A DNA stretch of 64,000 nucleotides from Candidatus Moraniibacteriota bacterium (lineage in GTDB: Bacteria; Patescibacteriota; Minisyncoccia; Moranbacterales; UBA2206). The stretch lies in assembly GCA_049303795.1 (NCBI GenBank), contig JBAQNM010000005.1:35228-99227 (forward strand). The letters run 5' to 3'. The notes below the pieces were generated by a model, which did not search any database, was not told the origin of the DNA, and was given only the letters and a program-made list of their open reading frames with translations. Position 1 is the stretch's first letter, and the number at the start of each line of letters is the position of its first letter. Positions 1 to 64,000 of the stretch are shown here, piece after piece. Made by a program: the position numbers and the translations under genes.

Positions 1-511
1 GCACGGCTAAACCACCCCCACTAATCAATTGCCCGTAAACTTGATATTTTCGAATAAATTTTTCTCCTAATCCCAAAAGCACTATACCACTAATAATCCC
101 GATCATCACTCGCCCTATTTCACCAATCCAATTATTATCAAAGGCGTATTTGAGAAAAAAAGAAATTCCTAAAACAAGAGCAACCATTCCAATTCTAGCA
201 AACCACTTTCCGCCAATATTCTCTTCTAAATTAGACCTCTTATCTTCTTTTTGTTTTTGTTCTGGCCACATCGAAACAGGTGTCTGATAATCCATATTAC
301 CAGATGATGGAATGTAAGCCGGCGCCGGTGGTGGTGAAACTGGAATTCCCATATTAACAAAAGATTGTGGCATTTCCTTACTAACCCCTATTTCAAGCTT
401 GCTAATTTTAGCGTCTTGCTCATCCAATCTTTGGGCTAATTGCACTATAGCCTGACGAATGTTCTCCAGATTTTGAGAAATTTCGTCTTTTCCATTTTCT
501 TCTTGAGACAT
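1..511 (-). CDS. Partial CDS running off the window start: polytopic membrane protein, possibly DUF2339-like
   Basis: Reverse-strand ATG at 511-509 opens a frame with no stop to position 1. Hand translation MSQEENGKDEISQNLENIRQAIVQLAQRLDEQDAKISKLEIG... gives a coiled N-terminus, a Pro-rich linker (PVSPPPAPAYIP), then hydrophobic helices. Not in the ORF track because the stop lies outside the window. Confidence 0.45.
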   Translation of the reverse strand, partial: MSQEENGKDEISQNLENIRQAIVQLAQRLDEQDAKISKLEIGVSKEMPQSFVNMGIPVSPPPAPAYIPSSGNMDYQTPVSMWPEQKQKEDKRSNLEENIGGKWFARIGMVALVLGISFFLKYAFDNNWIGEIGRVMIGIISGIVLLGLGEKFIRKYQVYGQLISGGGLAV

Positions 512-542
512 ATTTATATACAAAATTAAATTATAACTTATA

Positions 543-992
543 TTAAAAAATAAGACTTCCAGTTCCCCACATAAACCAGAATGAAATTATTAAAAATGGA
601 ACAAGTAGAAATCTACTTATAAAACCATAAAAAATAAATCGTCTTCTATTAAACAAATAACCTGCTATAAAAATTTCAACAATAAAAATAATCATAAACA
701 CAAAACCTAACTCCAAGGTGAGTGCCTCAATAAAAGAAGGAACAAAAAGGCCAAATAAAAAATCTTTCCATTTTTCGGAAGATTTATGATAAGTAATTTT
801 AGCTTTAAAATCCCAAAAATCAATCATTCCAGAAGCCTGCTTTTGCAATTCTCCAGTGCTAGAATAAACATAATCAATCGCTTCTAAAATACTCCCTTCT
901 GGATGAGCAGCTTTTTTTAATTCCTCAATTAAAACTTCCTTTGGATAAGAATTTTTATTTTGTTCAAGATAATTAACTATATTTTGATCCAT
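543..992 (-). CDS. Hypothetical membrane protein (C-terminal hydrophobic helices)
   Basis: 149-aa ORF. The C-terminal half is strongly hydrophobic (FVPSFIEALTLELGFVFMIIFIVEIFIAGYLF...). No recognisable catalytic motif. Confidence 0.5.
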   Translation of the reverse strand: MDQNIVNYLEQNKNSYPKEVLIEELKKAAHPEGSILEAIDYVYSSTGELQKQASGMIDFWDFKAKITYHKSSEKWKDFLFGLFVPSFIEALTLELGFVFMIIFIVEIFIAGYLFNRRRFIFYGFISRFLLVPFLIISFWFMWGTGSLIF

Positions 993-1022
993 GCTTTTCT
1001 AAAAAATAGCTGTAACAAAAAA

Positions 1023-1268
1023 TTAATAATAACTTTTAGCCAAATTTTCCAATATTTTTTTCAGAACTTTATCTGTATAAATATCATACTTACGTGTTGC
1101 GTCTTTAATGTGATCCTCAGCCCATTCAAGATCTTTGTTGATCATATACTCAAAATCCTTTTCAACCTTATCAAGTGCGTTTTTTAACTCCCCTTCTTCT
1201 TCGGGAGTTAAATCCTTCTTGTGTTTTACAGCTTCAATTATAGTTTGTGCTAAATTAGATTGCATCAT
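1023..1268 (-). CDS. Hypothetical small charged protein
   Basis: 81-aa ORF, Lys/Glu-rich and helical-looking. Same strand and tightly spaced with its neighbours. Confidence 0.4.
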   Translation of the reverse strand: MMQSNLAQTIIEAVKHKKDLTPEEEGELKNALDKVEKDFEYMINKDLEWAEDHIKDATRKYDIYTDKVLKKILENLAKSYY

Positions 1269-1292
1269 ATGATTATAAATAAATTTTAAAAA

Positions 1293-1571
1293 TTACAACA
1301 AATTTAAATTCTTACGTAATCTGCGCAGTTCTTCTTCCTTAGATGAATCTTCTTGCGTCACCCTCTCTAGACGCTTCTTTTTTCCATCCAATTCAACTCG
1401 GACACGATCTGCGTCTCTGGTTAATTTTCTGATATCCATATCTAATTGACCTTTTTCATTAGTTAATCTTCTCTTATCGGACTCAATAATCAATATCTCC
1501 ATTTGAATTCGTCTTTTTTGACTTTCTTTGGCAGCCACATCTTGACCACCTGAAATTTTTTGCGTATACAT
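1293..1571 (-). CDS. Hypothetical coiled-coil protein
   Basis: 92-aa ORF, highly charged with heptad-like R/K/E/L pattern (RLERVTQEDSSKEEELRRLRKNL). Packed 14 nt upstream of mnmA on the same strand. Confidence 0.4.
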   Translation of the reverse strand: MYTQKISGGQDVAAKESQKRRIQMEILIIESDKRRLTNEKGQLDMDIRKLTRDADRVRVELDGKKKRLERVTQEDSSKEEELRRLRKNLNLL

Positions 1572-1585
1572 ATTTATCTTTGATT

Positions 1586-2659
1586 TTATCTTATTATCCC
1601 TCCACCCAATATTTCTCCATTTTTATCATAAAACACCGCCGATTGACCTTGCGAAACTGCTCTTTGCGGTTTTTTAAATTCTAGCATATAATTTTTTCCT
1701 GTTTTATTTATTTTTATTATAGCATATTCCAAAAAACTATGGTAACGAATTCTCACTAAAACCGTTAATGGTAATTTAGGGCAATCATCTATCCAGGAAA
1801 TTTGCTTTAAGTTGATTTTAGTTTTAGAAAGTGCCTCATGTATTGAGTTATTTGTCACAATCAATGTGTTTTTTTTCAAATTTTTGTTCACTACAAAATA
1901 TGGTCCAGATCCTCCGATATTAATACCTTTACGTTGTCCGTTGGTATAAAGTAATAGTCCTCGATGTTCACCGATAACAACACCTTCCGTATTCATTATT
2001 TTACCCTTTTTTAATTGAACATTTTTAGCCAAAAATTCCTCCAAATCATTATCATCCATAAAACAAACGTCTTGCGATTCTTCTTTGTTAAAAACTGGCA
2101 AATTAAAATTTTTAGCTAACTCACGAATTTTTTCTTTCGTATAATCGCCCAAAGGTAACAAAATTTTGGCTAATTGCTCTTGCTTTAATCTATAAAGAAA
2201 ATATGATTGATCTTTTTTTTCATCCTTTGCTTGGAATAGGCCATATCTTAATTTTCCTTTTTTGTTTATTCTTTTTATTTTAGCATAATGTCCAGTTGCT
2301 ATATAATCTATTTTTAATTCTTTAGCAGCTTTCAATAATAACTTAAATTTAATATGTTCGTTGCAAAAAATACAAGGATTTGGCGTCCTTCCTTTGGAAT
2401 ATTCATCTAAAAAATATTTAATTACTTTTTTTCTAAATTTTAATTTTGCATCAATAATTTTCAAGGGAACATTTAAAATCTTACAGATTTCTTTTGCATC
2501 AGCCAATGATTTATTTGCTTTATCTTGTTTTTCAGACAATAACAAAAAAGCTGCCTCAACATGGTAGCCATTTGCCTTGAGTAATGCTAGAGTCACAGCA
2601 GAATCTACACCACCAGAAATTCCAACTAAAATTTTCTTCCTATCTTTTTTTTCTAACAT
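1586..2659 (-). CDS. mnmA: tRNA-specific 2-thiouridylase MnmA
   Basis: PP-loop motif ILVGISGGVDSAV at the N-terminus. Conserved CIFCNEHIKF region and C-terminal beta-barrel region typical of MnmA/TrmU. 357 aa. Confidence 0.9.
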   Translation of the reverse strand: MLEKKDRKKILVGISGGVDSAVTLALLKANGYHVEAAFLLLSEKQDKANKSLADAKEICKILNVPLKIIDAKLKFRKKVIKYFLDEYSKGRTPNPCIFCNEHIKFKLLLKAAKELKIDYIATGHYAKIKRINKKGKLRYGLFQAKDEKKDQSYFLYRLKQEQLAKILLPLGDYTKEKIRELAKNFNLPVFNKEESQDVCFMDDNDLEEFLAKNVQLKKGKIMNTEGVVIGEHRGLLLYTNGQRKGINIGGSGPYFVVNKNLKKNTLIVTNNSIHEALSKTKINLKQISWIDDCPKLPLTVLVRIRYHSFLEYAIIKINKTGKNYMLEFKKPQRAVSQGQSAVFYDKNGEILGGGIIR

Positions 2660-2823
2660 ATCACTGTTTCAATTCATTTCCCGCAGGATTAAGCATTTTT
2701 GATTTGGGTGCTGCTTCTAAGATCTCATCCCCAACAGACAAAACTTTCCAAATCATCAAAAATCCCATAATAAGCATTAGAATAATAAGTAGATAATTAT
2801 AATTACTTTGATTAAAATTAAAG

Positions 2824-4689
2824 TTATTCATTATTTTTATTTTTACTTTTATTAATCAAATCTCTAATACCTTCCGAATCAATATTGAGTGGCCTTTTTG
2901 GAGTTTTAAATTTCTTTGGGGCTATATTAGAAATTTGATTAAGACTAATCGTTTTATTATTATAAATTTGGCCCTTTGATTCAAATTTATCAGGAGTTTC
3001 ATTTAATTCTTCCTCTGTTTTCCTGCTAACTACAGACACTGGATCAGGAGCCTCGATTACTTTTTTTTTACTTTCCTGCTCTGTCATCGCTCTTGCCTTA
3101 ATGCGTTGATATTCCTTAAGACATTCCTTGCAAAAAGTTTTACGACTAGGATCAGGCTTGAAAGGAACGGTAATTTTTTCGTCACAAGTATAACAAGTCG
3201 CTTCGAATAATTCCATTTGCGGTTTAATTTCATTTTGAATAAAAGTTTTTTCCGATTGTTTATTTTCCTGAGCTCTCATTTCCTGAGGAATTTGCTGTTG
3301 TTGTTTTGTTTCCGTATTTATGTAGGTTACCTTTTCTGCTGGCCTAATAATTGTCTCCGTTTGATTATTTCGTAAAATATTATTTTCCCCATCAAAACAC
3401 TCCATCCCGCTCCAACGTGCAATTTTATCTGCCACTTCTATGCTTGATTTTCCATATCGTTCACGGGAAATAGCTATTACCTTTTCAACATTCATATCCG
3501 TATCAGAAAGGTCGACCGGCAATAAAGTTCTGGCAGAAAAAGCGTCTCCGGCAATTCCGTCAATCATTAATTTCAGATAAATATCATACTTAGATAGATT
3601 GATAATATCATTCATTAAAAAAACTGGATCAAATTCTTTTTCTAAAGCTTCCGCATCTTCCGCTCCAACTCGAAAAGTCACCATAGTACCAACATTACCA
3701 AAAATGGCGTCCTTAACTGTCGCATTACCATCAAAAATTAATTGATTAATGTATTGATGAGCCAATATTAAACACAAGCGATATTTTCTAGCTTCAGATA
3801 AGATATTAGCAAAAGACTCTGTGGCAAAATTTTGAAATTCATCAACATATAAATAAAAATCCTTACGCTCTTCTTCAGGAACATCTACGCGACTCATTGC
3901 TGCCAATTGAATCTTAGTTATAATCATGCCTCCAAGTAAGCGCATTGCATCTTCTCCCATCCTACCCTTAGACAAATTAACAATTAAAATTTTCTGATTA
4001 TCCATAATCTCACGCATATCAATTGTTGATTTTGGCTGACCAATAATATGCCTCACTAAAGTATAAGACAAAAATTGTCCAACTTTATTTTGGATTGCTG
4101 CCACTGCTTCTTTTCTAAATTTATCATCCCACTTATCAAATTCGTTAATCCAAAAAGCTTTCACCACCGGATCAGTTATTTTTGTATAAATTCTTTTCCT
4201 GAAATTAGCATCAGACATCATACGATTTACCCCCAATAGTGTTGAACCAGGATAATCCAAAAGTGCTAGAATAGCATTATTTAAAATATACTCCATGCGA
4301 GAGCTCCAAACATCCGGCCAGATTTTTTTGAAAACGCCCATCATTCCCGATGCAATAAGATTTTTTTTGTCCGGATCAACTGCTTCCAAAATATTGAAGG
4401 CCACTGGAAATTCAGTATCTGATGGATTAAAATACACAACGTCATTAATGCGATTATTTGGAATTGCTTTCAGCATTTTTTCGGCGAATTCGCCGTGAGG
4501 ATCAACAACACAAAGTCCCTTTCCATTGCGAATATCTTGAATCGCCATATTTTCCAAAAGACTAGATTTTCCCATACCAGTTTTTCCGATAATATACATG
4601 TGCCTTCTGCGATCATCTTCTTTAATACCAAAAATCCGCTCTTGATTTCGAAAGTTTGTTTTGGCAAAAAAATTAATATTACTATTCAT
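2824..4689 (-). CDS. P-loop ATPase of the TraD/VirD4/HerA-FtsK superfamily (type IV secretion/coupling-protein-like DNA-translocase family) with a C-terminal zinc ribbon
   Basis: Walker A IIGKTGMGKSS followed by VVDPHGEF. Walker B-like FYLYVDEFQNF. Conserved AHQY and Arg-finger-like region. C-terminal CYTCDEKI...FCKECL CxxC..CxxC ribbon. No N-terminal TM segments. Confidence 0.6.
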   Translation of the reverse strand: MNSNINFFAKTNFRNQERIFGIKEDDRRRHMYIIGKTGMGKSSLLENMAIQDIRNGKGLCVVDPHGEFAEKMLKAIPNNRINDVVYFNPSDTEFPVAFNILEAVDPDKKNLIASGMMGVFKKIWPDVWSSRMEYILNNAILALLDYPGSTLLGVNRMMSDANFRKRIYTKITDPVVKAFWINEFDKWDDKFRKEAVAAIQNKVGQFLSYTLVRHIIGQPKSTIDMREIMDNQKILIVNLSKGRMGEDAMRLLGGMIITKIQLAAMSRVDVPEEERKDFYLYVDEFQNFATESFANILSEARKYRLCLILAHQYINQLIFDGNATVKDAIFGNVGTMVTFRVGAEDAEALEKEFDPVFLMNDIINLSKYDIYLKLMIDGIAGDAFSARTLLPVDLSDTDMNVEKVIAISRERYGKSSIEVADKIARWSGMECFDGENNILRNNQTETIIRPAEKVTYINTETKQQQQIPQEMRAQENKQSEKTFIQNEIKPQMELFEATCYTCDEKITVPFKPDPSRKTFCKECLKEYQRIKARAMTEQESKKKVIEAPDPVSVVSRKTEEELNETPDKFESKGQIYNNKTISLNQISNIAPKKFKTPKRPLNIDSEGIRDLINKSKNKNNE

Positions 4690-4701
4690 ATGATTTTTAT
4701 A

Positions 4702-5976
4702 TTATTCAATGGGTAGATTAGCAGGGGCCACTCCAAGTCTGGAGGTTGTTTGTGAAATAGCAGGAGATTTAACTGTAATATTAGGAAAGTGATACATTGT
4801 TGCCAATTCCTTAGTAGAAAGGATTAGATTATACCCATCCATATTCCTTCTGCGATATCGATCATATATTTTTCGTTTGCGGAAATCAGCTCTTTGTTTT
4901 GTGAAAAAAATTGTACCAGCTGTTTTACTAACTGCCTCTGGCTTTACTTGATTCAAATTCAAATCATTAAATTGTTTGATTGCGCCAATAAAAGCACCAC
5001 AATAAGCCTTATCAAAACCATCTCTTTTTCCGATATAAATCATACGCATTTTTGTTTTGAAAAAATTTTTTCCTAAATTTTCCTCTACTGCCTTAAGAGT
5101 TTCTCTTTCTACGGGCGAAAGACGCATATCCAAAGGCTGCTCTTCTTTTTTAGCAGAAACCGTTTTAAATTCTACTGGACCTGATAAGGCTGCAAAAAGA
5201 TTTGAAAAAATATCTAATAAATGATCAAGAAAACCCATTGGAGCAGATACTGTTCTGCCTTTTAATTTATCAAGTAGCGCTTTTCCACCTTTAATTGATT
5301 CGCCCTCCTGAATCGGTGTAGACATATACTGTAGCCAGATGTGCTGACCTGGCCCAAGCGTTCCTAATTGCTCAACAAGTGCTGCCATCGGATCAATCAT
5401 TTCTCCTGTAATACTTTCCTCGAATTGGTCATAAGTCTTAATTGGATAATAAGGATCTTTTTGCACAAAATCAAAATCAGTGCCCCACAAATCCCAATCG
5501 CGATTAGGAACAATCTTGGGAAATTTATTATAATAATCCTCTACTTCTAAAATTTGCGCCTCAGGAAATTGAGCATAAATCTGTGCTTCAACCATATTGC
5601 GCCGACTCTTAACGGTTCGAATATAATAATGCACCCGACCTTCTTCTCCTACCAATTCAAAACTAAACGGATCCTGCCTAAAGAATCCGCCTATTTTTTC
5701 ATCAAAAGGATTGGGTGTCATAATAACACCAGCTAGTCCTGTAAAAAATATCTCCATCGGTTTTGGTCCTCGCTCCACATCTCGTGGCGGAATAATCTCC
5801 AGCATTGTCCAGTTATACTTACTGTTATAAGAATTGTCAGCGTAAATAGCAACGTATTCAAACCACATGACATCAAAGATGTACCAAAGAGGCCAAACTA
5901 GAATCGCCCACCAAGCATAATAAAAAACCGTTCCAAAAGATTTAAATACTTCAAAAAAATTTACTGAAATATCCAT
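4702..5976 (-). CDS. Hypothetical N-terminally membrane-anchored protein, co-operonic with the ATPase
   Basis: 424-aa ORF with two N-terminal hydrophobic helices (TVFYYAWWAILVWPLWYIFDVMWF) then a soluble domain. Only 12 nt upstream of the ATPase gene on the same strand. Confidence 0.55.
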   Translation of the reverse strand: MDISVNFFEVFKSFGTVFYYAWWAILVWPLWYIFDVMWFEYVAIYADNSYNSKYNWTMLEIIPPRDVERGPKPMEIFFTGLAGVIMTPNPFDEKIGGFFRQDPFSFELVGEEGRVHYYIRTVKSRRNMVEAQIYAQFPEAQILEVEDYYNKFPKIVPNRDWDLWGTDFDFVQKDPYYPIKTYDQFEESITGEMIDPMAALVEQLGTLGPGQHIWLQYMSTPIQEGESIKGGKALLDKLKGRTVSAPMGFLDHLLDIFSNLFAALSGPVEFKTVSAKKEEQPLDMRLSPVERETLKAVEENLGKNFFKTKMRMIYIGKRDGFDKAYCGAFIGAIKQFNDLNLNQVKPEAVSKTAGTIFFTKQRADFRKRKIYDRYRRRNMDGYNLILSTKELATMYHFPNITVKSPAISQTTSRLGVAPANLPIE

Positions 5977-6025
5977 TTATTTTTTATTTTTAAGCTTATC
6001 TTTTTTAAAACTAAAAATCGAATTT

Positions 6026-7084
6026 TTATCTTTTCAAGCTATACCATTCTCCTTTTCGATTAAATAATTTAGCATTATTTAAATTGATTGCGATTGTTGC
6101 TTTTTTCACTTTTCGCAACTTAAGGACTTCTTGCATAATATCATCTTGTCTTATTGGTTTTCCGTTTTTTTCTAAAATATTTTTCAAAACATCTTTAATT
6201 GCTCCTTTATAATAACCCCATTCACTAAGCGCGTAAATACCCCTTCCAATCAAAACAAACCTGTCGTCCTTGATTAGCTCATTGTGTATAGTTTGCGGGT
6301 GAGCTTTTTTAGCACCTAATTTATGCTTATCAATTAATTTTGTAATTTGCGTAAAATGCAATGGACTGCCTTCTTCTTTTAAAATAAGATAGATTTTCTC
6401 TCTGCTACCGCGAGGATTTATCTCTGGCCAGTCGTGTAAACCCCATTTTTTAAACTGATTACTTTTAACCTTGATTGAGCTTTCTAAAAAATTTAATATT
6501 AGTTTTTTAGAACAATTTGGAAATATAACTGATAATTTTTTAAAAATTTCATCACTAGTCAGTGTCTTCTTTTCTTTTTTCAAGATGTTCTCAGCTTCAG
6601 CAATAACCATTTTTGCTTGACCTAGAATTTCCTTTGAAATTACCCATGATCTTTCAATAATGGTTTTTTCAAAAACAACATGTATTCTTTTGGAATGATT
6701 AACCAAAAAACGCAAAGCATTCTCTTCTCTTGCTAATTTCTTTTGATTCAAATGCGAAACAGCATTGTCCTCTTTTACTATACCACAATTATCCTCAATC
6801 GTAAAAATAAAAATATTTTCAATCTCTCTGAATTCTGCTTCATCACACTTTTTGGCAATATGCTTTTTATAATCAGTGATAATTTGACGTACACGCTCCC
6901 TTGTGACCTTGTGGTCATTTCCAATTTTATCCAAAGTTTGCACGGAAAAATTATCAGCTAAACCAAATCGCTGTTTAAAGATATTTTGTGCTCGCTCTGG
7001 GAAATGAGCCAATAAACTCATTGCCACATTGAAAAATTCAATATTTTCAGCTTTATTAAGCTCTTTTTTAAATTTTGGCTCCAT
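6026..7084 (-). CDS. Putative transcription regulator: sigma-70 region-4-like HTH plus C-terminal HARE-HTH-like winged helix
   Basis: N-terminal ERAQNIFKQRFGL..FSVQTLDKIGNDHKVTRERVRQIITDYKKHI matches the sigma70 region 4 consensus (RFGL...TLEEIG...VTRERIRQIE). C-terminal GSPLHFTQITKLI...HPQTIHNELIKDDRFVLIGRGIYALSEWGY matches the HARE-HTH pattern (G.P..F.EI...I...P..TV...L..D.RF...GRG.Y.L.EW). Confidence 0.6.
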   Translation of the reverse strand: MEPKFKKELNKAENIEFFNVAMSLLAHFPERAQNIFKQRFGLADNFSVQTLDKIGNDHKVTRERVRQIITDYKKHIAKKCDEAEFREIENIFIFTIEDNCGIVKEDNAVSHLNQKKLAREENALRFLVNHSKRIHVVFEKTIIERSWVISKEILGQAKMVIAEAENILKKEKKTLTSDEIFKKLSVIFPNCSKKLILNFLESSIKVKSNQFKKWGLHDWPEINPRGSREKIYLILKEEGSPLHFTQITKLIDKHKLGAKKAHPQTIHNELIKDDRFVLIGRGIYALSEWGYYKGAIKDVLKNILEKNGKPIRQDDIMQEVLKLRKVKKATIAINLNNAKLFNRKGEWYSLKR

Positions 7085-7179
7085 TTATTATTTCTATTTA
7101 GTTAGTTTAGACTTCCGCAAATACTAGCACATATTCAATAAATTTGTCAAGCTTTTATCATTCATGCTATTCTTTTCAC

Positions 7180-8259
7180 ATGAAATATCTACATGCCCTA
7201 AATAAAATCGAAGGTGTCGGTTCAAGAAAAATAAAAAAATTATTGACCTTTTTTAATAGTCAAGAAAATATTTGGAATGCCAATATCTCTGATTTAAAAA
7301 CTGCCTTAGGTGAAAATAAATTGGCGGAAAAAATTTTTAATGAAAAATCAAAGATCGATCCTGACTATGAGTGGGTTAAATTGGAAAAAGAAAATATTCG
7401 CATAATTAAACTCTCTGACCCTGAATATCCCGCTCTTCTTAAAGAAATCCACAATCCACCATATCTCATATACACAAGAGGGAAACTTGATTTTAATCAA
7501 CACCCAACTATTGCTATTGTTGGCTCACGAAAATATTCTTCTTACGGAGCGCAAATTGCCGCTAATTTTTCTCGCGACCTTACAAACGCCGGATTTATCA
7601 TTGTCAGTGGATTAGCATTGGGTATTGATGCAATTGCACATAGAAACGCATTAGATACGAATGGAAAAACAATTGCTGTTTTAGGTAGCAGTATCGATAA
7701 TCAAAATATTTATCCTCGTGCTAATTATCAACTAGCGCAAGATATTATCTTTAAAGATGGATTACTCTTAAGCGACTACCCGCCAGAAACACCAGCTTCA
7801 AGCTTTACTTTTCCCGCTCGTAATCGTCTAATTGCCGGCCTATCTCTAGGAACGCTTATTATTGAAGCAGGAGAAAAGAGTGGCGCACTTATTACTGCTC
7901 GCATGGCGCTCGAAAATAACCGTGAAGTCTTTGCTATTCCTGGCTCTATTTTTTCAGAAAATTCTATCGGCACTAACAATCTAATTAAAAATGGCGCGAA
8001 ATTAGTAACCAATCTAGGCGATATCTTGGAAGAATTAAACTTTTCACTAGAAGAAAAAATCGAAGCTAAGCCTTCAAAAATAGCCGAAAATAAAGAAGAG
8101 GAAGTTTTATTAACTATTCTCTCTGGCAAACCAACTCACATTGACAATATCGGAAAACTATCTAAACTAGGAACTGCCACTACGACATCTGTTCTTACAA
8201 TGATGGAAATTAAAGGCTGGACAAAAAATGTTGGTGGGCAAAATTATATTCTTTTGTAA
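7180..8259 (+). CDS. dprA: DNA processing protein DprA (Smf)
   Basis: Rossmann-like core AIVGSRKYSSYGAQIAANFSRDLTNAGFIIVSGLALGIDAIAHRNAL typical of DprA. The track ORF starts at TTG 7144. The in-frame ATG at 7180 (MKYLHALNKIEGVG...) is the preferred start. Confidence 0.85.
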   Translation: MKYLHALNKIEGVGSRKIKKLLTFFNSQENIWNANISDLKTALGENKLAEKIFNEKSKIDPDYEWVKLEKENIRIIKLSDPEYPALLKEIHNPPYLIYTRGKLDFNQHPTIAIVGSRKYSSYGAQIAANFSRDLTNAGFIIVSGLALGIDAIAHRNALDTNGKTIAVLGSSIDNQNIYPRANYQLAQDIIFKDGLLLSDYPPETPASSFTFPARNRLIAGLSLGTLIIEAGEKSGALITARMALENNREVFAIPGSIFSENSIGTNNLIKNGAKLVTNLGDILEELNFSLEEKIEAKPSKIAENKEEEVLLTILSGKPTHIDNIGKLSKLGTATTTSVLTMMEIKGWTKNVGGQNYILL

Positions 8260-8379
8260 ATTTATACTATACTATAAAAAGAATCACTTTTTAACAAAAG
8301 AGAAGTTGTCCCAGAAAATTGTCAACCAACTTAATAATTAGCAAAATTAAATCAATTAAATCCTAAGTTTTAAAAAATT

Positions 8380-10638
8380 ATGAAATTAATTATCGTTGAG
8401 TCCCCCACTAAAGCCAAAACTATTTCAAAATTTCTTGACAAAAGCTATACTGTCAAATCTAGCTTTGGTCACATCAGAGATTTACCTGAAAAAGAAATGG
8501 GAATTGATATTGATAATAATTTTGAACCTCTTTATGTTATTCCAAGTAAAGCGATTGACCGTGTAGGTGAATTAAAGAAATTAACAAAGAAAGCCGATGA
8601 AGTTATCCTTGCAACTGACGAAGACCGTGAAGGAGAGGCTATTTCATGGCATCTTGTCACAGCCCTGGAATTAAATAAAAAAATGCAAGGTGAAAAAATA
8701 TCAAGAATTGTTTTTCACGAGATCACGAAAAATGCTATCGAAAAAGCTCTATCTACGCCAAGAGAAATAGATCTTAATTTAGTTGATGCTCAACAAGCAA
8801 GACGCGTTCTTGATCGATTGGTTGGCTATGAGCTGTCACCCTTTCTTTGGAAAAAAATTCGACGAGGCCTTAGCGCTGGACGCGTACAGTCAATGGCTTT
8901 GCGTATTATTGTTGAAAGGGAAAAAGAAATTGAAAAATTTAAAAGCGAAAAATTTTGGAATATTAATATCAAATTAAATACGAAAGAGAATTTACCTGAA
9001 AATGAATTTTCCGCTGAACTTGTAAGGGAAAATGACATCAAGATAGAAGCGACAACAACCTTGAAGCTTTTTGCCGGAGATTATAAAATCAGAAAAACCA
9101 TTTTGGATAAGGCGGAAAAGTCCGAAAGTATAATCTCTGATCTTAAAAAATGTCAATATACCGTAGTGAATGTCACAAAAAGAGAAACAAAAAAAACACC
9201 GCCTCCACCATTCACAACTTCTACCTTGCAACAATCCGCTATCAGCAATTTGGGTTACAGCTCAAAGCAAACCATGATGATCGCGCAAAAACTTTATGAA
9301 CAAGGCTTTATTACTTATATGAGAACAGATAGTGTCAATCTTTCTCTAGAATCTTTGATTTCCGCTCAAAAAATAATTCAAAAAACTTTTGGAAAAGAAT
9401 ATTTTCTTGAAACTCCGCGCTATTTTAAAAATAAATCCAAAGGTGCACAAGAAGCCCATGAAGCAATTCGTCCAACCAGTCCAAATAAAACGCCAGAAAG
9501 TTTAGAGGAGACTCTGGAGCCAAACCAATTTAAGCTCTATAGGCTAATCTGGAATCGCATGATTGGATCACAGATGACTCCTGCTATTTTCAACTCTGTT
9601 AAAGTTGATATCGAGGCTTCTGCTAAAAACATAAAAAATACCTACGCCTTGACAGCGAACGGATCAACGCTAACTTTTGACGGTTATCTAAAAATTCATA
9701 GTGGTAAAAAAAGCTCTGAAATAGATTCTTTATTGCCAAAAATGGAAGTTAAAGATATTTTAAATTTAGCTTCTGCTTCATCGGAAGAAAAAAATACCAC
9801 ACAACCTCCTCGCTATAATGAAGCAACGCTTGTTAAGGTTCTGGAAGAATATGGAATTGGTAGGCCCTCTACCTACGCACCAACAATTTCCACTATCATC
9901 GATCGAAAATATATTGACAAGAACGAAGAGAAAAGACTTTATCCTCTGGAAATCGGCACACTTGTTAGCGATGTTTTGACTTTGCACTTTCCTCAAATTG
10001 TTGATATAACCTTTACCGCTACAATTGAAAAAGATTTTGATGAAATTGCTGAGGGGAAAAAAGATTGGGTGCCGGTAATTCGTGAATTCTATGAACCTTT
10101 TCATAAAAATTTACAAAAAAAATCCAAAGAAGTAAAAAAGGAAGAATTTCAAGAGAAGTTAGATAAGAGCTGTCCGGAATGCGGAGGAGATCTCTTGATC
10201 AAATTTGGTCGTTTCGGAAAATTTATCGCCTGTTCTAATTATCCTAATTGTCGCTATACAGAAAAAACAGGAGAAGAAAAAAAACTAGAACAAGAATTTT
10301 CCGGAGAAATTTGCGATAAATGTGGTGCAAAGATGGCTGTTAAGAAAGGTAGATTTGGAACATTTCTTGGTTGTTCAAATTATCCTGCCTGCAAAAATAT
10401 TAAAAGAATTGAAAATAAAACTGGTGTTCTTTGTCCCAAATGCAAAACTGGCGATATCGTAGAAAGAAAATCAAAAAAAGGACGCTCTTTCTATGGTTGC
10501 AATACTTATCCTGCATGTGATTTCTCGCTCTGGAAAAAACCGACTGGCGATGTTTGTCCTAAATGCAACTCACTTTTAGTTTTTGCAGCTAAGGGAGAAA
10601 CTGAGTGTTCCAATAAGGAATGTGATTTTAAGAATTAA
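8380..10638 (+). CDS. topA: DNA topoisomerase I
   Basis: Toprim N-terminus MKLIIVESPTKAKTISKFL. Topoisomerase IA core. Four C-terminal C4 zinc-ribbon repeats (CPECGGDL..CSNYPNC, CDKCGA..CSNYPAC, CPKCKTG..CNTYPAC, CPKCNS). Confidence 0.95.
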   Translation: MKLIIVESPTKAKTISKFLDKSYTVKSSFGHIRDLPEKEMGIDIDNNFEPLYVIPSKAIDRVGELKKLTKKADEVILATDEDREGEAISWHLVTALELNKKMQGEKISRIVFHEITKNAIEKALSTPREIDLNLVDAQQARRVLDRLVGYELSPFLWKKIRRGLSAGRVQSMALRIIVEREKEIEKFKSEKFWNINIKLNTKENLPENEFSAELVRENDIKIEATTTLKLFAGDYKIRKTILDKAEKSESIISDLKKCQYTVVNVTKRETKKTPPPPFTTSTLQQSAISNLGYSSKQTMMIAQKLYEQGFITYMRTDSVNLSLESLISAQKIIQKTFGKEYFLETPRYFKNKSKGAQEAHEAIRPTSPNKTPESLEETLEPNQFKLYRLIWNRMIGSQMTPAIFNSVKVDIEASAKNIKNTYALTANGSTLTFDGYLKIHSGKKSSEIDSLLPKMEVKDILNLASASSEEKNTTQPPRYNEATLVKVLEEYGIGRPSTYAPTISTIIDRKYIDKNEEKRLYPLEIGTLVSDVLTLHFPQIVDITFTATIEKDFDEIAEGKKDWVPVIREFYEPFHKNLQKKSKEVKKEEFQEKLDKSCPECGGDLLIKFGRFGKFIACSNYPNCRYTEKTGEEKKLEQEFSGEICDKCGAKMAVKKGRFGTFLGCSNYPACKNIKRIENKTGVLCPKCKTGDIVERKSKKGRSFYGCNTYPACDFSLWKKPTGDVCPKCNSLLVFAAKGETECSNKECDFKN

Positions 10639-10651
10639 CTCTTAAAAAAAT

Positions 10652-12148
10652 ATGTCTCCAGAAAAAAATATAACGATTGATGATGTTTTAAGAAATGTAA
10701 AATTTGATTTGGATTTTAAGCATGAAGCCTTAATTAGAAGTGCCTATGAAATAGCTGAAAAAGCACATAGGGGACAAAAAAGAAAATCCGGAATAGATGA
10801 TTACATTCAACACCCACTTCACACTGCGCTTAATTTGGCAAAAATCGGACTAGGAGCTAAAACCATTACTGCCGGATTACTACATGACGTTCCGGAGGAT
10901 ACCGATACCAGCTCAAAAGAAATTGAACAAAAATTTGGTAAAGAAATCGCTACATTAGTAGATGGCGTTACAAAATTGGGAAAGATAAAACTACGTGGAA
11001 CAAAAGAAGAACTTTATCTGGAAAATTTACGCAAAATGTTTCTAGCCATGGCTTCTGATATTCGAGTTGTCCTTATTAAACTAGCCGATCGTTTGCATAA
11101 TATGGAGACCTTGCAATATCTTCCTCCGGATAAACAGCAAAGAATCGCCCTGGAAACATTAGAGGTTTTTGCCCCTATTGCCAACCGCCTAGGTATCGGC
11201 GAAATGAAAGCCCGCTTGGAAGATTTATCTTTTCAATATCTCGATCCTGAAAATTATAAACACACAAAAAAATTACTGCATGATCAATATGGACAAAGAA
11301 AGAAAAATATTGATCGTATTGTCGAAAATCTTAAAGAAGAACTTCTCAAAGAAGGTATTCACGTATTGGCTACTTTTGGAAGAACGAAGCATCTCTATAG
11401 CCTATTTCAAAAATTAAAACGACACGACATGGATATTAATAAAATTTATGACTTAATTGGTATCCGCGTTATCGTTCCCGATTTAGCTAATTGTTATGAA
11501 ACACTAGGCATTGTTCATAAAAAATACCGACCACTAGTAGGACGAATTAAAGATTACATTTCACTTCCCAAGCCGAATGGCTATCAATCAATCCACACTA
11601 CTATTTTTGGACCAGAAGGAAGTTTTCTGGAAATTCAAATTCGCACAAAAAAAATGGACGATGAAGCGGAATATGGAATTGCTTCACATTGGATTTACTC
11701 AGAAAAAAAGCGTAAACTGGCGAATTTTTTTCGGAAGAGTAAGCACGTAGTTCCGGATGAAGAATTAATTTGGGTTAAACAATTGCGAGAATGGCAATCC
11801 GATCTTGGAAAAAATGATCAAGAGTTTATGGAGGGATTGCGTATTGATTTTTTCAAAAATCACATATTTGCTTTCACTCCTCAGGGAGATATTATTGACC
11901 TACCAGAAGATGCCACGCCAATTGATTTCGCCTATCGAGTACACAGTGAAATTGGCAATCGAGCAGTTGGCGCTAAAGCTAATGGGAAAATGACTCCCTT
12001 GAATTATAAAATCAAAAATGGAGATGTCGTTGAAATTCTCACTTCACGTGATCACAAAAATCCTAGTTATGATTGGCTCCGATTTGTCAGAACATCACTC
12101 GCCAAAAGTCAAATTAGAAAGTTTTTCAAAAAAGATGGACCGATCTAG
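10652..12148 (+). CDS. rel: Bifunctional (p)ppGpp synthetase/hydrolase, short form (HD + synthetase + TGS, no ACT domain)
   Basis: HD motif LLHDVPEDT. Synthetase motifs DLIGIRVIV and GYQSIHTTI. TGS-like region GDIIDLPEDATPIDFAYRVHSEIG. Ends at 498 aa without the C-terminal regulatory domains. Confidence 0.85.
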   Translation: MSPEKNITIDDVLRNVKFDLDFKHEALIRSAYEIAEKAHRGQKRKSGIDDYIQHPLHTALNLAKIGLGAKTITAGLLHDVPEDTDTSSKEIEQKFGKEIATLVDGVTKLGKIKLRGTKEELYLENLRKMFLAMASDIRVVLIKLADRLHNMETLQYLPPDKQQRIALETLEVFAPIANRLGIGEMKARLEDLSFQYLDPENYKHTKKLLHDQYGQRKKNIDRIVENLKEELLKEGIHVLATFGRTKHLYSLFQKLKRHDMDINKIYDLIGIRVIVPDLANCYETLGIVHKKYRPLVGRIKDYISLPKPNGYQSIHTTIFGPEGSFLEIQIRTKKMDDEAEYGIASHWIYSEKKRKLANFFRKSKHVVPDEELIWVKQLREWQSDLGKNDQEFMEGLRIDFFKNHIFAFTPQGDIIDLPEDATPIDFAYRVHSEIGNRAVGAKANGKMTPLNYKIKNGDVVEILTSRDHKNPSYDWLRFVRTSLAKSQIRKFFKKDGPI

Positions 12149-12259
12149 AAAATTTCTTTAATAAATTCGCTTTTTCTTTGATTTTGTTTCTATCTAATTT
12201 TATTTGAAGAAATACTAAAATAATGTTAAGCTAGTAACAAATCAATAATATAATAAAAA

Positions 12260-13165
12260 ATGTCAGAAATAAAAACAGAAAAAGTCAATTGGATTGACTT
12301 TAGTGAACCCAGCCCAAAAGAAATTTTGGAAATCCAAAAAAGATTCAACCTGCATCCATTAGTCATTGAGGAGTTTTCAACACCAACACTAAGGCCAAAA
12401 GCAGCTGAATATGGCAATTGCATCTATCTTGCTATTCATATTCCCCTTTATGATAATAAAAATAAAACCACCTATCCGGGAGAGTTAGATATCGTAATTT
12501 GCCAAAATAGTCTAATTACAGCTCATGACGTCGAGATCTATCAACTTACTGAATTTTTTGAAAAATTAAAAAAAAGCAAAAAGAAAAGAGAAATATATAT
12601 GAGTCAAAGTCCGGGAGCACTTTTACGGTTTATTCTCGAACTATTGCTCGAGTCATGTTTTCCTCGCCTTGATCATATCTCTAAAAAACTAGACTATGTT
12701 GAAAAAGAAATTTTTGATAGCCATGAGAAAGAAATGGTGTTTGAAATATCCCTTGTCAAAAGAGATATACTCAATTTTAGACGAACAATGAAGCCGCAGA
12801 GAACGGTTTTTGAATCATTAGTGCGAGACAATAAATATATCGAATCGGAATTGCGACCATATTTTCAAGATTTAATTGGAACCAATATACGTATTTGGAA
12901 CATGCTAGAGAGCGCAAAAGAAACAATTGAATCGCTAGAAAGCACAAATAATTCCCTACTTTCAAATCAGCTAGACATGACCATGAAAGTGCTTACAATT
13001 TTTTCAGCCGTAATGCTTCCAATGAGTGTATATTCAAATATTCTGGCAATGAGCGCTGACATTCCTTTTGGCAAAAATCCTCATGCTTTTTGGATTCATC
13101 TAATAATCATGCTTTTTATTTCCGGTATCACTATTTTGATTTTTAAAATGCGTAAATGGCTATAA
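12260..13165 (+). CDS. CorA-family divalent cation transporter homologue with a non-canonical pore motif
   Basis: CorA architecture: soluble N-domain, two C-terminal TM helices and a basic tail KMRKWL. The loop reads YSNILAMSADIPF where CorA has YGMNFxxMPEL, so GMN is replaced by AMS. Confidence 0.6.
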   Translation: MSEIKTEKVNWIDFSEPSPKEILEIQKRFNLHPLVIEEFSTPTLRPKAAEYGNCIYLAIHIPLYDNKNKTTYPGELDIVICQNSLITAHDVEIYQLTEFFEKLKKSKKKREIYMSQSPGALLRFILELLLESCFPRLDHISKKLDYVEKEIFDSHEKEMVFEISLVKRDILNFRRTMKPQRTVFESLVRDNKYIESELRPYFQDLIGTNIRIWNMLESAKETIESLESTNNSLLSNQLDMTMKVLTIFSAVMLPMSVYSNILAMSADIPFGKNPHAFWIHLIIMLFISGITILIFKMRKWL

Positions 13166-13171
13166 ATAAAT

Positions 13172-14626
13172 ATGTTCAAAATTTATAACTCACTAACTAG
13201 AAAAAAGGAAGAGTTTAAACCGATCTACAAAGGTAAGGTTGGTATGTATGTTTGTGGTCCCACCGTCTATGATCACTGCCACATTGGACATGCCCGTGGT
13301 TATGTTTCGATGGATACTTTCAGAAAATATTTAGAATACCTTGGGTATGAAGTTAGATATATCATGAACTACACTGATGTCGGACATTTAGTTAATGATG
13401 CCGAAATTGGTGAAGATAAAATTGAAAAAAAAGCCAAAGCGGAAAAAGTGGATCCGATGGAGATAGTTGAAAACTACATCAACTCAGCTAAAGAAGATTT
13501 CAAAGCACTAAATGTCAAACCTGCCAATTTTAATCCCCGCCCAACTCAATACATTGCTCAAATAATTAAATTTATTGAGGATTTAATTCAAAAAGACTAC
13601 GCTTATGAAGCTAATGGTTCGGTTTATTTTTCTGTAAATAAATTTCCTGAATATGGAAAGCTTTCTGGAAGAAAAACTGAAGAATTGATTGAAGGTGCGC
13701 GTGTAGAAGTCAACCTAGAAAAGAAAAATCCACTTGATTTTGCCGTTTGGATAAAAGCTGATAATGAACATATCTTGAAATGGCCAAGTCCTTGGAGCAC
13801 TGGATACCCAGGATGGCACATCGAATGCTCTGTTATGTCCTGTGACTTATTAGGACAGGATACTTTTGACATTCATGGCGGAGGTAATGAAAACATTTTT
13901 CCTCATAATGAAAATGAGATTGCTCAAAGTGAAGCTTATATTGGAAAAAAAATGGCCAATTATTGGACTCTCTGGAATATGGTCAATATTAATGGCGAAA
14001 AAATGTCCAAATCAAAAGGCAATCATACTTCAGTAAAAGATATCTTGAAAGAATATGATCCAATGGTGATTCGGCTTTGGATTTTAAGCTCTCATTATAG
14101 AAGTATTGTTAATTATACCTCGAGCGTCCTTACTCAAGCACAAACTAACCTGCAAAAAATCACTGATTGGGTAAATAAATTAAAAAATCTGGGGATTGAA
14201 AAATCAGACGAAAAAATTAACATCTCAAAATATCAAGAAAAATTTGAGGAAGCAATGAATGATGATCTTAATACTCCTATTGCTCTTTCTGTTTTGTATG
14301 AGCTCATAACTGAAAGCAATAGCTTGATCGCTAATGACAAGCTAAATAAAGAAAGCACTGAAAATATCTTAAAATTTTGGGAAAAAATAAATAAGGTTTT
14401 TGGATTAATTTTGAAAACTGATGAAATCAAAGAAATTCCAAAAGAAGTCATAGTATTATCGGAAGATAGAAAAAAAGCTCGTGAAAATAAAGATTTTCAA
14501 CTATCTGACGAACTGAGAAATAAAATTGAAAATCTAGGCTATTTCATTGAAGATTTAAAAGATAATAATTATTTAATTAAACCTGCCCACAATGCTTCGC
14601 CTAGCGATGCAGACGGGAAACAATAA
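13172..14626 (+). CDS. cysS: Cysteinyl-tRNA synthetase
   Basis: HIGH-type motif CGPTVYDHCHIGHARGY and KMSKSKGN. Zn-binding Cys in WHIECS. 484 aa. Confidence 0.95.
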   Translation: MFKIYNSLTRKKEEFKPIYKGKVGMYVCGPTVYDHCHIGHARGYVSMDTFRKYLEYLGYEVRYIMNYTDVGHLVNDAEIGEDKIEKKAKAEKVDPMEIVENYINSAKEDFKALNVKPANFNPRPTQYIAQIIKFIEDLIQKDYAYEANGSVYFSVNKFPEYGKLSGRKTEELIEGARVEVNLEKKNPLDFAVWIKADNEHILKWPSPWSTGYPGWHIECSVMSCDLLGQDTFDIHGGGNENIFPHNENEIAQSEAYIGKKMANYWTLWNMVNINGEKMSKSKGNHTSVKDILKEYDPMVIRLWILSSHYRSIVNYTSSVLTQAQTNLQKITDWVNKLKNLGIEKSDEKINISKYQEKFEEAMNDDLNTPIALSVLYELITESNSLIANDKLNKESTENILKFWEKINKVFGLILKTDEIKEIPKEVIVLSEDRKKARENKDFQLSDELRNKIENLGYFIEDLKDNNYLIKPAHNASPSDADGKQ

Positions 14627-14627
14627 T

Positions 14628-14828
14628 ATGGGTGATTTTTGTAATTGCTCCCAATGTCCACATCATTGCGGAGGAGATGAAGAAGATGATACCATCAAGG
14701 ATTTTCTTGATAATAAAATAGGTAGCCAAGAGGAGGCCACTAAAAAAGTAGAGGCTCTAAAAAAAGATATCAAAAAAATTGGTTTTAAAATAAAAAAAAC
14801 AAAGGACGGATTGAAGGTCTCCCAATAA
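14628..14828 (+). CDS. Small acidic Cys-motif protein translationally coupled to cysS (hypothetical)
   Basis: ATG at 14628, 1 nt after the cysS stop. Encodes MGDFCNCSQCPHHCGG (CxCxxCxxxC) then an acidic/Lys-rich tail, 66 aa. The track ORF is longer (from 14592) but overlaps cysS. Confidence 0.35.
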   Translation: MGDFCNCSQCPHHCGGDEEDDTIKDFLDNKIGSQEEATKKVEALKKDIKKIGFKIKKTKDGLKVSQ

Positions 14829-15127
14829 CTTAACCAGCAAGATAACAGAATGGAAAAATCAACACGAACATATTCATTATTATTATTATTTGCCATAATA
14901 CTAATAGTTTTAATATTTGCAGAAATATTTTGTTTATCCGCATACGATCAGCAATGTAAAATCGGATTTTTCTCAAAAATCAACATTATCAACTATCCAA
15001 GCCTTTTTGATGCTATTTTTAACGCATCCCATATTAAATAAGCGATTGCTCATCCAAACACTATAAATCAAAAATTATTCAAATAAAGGAGTCTCGCTTA
15101 AGTAAAACTCCTTGTAAGTTTTTAATT

Positions 15128-16081
15128 ATGAAAAACTTTTGGCAAAAAATTCAAAGACCAATTCTAGCATTGGCACCGATGGCAGGAATCACTGATAGTG
15201 CTTTTCGCCAAATTTGTCGGGAAAATGGTGCGGATATTACCTATTCTGAAATGGCTAGTGTTAGTGCTTTATTTTATAAACCACAGAAAACGCTAGACTT
15301 GATTCGCTTCAACAAAAAAGAACAACCCTATGTAGTACAATTATTTGGTAAGGATCCCCAGCATTTTGCTGTTGCTACAAAAATAATAACAGAAAAAGTT
15401 AAGCCTGATGGCATTGATATTAACTTTGGCTGTCCGGCTAAAAAAGTTTTTGGTCACGGAAGCGGTTGTGCTTTAATGCCTCAACCAGAACTGGCGCGTC
15501 AAATAATTTCAGCTGTTTGTGAAAATACAAAGTTACCTGTTTCCATTAAAATTCGTGCTGGTGTGAAAAATTTTAATGCACTTGAGTTTATTGAAAAAAC
15601 CAAAGACCTCCCCTACTGCGCAGTAATGGTTCACGGCAGAACATATGAGGGTGGTTTTTCAGGAGAAGTTGATTGGAAAATAATTTCCAAAATAAAAAAA
15701 ATGGTTCCAGAAAAAATTATTCTTGGTAATGGCGGAATCACAACACCAGAAACTGCCTTGGAAATTCTACAAAAATATCCGGAAATTAATGGACTCGGAA
15801 TTGCTCGAGGTGTTTGGGGCAGACCCTATCTTTTTTCTGAAATAAAAGAATTTTTTGAAAATAAAAAACACACCGTTTACGATTTTAAAAAAATAAAAAA
15901 AATCATGATTCGCCATGCCAAACTAATTTTTGCCGATAAGAAAGATTTTGGTCTTTTCGAAATCAGAAAACATCTCGTTTGGTATATCAAAGGCTTTTCC
16001 GGCGCATCCGAATTGCGCAAAAAACTAGTTCGCGCTGAAAGCGTTGAGGAAATTAAAGAGATTCTTAATCAGAACCACTGA
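15128..16081 (+). CDS. dus: tRNA-dihydrouridine synthase
   Basis: ALAPMAGITDSAFRQICRENGADITYSEM and the FGCP..K TIM-barrel FMN site conserved in the Dus family. Ends with a TGA stop. Confidence 0.9.
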   Translation: MKNFWQKIQRPILALAPMAGITDSAFRQICRENGADITYSEMASVSALFYKPQKTLDLIRFNKKEQPYVVQLFGKDPQHFAVATKIITEKVKPDGIDINFGCPAKKVFGHGSGCALMPQPELARQIISAVCENTKLPVSIKIRAGVKNFNALEFIEKTKDLPYCAVMVHGRTYEGGFSGEVDWKIISKIKKMVPEKIILGNGGITTPETALEILQKYPEINGLGIARGVWGRPYLFSEIKEFFENKKHTVYDFKKIKKIMIRHAKLIFADKKDFGLFEIRKHLVWYIKGFSGASELRKKLVRAESVEEIKEILNQNH

Positions 16082-16100
16082 CCTGCCGGCAGGCAGGTTT
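16082..16100 (+). terminator. Hairpin immediately after dus stop (CCTGCC-GGCA-GGCAGG) with a short T-run
   Basis: 6-bp GC stem and 4-nt loop at 16082-16097, followed by TTT. Weak U-tract. Confidence 0.35.
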
Positions 16101-16157
16101 GCACTTATAATGATTATTTTTATATTACAGTATGTTGTTGTAATAATAATTTATTTG

Positions 16158-16201
16158 TAAATAAAAATAGGAGCGCCCCCTGATGATTCCAGGAAGCGCT
16201 C
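16158..16201 (-). terminator. Intrinsic terminator of the 35-aa small ORF
   Basis: On the minus strand, GAGCGCUUCC-(11 nt)-GGGGGCGCUC forms a 10-bp stem with two G.U pairs, followed by CUAUUUUUAUUU. Confidence 0.45.
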
Positions 16202-16223
16202 TTGCTTATTGATCTGAATTTTT

Positions 16224-16331
16224 TTACCTTAAAATTATTGGTGCATAATACGCCAACAAAAATAAGACGACAAAACCTACGAAACAAATTGTGCAGTTCT
16301 TAGCTGCTTTTTTTCCTCGTTCATCAAGCAT
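16224..16331 (-). CDS. Unannotated 35-aa single-TM small protein with canonical RBS and terminator
   Basis: Reverse-strand ATG at 16331 is preceded by GAGGAGG with a 5-nt spacer. Encodes MLDERGKKAAKNCTICFVGFVVLFLLAYYAPIILR. Followed by a 10-bp stem hairpin plus U-tract (16158-16201 on the minus strand). Below the 60-aa cutoff of the ORF track. Confidence 0.4.
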   Translation of the reverse strand: MLDERGKKAAKNCTICFVGFVVLFLLAYYAPIILR

Positions 16332-16421
16332 GGACACCTCCTCATTTTTGTTTACTTGTTTGAAATTATTTAACTTCCTCTTTTACACACAATCATTGCA
16401 CAAACTGGGCATAAGTGCAAG

Positions 16422-16450
16422 TTGCTCATTTAACCTTGTCTTGATATAAT
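16422..16450 (+). promoter_or_regulatory. dnaB promoter with extended -10
   Basis: TTGCTC (16422-16427), 17-bp spacer, TGaTATAAT (16442-16450). Only about 9 nt between the -10 and the dnaB ATG, so a near-leaderless transcript. Confidence 0.5.
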
Positions 16451-16459
16451 AAAAAAGTT

Positions 16460-17824
16460 ATGGCAAATCAAAACAACGAAAATCTAAAAATTCCCCCTCA
16501 AAATGTCGAAGCGGAAAAGTCCGTACTTGGCGCTTTAATGCTGGATAAAGACGCTATTATTAAGGTCGCTAATGTCATTCGCTTAGGAGATTTTTATAAA
16601 GATTCTCATAATCTTATTTATGAAACAATGCTTGATCTTTATGAAAAACGTGAACCAATCGATGTTTTAAGTCTTTCTAATCGCTTGGAAGAAAAAGATC
16701 AACTAGAAAAAATTGGTGGCTCTAGTTATCTTGCTATGCTAGTCAATTCTGTTCCATCAAGTTCGAATATTTTGCACTATGCCAAAGTTGTTCAAAAAAA
16801 ATCCACTTTACGTCGCTTGATTGAAACTGCCAGCGAGATACTTGAACTGGGATACAAAGAGGAGGAAGATGTTGAAAAACTTCTCGATCAAGCTGAACAA
16901 AAATTATTTGCTGTTTCTCAAAAATTCATGAAACAAGATTTCATTCCAATGAAATCCATTCTCGAATCAGCCTTTAACCGTATAGATGAACTGCACAAAG
17001 GTGATCACAAAATGCGTGGCATCCCTACTGGCTACCCTGATCTAAACAATATCTTAGCTGGTTTTCAAAAATCTGATTTAGTTATTCTGGCTGCTCGTCC
17101 TAGTATTGGAAAATCTACACTAGCAATGGATTTTGCACGAAATATCGCCGTTAAAGAAAAGATTGGCGTTGGGGTTTTTTCTCTAGAAATGTCAGCTGAT
17201 CAATTAATCGACAGAATGCTCGCTGCTCAATCAGGAGTTGATTTATGGCGCTTACGAACGGGGAAGTTAAAAACTGGCGAAGGCGATGATGATTTTCAAA
17301 GAATTGGCGAAGCAATGGGAGTACTCTCAGAAGCAAAAATTTTCATTGATGATTCTGGTTCAGCTAATGTTATGGAGGTTCGCACTATGGCAAGAAGGTT
17401 GCAACTGGAGCATGGCGTAGGCTTAATCATTATCGATTATTTACAATTAATGGAAGGCCGTTCAACTGGCGGTGATAATCGGGTTAATGAAATATCTGAA
17501 ATTTCTCGATCTCTGAAACAACTTGCTCGTGAATTGAATGTGCCTGTGATTGCTTTGTCCCAATTATCTCGCGCTGTTGAATCACGTAGTCCGCAAATCC
17601 CTAAACTTTCTGATCTTCGTGAATCAGGTTCTATTGAGCAAGACGCTGACATTGTGCTTTTCCTTTATCGTGAAGACCGCGAGAAACCAGATACGCCAAA
17701 CAAAAATATCGTAGAAGTGCACATCGCAAAACACCGAAATGGGCCGGTCGGTAAAATATCTCTCTATTTCGACGAAAGTTCAGCCACATTTAAATCACTT
17801 GAACGAGTTCATTCGGAGCAATAA
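16460..17824 (+). CDS. dnaB: Replicative DNA helicase DnaB
   Basis: N-terminal DnaB domain (PPQNVEAEKSVLGALM). Walker A ARPSIGKST. Walker B IIIDYLQLM. RecA-like C-domain with SQLSR motif. Confidence 0.9.
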   Translation: MANQNNENLKIPPQNVEAEKSVLGALMLDKDAIIKVANVIRLGDFYKDSHNLIYETMLDLYEKREPIDVLSLSNRLEEKDQLEKIGGSSYLAMLVNSVPSSSNILHYAKVVQKKSTLRRLIETASEILELGYKEEEDVEKLLDQAEQKLFAVSQKFMKQDFIPMKSILESAFNRIDELHKGDHKMRGIPTGYPDLNNILAGFQKSDLVILAARPSIGKSTLAMDFARNIAVKEKIGVGVFSLEMSADQLIDRMLAAQSGVDLWRLRTGKLKTGEGDDDFQRIGEAMGVLSEAKIFIDDSGSANVMEVRTMARRLQLEHGVGLIIIDYLQLMEGRSTGGDNRVNEISEISRSLKQLARELNVPVIALSQLSRAVESRSPQIPKLSDLRESGSIEQDADIVLFLYREDREKPDTPNKNIVEVHIAKHRNGPVGKISLYFDESSATFKSLERVHSEQ

Positions 17825-17835
17825 AAAAACAAAAA

Positions 17836-18423
17836 ATGTACCCAAAATCTTTCAAAAAATTAATTGATAATTTTGCAGCTCTTCCAGCTATTGGACCAAA
17901 GATGGCAGAGCGCTTAGTTTTATTCTTGTTTAAACAGGATTCTCAAAAACTAGCTGAATTTGCTAGGAGTCTTGAGGATTTTAAAAAAAATCTACGTCAT
18001 TGTAAAAAATGTTTCAATATAAGCGAAGAAGAGTTTTGCACTGTCTGTCGCGATTCCAATCGTGATCAAAAAACCATCTGTGTCGTGGAAGATACTTTAG
18101 ACATTTTTGCTATTGAAAAAACTAAAAAATACACAGGAATCTACCACGTACTTGGTGGCGTGCTCAATCCTATAAAATCAATTGAAACTGGAAATCTTCG
18201 CTTCAAAGAACTAGAAAAAAGAATTCAAATAGAAAAAACCGAGGAAGTGATTTTAGCTACCAATCCCACAACCGAAGGAGACGCTACTGCTCTATATATA
18301 ATGCGCCTCCTAAAGCCAACTGGAATCAAAACAACACGCTTTGCTCGTGGACTATCCACAGGAGCAGATATTGAACACGCTGATGAGCTAACACTCAGTT
18401 CAGCGATCTTAAATCGAAAATAG
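17836..18423 (+). CDS. recR: Recombination protein RecR
   Basis: HhH N-terminus LPAIGPKMAERL. C4 zinc finger CKKCFNISEEEFCTVC. Toprim domain VVEDTLDIFAIE. Confidence 0.9.
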   Translation: MYPKSFKKLIDNFAALPAIGPKMAERLVLFLFKQDSQKLAEFARSLEDFKKNLRHCKKCFNISEEEFCTVCRDSNRDQKTICVVEDTLDIFAIEKTKKYTGIYHVLGGVLNPIKSIETGNLRFKELEKRIQIEKTEEVILATNPTTEGDATALYIMRLLKPTGIKTTRFARGLSTGADIEHADELTLSSAILNRK

Positions 18424-18455
18424 TAGGCCTTATTTTCTAGACCTATAAATAACCA

Positions 18456-18490
18456 CAAAAAAACTCGACCGTATTGGCCGAGTTTTTTTA
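18456..18490. terminator. Bidirectional intrinsic terminator between convergent recR and rplU
   Basis: AAAAAAA-CTCGACC-GTATT-GGCCGAG-TTTTTTT. 7-bp stem (G.U on the minus-strand transcript) flanked by A7 and T7. Confidence 0.6.
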
Positions 18491-18501
18491 TAATAATCTT
18501 T

Positions 18502-18810
18502 CTAAGCAATTTTGGTTATTTCTACTTCCGTAAAGATTTGACGATGTCCAAATTTAACATGATATCTTTTTTTCGCCTTAAACTTCACACCAGTCACCTT
18601 ATCACCTTGCTCTGTACGCAAAATCTTGCCTTCTACGACTGCTCCAGCTAGAAAGGGGGCTCCGACCTTAACATCCGTCTCATCGCCCATAAAAAGCACT
18701 TCTGGAAAAACAACCGTGCTTCCCACTTCTCCTTCAATTTTTTCAATTTTAACTTTATCTCCGACCTTAACTTGGTATTGCTTTCCTCCGGTTTTAATGA
18801 TTGCCAACAT
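18502..18810 (-). CDS. rplU: 50S ribosomal protein L21 (bL21)
   Basis: MLAIIKTGGKQYQVKVGDKV...KFKAKKRYHVKFGHRQ is the canonical bL21 sequence. Confidence 0.9.
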   Translation of the reverse strand: MLAIIKTGGKQYQVKVGDKVKIEKIEGEVGSTVVFPEVLFMGDETDVKVGAPFLAGAVVEGKILRTEQGDKVTGVKFKAKKRYHVKFGHRQIFTEVEITKIA

Positions 18811-18849
18811 ATAAATTTCAAAATATTTGATTAAATTTCAACTCTTGTT

Positions 18850-18878
18850 AATATAGCGTATTTAACTATAACTGTCAA
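18850..18878 (-). promoter_or_regulatory. rplU promoter
   Basis: On the minus strand: TTGACA (18878-18873), 17-bp spacer, TATATT (18855-18850). About 33 nt before the rplU start. Confidence 0.55.
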
Positions 18879-18909
18879 ATTGAAGCTAGAAAAAATAAAA
18901 AAATGCTTC

Positions 18910-18938
18910 TGGACAAAATCTTAATCTCCAGCTAATAT
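18910..18938 (+). promoter_or_regulatory. Promoter of the PEGA-protein gene
   Basis: TGGACA (18910-18915), 17-bp spacer, TAATAT (18933-18938). ATG at 18945, so a very short leader. Confidence 0.45.
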
Positions 18939-18944
18939 TTAATT

Positions 18945-20411
18945 ATGGAAAAAATTAAAAGAACTTTATTTTTTTGGTCGTTAGTGCTAATTTTTTGCAT
19001 AGTTACGCCAATTATTGTATTTCAAGCTAAAGGCTACCGCTTTGACTGGCATCGAGGCGTTTTTGTTTTTAGCGGAACGATTTCTTTTAAGGCCAACCCG
19101 CAAAACATTTCAGCCCAATTAAATGGAGTCCTAAGCGAAAATAAAAGGATAAACCGAATAAACGGTGCTTTTAACATTTCAGGACTATTGCCAGATGATT
19201 ATAATTTAAAAATTTCAGCTCCGGACTTTTATCCTTGGGATAAAAAAATCGATGTTCATAGCGGGATCACTTCTGAATTTTGGAATGTCGTTCTTACTAG
19301 GACTAACTATGAGTCAACTAAATATGAAGCGACACTAGGTATTGAAAAATTTTTCACCTCACCAAAAAATGATTTTATGGCCTATACGCAGACCACCGAC
19401 AATGAATTATCTGTGAAAATACTTGAGCTAGACAATTCGAATATAGTTGGCACCTACTTACTCCCAGATTGGAAATTACTTGCAGATGAGAAAAAAGAAA
19501 ATATTGAATGGTCACCAGAAGAAAATTATCTCTCTGTTCCAGTTGAAAATAATGCCACCAGCAATTATTACATAATTGATTTGTCAGCAAAAAATCTTAC
19601 AAATTTGAATGAATTTTTTGGCAAAAATGATATAAAAAATGTTCGTTGGGATCCTAAAGAAAAAGGCTATTTCTTTTTTCTTGATAACAACACTCTTTTT
19701 CGTGGAAACATTTCAGATAAAAATTATCTAGCTATTATCGCGGAAAATACGTCCGCCTTCGAACTCTCTTATGATTCTGTCTATTATATACAACTGCCAA
19801 ACAACCTCATATTCAAAACGAGCTTAGACGGCAAAAAAGAAAGAACCCAAATAACTGACAATTTTCCCGGGGCTGCAGATTCAATAATCAGTCGCATAAT
19901 TATTTATGACGAGTCAAGAATTGCTTTCTTAGATCAAGCAAAAAATTTATTCATCTATAATAATGCAACTCGCGATGAATATTTTAAGTTAATTGGTAAT
20001 AACGTTTTAGAAATGCATTTTTCTAACGACGGAAAAAAACTTCTATTCTGGACTGCCAATGAAATATCTGTTTATTTTACTCGAGATTGGGATGTGCAAC
20101 CAATTCGTAAAGAAAATGACTTGCAAAATATCACCCGCTACTTTGAACCATTACAAAATATTCAATGGTATAAAGATTATGAGCATGTTATTTTTTCTGT
20201 CGGAAAATATACCAAACTTATCGAACTGGATCCACGTGATCATCGAAATTGTTCAGACTTAATCAACACTGAAATAGAAAGTCCTTTTATAAATTATAAT
20301 CACGGACTAGAAAAATTATTTTTTACCAACATTGAAAATGGACAGCTAATTTTGAATTCAATCAATTTTCCTGAAGCAACAACCATTCTTGATACTTTTG
20401 TTGGTGGATAA
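18945..20411 (+). CDS. Exported or membrane-anchored PEGA-domain protein with beta-propeller-like repeats
   Basis: N-terminal signal/anchor LFFWSLVLIFCIVTPII. PEGA-like segment (ISFKANPQNISAQLNGVL...YNLKISAPDFYPWDKKIDVHSGI). Then repeated W..E/D..YL motifs (WSPEENYLSV, WDPKEKGYFFF) suggesting a TolB/WD-like propeller. Confidence 0.6.
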   Translation: MEKIKRTLFFWSLVLIFCIVTPIIVFQAKGYRFDWHRGVFVFSGTISFKANPQNISAQLNGVLSENKRINRINGAFNISGLLPDDYNLKISAPDFYPWDKKIDVHSGITSEFWNVVLTRTNYESTKYEATLGIEKFFTSPKNDFMAYTQTTDNELSVKILELDNSNIVGTYLLPDWKLLADEKKENIEWSPEENYLSVPVENNATSNYYIIDLSAKNLTNLNEFFGKNDIKNVRWDPKEKGYFFFLDNNTLFRGNISDKNYLAIIAENTSAFELSYDSVYYIQLPNNLIFKTSLDGKKERTQITDNFPGAADSIISRIIIYDESRIAFLDQAKNLFIYNNATRDEYFKLIGNNVLEMHFSNDGKKLLFWTANEISVYFTRDWDVQPIRKENDLQNITRYFEPLQNIQWYKDYEHVIFSVGKYTKLIELDPRDHRNCSDLINTEIESPFINYNHGLEKLFFTNIENGQLILNSINFPEATTILDTFVGG

Positions 20412-20442
20412 TAAAAAACGCTAGCAAAGGCTAGTGTTTTTT
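20412..20442. terminator. Bidirectional terminator between the PEGA gene and the glycan-cluster gene
   Basis: AAAAAA-CGCTAGC-AAAG-GCTAGTG-TTTTTT. 7-bp stem with one G.U, flanked by A6 and T6. Confidence 0.55.
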
Positions 20443-20492
20443 AAAATTTGCACCAATCGCAAATTTTTTTATTCAAAATTTTCCGATATATT

Positions 20493-21863
20493 CTATTGAT
20501 TTTCACTTAGAATCCAGTCTTTATTTAGATCAACCTGATAGGTAGTTTTGTTTTGGCTTTTATAAATAATAATGATCTCGCCTTTGACATCACCTGAGCC
20601 AGATTGTCTTTGAATAAGTAAATCATAATTTTCCACTGCATTTTGCGGCAATGTGTAGTAAAATTCTATTGTTTTAGTTTGCCCAAGCGGAACACCCACT
20701 AATGTTCCAACGAATTTCTTCTCCAAATCTTCTCCAAATTTTTTTTCTCCCAAATCTTTTGAGTCAGTAAGCCAACTACCCTTCGGGGTATAGACGCGTA
20801 AATATGTCAAATAATCTTTTGTCATCCAATCTTTTTCTTTAGCTGTGTGCTGATAAGTAATTTTTAAACTTGCCTTTGGCATATCGCCTGACAAATCAAC
20901 TGTATACACAAAGGATCTTCGCATATAATAATCACTTTTCCAAGCGCCCATATTTGCATCCACCATCATCAAATAGTCACTTGTCCAATTTTTCCTCACA
21001 CTACCATCCCACTCAGCCTTTTTAGCCTGATTTTCCAATTCAACATCCTTAAAATAAAGCTGGATATCCTTGCGATTCAAATCATCCAAAATAACTTCCG
21101 CTAATTTAATTTTCTGCGAAATACTCATCGAAAAAACTTTATTTTGAATTTCCTTAGCTAATAAATTCATCACGCTCTTTCTCTCTCCTTCTTTAATCCC
21201 CTGATTAATATAACCTTGTTCAACTTGATGCTCTAAGGTCAAAACAGCATCTTCGCTATCATAGGTGCCTGGAAATCCTTCAATTTCAATTGGTCCGGTG
21301 ACTTTTAAAAACGACGTCAACACATTACTATTAATCGCAATGATGCCATCAAAATTTTCTTGTCCTTGCCCCATTTTATAAAATTCCTCCGCTTTTTTAG
21401 CATTTTCCAAAAAATCAGGAGACCAGTTGGAGTCACGCAATTTCCAAGAAGATACTCGTAGCGTTTCTTTTATTGGATATGGAGGCAAAACATCATCAGG
21501 AATGCGTCCATCGAAATTAGAAAGGTCATGAGTTTGCAACTCTAAGATCTGACCGTCCTTCATCTTTAAAATTCCAAACGAACCTATATAGCCTCCTCCG
21601 GGACGAAGTTCCATATTGTTTTGAAAAAGCAACATAAAAGTTTTTTCTTTTCCATCTTTTTGAAAAAGATATTCAGCAAAACTGGACATGGTTTTAAATT
21701 TGGCTTTCTTAAGCTCATCAATTGGTAAGAAATCAATAACTGAGTTAATTAAACCAAAATTAGTAGTATTTCTGATTTGCCAAAAAAAACACCAACCGGT
21801 CAAGAAAATAACCGAAATTGACCAGAAAATAATCCAGAATTTTTTTGAGTATTTTTTTGCCAT
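20493..21863 (-). CDS. Hypothetical membrane-anchored extracytoplasmic protein, first gene of the glycan cluster
   Basis: 456-aa ORF with one N-terminal TM (FWIIFWSISVIFLTGWCFFW) then a large soluble domain. No catalytic motif recognised. Adjacent to two GT4 genes on the same strand. Confidence 0.55.
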   Translation of the reverse strand: MAKKYSKKFWIIFWSISVIFLTGWCFFWQIRNTTNFGLINSVIDFLPIDELKKAKFKTMSSFAEYLFQKDGKEKTFMLLFQNNMELRPGGGYIGSFGILKMKDGQILELQTHDLSNFDGRIPDDVLPPYPIKETLRVSSWKLRDSNWSPDFLENAKKAEEFYKMGQGQENFDGIIAINSNVLTSFLKVTGPIEIEGFPGTYDSEDAVLTLEHQVEQGYINQGIKEGERKSVMNLLAKEIQNKVFSMSISQKIKLAEVILDDLNRKDIQLYFKDVELENQAKKAEWDGSVRKNWTSDYLMMVDANMGAWKSDYYMRRSFVYTVDLSGDMPKASLKITYQHTAKEKDWMTKDYLTYLRVYTPKGSWLTDSKDLGEKKFGEDLEKKFVGTLVGVPLGQTKTIEFYYTLPQNAVENYDLLIQRQSGSGDVKGEIIIIYKSQNKTTYQVDLNKDWILSENQ

Positions 21864-21884
21864 ATATAATTATTACTTTTAATA

Positions 21885-23018
21885 TTATTTACTTTTTCTA
21901 TCCTGAACTTCTCTATATAATTTTTCAATTCGTAAAACAATTTTATCCCAATCATAAAGCTCCTGAGCTAATGCTCGACTATCTTCACCAGCCTTTTTGG
22001 CCAACTCTGGATTGTTTAGAGCAAACAGTAATTTATCTCCCAAATCTTTCTCATCCTTGTTATGAAAGACAAAGCCAGTACCCTTTAAAACATCTGTGTT
22101 TTCTGGAATATCACTAATCAAAATAGCCTTCCCATAACCCATCGCCTCCAAAAGTGCCAGCGACATCCCCTCTGACTCAGATGGTTGAATAAAAAGAAAA
22201 CAATGCGAAAAAAGTTGTTCTAATTTTTTTCCGCTAACCGTACCGGTAAAAATAATATTTTTATTATTTTTGGCTAAATCTTTAAGGTAACCAACATACT
22301 CGTCTGTAAAAGATCCGTCACCCGCTATTACTAATTTTTTTCCTTGATTTAAATTTTTCTCACAAAGTTTATTGAATGCATTGATTAGATAATGCACGCC
22401 TTTGTGCCTAATCAGACGACTCGCTGAAAGAATATATTCATTTTTTTGCAAATTCCAATTAGCCAATGCATCGTGATTAGGATTAAACCTAATTTCTGCA
22501 CCATTAGGAATAATTACAGGACTACTTCCATATTTTTCTTTAGCATGATCATAAAGCATTTGGCTAATTGCAATCGTCTCATCAGGAATGGTACAGGTTA
22601 ATTTTTCTGAAAAACGCAAATAAGCTCGCGCAAAAACACCCCATTTTTTATGAAAGTAATCTTGGCATTGAAAAGTAGAGATAATTACAGCTTTTATTTT
22701 CAGTATTTTTGGAATTATACTTAAAGATGTCGGTCCAATTGAGTGATAATGAATAACGTCATAATTCTGAAATAATGCATGCATTGTAGCAAAAAAAGTA
22801 TGACTAATAGCATCTAAATTCTTTGTTGGAATACTAGGCAAGTGAATAAGTTTTGCGCCTTCATATTCATGCAAATTTTTGTCTGTATAATTATTTCTCA
22901 CATAAACAAAGACCTCATGACCATTTCTTGCCATTCTTGTCGCCACTTCTTCAACATAGCGTTCAACTCCGCCTGTCTTTACCGGTATTCCTTTTTGCCC
23001 AATATAAGCTATTTTCAT
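21885..23018 (-). CDS. Glycosyltransferase family 4 (GT-B, retaining)
   Basis: N-terminal GGVERYVEEVATRMARNGHEV. C-terminal EGMSLALLEAMGYGKAILISD (EX7E-type motif). Confidence 0.8.
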   Translation of the reverse strand: MKIAYIGQKGIPVKTGGVERYVEEVATRMARNGHEVFVYVRNNYTDKNLHEYEGAKLIHLPSIPTKNLDAISHTFFATMHALFQNYDVIHYHSIGPTSLSIIPKILKIKAVIISTFQCQDYFHKKWGVFARAYLRFSEKLTCTIPDETIAISQMLYDHAKEKYGSSPVIIPNGAEIRFNPNHDALANWNLQKNEYILSASRLIRHKGVHYLINAFNKLCEKNLNQGKKLVIAGDGSFTDEYVGYLKDLAKNNKNIIFTGTVSGKKLEQLFSHCFLFIQPSESEGMSLALLEAMGYGKAILISDIPENTDVLKGTGFVFHNKDEKDLGDKLLFALNNPELAKKAGEDSRALAQELYDWDKIVLRIEKLYREVQDRKSK

Positions 23019-23064
23019 GATCTAAATTTAACTGTTTTTAACTAACAAATATAGCATTTTTAGG

Positions 23065-24255
23065 CTAATTTGTCAACTCCTTAAAAATACTACCAATTTT
23101 TTTAGTATATTCATCAGCCGTAAAATCACCGGCGCGCTGTATAGCGTTTTGAGAGAATATTTCACATAGATTGTCATCCTGAGTTAATAGGTCTAATTTT
23201 TCTTTAAACTGGGCTGGGTCTTGGCATAAAAATCCGGTTTTATTGTTTTCGATTATCTCACTATATGCTCCCGTATCATAACCAATAAAAGGCTTTCCAA
23301 AACTCAAAGCCTCAAGCGCAATCAAACCAAATGTTTCCGGCAACTTTGAGCCGGAAACAATAAATCTGGCGTTTTCGATATACTTTTTCAAGTCAACCTT
23401 ATTAAGTGCACCTAAATATTTTATTTGGCTGTGTTTTTTAAACTCAAAACCGTCCTCAAGCACGCCAGCCAAATACAGCCTGATATTCTTGTTATTTTCA
23501 AATAAATCAATTAGTTCAAAAACATTTTTATCCTCCGCTATCTTGCCAAAATAAAATGCATATTTTTCAGTTTTAACTTCAGGCTCATTATTTTTTTCCG
23601 TCGGCAAAAGGAAATGTGGCAAAACAATTATTTTATTTTCAGCAATTCCATCAGCCACTAATTTATTTTTCAAAAACACACTGGGACAAATATATTTATC
23701 AATATTTTTAGCATAAATATCCAAATATTTATGCAATAAAAACTCTGAAAGTACTAAAAAACTTTTTAAGAAAGAATTTTTAAAACTCTTATTGTAAATA
23801 AATTTCCAATATCTATGTTCGCCAAGTTGTTCCCAATTTTGCAACAAATAATTCGGACAGATCAATTTATAATCATGCACCGTCATCACAATGGGAATAT
23901 TTTTCTTCTTTATTTCACTAAGAATTGATGGGGAAATTTGATGGTAGATATTATGAATATGCACGATATCCGGCTGAAAATCGGCTAGCAATTTTCTGAT
24001 TTTTATTTTCGCCTCAAAAGAATAGAACATGCGAAAAACACCTTTTATTCTTTGCCAAAAAGTTGAATCATTTTGATTGTATCCGACATAACTGACAAAA
24101 TATTTTTGCCAAGGAGAAAATAAATTATGAGGACTTTTCATCGAAAAAATCGCCACACTATGTCCAGCTAATTTAAGCAAAGAAACAACATCCAAAAAAT
24201 GCCTATCTGCTCCGCCTTTTGCATAATTAAATTTATTGATTTCTAATATTTTCAT
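23065..24255 (-). CDS. Glycosyltransferase family 4 (GT-B)
   Basis: N-terminal GGADRHFLDVVSLLKLAGH. C-terminal ETFGLIALEALSFGKPFIGYDTGAYSEII. Confidence 0.8.
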   Translation of the reverse strand: MKILEINKFNYAKGGADRHFLDVVSLLKLAGHSVAIFSMKSPHNLFSPWQKYFVSYVGYNQNDSTFWQRIKGVFRMFYSFEAKIKIRKLLADFQPDIVHIHNIYHQISPSILSEIKKKNIPIVMTVHDYKLICPNYLLQNWEQLGEHRYWKFIYNKSFKNSFLKSFLVLSEFLLHKYLDIYAKNIDKYICPSVFLKNKLVADGIAENKIIVLPHFLLPTEKNNEPEVKTEKYAFYFGKIAEDKNVFELIDLFENNKNIRLYLAGVLEDGFEFKKHSQIKYLGALNKVDLKKYIENARFIVSGSKLPETFGLIALEALSFGKPFIGYDTGAYSEIIENNKTGFLCQDPAQFKEKLDLLTQDDNLCEIFSQNAIQRAGDFTADEYTKKIGSIFKELTN

Positions 24256-24899
24256 ATTTTTTCTTTTTCATCAATAAAAACAATAAAATCTACTGTAAAA
24301 AATAATAACTTGTTTTTTATAATCTGATAATTTTTAATTCCAGCTTCTTTTAAAAGACTTTTAACCTGACTGATTGTTAAAAGGTGCATATAATCCCCTG
24401 ATGCCCAACCTTTTCCAATCAGGCACAAAAATTTATCAAAATATTTTTTTGCTAAAAATATGTGCATGAGCGGAATATGCGTATGCACCTCAAAAGGAAA
24501 ATTTCTATTTGGCGTGGTCAGAAAAACTTTTCGCGAAACCCTAACTATTTCTCTCAAAAAATTAACCTGTTTTTCTGCGTCACCCACATGTTCCAAGGTA
24601 GCATTTGACCAAGCAACATCAAATTGATTATCAATAAAAGGCATTTTAATTCCATTATAAGTGACGACACTGACAAGTGGGTAATTTTTATGAAATTTTT
24701 CAGAGCTATCCACGCCAAGTGCGGTAATATTTTCTGGAAAAGGATACTTTTTTTCAATAAAATTATCCATAGCACTATATTCTTCGTTAGAAAAGCCCAC
24801 ATCTAAAATCTTGATCTTAGCATCAATTTTAATTAGACTCTGAAATTTTTTCCATTTCCGGTTTCGATTAAAGGCAGAAATTTTATGAGCGATTGACAT
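24252..24899 (-). CDS. Class I SAM-dependent methyltransferase
   Basis: KILDVGFSNEEY motif I and FDVAWSNATLEHVGDAEKQVNFLREIVRVSRKVFLTTPN (Methyltransf_11-like). 4-nt overlap with the upstream GT4. Confidence 0.7.
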   Translation of the reverse strand: MSIAHKISAFNRNRKWKKFQSLIKIDAKIKILDVGFSNEEYSAMDNFIEKKYPFPENITALGVDSSEKFHKNYPLVSVVTYNGIKMPFIDNQFDVAWSNATLEHVGDAEKQVNFLREIVRVSRKVFLTTPNRNFPFEVHTHIPLMHIFLAKKYFDKFLCLIGKGWASGDYMHLLTISQVKSLLKEAGIKNYQIIKNKLLFFTVDFIVFIDEKEKI

Positions 24900-24938
24900 A
24901 ATTTTTTTATTTACAGAACTTACGCGTTTGACGAGAAA

Positions 24939-26375
24939 TTATTCTTGATTAAATTTTATCTCTGGCAAAATTCTAGCCAAACCAAGCATTATCCACAAAA
25001 AAAGATTTAACGTATTGGTTTCCATATAAGGCTGAAATAAAGAAGCAACAAGGAACAAAGACAAACAACCCATTAGAGCGTATTTATAAACATTTCGGGA
25101 GCTATTTCCATTATCCAATTTAATGAGCTTTCTTACAACTAAAAAAACAAAATAAAGAAATATTCCCAGTCCAAAAAATCCCAACTGAACAATCATTACA
25201 AAATAGGAATTATGCATTTCTCGTACATTAATTATGGCCTGATAACCTTTTTTTTCCACAAAAATCTTTTGTCCAGTGCCATTTCCCAGTATGAAATTTT
25301 TTCCATATTTTTCATAAGCACTTTTCCAAACCAAAATTCGCCAAGAAGCGCTTTCATCTTCTTCCAGTGAGGCCAGTGAACCACCACGAGTAACAATAAC
25401 CACCCGAGATTTATTAATAATCTCATTAACTTTCGAATTGGGAGCCATCCAGGATATATATAAGGCAATAAAGATTGCTAATGAGAAAAAGATTGAGATG
25501 CTGGCAACTATTTTTATAAACTTTATTTTCTTATCTCTAGTCAGAAAGAAATAAACGATTGCCAGGCTAGCAAAAATACTCAGCCATAAATGTCGCATCA
25601 TTGTGCCAACAATACCAATAATCCAAATAATGCTAAGCGCCATTTTCCAATCAAATTGAAGAAATTTTTTCTTTTGTTCAAAAATCAATTTTGCAAAAAG
25701 CGCAAAAAGAGCAAAGCTGACAAATAGCCCATGTGTGAAAGCTAGAAGCCTTAATCCCGGCGTAAGTTCGCTCCAAATACCTTTTCCCAAAATAAGTCCA
25801 GCAATAATAAATCCAACAATACTAATCGCGCCAGCCAAGAAAAATTTTGCCAGTCTTTTAAAATCAACCTCAGTTCTAATTAGAAAAAAAACAATAAAAT
25901 ATAACAGCCCATAAAAAGCCACACTTTTCAATGAACTAAAAGCCAGAGAAAAATCCGCTTTCAAAAAAAAGATGCTAACAAAAAAATATAAGATGTTTAA
26001 AATAATAAACCCGATCAAAATCCAGTCTACGCGCTTCTTCTTAAGGCCAGCCAAGCATTGTGTCAATATTCCCAAAATAGTGCCAATTATTAAAATATCT
26101 AAAGGATAAATTCGATAGCCGATTTTCCCGATTGTAAACGGTGTCAATGTAAAATTAAGTTCAAAAATCATCGTTAAAAAAATGATTGCGTAGAGACCGC
26201 TCCGCGGATAAAAAAATGCAACCAAAAAACTCACCCCCATCGCAACCAAATATAAAGGTAAAATAAAACCAATGAATAAATTTACAATAAGAAACAATGA
26301 TACTAAAATAATCAAGAAAATCGCGCTCAACGCTTCTATATGAATATTCAATTTTTGATTGGTATTTTTAAACAT
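24939..26375 (-). CDS. O-antigen ligase/polymerase-like polytopic membrane protein (Wzy_C-like)
   Basis: 478 aa with at least 10 predicted TM helices and a large extracytoplasmic loop near the C-terminus. Located in a glycan-synthesis context. Confidence 0.5.
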   Translation of the reverse strand: MFKNTNQKLNIHIEALSAIFLIILVSLFLIVNLFIGFILPLYLVAMGVSFLVAFFYPRSGLYAIIFLTMIFELNFTLTPFTIGKIGYRIYPLDILIIGTILGILTQCLAGLKKKRVDWILIGFIILNILYFFVSIFFLKADFSLAFSSLKSVAFYGLLYFIVFFLIRTEVDFKRLAKFFLAGAISIVGFIIAGLILGKGIWSELTPGLRLLAFTHGLFVSFALFALFAKLIFEQKKKFLQFDWKMALSIIWIIGIVGTMMRHLWLSIFASLAIVYFFLTRDKKIKFIKIVASISIFFSLAIFIALYISWMAPNSKVNEIINKSRVVIVTRGGSLASLEEDESASWRILVWKSAYEKYGKNFILGNGTGQKIFVEKKGYQAIINVREMHNSYFVMIVQLGFFGLGIFLYFVFLVVRKLIKLDNGNSSRNVYKYALMGCLSLFLVASLFQPYMETNTLNLFLWIMLGLARILPEIKFNQE

Positions 26376-26380
26376 ACGGC

Positions 26381-27037
26381 CTAAGCTTTATTTTTACGAT
26401 CCCTTAAATAATGATAAATTTCTTTAATATAAGGAACTGATCCAAAAATATATCTAGCTTTTCTGAAGTAATATTTTTTTCTAAGGCTGCTAATTGTTTT
26501 TGCATCGCCCAAAAGGACAATGTGACTTTCAAAATCACTGATAAAAAATGTTTTGCCAAATTTCTTGAAATCTTTTTTTACCCACTCCGCCAAATGTGTT
26601 TCATATTGATTAGAAAAAACTTCTTTTTGATCTCCAATATTTTTCGGCACTGAGATCAAAACAGCCTTATTTTTTGAAAGTATTTTTTTAATCAAATCGG
26701 ATCCGGCTTTTTTTTCAAAATGCTCCAAGACATCAATCAAAAGCACGAGGTCATAGGAGTTTTTCAAATCGTTGATGATTTTAGTTGCGTCGCCAATATG
26801 AATTTCATCATAGATAAATCGATGTAACGGTGTGATGTAGCTTTCAAAAACTTCCACTCCGTCAATCTTTCTTTTAAAATCAGAATATTTCTCTCGCCCA
26901 TCCCACAGCTCCAAATATTCACGACACAAAACACCATATTTACCGAAACCAACGCCAATATCCAAGATGGAATTGGGATTATGGGAGATAATCGCTTCGA
27001 TAATTTTAGAAATTTGATAATTTTGACTGGTTGGCAT
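26381..27037 (-). CDS. Class I SAM-dependent methyltransferase
   Basis: ILDIGVGFGKYGVL motif I. DLVLLIDVLEHFEKK post-I/motif II pattern. 218 aa. Confidence 0.7.
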   Translation of the reverse strand: MPTSQNYQISKIIEAIISHNPNSILDIGVGFGKYGVLCREYLELWDGREKYSDFKRKIDGVEVFESYITPLHRFIYDEIHIGDATKIINDLKNSYDLVLLIDVLEHFEKKAGSDLIKKILSKNKAVLISVPKNIGDQKEVFSNQYETHLAEWVKKDFKKFGKTFFISDFESHIVLLGDAKTISSLRKKYYFRKARYIFGSVPYIKEIYHYLRDRKNKA

Positions 27038-27093
27038 TGAATTTATCGGCTCATTTAACTATTTATTATAACAAAAAAGTATACCACATTTCA

Positions 27094-27135
27094 GAAAAAA
27101 AAGCAAGCCTCGGACCGTTAGGTCGCAAGACTTGC
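27094..27135 (-). terminator. Terminator downstream of the island small secreted-protein gene
   Basis: Minus strand: GCAAG[UCUUGC GACC-UAAC-GGUC CGAGG]CUUGC then U8. Confidence 0.4.
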
Positions 27136-27189
27136 AATTGGGGGAGGTTTTCCTCCGAGTTGATTGTTTTTCAGGTTGCGCCCGCTGCT

Positions 27190-27573
27190 TTACTTTGTAA
27201 GTTGCGGAAAAATGTATGCGCAGCCCGATTCGCCGCAGGTAACCGTCAAATGACCACCGGGCCGGAAACTCGGAGTAATCATCTGGTACCACGTTCCTTC
27301 CGAGTCCTTCCAGAGGAAATTGAAGGCTTGGCCGCGATCCAGCTTGAAGCTGGTTTTCGCGCCGATTTTGTCCGGTGCCACACCGCGGACCTCGTCGTAA
27401 ATTTCTACGGTAACCAGGGTTGCACCGGCCGGCATGGGCGATATGGTCGTGTTTCCGTTTTCGTCACATGAAACGGTGACATCAACGTACTTGGCCGTCG
27501 CAAACGCGCTCCCGGTCACCAGCGTCATTAAACTCAAAAAAATCAGTACTGTCATCAATGCGGTTTTTTTCAT
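27190..27573 (-). CDS. Small secreted protein (signal peptide) encoded in the GC-rich island
   Basis: ATG at 27573 preceded by GAGGAGAC with a 7-nt spacer. Signal peptide MKKTALMTVLIFLSLMTLVTGSAFA. Four Cys in the mature part. A sigma70-like promoter is upstream and a compound hairpin plus U8 downstream. Confidence 0.55.
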   Translation of the reverse strand: MKKTALMTVLIFLSLMTLVTGSAFATAKYVDVTVSCDENGNTTISPMPAGATLVTVEIYDEVRGVAPDKIGAKTSFKLDRGQAFNFLWKDSEGTWYQMITPSFRPGGHLTVTCGESGCAYIFPQLTK

Positions 27574-27644
27574 GATACCTGTCTCCTCGTGTTGTTGGGT
27601 TTGTGTTTTTTGTTGTTAGTGTGCTTTCCATTCCTGAATATTGT

Positions 27645-27672
27645 ATTATACACAATCCCCACCAAAAGTCAA
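27645..27672 (-). promoter_or_regulatory. Promoter of the island small secreted-protein gene
   Basis: Minus strand: TTGACT (27672-27667), 16-bp spacer, TATAAT (27650-27645). The -35 sits in the loop of a CCCCAC/GTGGGG hairpin. Confidence 0.5.
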
Positions 27673-27749
27673 GTGGGGTAAAAACTATATATATCAACGA
27701 GCACTAGGTGCCCGATTTAGATATTGGGATTTTTCTTTTGGATTAAATA

Positions 27750-27838
27750 CTCGCCCACCACTCCAGCTCGTTATCCATCAAAAGAAAAATAATTTGTTAC
27801 ACCAAATGCCTGATAAGCTCGCCCACCACTCCAGCTCG
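27750..27838. repeat. Two copies of a 21-bp direct repeat CTCGCCCACCACTCCAGCTCG (27750-27770 and 27818-27838), 68-bp period
   Basis: Exact 21/21 match. The flanks after each copy are also similar (TTATCCAT versus CCTTATCAAT). Lies in GC-rich intergenic DNA of the island. Confidence 0.5.
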
Positions 27839-27899
27839 CCTTATCAATGCTATCGGTTTTTTTCCTGACGAAACGTCAGATTCGTTTCAGATCAACTTC

Positions 27900-29390
27900 C
27901 TAATAATTCAGAAGCTGTTTATTGGCGGGGATAACTTCCCGCATCTCTTGCACCATATAGGTGCTCTGAAAACGATTTTTCAATTCAACCCGGAGAAATA
28001 CTCCAGCGACCGTACTTCCAACTTCTTCGGAAATGTCGCTGTCCAAACAATAGTCCATGTTCGGCCCAAAGATGAGCCAATTATTGTATCTAAGTTCGGC
28101 GTTCAGGTTTGCACCCAAACGGTTTTCTTCCGGTTGATAACCGACCTGGACACCCAAGCGGGTTGCCCAGTTTTTATTCAGATCTCTGTGAATTTTTGCT
28201 CCCACATTGAACTGAGTAATGTCGGTTGCCTTATCGCCATCCCACGTTGAGTCAAAATTCTCACTAACATCAAACGTGGCTTCCGAATACAGAAGATACA
28301 TGTAGTCGGGATGAAACCGCCGCAGATAGTCCGCATAAGCTCCAATCAACATATGATCCTCTGTCTTCTTATATCCCACAGAATGGTTTTTGCCACTCAT
28401 ATGTTCGTACATGCCGCGGAGCAAAAACTCAAACTGATGGGGATAACCCTCATCAGTCATTCCACTCCAAATGAACCCAGCTTCTGGCCCAATCCCGGCA
28501 TTGTTCCAGCGATAACCAGAGTCGGTTTTTCCATCGTTACCGATAGCATACGCACCAACCACTGGGGTCAAAGTTCCGCCGAAGACCTGCTGTTCATTCT
28601 GGCAGTTTCGCAGGTAATACTTATACTGCAAGTACCACCAATCTCCATTGGACTCATCAGCTTTCCAAATTCCGCCACCCGCATCAAAAGTTTGTTCCTT
28701 GAAGCAGGTTTTTTCGATCTCCTTGGAAATGAAAATCGGCTGGAGCTCTTCCTTTTCAGAAATCGCCTCAACTTTTTTCCCTGGTTCCGGTATCAAAACC
28801 TTTGCAGGTTCTTTCCACCAGACCCAGTTTCCACACTTTAAGACTTTGGCAACGTGATAATCAAGAACGCCATAATCTTTCGATGTGTATATCATGCACT
28901 TCGGAAAATCGGTCAAAACATTTTTTGCAATCTTGTTTTTCCCGAAAGTGACCGCCTCAAGCCTTTTACCACTTGAGATATTTTTCCACTCAAAAACGCC
29001 ATTTTTGATATTCGTCAGAGCTGCTTTTTTCACAAATTCAGGAATCTCAAAATGGCTAATTGCCCACTCTGTCGATCCCGTATATTTGTCAGCTCCGACA
29101 CGTTGCCAAACCATTCCGTTAATACTAACCGGTTTTGATTTGGAAACTTTCTTTGCCGTTTTTACTCGCACGCTTCTCTCGGGCAAATTGATTTTCTGCC
29201 CGATCAGAATGTGCCTAGGGTTAGAAATTTGAGGATTAACTGCCTTCAGAGAAGCCAGCGTCACCCCATTTTTTTGAGCGATTCCCCAAAGGGTCTCGCC
29301 CGCCTTTACCCGATATTCCGCTGCTGCGATGGCTGTGCTCGAAAAGAGCATTACCACGAGCAACGAAATACCTAACCAGAATTTCTTCAT
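27900..29390 (-). CDS. Secreted LysM-domain protein with a large C-terminal beta-rich domain
   Basis: Signal peptide MKKFWLGISLLVVMLFSSTAIAA. LysM motif YRVKAGETLWGIAQKNGVTLASLKAVNP..ILIGQKINLP. C-terminal about 400 aa of unknown fold ending in an aromatic residue. Confidence 0.75.
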   Translation of the reverse strand: MKKFWLGISLLVVMLFSSTAIAAAEYRVKAGETLWGIAQKNGVTLASLKAVNPQISNPRHILIGQKINLPERSVRVKTAKKVSKSKPVSINGMVWQRVGADKYTGSTEWAISHFEIPEFVKKAALTNIKNGVFEWKNISSGKRLEAVTFGKNKIAKNVLTDFPKCMIYTSKDYGVLDYHVAKVLKCGNWVWWKEPAKVLIPEPGKKVEAISEKEELQPIFISKEIEKTCFKEQTFDAGGGIWKADESNGDWWYLQYKYYLRNCQNEQQVFGGTLTPVVGAYAIGNDGKTDSGYRWNNAGIGPEAGFIWSGMTDEGYPHQFEFLLRGMYEHMSGKNHSVGYKKTEDHMLIGAYADYLRRFHPDYMYLLYSEATFDVSENFDSTWDGDKATDITQFNVGAKIHRDLNKNWATRLGVQVGYQPEENRLGANLNAELRYNNWLIFGPNMDYCLDSDISEEVGSTVAGVFLRVELKNRFQSTYMVQEMREVIPANKQLLNY

Positions 29391-30340
29391 GGCTTGTCGC
29401 TCCTTTCGTTTAACAGTTTGATGTTTGCCGAATTACGTTTTTTGATTTCGTTTTCGGCGAGTTTTAACAGATATTCGTTGGCAAATGATTGTTCCCTCCT
29501 TGAAACTTCGGAGGAAAAATCTCTGCCTTTTGACGGCGCGCCAGTCGCGCGAATTAAATCCATCGCGAAACCGGCTGAGGTTGCTATGGCACTGCCTATT
29601 GGATTCACACCAACTTGAACAACAAATTTTCCAGTTCCTATAAGTTTTTGAAAATAGGTACTTTGTGGATTCTGTCCTCGAATAAGTGCCACTTCCTTAA
29701 ATCCATAGGGAGAAATAAGATAACCCTCCGGAAACTGGATTTGATTCCAGCTCCGAATTACTTCCTGAAAGCCTTTAATCCCTGTGAGTGAGCTGATTTT
29801 GAAATCCACCCCATCATCGATTTTATTGGCCTCCACAATTTTTTCCTTACGATAAACGTGATCCGTTAAAAATTTTTCCCGCTCAACTGGAATTTCCTTT
29901 TCAAACGGACTATAAATATAATTCATGTCCGTAGAAAGAATCACCAGCTGTCCGTCAGAAACATCGCCATCAAGCACCGCGGTTCCGAAATAATATCCCG
30001 AAGGATGCATTCCGGAAAACAGTATTTGTCCGAACGACTCCGAGCCATCATTTCTGATGACCCAAACGTTCCAGCGCAATGTGCCCAGAAAATATTCTCC
30101 ACCCAGAAGCCGTTTTGGAAAAACGACTGAATAAGTCGAAATGTCTCCTCTGCAAATCGCTGGCGTCGGCTCAAGCCCTAACGTCTGATGGGGCTTGATC
30201 AGCATTTGAATTTCGCCTTTTTCAGGCTGCTGATCCTGGACCGTTTTAATGTTTTTCATTTTCAGTCCGGTCGCACAACCCGTAAGGGCAACGACCAGCA
30301 ATAATAAAACAAAAACCTGCAAACTTTGATTTTTTTTCAT
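29387..30340 (-). CDS. Lipoprotein (hypothetical)
   Basis: Signal peptide with lipobox LLLLVVALTGCATG. 317 aa. 4-nt overlap with the LysM gene, so likely co-transcribed. Confidence 0.7.
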   Translation of the reverse strand: MKKNQSLQVFVLLLLVVALTGCATGLKMKNIKTVQDQQPEKGEIQMLIKPHQTLGLEPTPAICRGDISTYSVVFPKRLLGGEYFLGTLRWNVWVIRNDGSESFGQILFSGMHPSGYYFGTAVLDGDVSDGQLVILSTDMNYIYSPFEKEIPVEREKFLTDHVYRKEKIVEANKIDDGVDFKISSLTGIKGFQEVIRSWNQIQFPEGYLISPYGFKEVALIRGQNPQSTYFQKLIGTGKFVVQVGVNPIGSAIATSAGFAMDLIRATGAPSKGRDFSSEVSRREQSFANEYLLKLAENEIKKRNSANIKLLNERSDKP

Positions 30341-30399
30341 GGATCAACCCCTCCTGATATAATTGTTTTGGATCCGAATTGATCCATTTTTTTGTTTAT

Positions 30400-30448
30400 A
30401 GGACTTACGCATTTGCAATGAAAATTTCTTGGCAAATGCGTAAGTCCT
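30400..30448. repeat. 17-bp perfect inverted repeat AGGACTTACGCATTTGC / GCAAATGCGTAAGTCCT with a 15-nt loop at the island's right boundary
   Basis: Arms 30400-30416 and 30432-30448 are exact reverse complements. No U-tract follows on either strand. A second imperfect 10-bp hairpin is at about 30497-30520. Confidence 0.5.
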
Positions 30449-30534
30449 AATCTATTTCAAACTATTTGATTGTTAAGTTGCAGTCATAACTGTTTCATGC
30501 TAATCCCGATGAATCGAGATTAGACAAAAAACAA

Positions 30535-31275
30535 CTATCCTAAATTATTTCCTGATAATCGATTTTTCCAATATTCGCTGTCAGCTGATAAATCATCCAT
30601 TGGCTTAGGCGAAACATTATGCACAAAAGCGTTCTCACCAAAAGATGTAAATTTAGTTTTGTTTTTAGAATATTCTGATTTATAGCAAACTAGCATAAAT
30701 GTTAGGAAAATACCAATCACAAAACCGCCCAAACTAACCAATAAAATCTGAGTAAACGTTGGGTTTTTTTCCACAATCGGCCCACTCAAAACTCTAATCT
30801 CAACATTCTGTCCTTGTCCTAAAAATAAAGAATATTTATTTGTTAAGACATTAACAATAGAGTTAGAAATTTCTGCTACTTGTTTTTGCGAATTAGTAAA
30901 GACTTTAACCGTAATAATTCCAACATTGGCATTTTTTTCTAATTGTACATTTTTTTGCCACTCTTTCAGACGCTCCGCTTTATCAGCAGGTAGAAAATTC
31001 GATGAAACCATGTTAGTATTCTTGATTTCTTCTAAAAACTTTTCACTGTAAACCGATTCCATCAAGATTCCACTTAAATAATCAGAAGATTTAGAAAGTG
31101 CATAGTAATCAGAGAAGCCTTGTTGGTTTTGAACAACCAAAAGATCGGTATTTCCCCGGTAACTTTTTTGAGTGTAAACCAGAACAGCAAAAGACATTGC
31201 CCCAACAAGTAACCCCACTAAAAGCATCCCTTTATAGCTATTTTTGGCTAATCCAAGCATTTTTTCAAATGTCAT
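30535..31275 (-). CDS. Wzz/CapA-like polysaccharide co-polymerase (chain-length determinant) candidate
   Basis: 246 aa. N-terminal TM (GMLLVGLLVGAMSFAVLVY). Extracytoplasmic domain. C-terminal TM (ILLVSLGGFVIGIFLTFMLVCY) plus a short tail. This is the PCP-2b-like topology. Confidence 0.45.
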   Translation of the reverse strand: MTFEKMLGLAKNSYKGMLLVGLLVGAMSFAVLVYTQKSYRGNTDLLVVQNQQGFSDYYALSKSSDYLSGILMESVYSEKFLEEIKNTNMVSSNFLPADKAERLKEWQKNVQLEKNANVGIITVKVFTNSQKQVAEISNSIVNVLTNKYSLFLGQGQNVEIRVLSGPIVEKNPTFTQILLVSLGGFVIGIFLTFMLVCYKSEYSKNKTKFTSFGENAFVHNVSPKPMDDLSADSEYWKNRLSGNNLG

Positions 31276-31342
31276 AATATTTATCTAAATATGATTAAAT
31301 CTAACAGCAGATAATAGCACTAAAAGCGATTTTTGTCAAACG

Positions 31343-31376
31343 AAAAATCCCCAGAATAAAACACTGGGGATTTTTG
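31343..31376. terminator. Bidirectional terminator after the DUF4349-like gene
   Basis: AAAA-ATCCCCAG-AATAAAACA-CTGGGGAT-TTTT. 8-bp perfect stem flanked by A and T runs. Confidence 0.6.
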
Positions 31377-31400
31377 CTAAGACTAGCTTTTTAAGCTAAT

Positions 31401-32408
31401 TTATTTTTGATTTGTGATTTTAATGGTATTTTCTTCTTTCTTTTTAAGAATTTTTCTGAAAACCGCTCGACCGATTATAAAAATAATCCAGAAAAGAATC
31501 AGATAGAGGATTAAAACTGGAAGAACTGATATTATAAACGCGATTAGAAAGTCAATGAAATTCTGCACCTTAACTACAAGCGATCTAACTGCTTCTTTGA
31601 CAACTTGAATCGGACGCCATGAATCAGAAGGTGGTGTTATGTTCGGATCCTCAGAAAGATTAATCATTATCGTTGACATATCAGTTTGAGAAGCAAGATA
31701 TCGCAGCCGCCCCTGAAGAGATTCGATATTCCCTCTCACTCTGGAAAGTGCCTGAGTAACTTCAATAATATCACTGATCTTTTCTGCTTGATCGAGAACT
31801 TTTTGATAAGCTACTTCTTCAGCTTGCTTATTTTTAATTTGTCCTTCAAGATCTTGGTATTGCTCTGTCACATCCTGTCCGCTCGTTGATTCACGAAGAA
31901 CAGCTACTGCAACTTGCTTTGCTTCTGAATAGGTTTTTTCGAAATTAGCGACAGGAACTTTAACGGAAAGCGTTCCGCTTTTTTGATCTTGATTATTTTT
32001 AGAAAAATTGGAAGAAAAAATATCTCCACTGTTATTTTTAGCTATTTTTTCAATAGCGATAACTGCTTCATCAACACTGTCAACTTTTAATGTAAGATTA
32101 CCATTTTTAATAATTTTTTTATCCACAATTTCTGGAGATTCTGTTTCTTGATAATTCTCAGATAAAGAATTATCAACAACTGCCATTTTTTCCGCACTTC
32201 CAGAAGAAAGAGGATTATTAAATGACATTGAGCGCGAAGGAAGACCTGCAACTGAATTATCATAACCCATTCCACCCGTCATTGTCATAGTATTTCTCGA
32301 AAGAGATCCTATGATAGAAATAAGTACAACTAAAATTAAAACAAAAACACCAATTGATGTTGCAATAATTTTTGTTTTATTTTTTTTCACTTTTTCTGTT
32401 TTTTTCAT
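31401..32408 (-). CDS. Membrane-anchored coiled-coil protein, DUF4349-like architecture
   Basis: N-terminal TM. Central coiled-coil segment (QDLEGQIKNKQAEEVAYQKVLDQAEK...LQGRLRYLASQTD). C-terminal pair of TM helices (FIDFLIAFIISVLPVLILYLILFWIIFIIG). Confidence 0.45.
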   Translation of the reverse strand: MKKTEKVKKNKTKIIATSIGVFVLILVVLISIIGSLSRNTMTMTGGMGYDNSVAGLPSRSMSFNNPLSSGSAEKMAVVDNSLSENYQETESPEIVDKKIIKNGNLTLKVDSVDEAVIAIEKIAKNNSGDIFSSNFSKNNQDQKSGTLSVKVPVANFEKTYSEAKQVAVAVLRESTSGQDVTEQYQDLEGQIKNKQAEEVAYQKVLDQAEKISDIIEVTQALSRVRGNIESLQGRLRYLASQTDMSTIMINLSEDPNITPPSDSWRPIQVVKEAVRSLVVKVQNFIDFLIAFIISVLPVLILYLILFWIIFIIGRAVFRKILKKKEENTIKITNQK

Positions 32409-32457
32409 TTTTTTATATTAATTTTTAACTGGATTTATTATACCACAACTAATTATT

Positions 32458-32500
32458 TATGAAAATAGCGCTTTCAAATTTCACTTCGAAAGCGCTATTG
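32458..32500 (-). terminator. atp operon terminator after atpC
   Basis: ATAGCGCTTTC-(12 nt)-GAAAGCGCTAT forms an 11-bp perfect stem. On the minus strand it is followed by UUUUCAUAAAU. Confidence 0.6.
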
Positions 32501-32516
32501 GGAAAACATAAGAATA

Positions 32517-32957
32517 CTACTCCATTCTCATGCCACCTCTCGTACGATGTCTCCTTGCCACTTTAATTCGAGCAGATTCTTTTTGAATAGCGGCAGCAAC
32601 ACGAGCATATTCATTTTCGTCCATTGAAACTCTTTGATTCTTGAGTTCTTCGGCTTTTTTTCGTCCTTCCTCAGCACGCTTCAAATCAATCTCCTCCGCT
32701 CGTTCTGCTGTATCAGCCAAAACAACAAGTTCATTGCCATGAAATTCAATAAAACCGCCGGAAATTGAAAGAAATATTTCTTTGTCATTCTTCTTAAGCA
32801 TCATCTCTCCGGCTTTAAGACTAGCAATATAGCTCCTATGATTTGGCAAAATTGTTATTTCTCCATCAGTGGTCGGCAAAGTCGCCTGATCAATCTCATC
32901 TTCAAAAACGGTTTTTTCTGGAGTGACTATTTTAAATTTTATTTTTAAATCTGTCAT
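32517..32957 (-). CDS. atpC: F1Fo ATP synthase epsilon subunit
   Basis: FKIVTPEKTVFEDEIDQATLPTTDGEITILPNHRSYIASLKAGEM...ISGGFIEFHGNELVVLAD is the canonical epsilon beta-sandwich. ATG at 32957, 11 nt after the atpD stop, is preferred over the track's TTG at 32993, which overlaps atpD. Confidence 0.85.
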   Translation of the reverse strand: MTDLKIKFKIVTPEKTVFEDEIDQATLPTTDGEITILPNHRSYIASLKAGEMMLKKNDKEIFLSISGGFIEFHGNELVVLADTAERAEEIDLKRAEEGRKKAEELKNQRVSMDENEYARVAAAIQKESARIKVARRHRTRGGMRME

Positions 32958-32967
32958 AAATTTTTTA

Positions 32968-34359
<1,392 letters not shown>

Positions 34360-34450
34360 TTAAATTTTTACTTTATTACAATTTATTAAATTCTAATCAC
34401 TAGCTATTTGCTTTATTTTAGCCAAATATTCACTGATTAGGATTTAAGGG

Positions 34451-34479
34451 TTGACTCTTTAGCAAACTTGGAGTATATT
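34451..34479 (+). promoter_or_regulatory. Promoter of the orphan small gene in the atpG-atpD gap
   Basis: TTGACT (34451-34456), 17-bp spacer, TATATT (34474-34479). Confidence 0.6.
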
Positions 34480-34541
34480 TACATGATTTAATTCCATGTA
34501 ATTAATTTCACAAAAATTCTTTAAGAAAAGGAGATGTGACT

Positions 34542-34706
34542 ATGAAAAATTTTATTATTGGATTAGGATTGGGACATGCGTTGGAAGCACTTTATGTACT
34601 TACAATGAATGTGCCACGTGAAAGTTTGGTCACCATTGCAGTATGCTGCTTTGCAATTTCGGCAGCATTAATTTTCTCAAAATTTAGGGAAAAAATATTT
34701 GGTTAA
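34542..34706 (+). CDS. Orphan 54-aa small hydrophobic protein gene with its own promoter, RBS and terminator, antisense within the atp operon gap
   Basis: TTGACT-17-TATATT promoter at 34451-34479. AAGGAG 8 nt before ATG 34542. ORF MKNFIIGLGLGHALEALYVLTMNVPRESLVTIAVCCFAISAALIFSKFREKIFG. Then a 12-bp stem hairpin plus T8 (34732-34772). Confidence 0.6.
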   Translation: MKNFIIGLGLGHALEALYVLTMNVPRESLVTIAVCCFAISAALIFSKFREKIFG

Positions 34707-34731
34707 ACTTAATACATTATTTTTTCCCGAA

Positions 34732-34772
34732 GCCGCTGACTCATCTATACCATGAGTTGGCGGTTTTTTTTA
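34732..34772 (+). terminator. Intrinsic terminator of the orphan small gene
   Basis: GCCGCTGACTCAT-CTATACC-ATGAGTTGGCGG forms a 12-bp stem (two G.U pairs) followed by T8. Confidence 0.7.
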
Positions 34773-34795
34773 TTTTCAATTTTCCAAAGAACTTC

Positions 34796-34900
34796 TATTG
34801 TCTGAACCACTGATTAGCATGTGATTATCCTGATTACACTGAAATTTTAATTCAGTGAAATCATGTGAGCTCATGTGATAATCAGTGGTTCAGATTATTG
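34796..34900. mobile_element. MITE-like element: 16-bp perfect terminal inverted repeats flanking about 62 bp, bracketed by TATTG direct repeats, abutting the atpG stop codon
   Basis: TIRs TCTGAACCACTGATTA (34801-34816) and TAATCAGTGGTTCAGA (34879-34894). TATTG at 34796-34800 and 34896-34900. The interior holds nested palindromes and three CATGTGA copies. No other copy seen in the window. Confidence 0.35.
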
Positions 34901-35854
34901 TTCAAGCGCCGCCATCCCCGCACTAATCTCCGCAATCTCTTGAGTAATTTTCATTTGACGAATTTGATTGTAGGCCAAAGTGAAATCATCGGCCATTTCT
35001 TTGGCAGCGTCCGTAGCGTTTCGCATGGCAACCATTCGAGCGGATTCTTTAGAAGCATTGGATTCCAAAATTGCATGATAGATCTGCATTTCAATGAGAC
35101 GTGGGATAATGTGATCCAAAACTTCCGCTGGACTTGGTTCAACCTTATATTCAGATTTTGGCTTCTTAAGTCCATATTCTTCCGCCAAAACATCCATCTC
35201 AGCCAATTGTTTTTCTAAGTCAATTTTTGAAAGTGGCAAAATTTGGCGCACTTTTGTTTCTTGCTTGATAGCGGAAACATAATCGGTATAGAAAATAACT
35301 ACCTTGTCATATTTTTTGGCTAGATAATCATCAATTACGACTTTCCCCACCGCTCGCACGGCTTCAAATTTTGGCAGATAGGTCAAATCATTAAACGAAG
35401 CAACAATTTCATTGCCAGTTCTCTTGACTACATTCTCCCCTTTTCTACCCACAGTAATAAAATCGATTTTCAATTCTTCATCAGTAATTTTTGATTCAAT
35501 TTTTTTGGTGCCGATTCGATTTATTTTCAAATTTTTTGGGTTAGCCAATTCTTCTTTGATTTTTTTGGTCAGTTGAGAATTGAATGATCCACAAAGTCCA
35601 CGGTTCGAAGTAATGGCAATGGCCAAAACACTTTTCACTTCGCGTACTTCCAAAAGTCCACCTTGTTTTTTTTCAAACGAACGCGCCAAGTTTGTGAGCA
35701 CACTCCAAGCACTATGAGCATACGGACGAATTGCCAGCACACTCGAAATAGCCCGGCGCATTTTTGCCGCACTCACCATTTCCATCGCCCGAGTAATTTT
35801 TCCAGTGTTCTGGATGGATTTTATTCGTCTTTTGATTTCTTTACCTGAAGCCAT
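34895..35854 (-). CDS. atpG: F1Fo ATP synthase gamma subunit
   Basis: N-terminal MASGKEIKRRIKSIQNTGKITRAMEMVSAAK and C-terminal ITQEIAEISAGMAALEQ helices typical of gamma. 319 aa. Confidence 0.9.
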   Translation of the reverse strand: MASGKEIKRRIKSIQNTGKITRAMEMVSAAKMRRAISSVLAIRPYAHSAWSVLTNLARSFEKKQGGLLEVREVKSVLAIAITSNRGLCGSFNSQLTKKIKEELANPKNLKINRIGTKKIESKITDEELKIDFITVGRKGENVVKRTGNEIVASFNDLTYLPKFEAVRAVGKVVIDDYLAKKYDKVVIFYTDYVSAIKQETKVRQILPLSKIDLEKQLAEMDVLAEEYGLKKPKSEYKVEPSPAEVLDHIIPRLIEMQIYHAILESNASKESARMVAMRNATDAAKEMADDFTLAYNQIRQMKITQEIAEISAGMAALEQ

Positions 35855-35874
35855 AAAATAATTTAATAAAATTA

Positions 35875-37383
35875 TTAGTTTCCGTTTTGATATATATCCT
35901 TAAAATCTTTAATCACTTTTTCCAGTTTTTCGATTATATCTTGGGTCAATTCTTTCTTCTCGGCAATCAATGTCAAAACTTCCTTGGCGCTGGAATCTAA
36001 ATATCTTTGGAAATCCGCTTCCCAAGCCTTTATCTTTGAAACTTCCACGTCATCCAAAAATCCGTTCGTGAGAGCATAGAGAATCGCTACCTGGTTTTCC
36101 ATTAGCATCGGTGCATATTGATCTTGTTTCAAAATTTCCACTGTTCTTCGGCCTCGTTCAATTTGGCGACGAGTGTTTTCATCGAGATCTGATCCAAATT
36201 GCGCAAAAGCTTCCAATTCTCGAAATTGCGCCAAGTCCAAACGAAGTTTTCCGGCCACTTTTTTCATCGCCTTAGTTTGCGCGGCTGATCCCACTCGAGA
36301 AACAGATAGCCCCACGTTCAAGGCTGGACGAATTCCTTTATAGAAAAGATCGGATTCCAAATAAATTTGCCCGTCAGTAATGGAAATAACATTAGTTGGA
36401 ATGTAGGCTGAAACATCACCTGCTTGTGTTTCAATGATTGGTAAGGCCGTGATTGATCCACCACCAAAATCTTTGTTTAGTTTAGCACTTCGCTCAAGAA
36501 GTCGAGAATGCAAATAGAAAACATCTCCTGGATAGGCTTCGCGTCCTGGTGGGCGCTTCAAGATCAAAGAAATTTGACGATAACTCCAAGCATGCTTGGA
36601 AAGATCATCGTAAATTACCAAAACATCTTCGCCTTTATCCATAAAATATTCTCCCAATGCGCAACCGGAATATGGAGCAACAAAAGAAAATGCCGCTGGA
36701 TCAGAAGCACCCGCCAAAACAATCGTGGTATATTCCATTGCACCTTTCTTTTCAAGTTCCGCAACAATTCGAGCAATCTTAGATTCTTTTTGCCCAATGG
36801 CCACATAGATGCATTTCATATTTTGACCTTTTTGATTGATAATTGCATCAATCGCAATGGCAGTCTTTCCAGTTTGGCGATCCCCAATGATAAGTTCGCG
36901 TTGTCCGCGTCCAACTGGGATCATCGCATCAATAGCCTTGATTCCGGTTTGCACTGGTTGATTAACAGATTGTCGAGTGATAACTCCCGGAGCAATTTTT
37001 TCAATTGGATAAAATTTATCAGAAACGATTTCTCCTTTGCCATCAATCGCTTGCCCCAAAGGATTGATTACTCGGCCGATCATATTTTCGCCTACAGGAA
37101 TCGACAAAATTTTTCCAGTTGATTTTACCTGATCACCTTCTTTGATTCCTGAGAATTCGCCCAAAATCATCGCACCGATTTGACCCTCTTCCAAGTTGAG
37201 CGCCACACCAAAAATTTCATTTGGAAACTCCAGCATTTCCGAAGCCATCACATCAGAGAGGCCAGAAATTTTGGCCACGCCGTCTCCAACTTCAAGCACC
37301 GTTCCAACTTTTTCAATTTGTGATTTATTTTCGAAACCTTCGATTTGTTTTTTCAACTGATCGATAATATAATTTTTATCCAT
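35875..37383 (-). CDS. atpA: F1Fo ATP synthase alpha subunit
   Basis: Walker [10 protein letters not shown]. 502 aa. Conserved alpha C-terminal helical domain. Confidence 0.95.
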
Positions 37384-37403
37384 AAAAATATATTTTTAAA
37401 ATT

Positions 37404-37805
37404 TTACTTAGTTAATTCTTTATTTAACTTTCTTAATTGCCCCTTAATACTCTGATCCAGAATATCGTCGCCCACTCTAATAATTATCCCCCCAACAACA
37501 TTCTCATCAATTTTTCTATTAATTAAAACTTTTTCTACTTTATATTTTCTTTTAATATATTCTTCAATTTTTTTCTCAGTCTCATCGTCCAGTTTTTCCC
37601 TGCTTATCAACTCCGCCTCAGCAACCTTATTTTTAATATTCCAAATACCATTAAAACTTTCCAAAATTTTTGGAAATAATTTACTTTGCCTATTTTTTCG
37701 AACAATTTGAGTAAAATTAAATACAGTCTTATCTACTTCTTGCGATGACTTATTTTCAGTTAACTCATAAAGGGTTCTCGCATATTGATTGGCAGTAATT
37801 TTCAT
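37404..37805 (-). CDS. atpH: F1Fo ATP synthase delta (OSCP) subunit, compact 133-aa form
   Basis: N-terminal ANQYARTLYEL and C-terminal VVGGIIIRVGDDILDQSIKGQLRKL match the delta/OSCP signature. Position between atpF and atpA. Confidence 0.7.
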   Translation of the reverse strand: MKITANQYARTLYELTENKSSQEVDKTVFNFTQIVRKNRQSKLFPKILESFNGIWNIKNKVAEAELISREKLDDETEKKIEEYIKRKYKVEKVLINRKIDENVVGGIIIRVGDDILDQSIKGQLRKLNKELTK

Positions 37806-37919
37806 AAACTATTTTTAATATCTTTATTATTCTTTCAATTCCTTTTTTTATTTTTTCTTTAAAATATCGTAACAGAGCACCTATTTATTATTTAGTAAAA
37901 TCACATAAAAGTCAACCTT

Positions 37920-38414
37920 CTAAATTTTCTCTTCTACGATCTTATCGATAGCCTCTTTATCATTCAATTTATCGATATTTTTTGTAATAATTTTTTCAGT
38001 AGCCAGCATTACAAGCCCTGCCACCTCACCTTTTGCCTCGTTTATTATTCTATTTTTCTCTTGAAGCGCTTTTTTCTCAGATGATTCCAATATTCTTCGT
38101 GATTCATCTTCGGCTTTTTTTATTATCTCTTCCTGATTTCTTTGTGCCAGTTCCGTAGAAGAACTCACTATTTTTTGTGCCTCTTTTTTAGCAGAAACAA
38201 TAATCTCCTTTTCTTTTTGATTAGCTTTTTCCAGTTTATCTTCAACTAGCCTTGCATTATTAAGCCCTCCTTCTATTTTTTTTCTTCGCTCATCAATAAA
38301 CTTTATAATTGGTCCGTATCCAAATTTATGCAATATCCAAACTAACAGACCAAAATTAATAAGTTGCGCCAATAAAATTTTCCAATTTAATCCCAAAGCT
38401 TCAAAAAGTTTCAT
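37920..38414 (-). CDS. atpF: F1Fo ATP synthase subunit b
   Basis: Single N-terminal TM (LLAQLINFGLLVWILHKFGY) then a long charged helix. 164 aa. Positioned between atpE and atpH. Confidence 0.8.
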   Translation of the reverse strand: MKLFEALGLNWKILLAQLINFGLLVWILHKFGYGPIIKFIDERRKKIEGGLNNARLVEDKLEKANQKEKEIIVSAKKEAQKIVSSSTELAQRNQEEIIKKAEDESRRILESSEKKALQEKNRIINEAKGEVAGLVMLATEKIITKNIDKLNDKEAIDKIVEEKI

Positions 38415-38496
38415 GTTTTTTTCTTAAAATATTATTATTAAAAAATAAATTAGTTCAGCCTTTTTTATTTCTAAAAAAAGCTAGACTATTTATCTC

Positions 38497-38733
<237 letters not shown>

Positions 38734-38762
38734 TTAAATTAATTATTTATTATTATTTAAAA

Positions 38763-39521
38763 TTAAACCCTAACCTCTTCTCTTTTCTCTTTTTTTTCAA
38801 TTTCACAGGCCATAGAAATAAATATCAGTGTCAAAAGAGAAAAAACAAATGCTTGAATAACAGCCGTCAGAAGTCCCAAAAAAGCAAATGGCAATGGAAT
38901 AATAAAGGGGGCGAGAAAAAGAATCACCGATCCCAAAACTTCACCAGCAAAAATATTTCCAAAAAGTCTGAATGACAAGGAAAGAACCTTGGCTATCTCT
39001 CCAATTAAATCCATAATGCCTAAAACAAAAGCCAGGGGGCTTTTAAAGTTGATGAATTTACCAATATAACCAAATGGGCCATGCACGAAAATTGTGACTA
39101 TTTGAACAGTTATAATCGATATCATTGTCAGAACAAATACCATACCATAATCTGACATAATCGCTCTAAATGGAACGATATCTCCATTTTTAGTGTGAAT
39201 CAAGACTGCGGCTTGTCCTGGAATAAATGTGATGAGATTGGCAAAAACAATAAAAATAAACATAGTAAAGATCAAAGGGAAAACCCTTCGCGCCTTCTCT
39301 TTGTTTCCCATGATACTTTCAACCAACCTCATCCCCTCTTCGATGAGAAGCTCTAGGACAGCCTGCGCTCTTCCAGGAACTGCCTTAAGAGAAAAACGCA
39401 TAGCCAGTGTGATAACAATCAAAATTACACTTAAAATAACTGACCAAAATAAAGTATTAGTCACCGGCAAAGAGCCTAGATTGAAAAGTATTTGAGGAGC
39501 AAGAGATATGTCTAGTTTCAT
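38763..39521 (-). CDS. atpB: F1Fo ATP synthase subunit a
   Basis: Conserved FRLFGNIFAGEVL with the essential Arg. 252 aa polytopic. Confidence 0.9.
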   Translation of the reverse strand: MKLDISLAPQILFNLGSLPVTNTLFWSVILSVILIVITLAMRFSLKAVPGRAQAVLELLIEEGMRLVESIMGNKEKARRVFPLIFTMFIFIVFANLITFIPGQAAVLIHTKNGDIVPFRAIMSDYGMVFVLTMISIITVQIVTIFVHGPFGYIGKFINFKSPLAFVLGIMDLIGEIAKVLSLSFRLFGNIFAGEVLGSVILFLAPFIIPLPFAFLGLLTAVIQAFVFSLLTLIFISMACEIEKKEKREEVRV

Positions 39522-39527
39522 ATAAGA

Positions 39528-39782
39528 TTATTTCTTAGTTGCTTTGCTTTTATCTAGAACCATCTTTTTTGATAAAACATTTCGCTTTTTGAAAAGCAAG
39601 ACATTTGAAACCAAAAAAGAAATTCCGATGCTTATAAGTAAAAATTTCGGACTGGAGTTAAAATTTCTATCTGCGACGTAACCGATTACTCCCAAAAAAA
39701 TCATTGGACCAAAAATATACATACCGCTATATGTCGCTACTTTAAAAAATATCTTCATAACTTTTTCGTCTTTAAAAAACAT
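39528..39782 (-). CDS. AtpZ/AtpI-like small membrane protein (ATP synthase protein I family)
   Basis: 84 aa with two TM helices. GPMIFLGVIGYVADRNFN pattern. Immediately upstream of atpB. Confidence 0.5.
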   Translation of the reverse strand: MFFKDEKVMKIFFKVATYSGMYIFGPMIFLGVIGYVADRNFNSSPKFLLISIGISFLVSNVLLFKKRNVLSKKMVLDKSKATKK

Positions 39783-39857
39783 CGTTAGCGGTTTTAAAAA
39801 ATAAAAAAAACAACTACCAGAATAAACAATAGTAGTGTTTTTGGAGAATTAAAAAAA

Positions 39858-39887
39858 ATATTACCAAAAAAAATTAGTTCCTGTGAA
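39858..39887 (-). promoter_or_regulatory. Candidate promoter of the canonical atp operon
   Basis: Minus strand: TTCACA (39887-39882), 18-bp spacer, TAATAT (39863-39858). About 70 nt before the atpZ-like start. Confidence 0.4.
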
Positions 39888-39964
39888 TGTTAAAAAGCGA
39901 TAAAATAAGCCTACGTTACAACTTAATTTATGATACTCCTAAACCTTTTATCCGTCAACAATGA

Positions 39965-40003
39965 CAAAAAAACGGTGTCTTGGAAATAATACCAAAACAC
40001 CGC
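39965..40003 (-). terminator. Terminator at the end of the Ehr-like operon, before the canonical atp operon
   Basis: Minus strand: CGGUGUUUUGG-UAUUAUUU-CCAAGACACCG then UUUUUUUG. 10-bp stem with one mismatch. Confidence 0.55.
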
Positions 40004-40038
40004 AAAACTATACTCTGTATAGCGTTATCTAAGCGAAG

Positions 40039-40959
40039 TTAATCAAAGCGGACAAATTGAATCTTTGTATCATTATCAATTAGTCGGGCATAAACCTTAA
40101 CAACCCTCACATGAGGATATTTTTTAAGAATTTTATGCTCAAATATATACATTTGATTTCGCTGAAATATTTCTTCGTCAAACCCATTGAGAGATTTGAT
40201 AATCCCCTTATATGCACCACAATCAGCATGCTGCAATATATAGACAGTTTTACATCCATGCCTTTCGATTGCCACCTTGAGCGCCTTCCAGGAAACCATC
40301 GCTCCTTTCAAAAAACTCTGCGCAGATCCGGGTATTCCAACAAGATCAAGTGCTTGAATTTTAAATGAATCACGAATACAAAGTCGCGATTCTTTTCTAA
40401 ATCTAAAATCCAAGCACAGAACTAAAACCGCCTCACATTTATATACGCCTCTAAACCAATAAGGAGCAACCATTCTAACCGACTCCTTGCCATTATCAAA
40501 AACTTCAACTAGTTCAACTTCGGTGTTTTCTCTTATCAAGCGAGCATATATCGCTCGAACCTCTTTTTTCGGATAATCTCTCCTGATTTTTAACATTGAT
40601 GCAATGAGGCCTTTTTTGTGAAAATAATCCTCCTCAAAACCACTATCAAATCTCGTAGATCTCCCGCCGTTGTGAAAATCTACATGCTGGAAAAGAGTAA
40701 CGAGTTCTATGTTGTGTTTTTCTATTGAAAGCTTGAGTGTTTCCAGAACAGTATTACTTTCAGAAAGAAAGTTTTTTGAAAAAGCCGGAATTCCCAATAA
40801 GTCGAAAGATCTTACCCCAAGTGAATAATCCATGCATTGAAGCATTACCGAAGAAAAATTGAAACTAATCGGCATTGCCATAATTGCTTTGCAATTATGT
40901 ATTTTTTTGTACAAAAACGGAACTGTCGCCAATACTTCTCCATTCAGATTATTATCCAA
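40039..40959 (-). CDS. Tandem-duplicated beta-carbonic-anhydrase-like protein: degenerate N-terminal half, apparently intact C-terminal zinc site
   Basis: Internal repeat, N-terminal half versus C-terminal half: LGIPAFSKNFL...LKLSIEKHNIELVTLFQHVDFHNGG...VRAIYARLIRENT versus LVGIPGSAQSFL...LKVAIERHGCKTVYILQHADCGAYKG...VVKVYARLIDNDT. The C-terminal half has CLDFR (CxDxR) and, 62 residues later, HADCG (HxxCG). The N-terminal half has these ligands replaced (MAMPISF, HVDFHNGG). TTG start with GAAGGAG 7 nt upstream. Confidence 0.5.
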   Translation of the reverse strand: MDNNLNGEVLATVPFLYKKIHNCKAIMAMPISFNFSSVMLQCMDYSLGVRSFDLLGIPAFSKNFLSESNTVLETLKLSIEKHNIELVTLFQHVDFHNGGRSTRFDSGFEEDYFHKKGLIASMLKIRRDYPKKEVRAIYARLIRENTEVELVEVFDNGKESVRMVAPYWFRGVYKCEAVLVLCLDFRFRKESRLCIRDSFKIQALDLVGIPGSAQSFLKGAMVSWKALKVAIERHGCKTVYILQHADCGAYKGIIKSLNGFDEEIFQRNQMYIFEHKILKKYPHVRVVKVYARLIDNDTKIQFVRFD

Positions 40960-41070
40960 TTCAACGCTCCTTCTTTATCATCATTTGTTAAATAACCAAA
41001 TTGAAAACTATGCCCAATGCATAGTCTCCCCCTTCTTCTATTTTAAATTAATATTTTCTAATTTTCATAT

Positions 41071-42633
41071 CTACAAATCGTTTCCGGAATACGACAAATT
41101 CAAACTCTTATTGATAAGCGGAAAATCAGGCACGATGTTGCCCGGTCCCATAATGCCAAAAAGTGCCCAATTACAAAAGGATGGATCACGCGGATAGCAT
41201 CTTTCGATCACACCATTCTTAATTTGCAAGGCACAGATTATTTCTCCTCTCCAAGATTCCACGGCACCAATCGCAAAACCATTCTTAACTTCGCATTTTT
41301 CAAAAACATCTCCTTCTCCTATTTTTTCCACTAAAGTTTTGAGTAAAATTATCGATTGTTCAATTTCTTTTATTCTCATTCTATAGCGAGCAAAAACATC
41401 AGTGCTTTTTTTGGTAATAACTTTAATTGGGAACTCTGCATATGAAGCATAAGGATGATCTCTTCTGACATCACGATCAACTTTGGAAGCACGCGCCGGT
41501 AAACCGACAGCCCCAAAAGCCTCAGCTGCCTCCTTGGGAAGTTCGCCCGTGTATTGCAACCGATCCAAAAAGCCCTCGCTATCCAGAGCAATTTCCACAA
41601 TTTTGTCTATTTCCTTAAAAACCCCTTGCGACACCACTAGTATTTTTTCTAAATTCTCCTTCTTAATATCACCTTTCATTCCTCCTGGAACAATCATCCC
41701 CCGCCAAAAACGATTACCACAAATATCAGCTGACAAGCGCATCATCCTTTCTTTAATGCGAAATCCATTGGCGGCGATAAAACTATACCCTGTTCCCATT
41801 CCTCCAATATTAGAAAGATCATGTGCATGCATTGTAATTCTTTCACATTCAGTGAGGATGGCTCGCAAAATTTGTGCTCTTTTTGGCACCGTGCAGTCGC
41901 TAATTTTCTCCACCGCTTGCGCATAGGCCAAAGAATGTGAAGCACTCATATCGCCAGAAATTCTTTCAATAAAGGGCAAAGCCTCGTTGATATTTTTTCC
42001 TTCCAATAATTTCTCCACTCCCTTATGAGTAAAAAATAATTTTCCTTCCAAAGTCAAGATTCTTTCTCCTGCCACATTAAAACAAAAATGTCCCGGCTCA
42101 ATAATACCAGCATGAATCGGTCCGACAGGAATTTCCATCACTCCCTCGCCTGTTACATGATGCATCGGATAAGGAACATTATCCTTGGACAATTTCGTAT
42201 TCCACTGAAAATCTTTTCTTAAGGGGTGTGTATTTTCTGGGATATTTTCATGATGCACCAATCTTCGCAGATCCGGATGTCCCACTGGCGTGATACCAAA
42301 CATATCGCGCAAATATCTTTCATACCAATGAGTTGCCATGATTGTTTTTGTCAAAGCCGGATACTGCGGATCGCTAGCCGGCACTTCGGCTGAAATTTTC
42401 AGCCATTTGCTTTCCTGATCCAAACTAAAAACAACGTGCACGACAAAATTTCCGGTTTCCTTGCGATTATCTGTTCCGAAAAGAAGAGACAGTGGAAGTT
42501 TATCCTCCTGGAATAACTCGGTGGAGATTTGCGCTAAATCGTTTCGAGAAACTTTAATACTCACCAAATCACTCCCTTCCTCAATACTAAGAATTTTTTC
42601 TTTGAATTTTTTAATAATTTCTTGAGTTTTCAT
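41071..42633 (-). CDS. Fused NuoC/NuoD-type large subunit of a group-4-hydrogenase-related (Ehr-like) complex, lacking [NiFe]-binding cysteines
   Basis: N-terminal NuoC-like part. Then GPIHAGIIEPGHFCFNVAGERILTLEGKLFFTHKGVEKLLE, the HycE/NuoD signature. Candidate L1 position reads ERISGDMSASHSLAY (no CxxC). C-terminal DPSFCNWA has one Cys instead of DPCxxC. Confidence 0.75.
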   Translation of the reverse strand: MKTQEIIKKFKEKILSIEEGSDLVSIKVSRNDLAQISTELFQEDKLPLSLLFGTDNRKETGNFVVHVVFSLDQESKWLKISAEVPASDPQYPALTKTIMATHWYERYLRDMFGITPVGHPDLRRLVHHENIPENTHPLRKDFQWNTKLSKDNVPYPMHHVTGEGVMEIPVGPIHAGIIEPGHFCFNVAGERILTLEGKLFFTHKGVEKLLEGKNINEALPFIERISGDMSASHSLAYAQAVEKISDCTVPKRAQILRAILTECERITMHAHDLSNIGGMGTGYSFIAANGFRIKERMMRLSADICGNRFWRGMIVPGGMKGDIKKENLEKILVVSQGVFKEIDKIVEIALDSEGFLDRLQYTGELPKEAAEAFGAVGLPARASKVDRDVRRDHPYASYAEFPIKVITKKSTDVFARYRMRIKEIEQSIILLKTLVEKIGEGDVFEKCEVKNGFAIGAVESWRGEIICALQIKNGVIERCYPRDPSFCNWALFGIMGPGNIVPDFPLINKSLNLSYSGNDL

Positions 42634-42644
42634 AAAAAATTTTT

Positions 42645-44123
42645 CTATTTAATGAATAAGAAGGTGCTTACTATATTTTCAATCAACTCTATTGAGCTTC
42701 CAATTGTGAACCACCAAGCTAAAAATATCAGAATTATAATTTCTATAACAATTATCGTGTGAGTACTATTCCATTTTTCTTTTTTAATTTTATCCTCCTC
42801 TTTTTCCTCTTGAGTATCAAAAACCATACTAACCGTCAAGAGTAACATCGCATAAGCAATTATTCCCAGAGCAATAAACAAGAAAATGGAAAGCACTGGA
42901 TAAAGAACAATCGCTTGTGAAAAAATTCCATATTCACTTACAAATAGGGCGGACGGTGGAATGGCAATAATCGCTACGATACCAAGAATAAAAAGAATGC
43001 TAGTATATTTTGAATACTTAAACATGTTTTTTATCTTGAATACTTTTGTTGTTTTCCACTTAAGCAAAATCTCGCCTGCTCCGAAAAATAAAGCTGACTT
43101 AGCAAAAGTGTGACCAATCATATGCATAACTCCAGCCATTGCGCCTACAGGAGAAAGTCCCAAGGAAAAAACAACCAAACCCATATGCTCAACACTGGAA
43201 TAAGCTAACATTCTTTTGTAATTCTTTTGAATAAGTATCATAAAAGTTGCCAGTAGTATAGAAAAAAATCCGAAAATCAAAAATAAATTATTAGTCCAAG
43301 CTGGATCCATAAAAGCACTGTCAGTGATAAATTTGAAACGTAAAATAGCATACAAAGCAACATTCAATAACACGGCGGAAAAAATAGCGGAGATCGGAGA
43401 TGGAGCTTTACTATGAGCATCCGGAAGCCAAGTATGCATTGGTGCCAAACCAACTTTTGTGCCAAAACCGATAAACAGAAAAATGAAAGCTAATTTTAGA
43501 ATATCTTTTGGAATAAGATGGGCGTTTTTAGTTAGATTATCCAAAAGGAAAATATTTCCTTCCTCCATTCCACCAACATGAGCGCCATAGCTAAAAAGCA
43601 AAATACCAATCAATCCCAAACTAATACCAGTTGAGCAAAGAACCATATATTTCCAAGCCGCTTCCATGCTTATTTTCTTGCGATATAATCCGACTAAGAA
43701 AGTTGAGGAAAGAGTTGTTCCCTCCAAAAACAACCAGAGCAAAAGAGTATTATTTACCAAAACAGTCAAGATCATGCACAAAACAAACAATTGAAACAAG
43801 ACAAAATATTTTTTATAGTCTGAAAAATTAATTACTTTTTCCTCATACTCATGCCCAATATAACGAACACTGACAATTGTAGAAAAAATATAAATAATGG
43901 AAATAAGCGTTATCATTAATGCTGAAAAATAATCCAGTTGCCACCAAGAACCAACTATTTTATTTTGAGAAAGAAATAGAAAAAATAAAGCAGAAAAAGA
44001 TAGTGCTGACCCGCCAATTAAAGAAAAAAATAAATTGCTCCATCTTACTATTTTTTCAGTTTTTGCCACTGCTGAAAAAATGGCGGCTAATATAAATGGG
44101 ATAATTAAAATAGTCATATTCAT
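42645..44123 (-). CDS. Proton-pumping antiporter-like subunit (NuoM/NuoN/MrpD/HyfD family)
   Basis: 492 aa with 14 predicted TM helices. GLAPMHTWLPDAHSKAPSPISAIFSAVLLNVALYAILRF core motif of the Proton_antipo_M family. Confidence 0.8.
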   Translation of the reverse strand: MNMTILIIPFILAAIFSAVAKTEKIVRWSNLFFSLIGGSALSFSALFFLFLSQNKIVGSWWQLDYFSALMITLISIIYIFSTIVSVRYIGHEYEEKVINFSDYKKYFVLFQLFVLCMILTVLVNNTLLLWLFLEGTTLSSTFLVGLYRKKISMEAAWKYMVLCSTGISLGLIGILLFSYGAHVGGMEEGNIFLLDNLTKNAHLIPKDILKLAFIFLFIGFGTKVGLAPMHTWLPDAHSKAPSPISAIFSAVLLNVALYAILRFKFITDSAFMDPAWTNNLFLIFGFFSILLATFMILIQKNYKRMLAYSSVEHMGLVVFSLGLSPVGAMAGVMHMIGHTFAKSALFFGAGEILLKWKTTKVFKIKNMFKYSKYTSILFILGIVAIIAIPPSALFVSEYGIFSQAIVLYPVLSIFLFIALGIIAYAMLLLTVSMVFDTQEEKEEDKIKKEKWNSTHTIIVIEIIILIFLAWWFTIGSSIELIENIVSTFLFIK

Positions 44124-44145
44124 AAAAAATTGGATGTTAAAAAAA

Positions 44146-45747
44146 TTATTGTTCGGTTAATTCACATAAATCTTCCGTATCCGCGCTTCCGCATAAATCA
44201 TTTATTTGACCGCTTAGTATCGATAAAATATAGGCCGTGGCCACCGTTACAGTAAAGATGCCAAATTCAATCATGATTGGCAATGAGCCCACGGTTGCCA
44301 AAACAAAAATAGCAATCCCGTTTTCTATCACTAGGAGTCCAACGACTTGAGAGAAAATATTTCTTTTAACAATCATCATCGTTATGCCTAAAAGAATTGA
44401 AGTGACTGAAGCATAAAGTAATGAATCCCATTCTACTAACCCCACGACAGAAACATTTCCCAAAATAAAATAACTCGCGATTAAAATAATAATGGCTAAA
44501 AAATAACTCTTTCCTGGACGTAAAAAAGAAGGCAGATTTGTTAGACTTTTCTTAGCATGACTGGAATGATTAATCACATAAGGCACAACTAAAACTTTGA
44601 TTACGATTGTGAAAATGGCAAATATCCATAAATGAATTTTTTCTTCTTCACCTACCAAAGAAATGAGTCCCCAAGCAATTCCAGCAATAGCCAAAGACGA
44701 AAAAGCATAATAACGCAAAATCGCTCTCAAGCGGACTCGACCGAAAAGAAGCACGATGCAAACTACAGTAAAAAGAGAAAACAAAGCGTGGCATTGCAAA
44801 GATATTTTCATAAATGTTGTCAGAAAAGCCACGATCATTCCCAAAAATGCCACAGCAAAAGCCACGGAAAAATATTCTGACATTCTGTAAAATCGCATCT
44901 TAACCAAAACAGATTCCAAGAAAGCCAAAAATCCCATTGCCACAATAATTTTTATCAACGCAAAAAATAAACTGCTCATAAAAATACCCGCACTCCAAGA
45001 GGATACTCCCATTAAAGTTCCGGGGAAGATAAAATTAGCCACTAGCAAAGAAAAAACTGTCAATTTTATAGCAGAGGCATATTCCAATAAAGCCAGATAC
45101 TTGCCGGAATATTCCAGTATCATCGCTTCATGCACCATTGTGAGCTCTAAATGAGTAGCGGGATTGTCCACGGGATAACGAGCATTTTCTGCCAACGCCA
45201 CTAAAATCAAAGCAATGATTGTCAAAATTAAATATGGCTCAAAAAAATCGATTCGATCAAGAAGCATTCCGTTAATGGTTGACTCTTTAGTGACAAAACT
45301 AATCGTAGAAAAAACCATAATTATCACCGGCTCCAAAAGAGCACTGATAGTCATTTCCCGACTTGAACCCATTCCGCCAAAAGCGCTACCAGCATCCAAT
45401 CCCCCCAACACTAAAAATATTGACCCAACAGACAACACTCCCGCTACCACTAAAAAATCACTGAGAGCCATTCCGCTAGCATTAGTAAAAATAAGCGGGA
45501 GAATCACCACCAAAAAAACTGCGCTTCCGAAAACCACAAACGGCACTATCCGAAAAACCCAAGAAGTCACATTTGATATGACCATTTCCTTTTTTAGTAA
45601 AGTAGCAAAAGTAACATATGGCAAAAAAGGCGAAGCACCTTTTCTCCCCTGAAGACGAGCTTTGAGAAAACGGACCAAGCCTGAAGCGAAAGGAGCGACA
45701 GCTAAAATGAAAATAATTTGAATTAATGTAGAAATTACTATGTTCAT
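44146..45747 (-). CDS. HycD/NuoH-like membrane subunit fused to an additional C-terminal membrane domain (HyfE-like?)
   Basis: N-terminal LVRFLKARLQGRKGASPFLPY matches the NuoH/HycD RMQ.R.GP motif. 533 aa is about 220 aa longer than NuoH, with an extra polytopic C-terminal half. Confidence 0.65.
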   Translation of the reverse strand: MNIVISTLIQIIFILAVAPFASGLVRFLKARLQGRKGASPFLPYVTFATLLKKEMVISNVTSWVFRIVPFVVFGSAVFLVVILPLIFTNASGMALSDFLVVAGVLSVGSIFLVLGGLDAGSAFGGMGSSREMTISALLEPVIIMVFSTISFVTKESTINGMLLDRIDFFEPYLILTIIALILVALAENARYPVDNPATHLELTMVHEAMILEYSGKYLALLEYASAIKLTVFSLLVANFIFPGTLMGVSSWSAGIFMSSLFFALIKIIVAMGFLAFLESVLVKMRFYRMSEYFSVAFAVAFLGMIVAFLTTFMKISLQCHALFSLFTVVCIVLLFGRVRLRAILRYYAFSSLAIAGIAWGLISLVGEEEKIHLWIFAIFTIVIKVLVVPYVINHSSHAKKSLTNLPSFLRPGKSYFLAIIILIASYFILGNVSVVGLVEWDSLLYASVTSILLGITMMIVKRNIFSQVVGLLVIENGIAIFVLATVGSLPIMIEFGIFTVTVATAYILSILSGQINDLCGSADTEDLCELTEQ

Positions 45748-47735
45748 AAGGCAAATATTAAAGTGATAGTTAGGGCAAGCAAAAGAAACAAAATATAATA
45801 TTGAATTCGACCACTCTGGATAAAGCGAATCTTTTCCGCCATCAAGAATAATCCCCTTGCGATCGGAGCATACAGCGCATCACTCCAAATTGAACGAATA
45901 GACAATTGAAATTTATATTTTCTAATCCATTGATTTGTTTCTATTACAGCATCTGATTGCATAACTTTTTTTCTGCCAATAAAAGTAAGAAAGAAAAATC
46001 TTATCGGTGCAGAAAAAGCCGTAGCGCTATATTGCATAGTAGCATCAATCGGTTGACCGCAATCCCAAGTATTATAAAATCTTTCTTTTTTATTTTTTAA
46101 TAAAATTTTCTGAAAAACATAAATTAATATTCCAAAAATAATGATAACCGCACTAATTGAGAGCGAAGAAATATTCACTGGAATTTCAGAAAAAGAAACT
46201 TGACTTGAAAACGAAGACTGGATATGTGAAACGATATTGGTAATGAAAAAATTAGCCAAAATTGCAAAAATAATCAATCCGCCAGCTAAAAACAATATTG
46301 GCAAGATCAAAAGAAAATCCAAATTTTCTTTTCTTTTTTCCATATGAGTATTATGAGGTAATCCCAACATCGAGATGCCAAATATTTTTATCATGGCAAA
46401 AATAGCTAACCCGCTGATCATCGCCACTAGAGAAAGGGTGGTAATTAGTAGCATAACGGTATTTGAACTAATTCCCGGTTCGTTCATTAAAGCTAGGATA
46501 TTTTGAATTAAACCCCATTCTCCATAAAAAGTTCCGAATGCTGGTAATGGCAAAGATCCCAAAATAGACAAAAGAAAAACAAAACTAAAGATAGGCATTA
46601 ACTTGGCGATACCACCCATCACTTCCAAGCTTTTAGTATGCACCCTATTTATTATCACTCCACTGGAAAGAAAAAGAGCAGTTTTAAACAAAGCGTGATT
46701 CATCGCATGAAAAATTGCAAAAGCGATTATGGAGTACGCGATTATTTGATAATCTTTCAGGGCTAGCAAATAAATAGCTAAACCTAGCATTGTAAAAATA
46801 ATTCCCATGTTTTCTATACTGCTATAAGCAAAAGCTTTTTTAATATCTCTTTCCACTACCGCATATAAAACGCCAATCACTCCCGACAAAAGACCTAGGA
46901 TAAGTACGATAATGCCTGCCCATCCGGGGATGCAACAGAAATTCAAAATAATCATAATAAAGCCATAGACAGCCACTTTCAACATCAGTCCACTCATCAT
47001 TGCTGAAATATTACTTGGTGCTTGAGGATGAGCCTCAGGAAGCCAAACATGAAAAGGCACCAATCCTGCCTTGGAACCAAAACCAAAAACAAATAAAAGA
47101 AAAGCTAAATTCAAAAGTCCCGGAGATAGATTCCGAGAAGCCTCATTAATATTGTCAAAATTAAAAATAAACTCTCCAGAGCCCAAAATCAAAAATCCAC
47201 CCAAAATTGCTGAGGCCCCCAAATGAGTCATTATGAAGTATAAAAAAGCCGCCTTGATTGATTCAGGTTTTTTATCAGAGAAAACCAAGAAAAATGAAGT
47301 TATCGACATTACCTCCCAAAAAAATAAAAAAGCGAAAGAGTTGTTAGAAAGCAACACCCCTTGCATACCCAAGACAAATCCGGACATCAAAAATTGAACT
47401 GTGCGAGGGTTATAATCGTTCTTATAAAGCTCAAGGTAGCGCAAACTATAAATTCCCACCAAAGAGGAAACTCCACTTATGATAGCGAAGAAAATAGCAC
47501 TCACAAAATTCAATCTCGGAGCAAACTCAAAAAACCAATTAAAATTAAACAGTGTGAAATTGCCAGTGGAAAAGAAAAATAAATATCCTAAAGAAGACAA
47601 AAATCCAATTCCATTGGAAAGGATGAATAATTTTGTTCCGCCATTAAAAGGCTTGCCAAAAAAAGCTAGCACAGCCGACGAGATCAAGCCAATCAAATAG
47701 ATTCCTATTCCAAAAATAATATAATTTTCCAACAT
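45744..47735 (-). CDS. Proton-pumping antiporter-like subunit, long form (NuoL/MrpA/HyfB family)
   Basis: 663 aa. GLVPFHVWLPEAHPQAPSNISAMMSGLMLKVAVYGFIM core. Long C-terminal extension as in NuoL/MrpA. 4-nt overlap with the next gene. Confidence 0.8.
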   Translation of the reverse strand: MLENYIIFGIGIYLIGLISSAVLAFFGKPFNGGTKLFILSNGIGFLSSLGYLFFFSTGNFTLFNFNWFFEFAPRLNFVSAIFFAIISGVSSLVGIYSLRYLELYKNDYNPRTVQFLMSGFVLGMQGVLLSNNSFAFLFFWEVMSITSFFLVFSDKKPESIKAAFLYFIMTHLGASAILGGFLILGSGEFIFNFDNINEASRNLSPGLLNLAFLLFVFGFGSKAGLVPFHVWLPEAHPQAPSNISAMMSGLMLKVAVYGFIMIILNFCCIPGWAGIIVLILGLLSGVIGVLYAVVERDIKKAFAYSSIENMGIIFTMLGLAIYLLALKDYQIIAYSIIAFAIFHAMNHALFKTALFLSSGVIINRVHTKSLEVMGGIAKLMPIFSFVFLLSILGSLPLPAFGTFYGEWGLIQNILALMNEPGISSNTVMLLITTLSLVAMISGLAIFAMIKIFGISMLGLPHNTHMEKRKENLDFLLILPILFLAGGLIIFAILANFFITNIVSHIQSSFSSQVSFSEIPVNISSLSISAVIIIFGILIYVFQKILLKNKKERFYNTWDCGQPIDATMQYSATAFSAPIRFFFLTFIGRKKVMQSDAVIETNQWIRKYKFQLSIRSIWSDALYAPIARGLFLMAEKIRFIQSGRIQYYILFLLLALTITLIFAL

Positions 47736-47741
47736 ATAGTT

Positions 47742-48284
47742 TTATTTTATTCTTCCGTCTTTTAAAGCGTTTAGAATTCCAGTTAAAATATCTGTCGGTG
47801 TCGGAGGATCGCCTGGAATTTTAATATGCACCGGAATCACATTTTCCACCGGCCCCACTACCGCATAGGAATCCTTCCAAATTCCTCCATCGCAAGCTCC
47901 ATCTCCAATAGCCACCACAATACAAGGCTTTGGGACAGCTTCATAGGTCGTCAGCAAGGCTCTTTCAAGATTTCTAGTTACTGAACCACTAACAAACAAA
48001 ATATCGGCGTGACGCGGAGATGCTACAAAACTCAAACCAAATCTATCAATATCATAATAAGCATTGCCAAGAGCAGTCAGTTCTATCTCTTCAGCATTTG
48101 TCGAACCGGCGTCCACTGCTCGAATACGCAATGATCTGCCACCATAAAGATTTTTGATAATATCTTTTATTTCTTTTCCGGTTTTTTCAAAAGTAGCTTT
48201 TTTTTCGGATAAGAAAAAATCCTCTTTCTTTTGGGTAACTTTTTTTCCAAACAATAATATATTTATTAGTCCTAAAGTTTTCAT
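47742..48284 (-). CDS. NuoB/hydrogenase-small-subunit-like protein lacking 3 of 4 Fe-S cysteine ligands
   Basis: RFGLSFVASPRHADILFVSGSVTRN...PKPCIVVAIGDGACDGG is strongly NuoB-like. The CCxxE motif reads AVDAGSTNAEE and PGCPP reads PGDPP. Confidence 0.8.
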   Translation of the reverse strand: MKTLGLINILLFGKKVTQKKEDFFLSEKKATFEKTGKEIKDIIKNLYGGRSLRIRAVDAGSTNAEEIELTALGNAYYDIDRFGLSFVASPRHADILFVSGSVTRNLERALLTTYEAVPKPCIVVAIGDGACDGGIWKDSYAVVGPVENVIPVHIKIPGDPPTPTDILTGILNALKDGRIK

Positions 48285-48366
48285 AATATCAATTTAATTC
48301 AAAACAAATAAAAAAGCGGTGTCAACCGAAATAATAAGCTATGCTATTTTTCATCAATCAACTACT

Positions 48367-48394
48367 ATATTACTCTTCCGAATAAAAATGTCAA
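48367..48394 (-). promoter_or_regulatory. Candidate promoter of the Ehr-like operon in the atpF2-nuoB-like gap
   Basis: Minus strand: TTGACA (48394-48389), 16-bp spacer, TAATAT (48372-48367). Confidence 0.45.
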
Positions 48395-48458
48395 TATTTA
48401 TAAAAAACAAAAACTTTTCATCACAAACATACTCCAATACGTTTCCATTCCAAGCCCC

Positions 48459-48947
48459 CTAGAGCATAGCTTTTTCAATTATTTCTTTGTCTTTTTGAGA
48501 ATCTAATTTTTCATAAATTATTTTTTCCGTAGCCACTATAACTAAATTAGCAATCTCCGCTCTTACTTCAGAAAGCATTTTTGTCTTCTCTTGATCAATA
48601 TTCTCCTTAGCATCTTCAATCATTTTCTTATTCTGTTCTTTTGCCTGATTTAGCACATCTTCAGAAATCCTGATCGCATCCTCCCTGGATTTTTTGATAA
48701 TTTCCTGCGCTTCCTTCTTGGCTACTGTTAATACTTCTTTTTCCTGTAAAGTTATTTCTTCTAATTTTTCCGAGGCCTCCTTGGAATCTTTGAGACCTTT
48801 CTCGATCTTTCTTGTTCTGTCGTTGAGTGTTTTTAGAATCGGTTTATAGGCGAATTTATACAACACTAAAAGAACAATGATAAAATTTACCATTTGTGCC
48901 AGAAGCAAATTAATCTCAATGTGAAATGTTTTTATTAGTTCATCCAT
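48459..48947 (-). CDS. Second copy of F-type ATP synthase subunit b
   Basis: 162 aa. N-terminal TM (LLAQMVNFIIVLLVLYKFAY) then a long charged helix. Same LLAQ..NF..L motif as atpF at 37920-38414. Confidence 0.7.
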   Translation of the reverse strand: MDELIKTFHIEINLLLAQMVNFIIVLLVLYKFAYKPILKTLNDRTRKIEKGLKDSKEASEKLEEITLQEKEVLTVAKKEAQEIIKKSREDAIRISEDVLNQAKEQNKKMIEDAKENIDQEKTKMLSEVRAEIANLVIVATEKIIYEKLDSQKDKEIIEKAML

Positions 48948-49024
48948 AAAAATAAATTTATAATTTTTAATTCTATAACAATCTCATTTCGATTCCGTCG
49001 AAACGGAACCAAAGAAAACTACTA

Positions 49025-49249
<225 letters not shown>

Positions 49250-49328
49250 TTATTTTAGAAGTCGACTCGATTTTTTATTTTAAAGTCGCTTGAAAAATAA
49301 AATTTAAAAAAATTAATTAACTAAAAAA

Positions 49329-50180
49329 TTAATGCTCTGCGTGACTTTCTGAGGCTATTGTCATAAAAACCATTGTGAGTATCGCAAATATGAGAGCCTG
49401 AATTATTCCAACAATTATCTCTAAAAACATAAATGGTAACGGCAGAAAATAAGCAAAAATAGCCATCATCGAAGCTAAAAGTACTTCGCCAGCAAAAATA
49501 TTTCCAAAGAGCCTGAAGGTAAGAGAGGCTGTTTTTGCCACCTCGCCAATAAGCTCCACAATACCCACAAAAGCTTTAATTGGATTGACAAGTATTATGG
49601 AAAAATCTTTTTTTATCTTTCCTGGAATTTCCAAGAATGCTTCAAAATTAATAAATTTATTCAGATGTTTCCAAATTCCAATTGCTAGAATTCCCGCAAT
49701 ATGAGAAGCAACAATTGCGAAAAGTGCCAAAGCCAATGTAGTGTTGATGTCGGCCGTAGCCCCTCGAAGAATCGGCACAAAAACTCTATGCACTCCGTCA
49801 ACTTCGTTAAAACCGATTGTTCCAAAGCCTGGCAAAAGCCCGAGCCAATTATTCACTAAAATAAATAGAAAAAGGGCTAGCGAAATTGGCAGAAACTTTT
49901 CAGTCTTTTTCCTCTCTCCGGTGATGCTATCTCCCAACTCTAAGGCTTTTTCAAGAATTATTTCAAAAATATTTTGAATTCCATCAGGAATCCTTTTGAG
50001 TTTTTTGCCGGCTAGAATGAAAACAACAACTAGAATAAAAACTGCTATCCAGCCAGAAATCAAAGAATTGGTAACAACAAATTCGCCAATATGAAAAACC
50101 GGCTCAGCAAATAAAGTTGCCTCGTGAGAAAACTCCTGATTCAAATTTCCATTATTATTTTGTGGTTGATGTTCTGCCAT
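49329..50180 (-). CDS. Second copy of F-type ATP synthase subunit a
   Basis: FRLFGNIFAGEVLLASMMAIFAYFLPLPF with the essential Arg. 283 aa. Confidence 0.85.
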   Translation of the reverse strand: MAEHQPQNNNGNLNQEFSHEATLFAEPVFHIGEFVVTNSLISGWIAVFILVVVFILAGKKLKRIPDGIQNIFEIILEKALELGDSITGERKKTEKFLPISLALFLFILVNNWLGLLPGFGTIGFNEVDGVHRVFVPILRGATADINTTLALALFAIVASHIAGILAIGIWKHLNKFINFEAFLEIPGKIKKDFSIILVNPIKAFVGIVELIGEVAKTASLTFRLFGNIFAGEVLLASMMAIFAYFLPLPFMFLEIIVGIIQALIFAILTMVFMTIASESHAEH

Positions 50181-50183
50181 ATA

Positions 50184-50465
50184 TTATTTTTTTGATATTA
50201 CATTCTTTCTTTTTTCCTCATCCTTATTCTCGATTCTTTTCATCTCCTTAATTGCATCTCTTGTTATTCCCACTGTTGAAATAATAAAAGCAAATCCGAT
50301 ACAAAGAAGAAATAGCCATGGCTCAGTTTTATATTTTTTATCCAACCACCTACCAATAAAAAGAGCAAAAATAACTGGCCCTGCAATCCAACCAGAAAGT
50401 CGATAAAATAAAACCAAACCTGGCTGCCACCAAGGCGCCGTAGATTTTTGTTTTTCTTTTTCCAT
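50184..50465 (-). CDS. AtpZ/AtpI-like small membrane protein preceding the second Fo gene set
   Basis: Start taken at internal MEKEKQK. WWQPGLVLFYRLSGWIAGPVIFALFIGRWLDKKY resembles the AtpZ pattern of 39528-39782. The track ORF extends to 50528. Confidence 0.45.
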   Translation of the reverse strand: MEKEKQKSTAPWWQPGLVLFYRLSGWIAGPVIFALFIGRWLDKKYKTEPWLFLLCIGFAFIISTVGITRDAIKEMKRIENKDEEKRKNVISKK

Positions 50466-50579
50466 ATTGAAAAAATATTTAGTATATAAATCAATATATA
50501 TTGTGAAGCAGGATTGCGAAAATGTCAATGGTCTGAAATTTTTTAAAATCCTTTTTTAGGTTTCGCTAAGCATGAAAAT

Positions 50580-51410
50580 TTATATTCCAAAGAGTTTTCT
50601 GGCATTTTTAGTTGTCACATCCGCAACTTCTTCTAATGAAATTTCCTTAATCTGACTTATTTTTTGCGCCACATACTTCACATAAATCGGCTCGTTTCGC
50701 TCACTTTTTTTTGGCACAGGAGTAAGATAAGGACAATCCGTTTCTAGGATAATATTTTGCAAATCAATCTCGTGAATAAGTTTATCATAACTTATCCCAT
50801 AAGTGATTATGCCATTAAGTCCGATTTTATACCCGAGTTCAATAAATTTTTTGGCGGTTTTGTGACTTCCTACAAAACTATGGATTACGCCTTTTTTTTC
50901 AACTGGGTTTTTTTCTAGTATTTCATATAAATCATCATACGCGTCCCAACAATGAATCATAATCGGTTTTTCCACAACATTCGCCAACTTGATAAATTCC
51001 AAAAATATTTCTTTTTGCTTGGTTTTCAATTTCTCTATTTCATCACCATCATCGAAATGATGATAATCCAAACCAACCTCTCCAATTGCCACTACTTTTG
51101 GATTTTTTGCTAACTCCAAATATTTCTCTTTTTCAAAAATTTCTCCGGTAGTTTCAATTTCCACCTCCTCGATTTCATTCGGGTCATGATAGGAAAATTT
51201 TTGCGCCTGAAGATGAAGAGGATGGATTCCCACAGCCGCCCAGACTCCGGTTTCATATTTTTCAGCATATTCCACCGCTCGAACACTTGTCGAATATTGC
51301 GAACCAATATTAATAATAAAAACACCCTCTGCGAGAGTTTTTTTTATCACTTCATCCGCGTCATTTTTATAGGCGGAAAAATTCAAGTGGGCATGAGTGT
51401 CGATTAGCAT
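50580..51410 (-). CDS. tatD: TatD-family metal-dependent hydrolase (DNase)
   Basis: MLIDTHAHLNF N-terminus, GLDYHH and C-terminal TDCPYL motifs of the TatD TIM-barrel. Confidence 0.9.
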   Translation of the reverse strand: MLIDTHAHLNFSAYKNDADEVIKKTLAEGVFIINIGSQYSTSVRAVEYAEKYETGVWAAVGIHPLHLQAQKFSYHDPNEIEEVEIETTGEIFEKEKYLELAKNPKVVAIGEVGLDYHHFDDGDEIEKLKTKQKEIFLEFIKLANVVEKPIMIHCWDAYDDLYEILEKNPVEKKGVIHSFVGSHKTAKKFIELGYKIGLNGIITYGISYDKLIHEIDLQNIILETDCPYLTPVPKKSERNEPIYVKYVAQKISQIKEISLEEVADVTTKNARKLFGI

Positions 51411-51413
51411 AAA

Positions 51414-51863
51414 TTAAATTCCAATAATTCTAACTTTCTTATAACTCGCAAAAGCTTCTTTTTTATTTTTAATTCTATCATTCAAAGTGAAAATATAAAT
51501 CTGATCAAAGCCAAGATAATAGGCTTTCACTAAATTATCTGCATTAATAAAACACTCTACATTGCCAGCCATAAGCACCGGGATTACTAATTTTATATTT
51601 TTATTCTCTAATTTCTTTTGCAGATTATTTTTTTCTTTCTTCAAGACATTTTTGACAATCTCCTTTTCTTCCTTGTCTTTTGTAACTCTCCCGTATTCAC
51701 AATATTTTATCTCGTACCCTGCCTTCACCAAGGCGCTACTAATTTGCGTTCCGCCACCACAAATAACCACAACGTTATTTTCTTTCGCCTTATCTTTTAC
51801 AAATTCAATAAATTTTTCATTATTCAAAACATCGCCTGACGCTTTAATTAGAATGTTTTTCAT
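51414..51863 (-). CDS. Minimal amino-acid-kinase-fold protein (149 aa), function unclear
   Basis: ILIKASGDVL and VVVICGGGTQIS resemble the AAK N-lobe (K.GG / vHGGG). VIPVLMAGNVECFINADNLVKAYYLGFDQIYIFTLND resembles the nucleotide-lobe region. Far shorter than PyrH/ArgB. Confidence 0.45.
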   Translation of the reverse strand: MKNILIKASGDVLNNEKFIEFVKDKAKENNVVVICGGGTQISSALVKAGYEIKYCEYGRVTKDKEEKEIVKNVLKKEKNNLQKKLENKNIKLVIPVLMAGNVECFINADNLVKAYYLGFDQIYIFTLNDRIKNKKEAFASYKKVRIIGI

Positions 51864-51870
51864 ATGAAAA

Positions 51871-53289
51871 TCATTTTATCCTTTGAAATAATATTTCAGT
51901 TTTTTTATTTTCTAACGCCTGCTTTATTTTTTCCGAAGTCTCCGGCATAAGTGGAGCTAGTGATTGCGAAATTAAATTCAAATCTTCCAAAAGCTTTTTC
52001 ATCACCTCTTCGAATTTTTCCGAGTTCTCTTTTATTAACTTCCAAGGCTTATTATCATCAATATATTTATTTGCTTCAGTAATTTTTTTCCAAATATATT
52101 CCAACACTTGGCCAAGTTCCATTTTTTCAATCAATTTTCCAAAAGCTAAATTTTCAACTTCAGATAATTCAAGTTTTGGATTATAATCCAATCCCTCTCC
52201 AAGCTTAATTACTCTAGAAACTAAATTCCCCAATCCATTCGCCAAATCCGCATTATATTTTTCAATCATTCCATTCCAATTTAAATCGCTATCTTCACCG
52301 AAGCTACCAAAGGCTAAAAGAAGATATCTCGCGCCATCTATGCCGAATTTTTCCACCATTTCATAGGGCGAAATGACATTACCCAAACTCTTACTCATCT
52401 TTTGACCATTGACTGTAATAAAACCATTCACAAAAATTTGTGTGGAAGCAGGAAGATTGACTGACATAAGCATAGCTTGCCACATAGCAGCTTGCGGACG
52501 AAGATTATCCTTTCCACACACTTGAACTCCTGGCCACCATTTTTCAAAACTTTCCAAATTTTCCGGCCAGCCAATAGCAGAAATATAATTTACCAATGCA
52601 TCAAACCAAACATACATGACTTGATTTTCATCATTGGGTACCGGCACACCCCATGGCATTTTATCCTTTAATCTCGAAATGCTAAAATCCTGAAGACCTC
52701 CTTCTAAAAAAGATTTGGCCTCGTTGAATCTTTTTTTTGGAAATACAAGTTTCGGATTGCTTTTGTATAATTCGGCTAATTTTTCTTGAAAAGCGCTATA
52801 GCGAAAAAAATAATTTTCTTCTTCTATAATTTCCAATTCCATATTTGGATGATCTGGACATTTCTCATCAACCAACTCTGAATCAGTTTTTTCCAATTCA
52901 CAGCCTACGCAATATTTTATTTTATAATTCTTTTTATAGATATACCCGTTTTTATCGCAAATCCTCCAAAATTCCTGCGCCGCCTTTATGTGTTTTTCAT
53001 CTGTTGTTCGAATAAAATTATTATAACTCAAATTGAGTGCTATTTTTAATTTATCGAATTCTAATGCTTTTTTATCACAATACTCCTGTACATTCATTCC
53101 TAATTCTTCTGCTTTTCGAAAAATCTTTAGCCCATGTTCATCGGTTCCAGTGTTAAAAAAAACCTCATCGCCATTAGCCCCATGAAAGCGCGCCATAACA
53201 TCTGCCTCAATAATCTCTCTAGCAAATCCAACATGCGGATCAGCATTAATATAGGGCAGTGTTGTTGTGATATAAAATTTATTCTTCAT
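51871..53289 (-). CDS. metG: Methionyl-tRNA synthetase (short form)
   Basis: TTLPYINADPHVGFA (HIGH-region variant). KMSKSLGN. Zn knuckle CVGCELE..CPDH. 472 aa. Confidence 0.9.
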   Translation of the reverse strand: MKNKFYITTTLPYINADPHVGFAREIIEADVMARFHGANGDEVFFNTGTDEHGLKIFRKAEELGMNVQEYCDKKALEFDKLKIALNLSYNNFIRTTDEKHIKAAQEFWRICDKNGYIYKKNYKIKYCVGCELEKTDSELVDEKCPDHPNMELEIIEEENYFFRYSAFQEKLAELYKSNPKLVFPKKRFNEAKSFLEGGLQDFSISRLKDKMPWGVPVPNDENQVMYVWFDALVNYISAIGWPENLESFEKWWPGVQVCGKDNLRPQAAMWQAMLMSVNLPASTQIFVNGFITVNGQKMSKSLGNVISPYEMVEKFGIDGARYLLLAFGSFGEDSDLNWNGMIEKYNADLANGLGNLVSRVIKLGEGLDYNPKLELSEVENLAFGKLIEKMELGQVLEYIWKKITEANKYIDDNKPWKLIKENSEKFEEVMKKLLEDLNLISQSLAPLMPETSEKIKQALENKKTEILFQRIK

Positions 53290-54103
53290 TTTTTTTCAAA
53301 TTTAATTTACCTTTTATCTTTTCTTGTTGGCCTTGCACAATTTCCAGAAAATTTAACATACCCAAACCAAAAACAAAATATCCTGCCATCCAAATGACAT
53401 CTATGGCCATTTTAAGCATAGCATTTATATCATATGCGTCTTTATTGGCTGAAAAAAGAACATCCGCCACAAGCAAAATTGAATAACTAAGCGTGGTGAG
53501 AATCCATGGACTAAACATTTTTCCGCCTTTATACTCAATTGTTATTACCAAAATCAAAAAACATCCAAAAATCAAAATTAGATCTCCAATCCCATACAAC
53601 ATCGAAACAACATTACTAGCCAAACTATCTTCAGGAATATAGGCACTGTAAACTCCATAATAAAAAACTACTCCGGCTGAAATTGAAAGAAGAAAAATAA
53701 ATGGCAAAAATTTCTTGAAAAACCACAATGACCATTTAATCTTTTCTGACCTAATTTTTAATATTATTCCGACTAATGATATCGGATAAACCCCTAAAAA
53801 GAAGAAATCAGCCAGGGAAGGATATGGCTCTATTTTAAAAACATACACAAAGAAAAACCAGACGATTTCTCCAATGCTAAATAACAGCATGCCCAAAACA
53901 AGAAAAAGAATAGAAAAACCTAGTAGGTTCTTTGTTCCTAGATTTTTAAGCAATAAATTACCAACTAAGAAGGCAGAGATTGGAGCAATAAGATAAAGCG
54001 CATCCACTATTATTCCCCAGCTCTCTTGGTCTTGAGAGTAAAATAAGCAATGTAATGCTAATATTACCAGGAAAAATATTGTATATATAAAGGTTTTTTT
54101 CAT
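53279..54103 (-). CDS. Hypothetical polytopic membrane protein (7-8 TM)
   Basis: 274 aa, hydrophobic throughout, no catalytic motif. 11-nt overlap with the metG start. Confidence 0.5.
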   Translation of the reverse strand: MKKTFIYTIFFLVILALHCLFYSQDQESWGIIVDALYLIAPISAFLVGNLLLKNLGTKNLLGFSILFLVLGMLLFSIGEIVWFFFVYVFKIEPYPSLADFFFLGVYPISLVGIILKIRSEKIKWSLWFFKKFLPFIFLLSISAGVVFYYGVYSAYIPEDSLASNVVSMLYGIGDLILIFGCFLILVITIEYKGGKMFSPWILTTLSYSILLVADVLFSANKDAYDINAMLKMAIDVIWMAGYFVFGLGMLNFLEIVQGQQEKIKGKLNLKKNEE

Positions 54104-54321
54104 ATTTTTTTATTTATTATGTTTTTTACTTCTTTTAATTGCTTCTCAGCACTTTTAGGGCCCACCAACTCAAGCAATAGCTCCCCAAGAGAACTTAGAA
54201 TTATATCTGGACTTTTATTACGATAAAACTCCCGATAATAGCCGGCTGTCATTTCTCCCAAATTGGAAGAAATTATCTCGCAAGCCTTACTAATTATAAT
54301 TTCACCATTCTGCTCGCTCAT
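54100..54321 (-). CDS. Hypothetical small protein
   Basis: 73-aa ORF with a 4-nt overlap (ATGA-type coupling) with the downstream membrane protein gene. Confidence 0.4.
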   Translation of the reverse strand: MSEQNGEIIISKACEIISSNLGEMTAGYYREFYRNKSPDIILSSLGELLLELVGPKSAEKQLKEVKNIINKKI

Positions 54322-54448
54322 ATTCTTTAATTTAATAAAAAATTATTTTACCCTATTTTTTATATATAATTATCAATTTCAATATATAGCTATTTGTTTA
54401 ATTTTACTTCACTAAAAATATAATTGCAAATAAAAAAATTACCCGATT

Positions 54449-55141
54449 TCAATAAACAATAACCACAAACTCCCCTTTTACTTTTCCAGTATTTTCCATA
54501 AAATATCCTAGAACCTCATCGACATTTCCCCGCACAATCTCTTCAAACATTTTCGTAAGCTCCCTGCCAATAATAATTTTCTTTTCCGGTGCGAGAGTTT
54601 TTAATAATTCCAGATTCTTAATCACGCGATGAGGAGATTCAAAATAACTAACCGGATATTCTTGAGCAATCACTTCTTTGAAAAAAGTTTCTCGTCCTTT
54701 TTTGTGCGGGGGAAAACCTAAAAATACAAAACGGGTTAAATCAATCCCGGAAACACTCGCCAGAGTTGTCAGCGCTGAGACTCCGGGAATCGGGATAACC
54801 ACAATATTATTTTTCACAGCAGATTCCACCAACTGATTGCCTGGATCAGAAATTCCAGGCGTTCCAGCATCCGTTATTAGCGCTAAATTCTTTCCTGCAA
54901 TTAACTCTGAAATCAAATAATCTAATTTTGGTACTGGCTTTACTGCGCCTTTATTTCTTTGAAATTGGTAGAAAGACGTTGCTTGAGAGGCAATCGCATA
55001 ACGATCAAAAAGTTTTTTTGATGTTCGCGTATCCTCACACACAATCAAATCAACCTTTTGCAAAGTTTCTACTGCTCTATGCGTTATATCCGCTAGATTG
55101 CCAATTGGCGTCGCAACAATGTATAATATACCTGTATCCAT
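54449..55141 (-). CDS. rsmI: 16S rRNA (cytidine1402-2'-O)-methyltransferase RsmI
   Basis: ILYIVATPIGNLADITHRAVETLQKVDLIVCEDTRTSKKL tetrapyrrole-methylase-fold signature of RsmI. Confidence 0.85.
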   Translation of the reverse strand: MDTGILYIVATPIGNLADITHRAVETLQKVDLIVCEDTRTSKKLFDRYAIASQATSFYQFQRNKGAVKPVPKLDYLISELIAGKNLALITDAGTPGISDPGNQLVESAVKNNIVVIPIPGVSALTTLASVSGIDLTRFVFLGFPPHKKGRETFFKEVIAQEYPVSYFESPHRVIKNLELLKTLAPEKKIIIGRELTKMFEEIVRGNVDEVLGYFMENTGKVKGEFVVIVY

Positions 55142-55181
55142 AATTAAAGTTTAGCTTAAAATAAACATCTTATCAACTATT

Positions 55182-55652
55182 ATGATCCTTACTACTCACG
55201 CCTTGACCGGTGCCGTTATTGGAAAGAATATTAGCAACCCATGGATTATCATTATTCTATCACTAATTATCCACTTTATCATGGATAGCTTTCGGCATGG
55301 AGAATATTTCGATTCGCGCACCGCTACAATAAAAGATACTGCTTGGAAAATAATTCTAGACCTATCTTTTAGCGGAGTAATAATCTTGAGCTTTTTGTTT
55401 TTCTATAAACCAGATTTTCATATCACTAGAAATGTCTTGTTAGGTTCTTTTTTTTCCATATTCCCCGATCTCCTCACTGTCCTTTTTTGGAAATTCAAAT
55501 GGAGTTTTTTAGGTAGAATAAAAAATTTCCATGCTTTTTGTCATCGCTATTCAAGATTTCCGGCTTTTTCACATGAGCGTCAGTGGACACTTAGAAATGC
55601 TCTTAATGACATTCTACTTTCTCTTATAGCTCTAGTATTTATTTTTTTGTAA
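55182..55652 (+). CDS. Membrane-bound metal-dependent hydrolase-like protein (DUF457/YdjM-like)
   Basis: N-terminus MILTTHALTGAVIG and His-rich polytopic body (HFIMDSFRHGEY) resembling the YdjM family. Confidence 0.45.
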   Translation: MILTTHALTGAVIGKNISNPWIIIILSLIIHFIMDSFRHGEYFDSRTATIKDTAWKIILDLSFSGVIILSFLFFYKPDFHITRNVLLGSFFSIFPDLLTVLFWKFKWSFLGRIKNFHAFCHRYSRFPAFSHERQWTLRNALNDILLSLIALVFIFL

Positions 55653-55671
55653 TTCTTAGTCGAATTTAAAT

Positions 55672-56697
55672 CTAATTCTTTTCCGCTATTACATCAGAAA
55701 TAAAAAGACTAATCGCCGTTGCGGCCGGAACAGCGATGATTGCACCCAGCGCTCCAGCCAACTTGAAACCAATCAAAATTGCCACAATCGTCGCAACCGG
55801 GTTAAGTCCAACGGCTTTTTTCATTACTTGAGGAACTAAGACATGACTTTCAAATTGTTGGGCAATAAAATAAACTAACATCGCTAGAAATCCCACGGTT
55901 GGAGAGATCAAAAATCCCAAAATTATTCCAGGAACAGCGGAAATGATTGGTCCAACATAAGGCACAACCTCGAGTACTCCAGCAAATATTGCTAAAATTA
56001 AAGCATAAGGAATTCCAATCATATAGAGCCCAATGAAATCCAAAATAGCTATCGTAATCATCAAAAATAATTGTCCGGCCATCCAATTACCAATCTTACT
56101 TTCCACGCGATTAGTCAGATCGGCCGCGTATTCCTTTTTTTTCTCCGGAGCAATTGAAACAATGAATTTTTTTATTCCATCCTCTTCCATTACCATATAG
56201 AAAGCCATCGAAAAAACCACGATAGCAGAAATAACACCAGAAAAAACACCTACTGTTGTAGAAAAAATCTTTTGAGGAATATTAGAAAAACTATCTCCAA
56301 GATTATTTAACATATTTTGAAAATAATGTTTCAATCCATCTGCTTGGAAAATTCCACCAGTCTCACTAACAGAATTTCCCGCTTCGCTAAAATATTGAGC
56401 AGAGCTTTGAGAAAAATCCTGGAATTGCGTCACAATAGGCGGAATAAGAAAGGAAATTATCAAACTAACTATGGAAAATAGAACTATGTAAATAAACATC
56501 GCCCCAATTGATCTGGGAATTTTCTTTTTTTGCAAGAAATCTACAACCGGATCAATTGATGCAGCAATAATAACTGCAAGGAAAAGTAAAACAACAACTT
56601 CCCGCACTAAAAATAAAAACCATAGACCTAAGAGAATTAATATAGTCTTCAAGATAATGCCAGTTGAAATATCGACTTTTCTAGAATTTGTTTCCAT
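55672..56697 (-). CDS. AI-2E family transporter (PerM/UPF0118)
   Basis: 341 aa with 8 TM. Characteristic VLEVVPYVGPIISAVPGIILGF segment. Confidence 0.65.
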   Translation of the reverse strand: METNSRKVDISTGIILKTILILLGLWFLFLVREVVVLLFLAVIIAASIDPVVDFLQKKKIPRSIGAMFIYIVLFSIVSLIISFLIPPIVTQFQDFSQSSAQYFSEAGNSVSETGGIFQADGLKHYFQNMLNNLGDSFSNIPQKIFSTTVGVFSGVISAIVVFSMAFYMVMEEDGIKKFIVSIAPEKKKEYAADLTNRVESKIGNWMAGQLFLMITIAILDFIGLYMIGIPYALILAIFAGVLEVVPYVGPIISAVPGIILGFLISPTVGFLAMLVYFIAQQFESHVLVPQVMKKAVGLNPVATIVAILIGFKLAGALGAIIAVPAATAISLFISDVIAEKN

Positions 56698-56717
56698 TTT
56701 TTTACATCATTAAAAAA

Positions 56718-57986
56718 TTATAGCTTTAATATCTTCTCCAGTTTTTTCTCGTTCTTGTGCGGTCCAATAATCGCCAAATTGATTTTTTCCACACGAAAAA
56801 CATCTTTTGCTACCTCAAGAATATCATCAACTGTCACACTATCAATTCGCTTGAAAATTTCATTCTTCCTCAAAATCTCCCTCCTGGAAATTTCCTGACC
56901 GATAAAAAACATCGCCACCTCATCTGATGCCTCCATGCCCATTACCATTTTTCCTTTAATATATTCCTTGGCCTTGGAAAGCTCTTTTTCGCTCACTTTT
57001 TCTGTTGCAATTTTTGCATATTCTCCCAAAATAGTTTTAATTGCCAATTCCAAATTTTTATGCTCAACACCGGCCTGGGTTGCGATATAGCCACAATCAT
57101 CAAAAGCCTCGGTGCTTGTTCTGACATAATACGCCAGGCCTTTTCTTTCTCGCACTTCAATAAAAAGACGACTCGACATGTTACCACCCAAAATCACAGA
57201 AAGAAGTGATAAAATGAATCTTTTTTCACTAAATATGTCATAAGCACGCACGCCAAGCACTAGCTGTGTTTGATCAGTTTTTTTAAATTTTATTTTCACC
57301 GCCGGCGCTTTTTGCTTCTCTATTACTTTTTTAATTTTTGGCTTAGCCCCTTCCTGCATTTCGGCAAAATACTTTTTTATTTGAGAAGTTATTTTCTTGT
57401 CATCAAATTTTCCCGCCACACAAACTACGGTATCATTAGACAGATAGAATTTTTTCATATAAGCCAAAAAATCTTTGCGCTTAAAATTTGAAATGGTTTT
57501 TTTATAACCAATAATACTTCGCCCCAGATTATTTTCAGGGTAAAGCAACTCTTCGAAAACATCACCAACATTGCGCATTGGCATATCTTCATACATATTC
57601 AATTCCTGCAAGATTGTGCCTTTTTCTTTTCCAATCTCAATCTCCTCAATCTTAGAATTCAAATACATATCCGAAACAACATCCAAGGCAGTATCAATAT
57701 GTTTCGCATCAACCTTAACATAGTAACCAGTAACATCTTTCGAGGTAAAGGCGTTAAACTCGCCACCAATCGCATCCAATTCTTCAGAAATTGCCAAAGC
57801 CGTTGGGCGCTTTTTAGTACCTTTGAAAAACATATGCTCAATAAAATGGGACAGTCCGGCTTCTTTTTCACTTTCATAACGCGAACCAACACCAACCATT
57901 GCAACAACTGTTACTGTTTGCGTTTCTTGCATTGGCGCAGTAATAATTCGCAAATTATTTTTCAGAGTTATTTTTTTATAATTCAT
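56718..57986 (-). CDS. M16-family zinc peptidase (pitrilysin/insulinase-like)
   Basis: Inverted zinc motif HFIEHMFFKGT (HxxEH) plus downstream Glu. 422 aa. Confidence 0.8.
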   Translation of the reverse strand: MNYKKITLKNNLRIITAPMQETQTVTVVAMVGVGSRYESEKEAGLSHFIEHMFFKGTKKRPTALAISEELDAIGGEFNAFTSKDVTGYYVKVDAKHIDTALDVVSDMYLNSKIEEIEIGKEKGTILQELNMYEDMPMRNVGDVFEELLYPENNLGRSIIGYKKTISNFKRKDFLAYMKKFYLSNDTVVCVAGKFDDKKITSQIKKYFAEMQEGAKPKIKKVIEKQKAPAVKIKFKKTDQTQLVLGVRAYDIFSEKRFILSLLSVILGGNMSSRLFIEVRERKGLAYYVRTSTEAFDDCGYIATQAGVEHKNLELAIKTILGEYAKIATEKVSEKELSKAKEYIKGKMVMGMEASDEVAMFFIGQEISRREILRKNEIFKRIDSVTVDDILEVAKDVFRVEKINLAIIGPHKNEKKLEKILKL

Positions 57987-57990
57987 ATTT

Positions 57991-59388
57991 TTAATATTTT
58001 TCGATTAATTTTATAAGCAACCGCAGTGGAGTGCCGGCAGCACCCTTCGAAAGAAATTCATCATTAACCGCTGTCATCTTAGGCGCAATATCAATATGAA
58101 CCCACTCTTTGAAATTTTTAGAAAACTGATAGAGAAACATTGCTCCCATAGTCGCCCCACCCAAACGTGAATTTCCCTGACTTTTAATATTTGCCCAATC
58201 TCCATTAATCCCTTTTATATCAGCTTCATATTCATCCCAAAGTGGAAGTGGCCAAACATAATCACCACTAGCCTCTCCAGTCTCTCTGACAAGCTCAATC
58301 AATTTTTCATTTTTGGAAAAAATTGCCGATGCTCTTTCTCCTAAAGCAATCATTGATGCGCCCGTGAGCGTTGCGACGTCAACAACTAATCGAGGATTAT
58401 ATCTCTCAGCATAAGTTAGGGCGTCTGCTAGAATTATTCGGCCTTCCGCATCAGTATTGAGCACCTCAATTGTCTTTCCCGACATTGATTTCAAAACATC
58501 TCCCGGTCGATAGCTCTCTCCAGAAAGTGAATTCTCAGCCGCCGGAATGATTCCAATAAGTCTTTTTTTGAGTCCTAGTTTTGCTGCTGTTATGACAGCA
58601 TAAGCAACAGCTGCTCCACCCGACATATCCATGTGCATATCAGACATAGAATTATCAGGCTTCAAATTGAGACCACCAGTATCAAAAGTTATCGCCTTAC
58701 CAACAAGCACGATCGGATTTTCTTCTTGTTTTCCGACATATTCCAAAATGATAAACTTCGGTTTTTCCAATGAACCTTTCGCCACACCAAGAATTGCTCC
58801 CATTCCGAGTTTTTTCATCTCTGGCTCATCTAAAACTTTAATTTTTATTTTTGTGCCCTTGATTGCTTGTTTAATATCTTTAGCCAAAAGATTAGGTGTC
58901 ATATCTCCTCCTGGAGTATTAACCAGCTCTCTCAAAGCATTAGTCTCCTCTCCAATCAATTGTCCTTTCTTAATTGAAGCAGAAAGATTATTATCTTTTC
59001 CAGAAAAAATAATTCTAATTTCTTCAATAAACTTCCAGCCTTCCTCCGGTTTAGTTTTATATTTCACAAACTCATAATTGGCCATTTCAAAATTTACCGC
59101 TAAAATTTCTCCGATTTCCGATTCACTCAAATTAGCTTTTAAATCTAGGATATCCTTGAAATTTAATGCAATTTTTTTGATACTATTTTTCTTGGCAAAA
59201 AAAACGATCTGTCGTGCCAAAATGACTAGCTGTCTTCGAGAAATTTTTTCCTTAACTTGCAATTTTATTTCCAAAATTTCTTCTCCATTTTTTCCAACCA
59301 CAAAGCGACTTTCGGAAATTTTTTGATTAAACTTTATCTGAACAAAACCATTGTTAATCCGATCGTTTTTCGTTATTAGCATTTTCAT
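57991..59388 (-). CDS. pepA: Leucyl aminopeptidase (M17)
   Basis: NTDAEGRIILADAL signature and conserved metal ligands (DTGG, D..E). 465 aa. Confidence 0.9.
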   Translation of the reverse strand: MKMLITKNDRINNGFVQIKFNQKISESRFVVGKNGEEILEIKLQVKEKISRRQLVILARQIVFFAKKNSIKKIALNFKDILDLKANLSESEIGEILAVNFEMANYEFVKYKTKPEEGWKFIEEIRIIFSGKDNNLSASIKKGQLIGEETNALRELVNTPGGDMTPNLLAKDIKQAIKGTKIKIKVLDEPEMKKLGMGAILGVAKGSLEKPKFIILEYVGKQEENPIVLVGKAITFDTGGLNLKPDNSMSDMHMDMSGGAAVAYAVITAAKLGLKKRLIGIIPAAENSLSGESYRPGDVLKSMSGKTIEVLNTDAEGRIILADALTYAERYNPRLVVDVATLTGASMIALGERASAIFSKNEKLIELVRETGEASGDYVWPLPLWDEYEADIKGINGDWANIKSQGNSRLGGATMGAMFLYQFSKNFKEWVHIDIAPKMTAVNDEFLSKGAAGTPLRLLIKLIEKY

Positions 59389-59507
59389 AATAAAAAATTA
59401 TTTACTTAAAACTAGCTTGATTATACCTCATGCTAACACAAATACTATAGCTTTTCAAGCTTTAATTTCATATGGCTTAGTAATAAAAATAATGCTAAAA
59501 TACTGAT

Positions 59508-60188
59508 ATGAAAAAAATAATCCTAGCGACAACACTCATCCTAGTTTTGATATTGATTTTTGTATTTTCAATAATCATAAATTTTAAAAATGAGACGAAA
59601 AGTAATCCCGCAATTCCGCAAGAGAAAGAGCAGGAAAGTCTCGATCAAAACACTAAGGAAGAAAAAACAAATATTCCCGTAGTCATAAACATCCCACTTG
59701 ATAATGCACTAGCAAGAATCACTAAAAAACCTTTCGGCATAAAAGTCAGCCCAAGCAATTCCCCGGTAACACCTGAAAAATTTTCCGGCTTCCACACTGG
59801 AACAGATTTTGAAATATTTGAAAGTGAAAAAGAGCAAGACGTCCAAGTGAGAGCTATTTGTGATGGAGAAATCATTCAAAAAACTTCTGTTGGTGGGTAT
59901 GGAGGAGTAATCATTCAAAAGTGCCAACATGAAAACAATTCCGTTCTAGTTCTTTATGGCCACATTCTGCTTGATTCTTCCACGCAAGAAAAAGAAGTTA
60001 AGAAAGGAGATTTCCTAGCACTATTATCCCCTGCCAACAGCCCACAGTCAGGATATGAACGGAAACATCTTCACTTGGGAATAATCAAAGGAGAAAAAAT
60101 AGACTATCACGGTTATGTTCAAACAGAAAAAGAGCTTTCTAATTGGATTGATTCGGAAATAATTTTGCAAAAAGAATTACGTAATTAA
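59508..60188 (+). CDS. M23-family (LytM-like) peptidase with N-terminal membrane anchor
   Basis: N-terminal TM. HTGTDFEI (HxxxD) and KHLHLGI (HxH) zinc motifs. Confidence 0.75.
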   Translation: MKKIILATTLILVLILIFVFSIIINFKNETKSNPAIPQEKEQESLDQNTKEEKTNIPVVINIPLDNALARITKKPFGIKVSPSNSPVTPEKFSGFHTGTDFEIFESEKEQDVQVRAICDGEIIQKTSVGGYGGVIIQKCQHENNSVLVLYGHILLDSSTQEKEVKKGDFLALLSPANSPQSGYERKHLHLGIIKGEKIDYHGYVQTEKELSNWIDSEIILQKELRN

Positions 60189-60224
60189 TTACGTAATTCT
60201 TTTTTCGTCTTACTTAGGCAATTA

Positions 60225-61601
60225 CTATTTCAGTTTTTCCTCAAAATACTTTGATAGTTCCAAAATAGCAATTCTTTCTTGTGTCATTGTGTCGCGGTCA
60301 CGCACTGTGACAGCTTGATCATCGAGCGTTTCAAAGTCAACTGTCACGCAATATGGCGTCCCAATCTCGTCTTGCCTGCGATAACGTTTACCAACATTAC
60401 CGTTATCATCAAATTCGCACATAAAATTCTCGCTTAGATTTCCAAAAATTTCCTTGGCTTTTAATACTAACTCCGGTTTATTTTTCATCAAAGGAAAAAT
60501 AGCCACTTTGATTGGCGCAACTGCATTGGGAAATTTCATCACGACCCTCTCTTCTCCGCCCTCTAATTTTTCTTCGGAATAACCAGCACAAATAGCCGTC
60601 AAAATTAACCTATCTAGACCAACCGTTGGCTCCAGGACATGCGGAGTATATCTCTTGTTATTTACGGGATCAAAATAATCCAGCTTTTGTCCGGAAAACT
60701 TGGAATGTTGCGTTAAATCAAAATCGCCTCGATGCGCCAAACCAAATAACTCCCCAAATCCGAATGGAAAGTTATACTCAACATCAATTGTTTTCTTGGA
60801 ATAATGTGAAAGTTTGGCTTTTGGATGTTCATAGCGTTGCAAATCTTCCTTCTTCGCTCCAAGAGACAGTGCAAATTCTTCTTGTTCATCCAACCATTTA
60901 TTAAATAAAGGTTCCCAATCGGTTTCCGGTTCAATAAAATATTCGATTTCCATTTGTTCGAACTCGCGAATGCGAAAAATAAAATTGCGCGCTACAATTT
61001 CATTGCGAAAAGCTTTTCCGATTTGCGCAATTCCAAAAGGAATTTTCACCCGCATTGAATCAATAACATTCTTATAATCTGAAAAAATTGCACCGGCCGT
61101 TTCCGGTCGTAAATAGATTGGACCATCCACGCTATTCATCTCAGTTTGAAACATTTGACTCATATTTCTAACTTCTGTCCAATCAGACTTTCCACATTCA
61201 GGGCATTTGAGTCCTGCTTGCAAAGTCTTGGTCATTTTTTCCAATTCCCCTTCCATATCTTCTCCAGTCAATTCCTTCACGACATGATCAGCTCTAAATC
61301 TTTTTTTGCATTTCTTACAGTCCACTGAAGCATCATTAAAGCCTCCAATATGACCTGAGGCTTCCCAAAGTTTTGAATTAAGTAGGATTGGACCATCCAT
61401 ACCAACAATATCTGGCCGCTTTTGGACAAACTTCTTCCACCACATTTTCTTAATGTTATTTTTCAGCTCTGTACCATAAGGACCATAGCTATAGGAGTTA
61501 GCCAGACCACCATAAATTTCCGACGTCGGAAAAATAAAACCCTTTCTCTTGCAAAATGATACAATTTTCTCCATTTTTGATTGCTCTTTTTCTTGTGACA
61601 T
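60225..61601 (-). CDS. glyQS: Glycyl-tRNA synthetase, alpha2 dimeric type
   Basis: N-terminal IVSFCKRKGFIFPTSEIYGGLANSYSYGPYG. Class II motifs. C-terminal anticodon-binding domain. 458 aa. Confidence 0.9.
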   Translation of the reverse strand: MSQEKEQSKMEKIVSFCKRKGFIFPTSEIYGGLANSYSYGPYGTELKNNIKKMWWKKFVQKRPDIVGMDGPILLNSKLWEASGHIGGFNDASVDCKKCKKRFRADHVVKELTGEDMEGELEKMTKTLQAGLKCPECGKSDWTEVRNMSQMFQTEMNSVDGPIYLRPETAGAIFSDYKNVIDSMRVKIPFGIAQIGKAFRNEIVARNFIFRIREFEQMEIEYFIEPETDWEPLFNKWLDEQEEFALSLGAKKEDLQRYEHPKAKLSHYSKKTIDVEYNFPFGFGELFGLAHRGDFDLTQHSKFSGQKLDYFDPVNNKRYTPHVLEPTVGLDRLILTAICAGYSEEKLEGGEERVVMKFPNAVAPIKVAIFPLMKNKPELVLKAKEIFGNLSENFMCEFDDNGNVGKRYRRQDEIGTPYCVTVDFETLDDQAVTVRDRDTMTQERIAILELSKYFEEKLK

Positions 61602-61634
61602 AATATTATTTTTATAAGACTAATTAACTATAAT

Positions 61635-64000
61635 TTACCTTTGTAATAAAAATTTCATTTCTCTGTTGAAATTTATAATCTCTTGCTGAATTACGTTGAT
61701 GATCATCTTGTCACTACTGCCTTGAATGTTATATCTTCCTTCTCTGGTTAACATTCCCCTGTCCAGATTATCAAAAATCGTTCTCCTTGGCGCATCTAAA
61801 TCACTTTCATTATATTCCGTCCCATTTTCATTCACAACATTAGTACTATCAAAAACTGATTTAGCATTTACTGAATCAGCTAGGTTTCCTGTTGGTGGTT
61901 TCAGATATAGATTGTGAATTTTAGTAAAAATATTAACCAACTCTGGATTTATTTGTTCATAAAAACTTTCGGGTTTAATCCTGATTTCTCCCATATATTT
62001 TTGGATAGAATCATATTCAAGTCCATAGCTTTTTATCACACTGCTAAATCTTTTTTGGTTCTGTCTTTTATCCTGTTGTTCTTCAGAATCTTCTGTGATA
62101 GTTTCATTTTCAATAAAATTATCATTATGATCTTTGGCCTCGCTCAATATTTTCTTTTGCATTTTTACAAAATTATATATCATTTCCCAAATTTTTTGAT
62201 CCTTAATTTCTGATCTCACTAATTCACGACTATTGCAGAAAGTTTTGAAAACTTCAATATTCTCAAGTTCATCTGATAAAAATTCCAATTCAATCATTTC
62301 TGGAGTGATCGCAGTATATTTATCCAAAGCTTGTTTTGCCATATTTAAATTAAAAATAGACACTACACATCTCTCAAATGGCTCCGCCCTGTCAATCGAA
62401 AGAGAACGAAATTCCGTAACTTCCGTTTTTTCAGTAAAAACTTTGTCACAATCATTTCCCTTTGCCCTGATATTTGATTGCCTGTTAATTTGACTCACTA
62501 ACTTTCCAGCATTTATTCCTCCCAAGTCAGCCGCCACAATAACATTCTGGATAAAATCAGCATAAGCATCTTTTTTGATGCCATACTCCCCTCCTAAAGA
62601 AATATGAAAACTTCTAGAGCCTCTCTCGTAATCAGTATCTGAAAATGTATGTTCAAAATTCAAATCTACAAAATCCAAATCATTCAAAAGTTTCATCTCT
62701 AAAAGCACCAAATATGGATTGTCGGTTGGCCTTGTCGCAATTTCATGAATAGCATCATTTCCCTTAGCGATTCCGCTGTAACAAGATAATATCTCAATAT
62801 CTTTCTTATAGTCGCTCGCTGTTCTTTTTTTATAGCCTTCAGCAATTGATGTAGTCACCTCATATTCCATACCGATAGAAGTTCGAAGTCCCTCTGGAAT
62901 ATTTTCCTTTCTATATAAATCAATAACTGAATTATATTTATTCAATTTCTCATAAACACTCTCTAAAATTGCTTTGATATTATTTTCTGTCTTGGCATAA
63001 TAAGCTGTGTTAATTTCTCTGGCAATTAACAATGTTAAAATTGTTTTACCTTTTTCGCTGATTTCGTTTTCGTTGACAAAATTTTTAAATGTTTCTCCGA
63101 TCGGCACTTCGCTGTCAACCAATTGATCCAGCATTTCAAAATTACCCTTACTGATTACCAAAGAAAATATCTCGCCCAATTGCAATACAGTGCTTCTCTC
63201 GCTTTCCCTGGTTATTCGATCAACTGAAGTAGCATAAAATTCACTTAATTTTTCACTATTTTCCGTTCCACTTAAAATCGCCAAAGCTATGTTGGTTCCA
63301 AACTTTTTAAATGTTTGAACGATGTCTTTATTAAGATACGAAAAACGTTTTTCATCTTCTTGGAACCATTCTTTCGTCCATGGGATTGGCTCAGTTATGA
63401 GACCACGATCTTTTTCAATTTCAATAAGCGCTTCGTTTTCTCCCAAGTAATCACAAAAATTTTCTTTATTAATTGGAAGGCCTTCTATATTTTTCACGTC
63501 CACCAATCCTGCCTCCAAACAAATCTTGAAAGTTGAAAGATACAAAGCTCTTTCACCTGAATCAATAATAATTCGCTCTAAATTACCTATAAAAAAATTA
63601 TGATCAATTGCGCTATCTATAATCTTGCCTAATTGTAATATCTGCTCACCATTGATTTTTCCTATACAAGACAATTTATCATATCTATAAATATTATTTA
63701 TTCCGCTAAATTTTCCAGAAAAAATTCCTACCTGTTTTGCCTTGAAAAATGTCTCCTGATCATTAAACCAACCCATAATTGATTTATTTTCCTCATTTTC
63801 TGCACCCCCGCAATGCGAATTAATCGCCAACTGCAACATATCCAAATTTTCATTAACTAATAAAAATTGTAAAAAACTTTCATTTTTAAGTATATATTCA
63901 ATTGTTTCATATTTATAAAGATTCGATTCACGCCAACCAGTTAGTAGTCCCATTTCTTTTGCTTTGGAAAAAGTTTCCGGATCATCAGACCAAGCCAACG
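61635..64000 (-). CDS. Large hypothetical protein (at least 788 aa), N-terminally partial at the window edge, with N-terminal W.DDPETF.KAK repeats
   Basis: ORF open to the window end. The track start is a TTG at 63998, so the true start is probably outside the window. Repeats MAWSDDPETFSKAKEMGLLTG and MGWFNDQETFFKAKQVGIFSG. No catalytic motif recognised. Confidence 0.6.
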   Translation of the reverse strand, partial: LAWSDDPETFSKAKEMGLLTGWRESNLYKYETIEYILKNESFLQFLLVNENLDMLQLAINSHCGGAENEENKSIMGWFNDQETFFKAKQVGIFSGKFSGINNIYRYDKLSCIGKINGEQILQLGKIIDSAIDHNFFIGNLERIIIDSGERALYLSTFKICLEAGLVDVKNIEGLPINKENFCDYLGENEALIEIEKDRGLITEPIPWTKEWFQEDEKRFSYLNKDIVQTFKKFGTNIALAILSGTENSEKLSEFYATSVDRITRESERSTVLQLGEIFSLVISKGNFEMLDQLVDSEVPIGETFKNFVNENEISEKGKTILTLLIAREINTAYYAKTENNIKAILESVYEKLNKYNSVIDLYRKENIPEGLRTSIGMEYEVTTSIAEGYKKRTASDYKKDIEILSCYSGIAKGNDAIHEIATRPTDNPYLVLLEMKLLNDLDFVDLNFEHTFSDTDYERGSRSFHISLGGEYGIKKDAYADFIQNVIVAADLGGINAGKLVSQINRQSNIRAKGNDCDKVFTEKTEVTEFRSLSIDRAEPFERCVVSIFNLNMAKQALDKYTAITPEMIELEFLSDELENIEVFKTFCNSRELVRSEIKDQKIWEMIYNFVKMQKKILSEAKDHNDNFIENETITEDSEEQQDKRQNQKRFSSVIKSYGLEYDSIQKYMGEIRIKPESFYEQINPELVNIFTKIHNLYLKPPTGNLADSVNAKSVFDSTNVVNENGTEYNESDLDAPRRTIFDNLDRGMLTREGRYNIQGSSDKMIINVIQQEIINFNREMKFLLQR

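Follow-up and report, generated by a model that had tools for sequence, protein, structure and literature searches.

When a carbonic anhydrase (CA)-like gene directly follows a string of complex I-like genes, two questions arise: whether its product is a carbonic anhydrase and, if so, whether it works as part of the neighbouring complex or beside it. Here, we consider them for the gene at positions 40039 to 40959 of a 64,000-nt stretch of Candidatus Moraniibacteriota DNA (contig JBAQNM010000005.1), which at its full length is referred to as the window. On the minus strand, the gene order of the window runs from an atpI-like-a-c-b set through an Ehr-like module, the CA-like gene and a terminator to a second ATP synthase operon and a DUF4349 gene, with the following features in the direction of transcription.

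48459..50528, minus strand: first F0 gene set (atpI-like, a, c at 49025-49237, and b), first in the same string of genes
47742-48284, minus strand: NuoB-like gene (Pfam)
45744-47735, minus strand: NuoL-like gene (Pfam)
44146-45747, minus strand: NuoH and NuoK fusion gene (Pfam)
42645-44123, minus strand: NuoM/N-like gene (Pfam)
41071..42633, minus strand: gene for a NuoC-NuoD-like fusion of 520 aa without the NiFe cysteines, directly upstream of the CA-like gene (Pfam, alignment)
41068-41040, minus strand: promoter-like site in the 111-nt gap between the NuoCD-like and CA-like genes
41003..41029, minus strand: weaker hairpin in the same gap
40967..40970, minus strand: Shine-Dalgarno-like GGAG, 7 nt 5' of the TTG start (read from the sequence)
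40039..40959, minus strand: tandem Pro_CA_2 (beta-CA-like) gene, 306 aa, stop codon included (ORF list, Pfam, NCBI, AlphaFold2 model)
39972..40003, minus strand: intrinsic-terminator-like hairpin with a 12-pair stem (6 GC) and a TTTTTT tail, 36 nt past the CA stop codon
32517..39782, minus strand: complete second ATP synthase operon (atpI-like, a, c, b, delta, alpha, gamma, beta, epsilon), directly downstream

The CA-like gene, whose start codon reads TTG in the sequence, encodes a product identical to a 306-aa NCBI protein (P0001) titled 'MAG: carbonic anhydrase [Candidatus Moraniibacteriota bacterium]'. The strong T-tailed terminator with its 12-bp stem (40003-39972) indicates that this gene closes the atpI-a-c-b/Ehr-like operon, in agreement with its initial annotation as the terminal gene; beyond the terminator lies a promoter-like site that would serve the next operon. 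At the other end of the gene, the weak hairpin and the promoter-like site in the 111-nt gap suggest that it may also be transcribed independently. The protein has no hydrophobic segment (the maximum over 19-residue Kyte-Doolittle windows is 1.33), and no signal-peptide-like N-terminus was seen upon reading its sequence.

As far as fold and catalytic residues are concerned, the first question can be answered with considerable certainty. The protein matches the Pfam family Pro_CA_2 (PF20393, 'putative carbonic anhydrase') in two stretches with 60.6 bits (E=2.3e-16), well above the gathering threshold of 30 bits, and misses the threshold of the classical beta-CA family Pro_CA (PF00484), scoring 15.6 of the 25.7 bits required (E=0.02, residues 225-258 only). 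The listed Pfam matches, which extend to E=10, include no further family, CsoSCA_cat and the DabA and Cup families being among those absent; there is likewise no NCBIfam model that matches the 306-aa protein, and a single-sequence search of PDB sequences gave no match with an E value of 10 or less. A profile of 81 sequences, comprising the C-half and single-domain relatives, retrieved from the PDB sequences chains of the beta-CA family exclusively, the best being Cab (1g5c, E=1e-3), with the CxDxR and HxDCG motifs falling on the zinc-ligand motifs CMDSR and HTDCG of that enzyme. The AlphaFold2 model, computed from 23 homologues (pLDDT 90.6, pTM 0.88), contains two Pro_CA_2 domains and nothing else, and the top CA matches in a Foldseek search with this model were tandem enzymes, namely 1ddz and CsoSCA (2fgy, 9g4t). 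The beta-CA alpha/beta fold was found, forming a two-fold (pseudo-)dimer. Thus, the original beta-CA assignment is borne out, the PDB profile search yielding solely beta-CA-family chains with aligned ligand motifs and no unrelated fold, for example of the Rossmann-like or ComFB type. The protein is almost certainly a beta-CA fold in two fused copies with a single intact catalytic site. Given that databases already name it carbonic anhydrase, the fold assignment as such is not new.

The two copies and their ligand motifs are distributed along the gene as follows.

40495..40935, minus strand: N-terminal, catalytically degenerate Pro_CA_2 domain, residues 9-155 (BLASTP, 79.8-bit profile match)
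40858..40872, minus strand: PISFN, residues 30-34, in the N-domain place of CxDxR (profile alignment)
40672..40686, minus strand: HVDFH, residues 92-96, in the N-domain place of HxDCG, with His kept and Cys replaced by Phe
40042..40479, minus strand: C-terminal catalytic Pro_CA_2 domain, residues 161-306 (112.3-bit profile match, alignment to Cab 1g5c)
40402..40416, minus strand: CLDFR, with Cys182 as the predicted first zinc ligand and Asp184 and Arg186 as the Asp-Arg dyad
40216..40230, minus strand: HADCG, with His244 and Cys247 as the predicted second and third zinc ligands

In a BLASTP comparison of the halves, residues 9-155 and 161-306 align at 147 positions with a single gap and 29% identity (E=3e-26), and all four motif pairs that had been quoted for the duplication recur in this alignment. 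A profile built from 80 single-domain relatives, with the window protein left out, aligns over its whole length with each half (residues 15-153 and 171-304) and brings PISFN and CLDFR onto the family motif CiDFR, and HVDFH and HADCG onto HaDCG. Together, the profile and the alignment of the halves establish the internal duplication proposed initially, as well as the asymmetric loss of ligands, as facts of the sequence rather than chance. The zinc ligands (Cys, His, Cys) are present in the C-half only, with Pro30, His92 and Phe95 at the equivalent N-half positions, and the Asp-Arg dyad is found in the C-half, where the N-half has Ser32 and Asn34. The distance of 62 residues between CLDFR (from residue 182) and HADCG (from residue 244) and the mutated N-half motifs at equivalent positions are also as first described. 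Judging from its sequence, the gene very probably encodes a carbonic anhydrase of two fused fold copies, only one of which can be expected to bind zinc still.

Comparison of 23 full-length homologues with 39-58% identity to the window protein shows that this asymmetry is maintained. Cys182, Asp184, Arg186, His244 and Cys247 are invariant (23/23), and the residues that replace the ligands in the N-half are themselves nearly fixed, i.e., Pro30 in 20, Ser32 in 22, Asn34 in 22, His92 in all and Phe95 in 21 of the 23. A lone histidine is insufficient for a canonical site, indicating that the N-half is catalytically dead. Nevertheless, it is the more conserved half, with a mean pairwise identity of 51.1% versus 47.3% for the C-half and a higher identity in 191 of the 253 homologue pairs, and it has invariant residues of its own (Cys23, His82, His92, Glu110, Asp111 and His114). 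Both halves further share conserved residues that are atypical of classical beta-CAs, namely a Cys at -7 from the first ligand, an 'LH' His and an EE..H motif.

Tandem beta-CAs with and without a second active site have precedents. The beta-CA of Porphyridium purpureum (PDB 1ddz) is likewise a tandem repeat, and both of its halves bind zinc, whereas in the window protein only the C-half is predicted to do so; the two also differ in domain size (~240 versus ~145 aa) and family (PF00484 versus PF20393), and are only ~10% identical. The analogy drawn originally with the carboxysomal enzyme CsoSCA (PDB 2fgy, 9g4t, 8thm), a duplicated beta-CA fold with one dead site, is apt. In CsoSCA, the dead domain is C-terminal, and there is an extra N-terminal helical domain as well as targeting to carboxysomes. 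The window protein, by contrast, has the reverse order, with an N-terminal dead domain, and no extra domain; CsoSCA_cat is absent among its listed Pfam matches, and its neighbours are atp- and nuo-like genes, with no carboxysome genes nearby. Also comparable are single-domain Pro_CA_2 proteins of 130-160 aa, which belong to the same family, have the same ligands and, as shown below, the same habit of adjoining F-ATPase operons. Presumably, these act as homodimers with one intact site in each subunit, whereas the window protein is a fused pair with one dead site. The searchable literature contains no description of a fused PF20393 form with an N-terminal dead domain.

The module upstream of the gene is of the Ehr type, consisting of subunits that resemble those of group 4 hydrogenases and complex I and that have lost the NiFe and FeS cysteine ligands. 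The NuoB-like protein retains one of the four cluster cysteines, and in the NuoCD-like protein, the Cys motifs of NiFe hydrogenases are replaced by ERISGDMSASH and NLSYSGNDL, which are kept in 6 orthologues as ERxSGDMSxxH and NLSYSGxDL. With three of four cluster cysteines and the NiFe cysteines gone, the module is indeed cofactor-less, as the initial annotation had it, and the window gene string contains no genes for NuoE, NuoF, NuoG or NuoI. It fits the description of CPR Ehr as relatives of group 4 hydrogenases that have lost metal-binding cysteines (Jaffe et al. 2020, PMC7304191), a paper in which neither 'carbonic' nor 'ATP synthase' is mentioned. CPR Ehr modules are embedded in or adjoin atp operons. 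In the window, where the first F0 gene set is orthologous to the F0 genes of relatives, the Ehr-like module and the CA-like gene have been relocated jointly into the atp cluster.

Gene contexts in relatives show how regular the link with Ehr is. Of 11 independent contexts, 7 have the tandem gene directly behind a NuoCD-like gene (the window and loci L004/L005, L007, L008, L009, L010 and L093), and wherever an Ehr module adjoins, the tandem gene takes exactly this position. These seven contexts span two Ehr subtypes, with NuoCD proteins 40-42% identical, and the gaps between the two genes measure 55-339 nt, with no translational coupling. The order in L007-L010 is ATPase beta-epsilon, Ehr, CA, followed in L008-L010 by DUF4349. 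The other four tandem genes have no neighbouring Ehr module: in L001, the ATPase epsilon gene is followed by a single-domain Pro_CA_2 gene and then the tandem gene, in L006 by a gene for a 265-aa protein of no assigned family and then the tandem gene, and in L090 the tandem gene comes after a single-domain gene, whereas in L003 neither ATPase genes nor an Ehr module are found nearby. Seen from the side of Ehr, the association is sparser still. Among 80 NuoCD-like loci of species-representative genomes, only one (L010) has a Pro_CA_2 gene, which is absent from 9 of the 10 CPR Ehr loci in this set (some of them with only ~2 kb of downstream DNA), and the slot after NuoCD in the other CPR Ehr loci holds no alternative conserved gene. 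Co-occurrence of the gene with the Ehr operon, for which the initial annotation had proposed a check in related CPR genomes, is thus seen in 7 of 11 tandem contexts but is missing in 9 of 10 species-representative CPR Ehr loci. The link between tandem CA and Ehr is facultative in both directions. A conserved place of a CA gene after Ehr NuoCD is not described in the searchable literature.

A different partner emerges at the level of the family. A search with the family profile among 1.84 billion cluster representatives (E up to 1e-3) returned 1569 matches, of which ~20 (counted as clusters at 50% identity) have the tandem form, with a length near 300 aa, the remainder being proteins of 130-160 aa that align with the C-half. 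CxDxR...HxxC is present in almost all of the ~130 single-domain relatives listed. Named sources are CPR bacteria (Moranbacteria, Parcubacteria, Patescibacteria), one Negativicutes MAG and one Deltaproteobacteria MAG; all matches come from uncultured MAGs or metagenomes, with no cultured or characterised member found among them. Of 76 metagenomic loci with a single-domain gene, 27 have F-ATPase genes next to it, as do 10 of the 23 that are well flanked (at least 5 kb upstream and at least 2 kb downstream), usually in the order beta-(epsilon)-CA on one strand, where we estimate the chance expectation at ~1% (a few kb from one operon in a genome of ~1 Mb). This adjacency indicates that the family-level partner is the F-type ATP synthase operon and not Ehr. 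In one subclade, the ATPase genes are separated from the tandem CA gene by an Ehr-like module. Searches of the literature yielded nothing relevant on PF20393, including its place behind F-ATPase operons, nor on carbonic anhydrases in connection with Ehr, CPR NuoD or ATP synthase operons.

Collectively, these results favor a soluble, cytoplasmic beta-CA pseudo-dimer with a single active site, which is co-expressed with the F-ATPase and the Ehr-like module and supplies or buffers protons for both, a reading to which we assign a probability of about 55%. In this protein, an obligate beta-CA homodimer would have been fused into one chain of 306 aa, with one zinc per chain held by Cys182, His244 and Cys247 of the C-domain. 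With its complete set of catalytic residues, the C-domain should hydrate CO2 at this single site, presumably in the reversible reaction CO2 + H2O <-> HCO3- + H+, while the dead N-domain would complete the active-site cleft from the other side, a part taken in beta-CA dimers by the partner subunit, and might in addition offer a surface for docking. Gene order suggests that the protons are destined for the ATP synthase and the complex I-like pump: through fast interconversion, the CO2/bicarbonate pair would donate and buffer protons for the proton-translocating F-ATPase, and would do the same for the Ehr/Mrp-like module, in a fermentative CPR cell whose ATPase is probably run to establish an ion gradient. 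The c subunits in all readable CA-linked atp operons carry FAEA[IV]AIY, and the ATPase is taken to be of the H+ type. A comparable role, the feeding of H+-ATPases, is ascribed to CA II in acid-secreting animal cells. Against the reading as a whole stand the locus L003, next to neither ATPase nor Ehr, the sub-threshold match to PF00484 and the possible independent promoter.

Among the alternatives, a housekeeping beta-CA that provides carboxylation reactions with bicarbonate and owes its position to the compactness of CPR genomes and to local synteny is doubtful. The complete set of canonical catalytic residues speaks for such an enzyme, and the synteny block ATPase-(Ehr)-CA-DUF4349-LeuRS-NTP_transferase-Nramp is common to L001, L008 and L009, so that some of the contexts counted above are inherited rather than independent. 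However, the ATPase link recurs among highly divergent single-domain members (20-34% identical to the C-half), whose genes variously come after beta/epsilon, lie upstream of atp a or diverge from it; chance proximity to one operon is estimated at ~1%, and the Ehr neighbour was retained after the rearrangement in the window.

More far-reaching is the idea that the dead N-domain docks on the Ehr-like module (on NuoCD/NuoB or an antiporter-like subunit) and that hydration and dehydration are coupled to ion translocation, in the manner of DabA-DabB or CupA/B. The strict adjacency of NuoCD and CA in seven contexts with two Ehr subtypes speaks for it, as do the joint move of Ehr and CA into the atp cluster of the window and the stronger conservation of the dead domain, and a second beta-CA-like (CsoSCA_cat-like) gene lies 5' of the NuoB-like gene in L004 and L011. 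CupA/CupB (ChpY/ChpX) on the cyanobacterial NDH-1MS/MS' provide the model of a CO2-hydrating protein on an antiporter module of the complex I type. Yet the Cup proteins are not recognised as beta-CAs by sequence, and no Cup-like family appears among the listed Pfam matches of the window protein; moreover, they are driven by a redox-coupled NDH-1, whereas the window module lacks redox cofactors. The closest mechanistic precedent, one that the initial annotation had not considered, is DabA-DabB: the cytoplasmic DabA contains two beta-CA-like domains with a single Cys/His/Cys zinc site and an Asp-Arg dyad, and its partner DabB is a proton-translocating subunit resembling NuoL of complex I (PMC13144422; bioRxiv 10.64898/2026.05.01.722082). 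The likeness extends to the window gene, which adjoins NuoL/M/N-like genes and encodes two such domains with one predicted zinc site. However, DabA is a protein of ~800 aa or more, with a helical N-domain of 280 residues, a buried active site and a membrane-inserted helix-loop-helix finger (PMC13144422), whereas the window protein, at 306 aa, has no helical N-domain and no membrane finger or other extra domain of the kind that holds DabA on DabB, and instead of a single DabB it has an Ehr-like module of six proteins as its neighbour. Further arguments against coupling are the lack of a DabA- or Cup-family match among the listed Pfam matches, the four tandem genes without an adjoining Ehr module, the 9 of 10 species-representative CPR Ehr loci without a Pro_CA_2 gene and the intergenic gaps without translational coupling. 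CPR organisms are also not known as autotrophs in need of a CO2-concentrating mechanism. We thus regard a vectorial CA on the Ehr-like module as unlikely, and an energy-coupled CA whose conserved dead N-domain docks either on that module or on the neighbouring F-ATPase as similarly unlikely. The original suggestion of an Ehr-module subunit with vectorial CO2/bicarbonate handling, which drew on gene order, is not supported in that form: the link is facultative, the neighbour across the family is the F-type ATP synthase operon, and DabA-like membrane-inserting elements are lacking.

The least probable reading is that of a beta-CA-fold (pseudo-)enzyme with another role, i.e., a COS/CS2 hydrolase or a CO2/bicarbonate-sensing regulator of the ATPase or Ehr with an N-domain effector, which could account for the atypical conserved residues in both halves and the stronger constraint on the N-half but sits poorly with a complete Cys-Asp-Arg-His-Cys set, as CO2 hydration requires, and with gene neighbourhoods that show no specific sign of sulfur-compound metabolism. 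CS2 and COS hydrolases limit substrate access by special oligomers or tunnels.

The proton-supply reading bears on the energetics of CPR bacteria, which are not known to have a respiratory chain, leaving the use of their ATP synthase to be explained; nor do Ehr complexes have an established function. Single-domain CAs trailing atp operons, tandem CAs trailing Ehr, and Ehr beside atp all point to a link between CO2/bicarbonate and protons in CPR membrane energetics, one that can be tested with one small soluble protein. Should the protein turn out to dock, it would add to Cup/NDH-1 and DAB a third energy-coupled beta-CA system with an evolutionary origin of its own, in which non-autotrophic, ultra-small CPR bacteria couple CO2/bicarbonate conversion to the ion translocation that feeds ATP synthase. 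This would provide the first concrete chemistry for the enigmatic Ehr complexes and, if the docking site is on the Ehr module, a minimal model of a vectorial carbonic anhydrase. Without docking, the results would still offer the first functional hint for the uncharacterised Pfam family PF20393.

Finally, we considered His21, at -9 from Pro30, as a substrate-binding residue contributed by the partner domain, comparable to the Gln/His of other beta-CAs, and set it aside, as His occupies this position in only 12 of the 23 homologues. A 162-aa protein that matches the N-half only (P0054) was likewise considered as a free-standing dead domain and rejected; it is a fragment encoded on a 709-nt contig, and its cluster mate has 309 aa.

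F-ATP synthase operons repeatedly contain or adjoin CPR Ehr-like modules (loci L040, L027, L011, L007-L010 and L022, from other genomes and metagenomes). In one of them the five-gene Ehr module lies within the ATP synthase genes:

L040 (Saccharibacteria MAG), 1-12955: atp gamma, then the five-gene Ehr module, then atp beta

In L027 and L007-L011, the module comes after beta/epsilon, and in L022 a convergent ATPase operon is located about 5 kb from it. No mention of this association between Ehr-like modules and F-ATP synthase operons was found in Jaffe et al. 2020 (PMC7304191).

The tandem CA gene is present with both of 2 Ehr subtypes. In the window-type module, the NuoH-like and NuoK-like parts form a single 533-aa fusion (44146-45747), whereas in the second subtype, with NuoCD only 40-42% identical to that of the window type, they are separate genes of about 310 and 219 aa:

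L007, 5285-6886: NuoH-like/NuoK-like gene pair
L009, 5259-6849: NuoH-like/NuoK-like gene pair

A conserved neighbour on the downstream side is a DUF4349 gene, which lies after the tandem CA gene in the relatives but after ATPase epsilon in the window:

window, 31401-32408: DUF4349 gene
L001, 11024-12001: DUF4349 gene
L008, 11101-12042: DUF4349 gene
L009, 10878-11975: DUF4349 gene
L010, 12771-13988: DUF4349 gene

The position of this gene marks a rearrangement by which the atp cluster of the window acquired the Ehr module together with the CA gene.

The F1 genes of the window occur as a single set, whereas those for F0 are present in 2 divergent sets:

window, 48459-50528: F0 set 1 (atpI, a, c, b)
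window, 37920-39782: F0 set 2 (atpI, a, c, b)

Set 1, with a, c and b subunits 78%, 93% and 66% identical to those of L001, is orthologous to the relatives' F0; set 2 has diverged from the latter, the corresponding values being 31%, 51% and 38%. The c subunit of set 1 looks to be of the H+ type, judging from its FAEAVAIY motif. That of set 2 carries GPAIGEG and ITESTGIY, which resemble the Na+-binding signature of Ilyobacter tartaricus. Among the remaining subunits, delta is only 41-47% identical to its counterparts in the relatives, compared to 68-84% for alpha, gamma and beta. This arrangement could provide one F1 with 2 alternative membrane sectors.

The NuoCD-like and CA-like genes of the window are separated by 111 nt. 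This interval contains a hairpin of 11 pairs with a weak T tail (41003-41029, minus strand) as well as a promoter-like site (41068-41040), and the CA gene may to some extent be transcribed independently of the Ehr genes.

Paired Pro_CA_2 units were also observed in other arrangements. Downstream of the ATP synthase operon and Nramp-like gene of L094, 2 single-domain Pro_CA_2 genes, with ORFs of 157 and 154 aa, lie side by side (9561-10583); CMDFR and HxDCG are intact in both, and the pair appears to correspond to the tandem CA protein, with the 2 units encoded separately instead of fused. The 905-aa protein P0078, from a JGI metagenome, comprises 2 Pro_CA_2 units followed by about 600 more residues. 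Each unit has CxDxR/HxxC (at 11/79 and 189/257); in this tandem form, both sites are intact.

Two CPR genomes encode a second beta-CA-like gene directly upstream of the NuoB-like gene:

L004, 1522-2553: second beta-CA-like gene
L011, 3036-4232: second beta-CA-like gene

It matches Pfam CsoSCA_cat with 29.6 bits (cut-off 21.5), and its product carries a CMDGR + H...C motif. Because this gene precedes the NuoB-like gene, the Ehr module of L004 is flanked by 2 different CA-like genes. L003 is the sole tandem-CA context without ATPase or Ehr module; just upstream lies a gene for a 127-aa CaMKII_AD/SnoaL-like product, a fold that is also that of iota-class carbonic anhydrases:

L003, 9531-9914: CaMKII_AD/SnoaL-like gene
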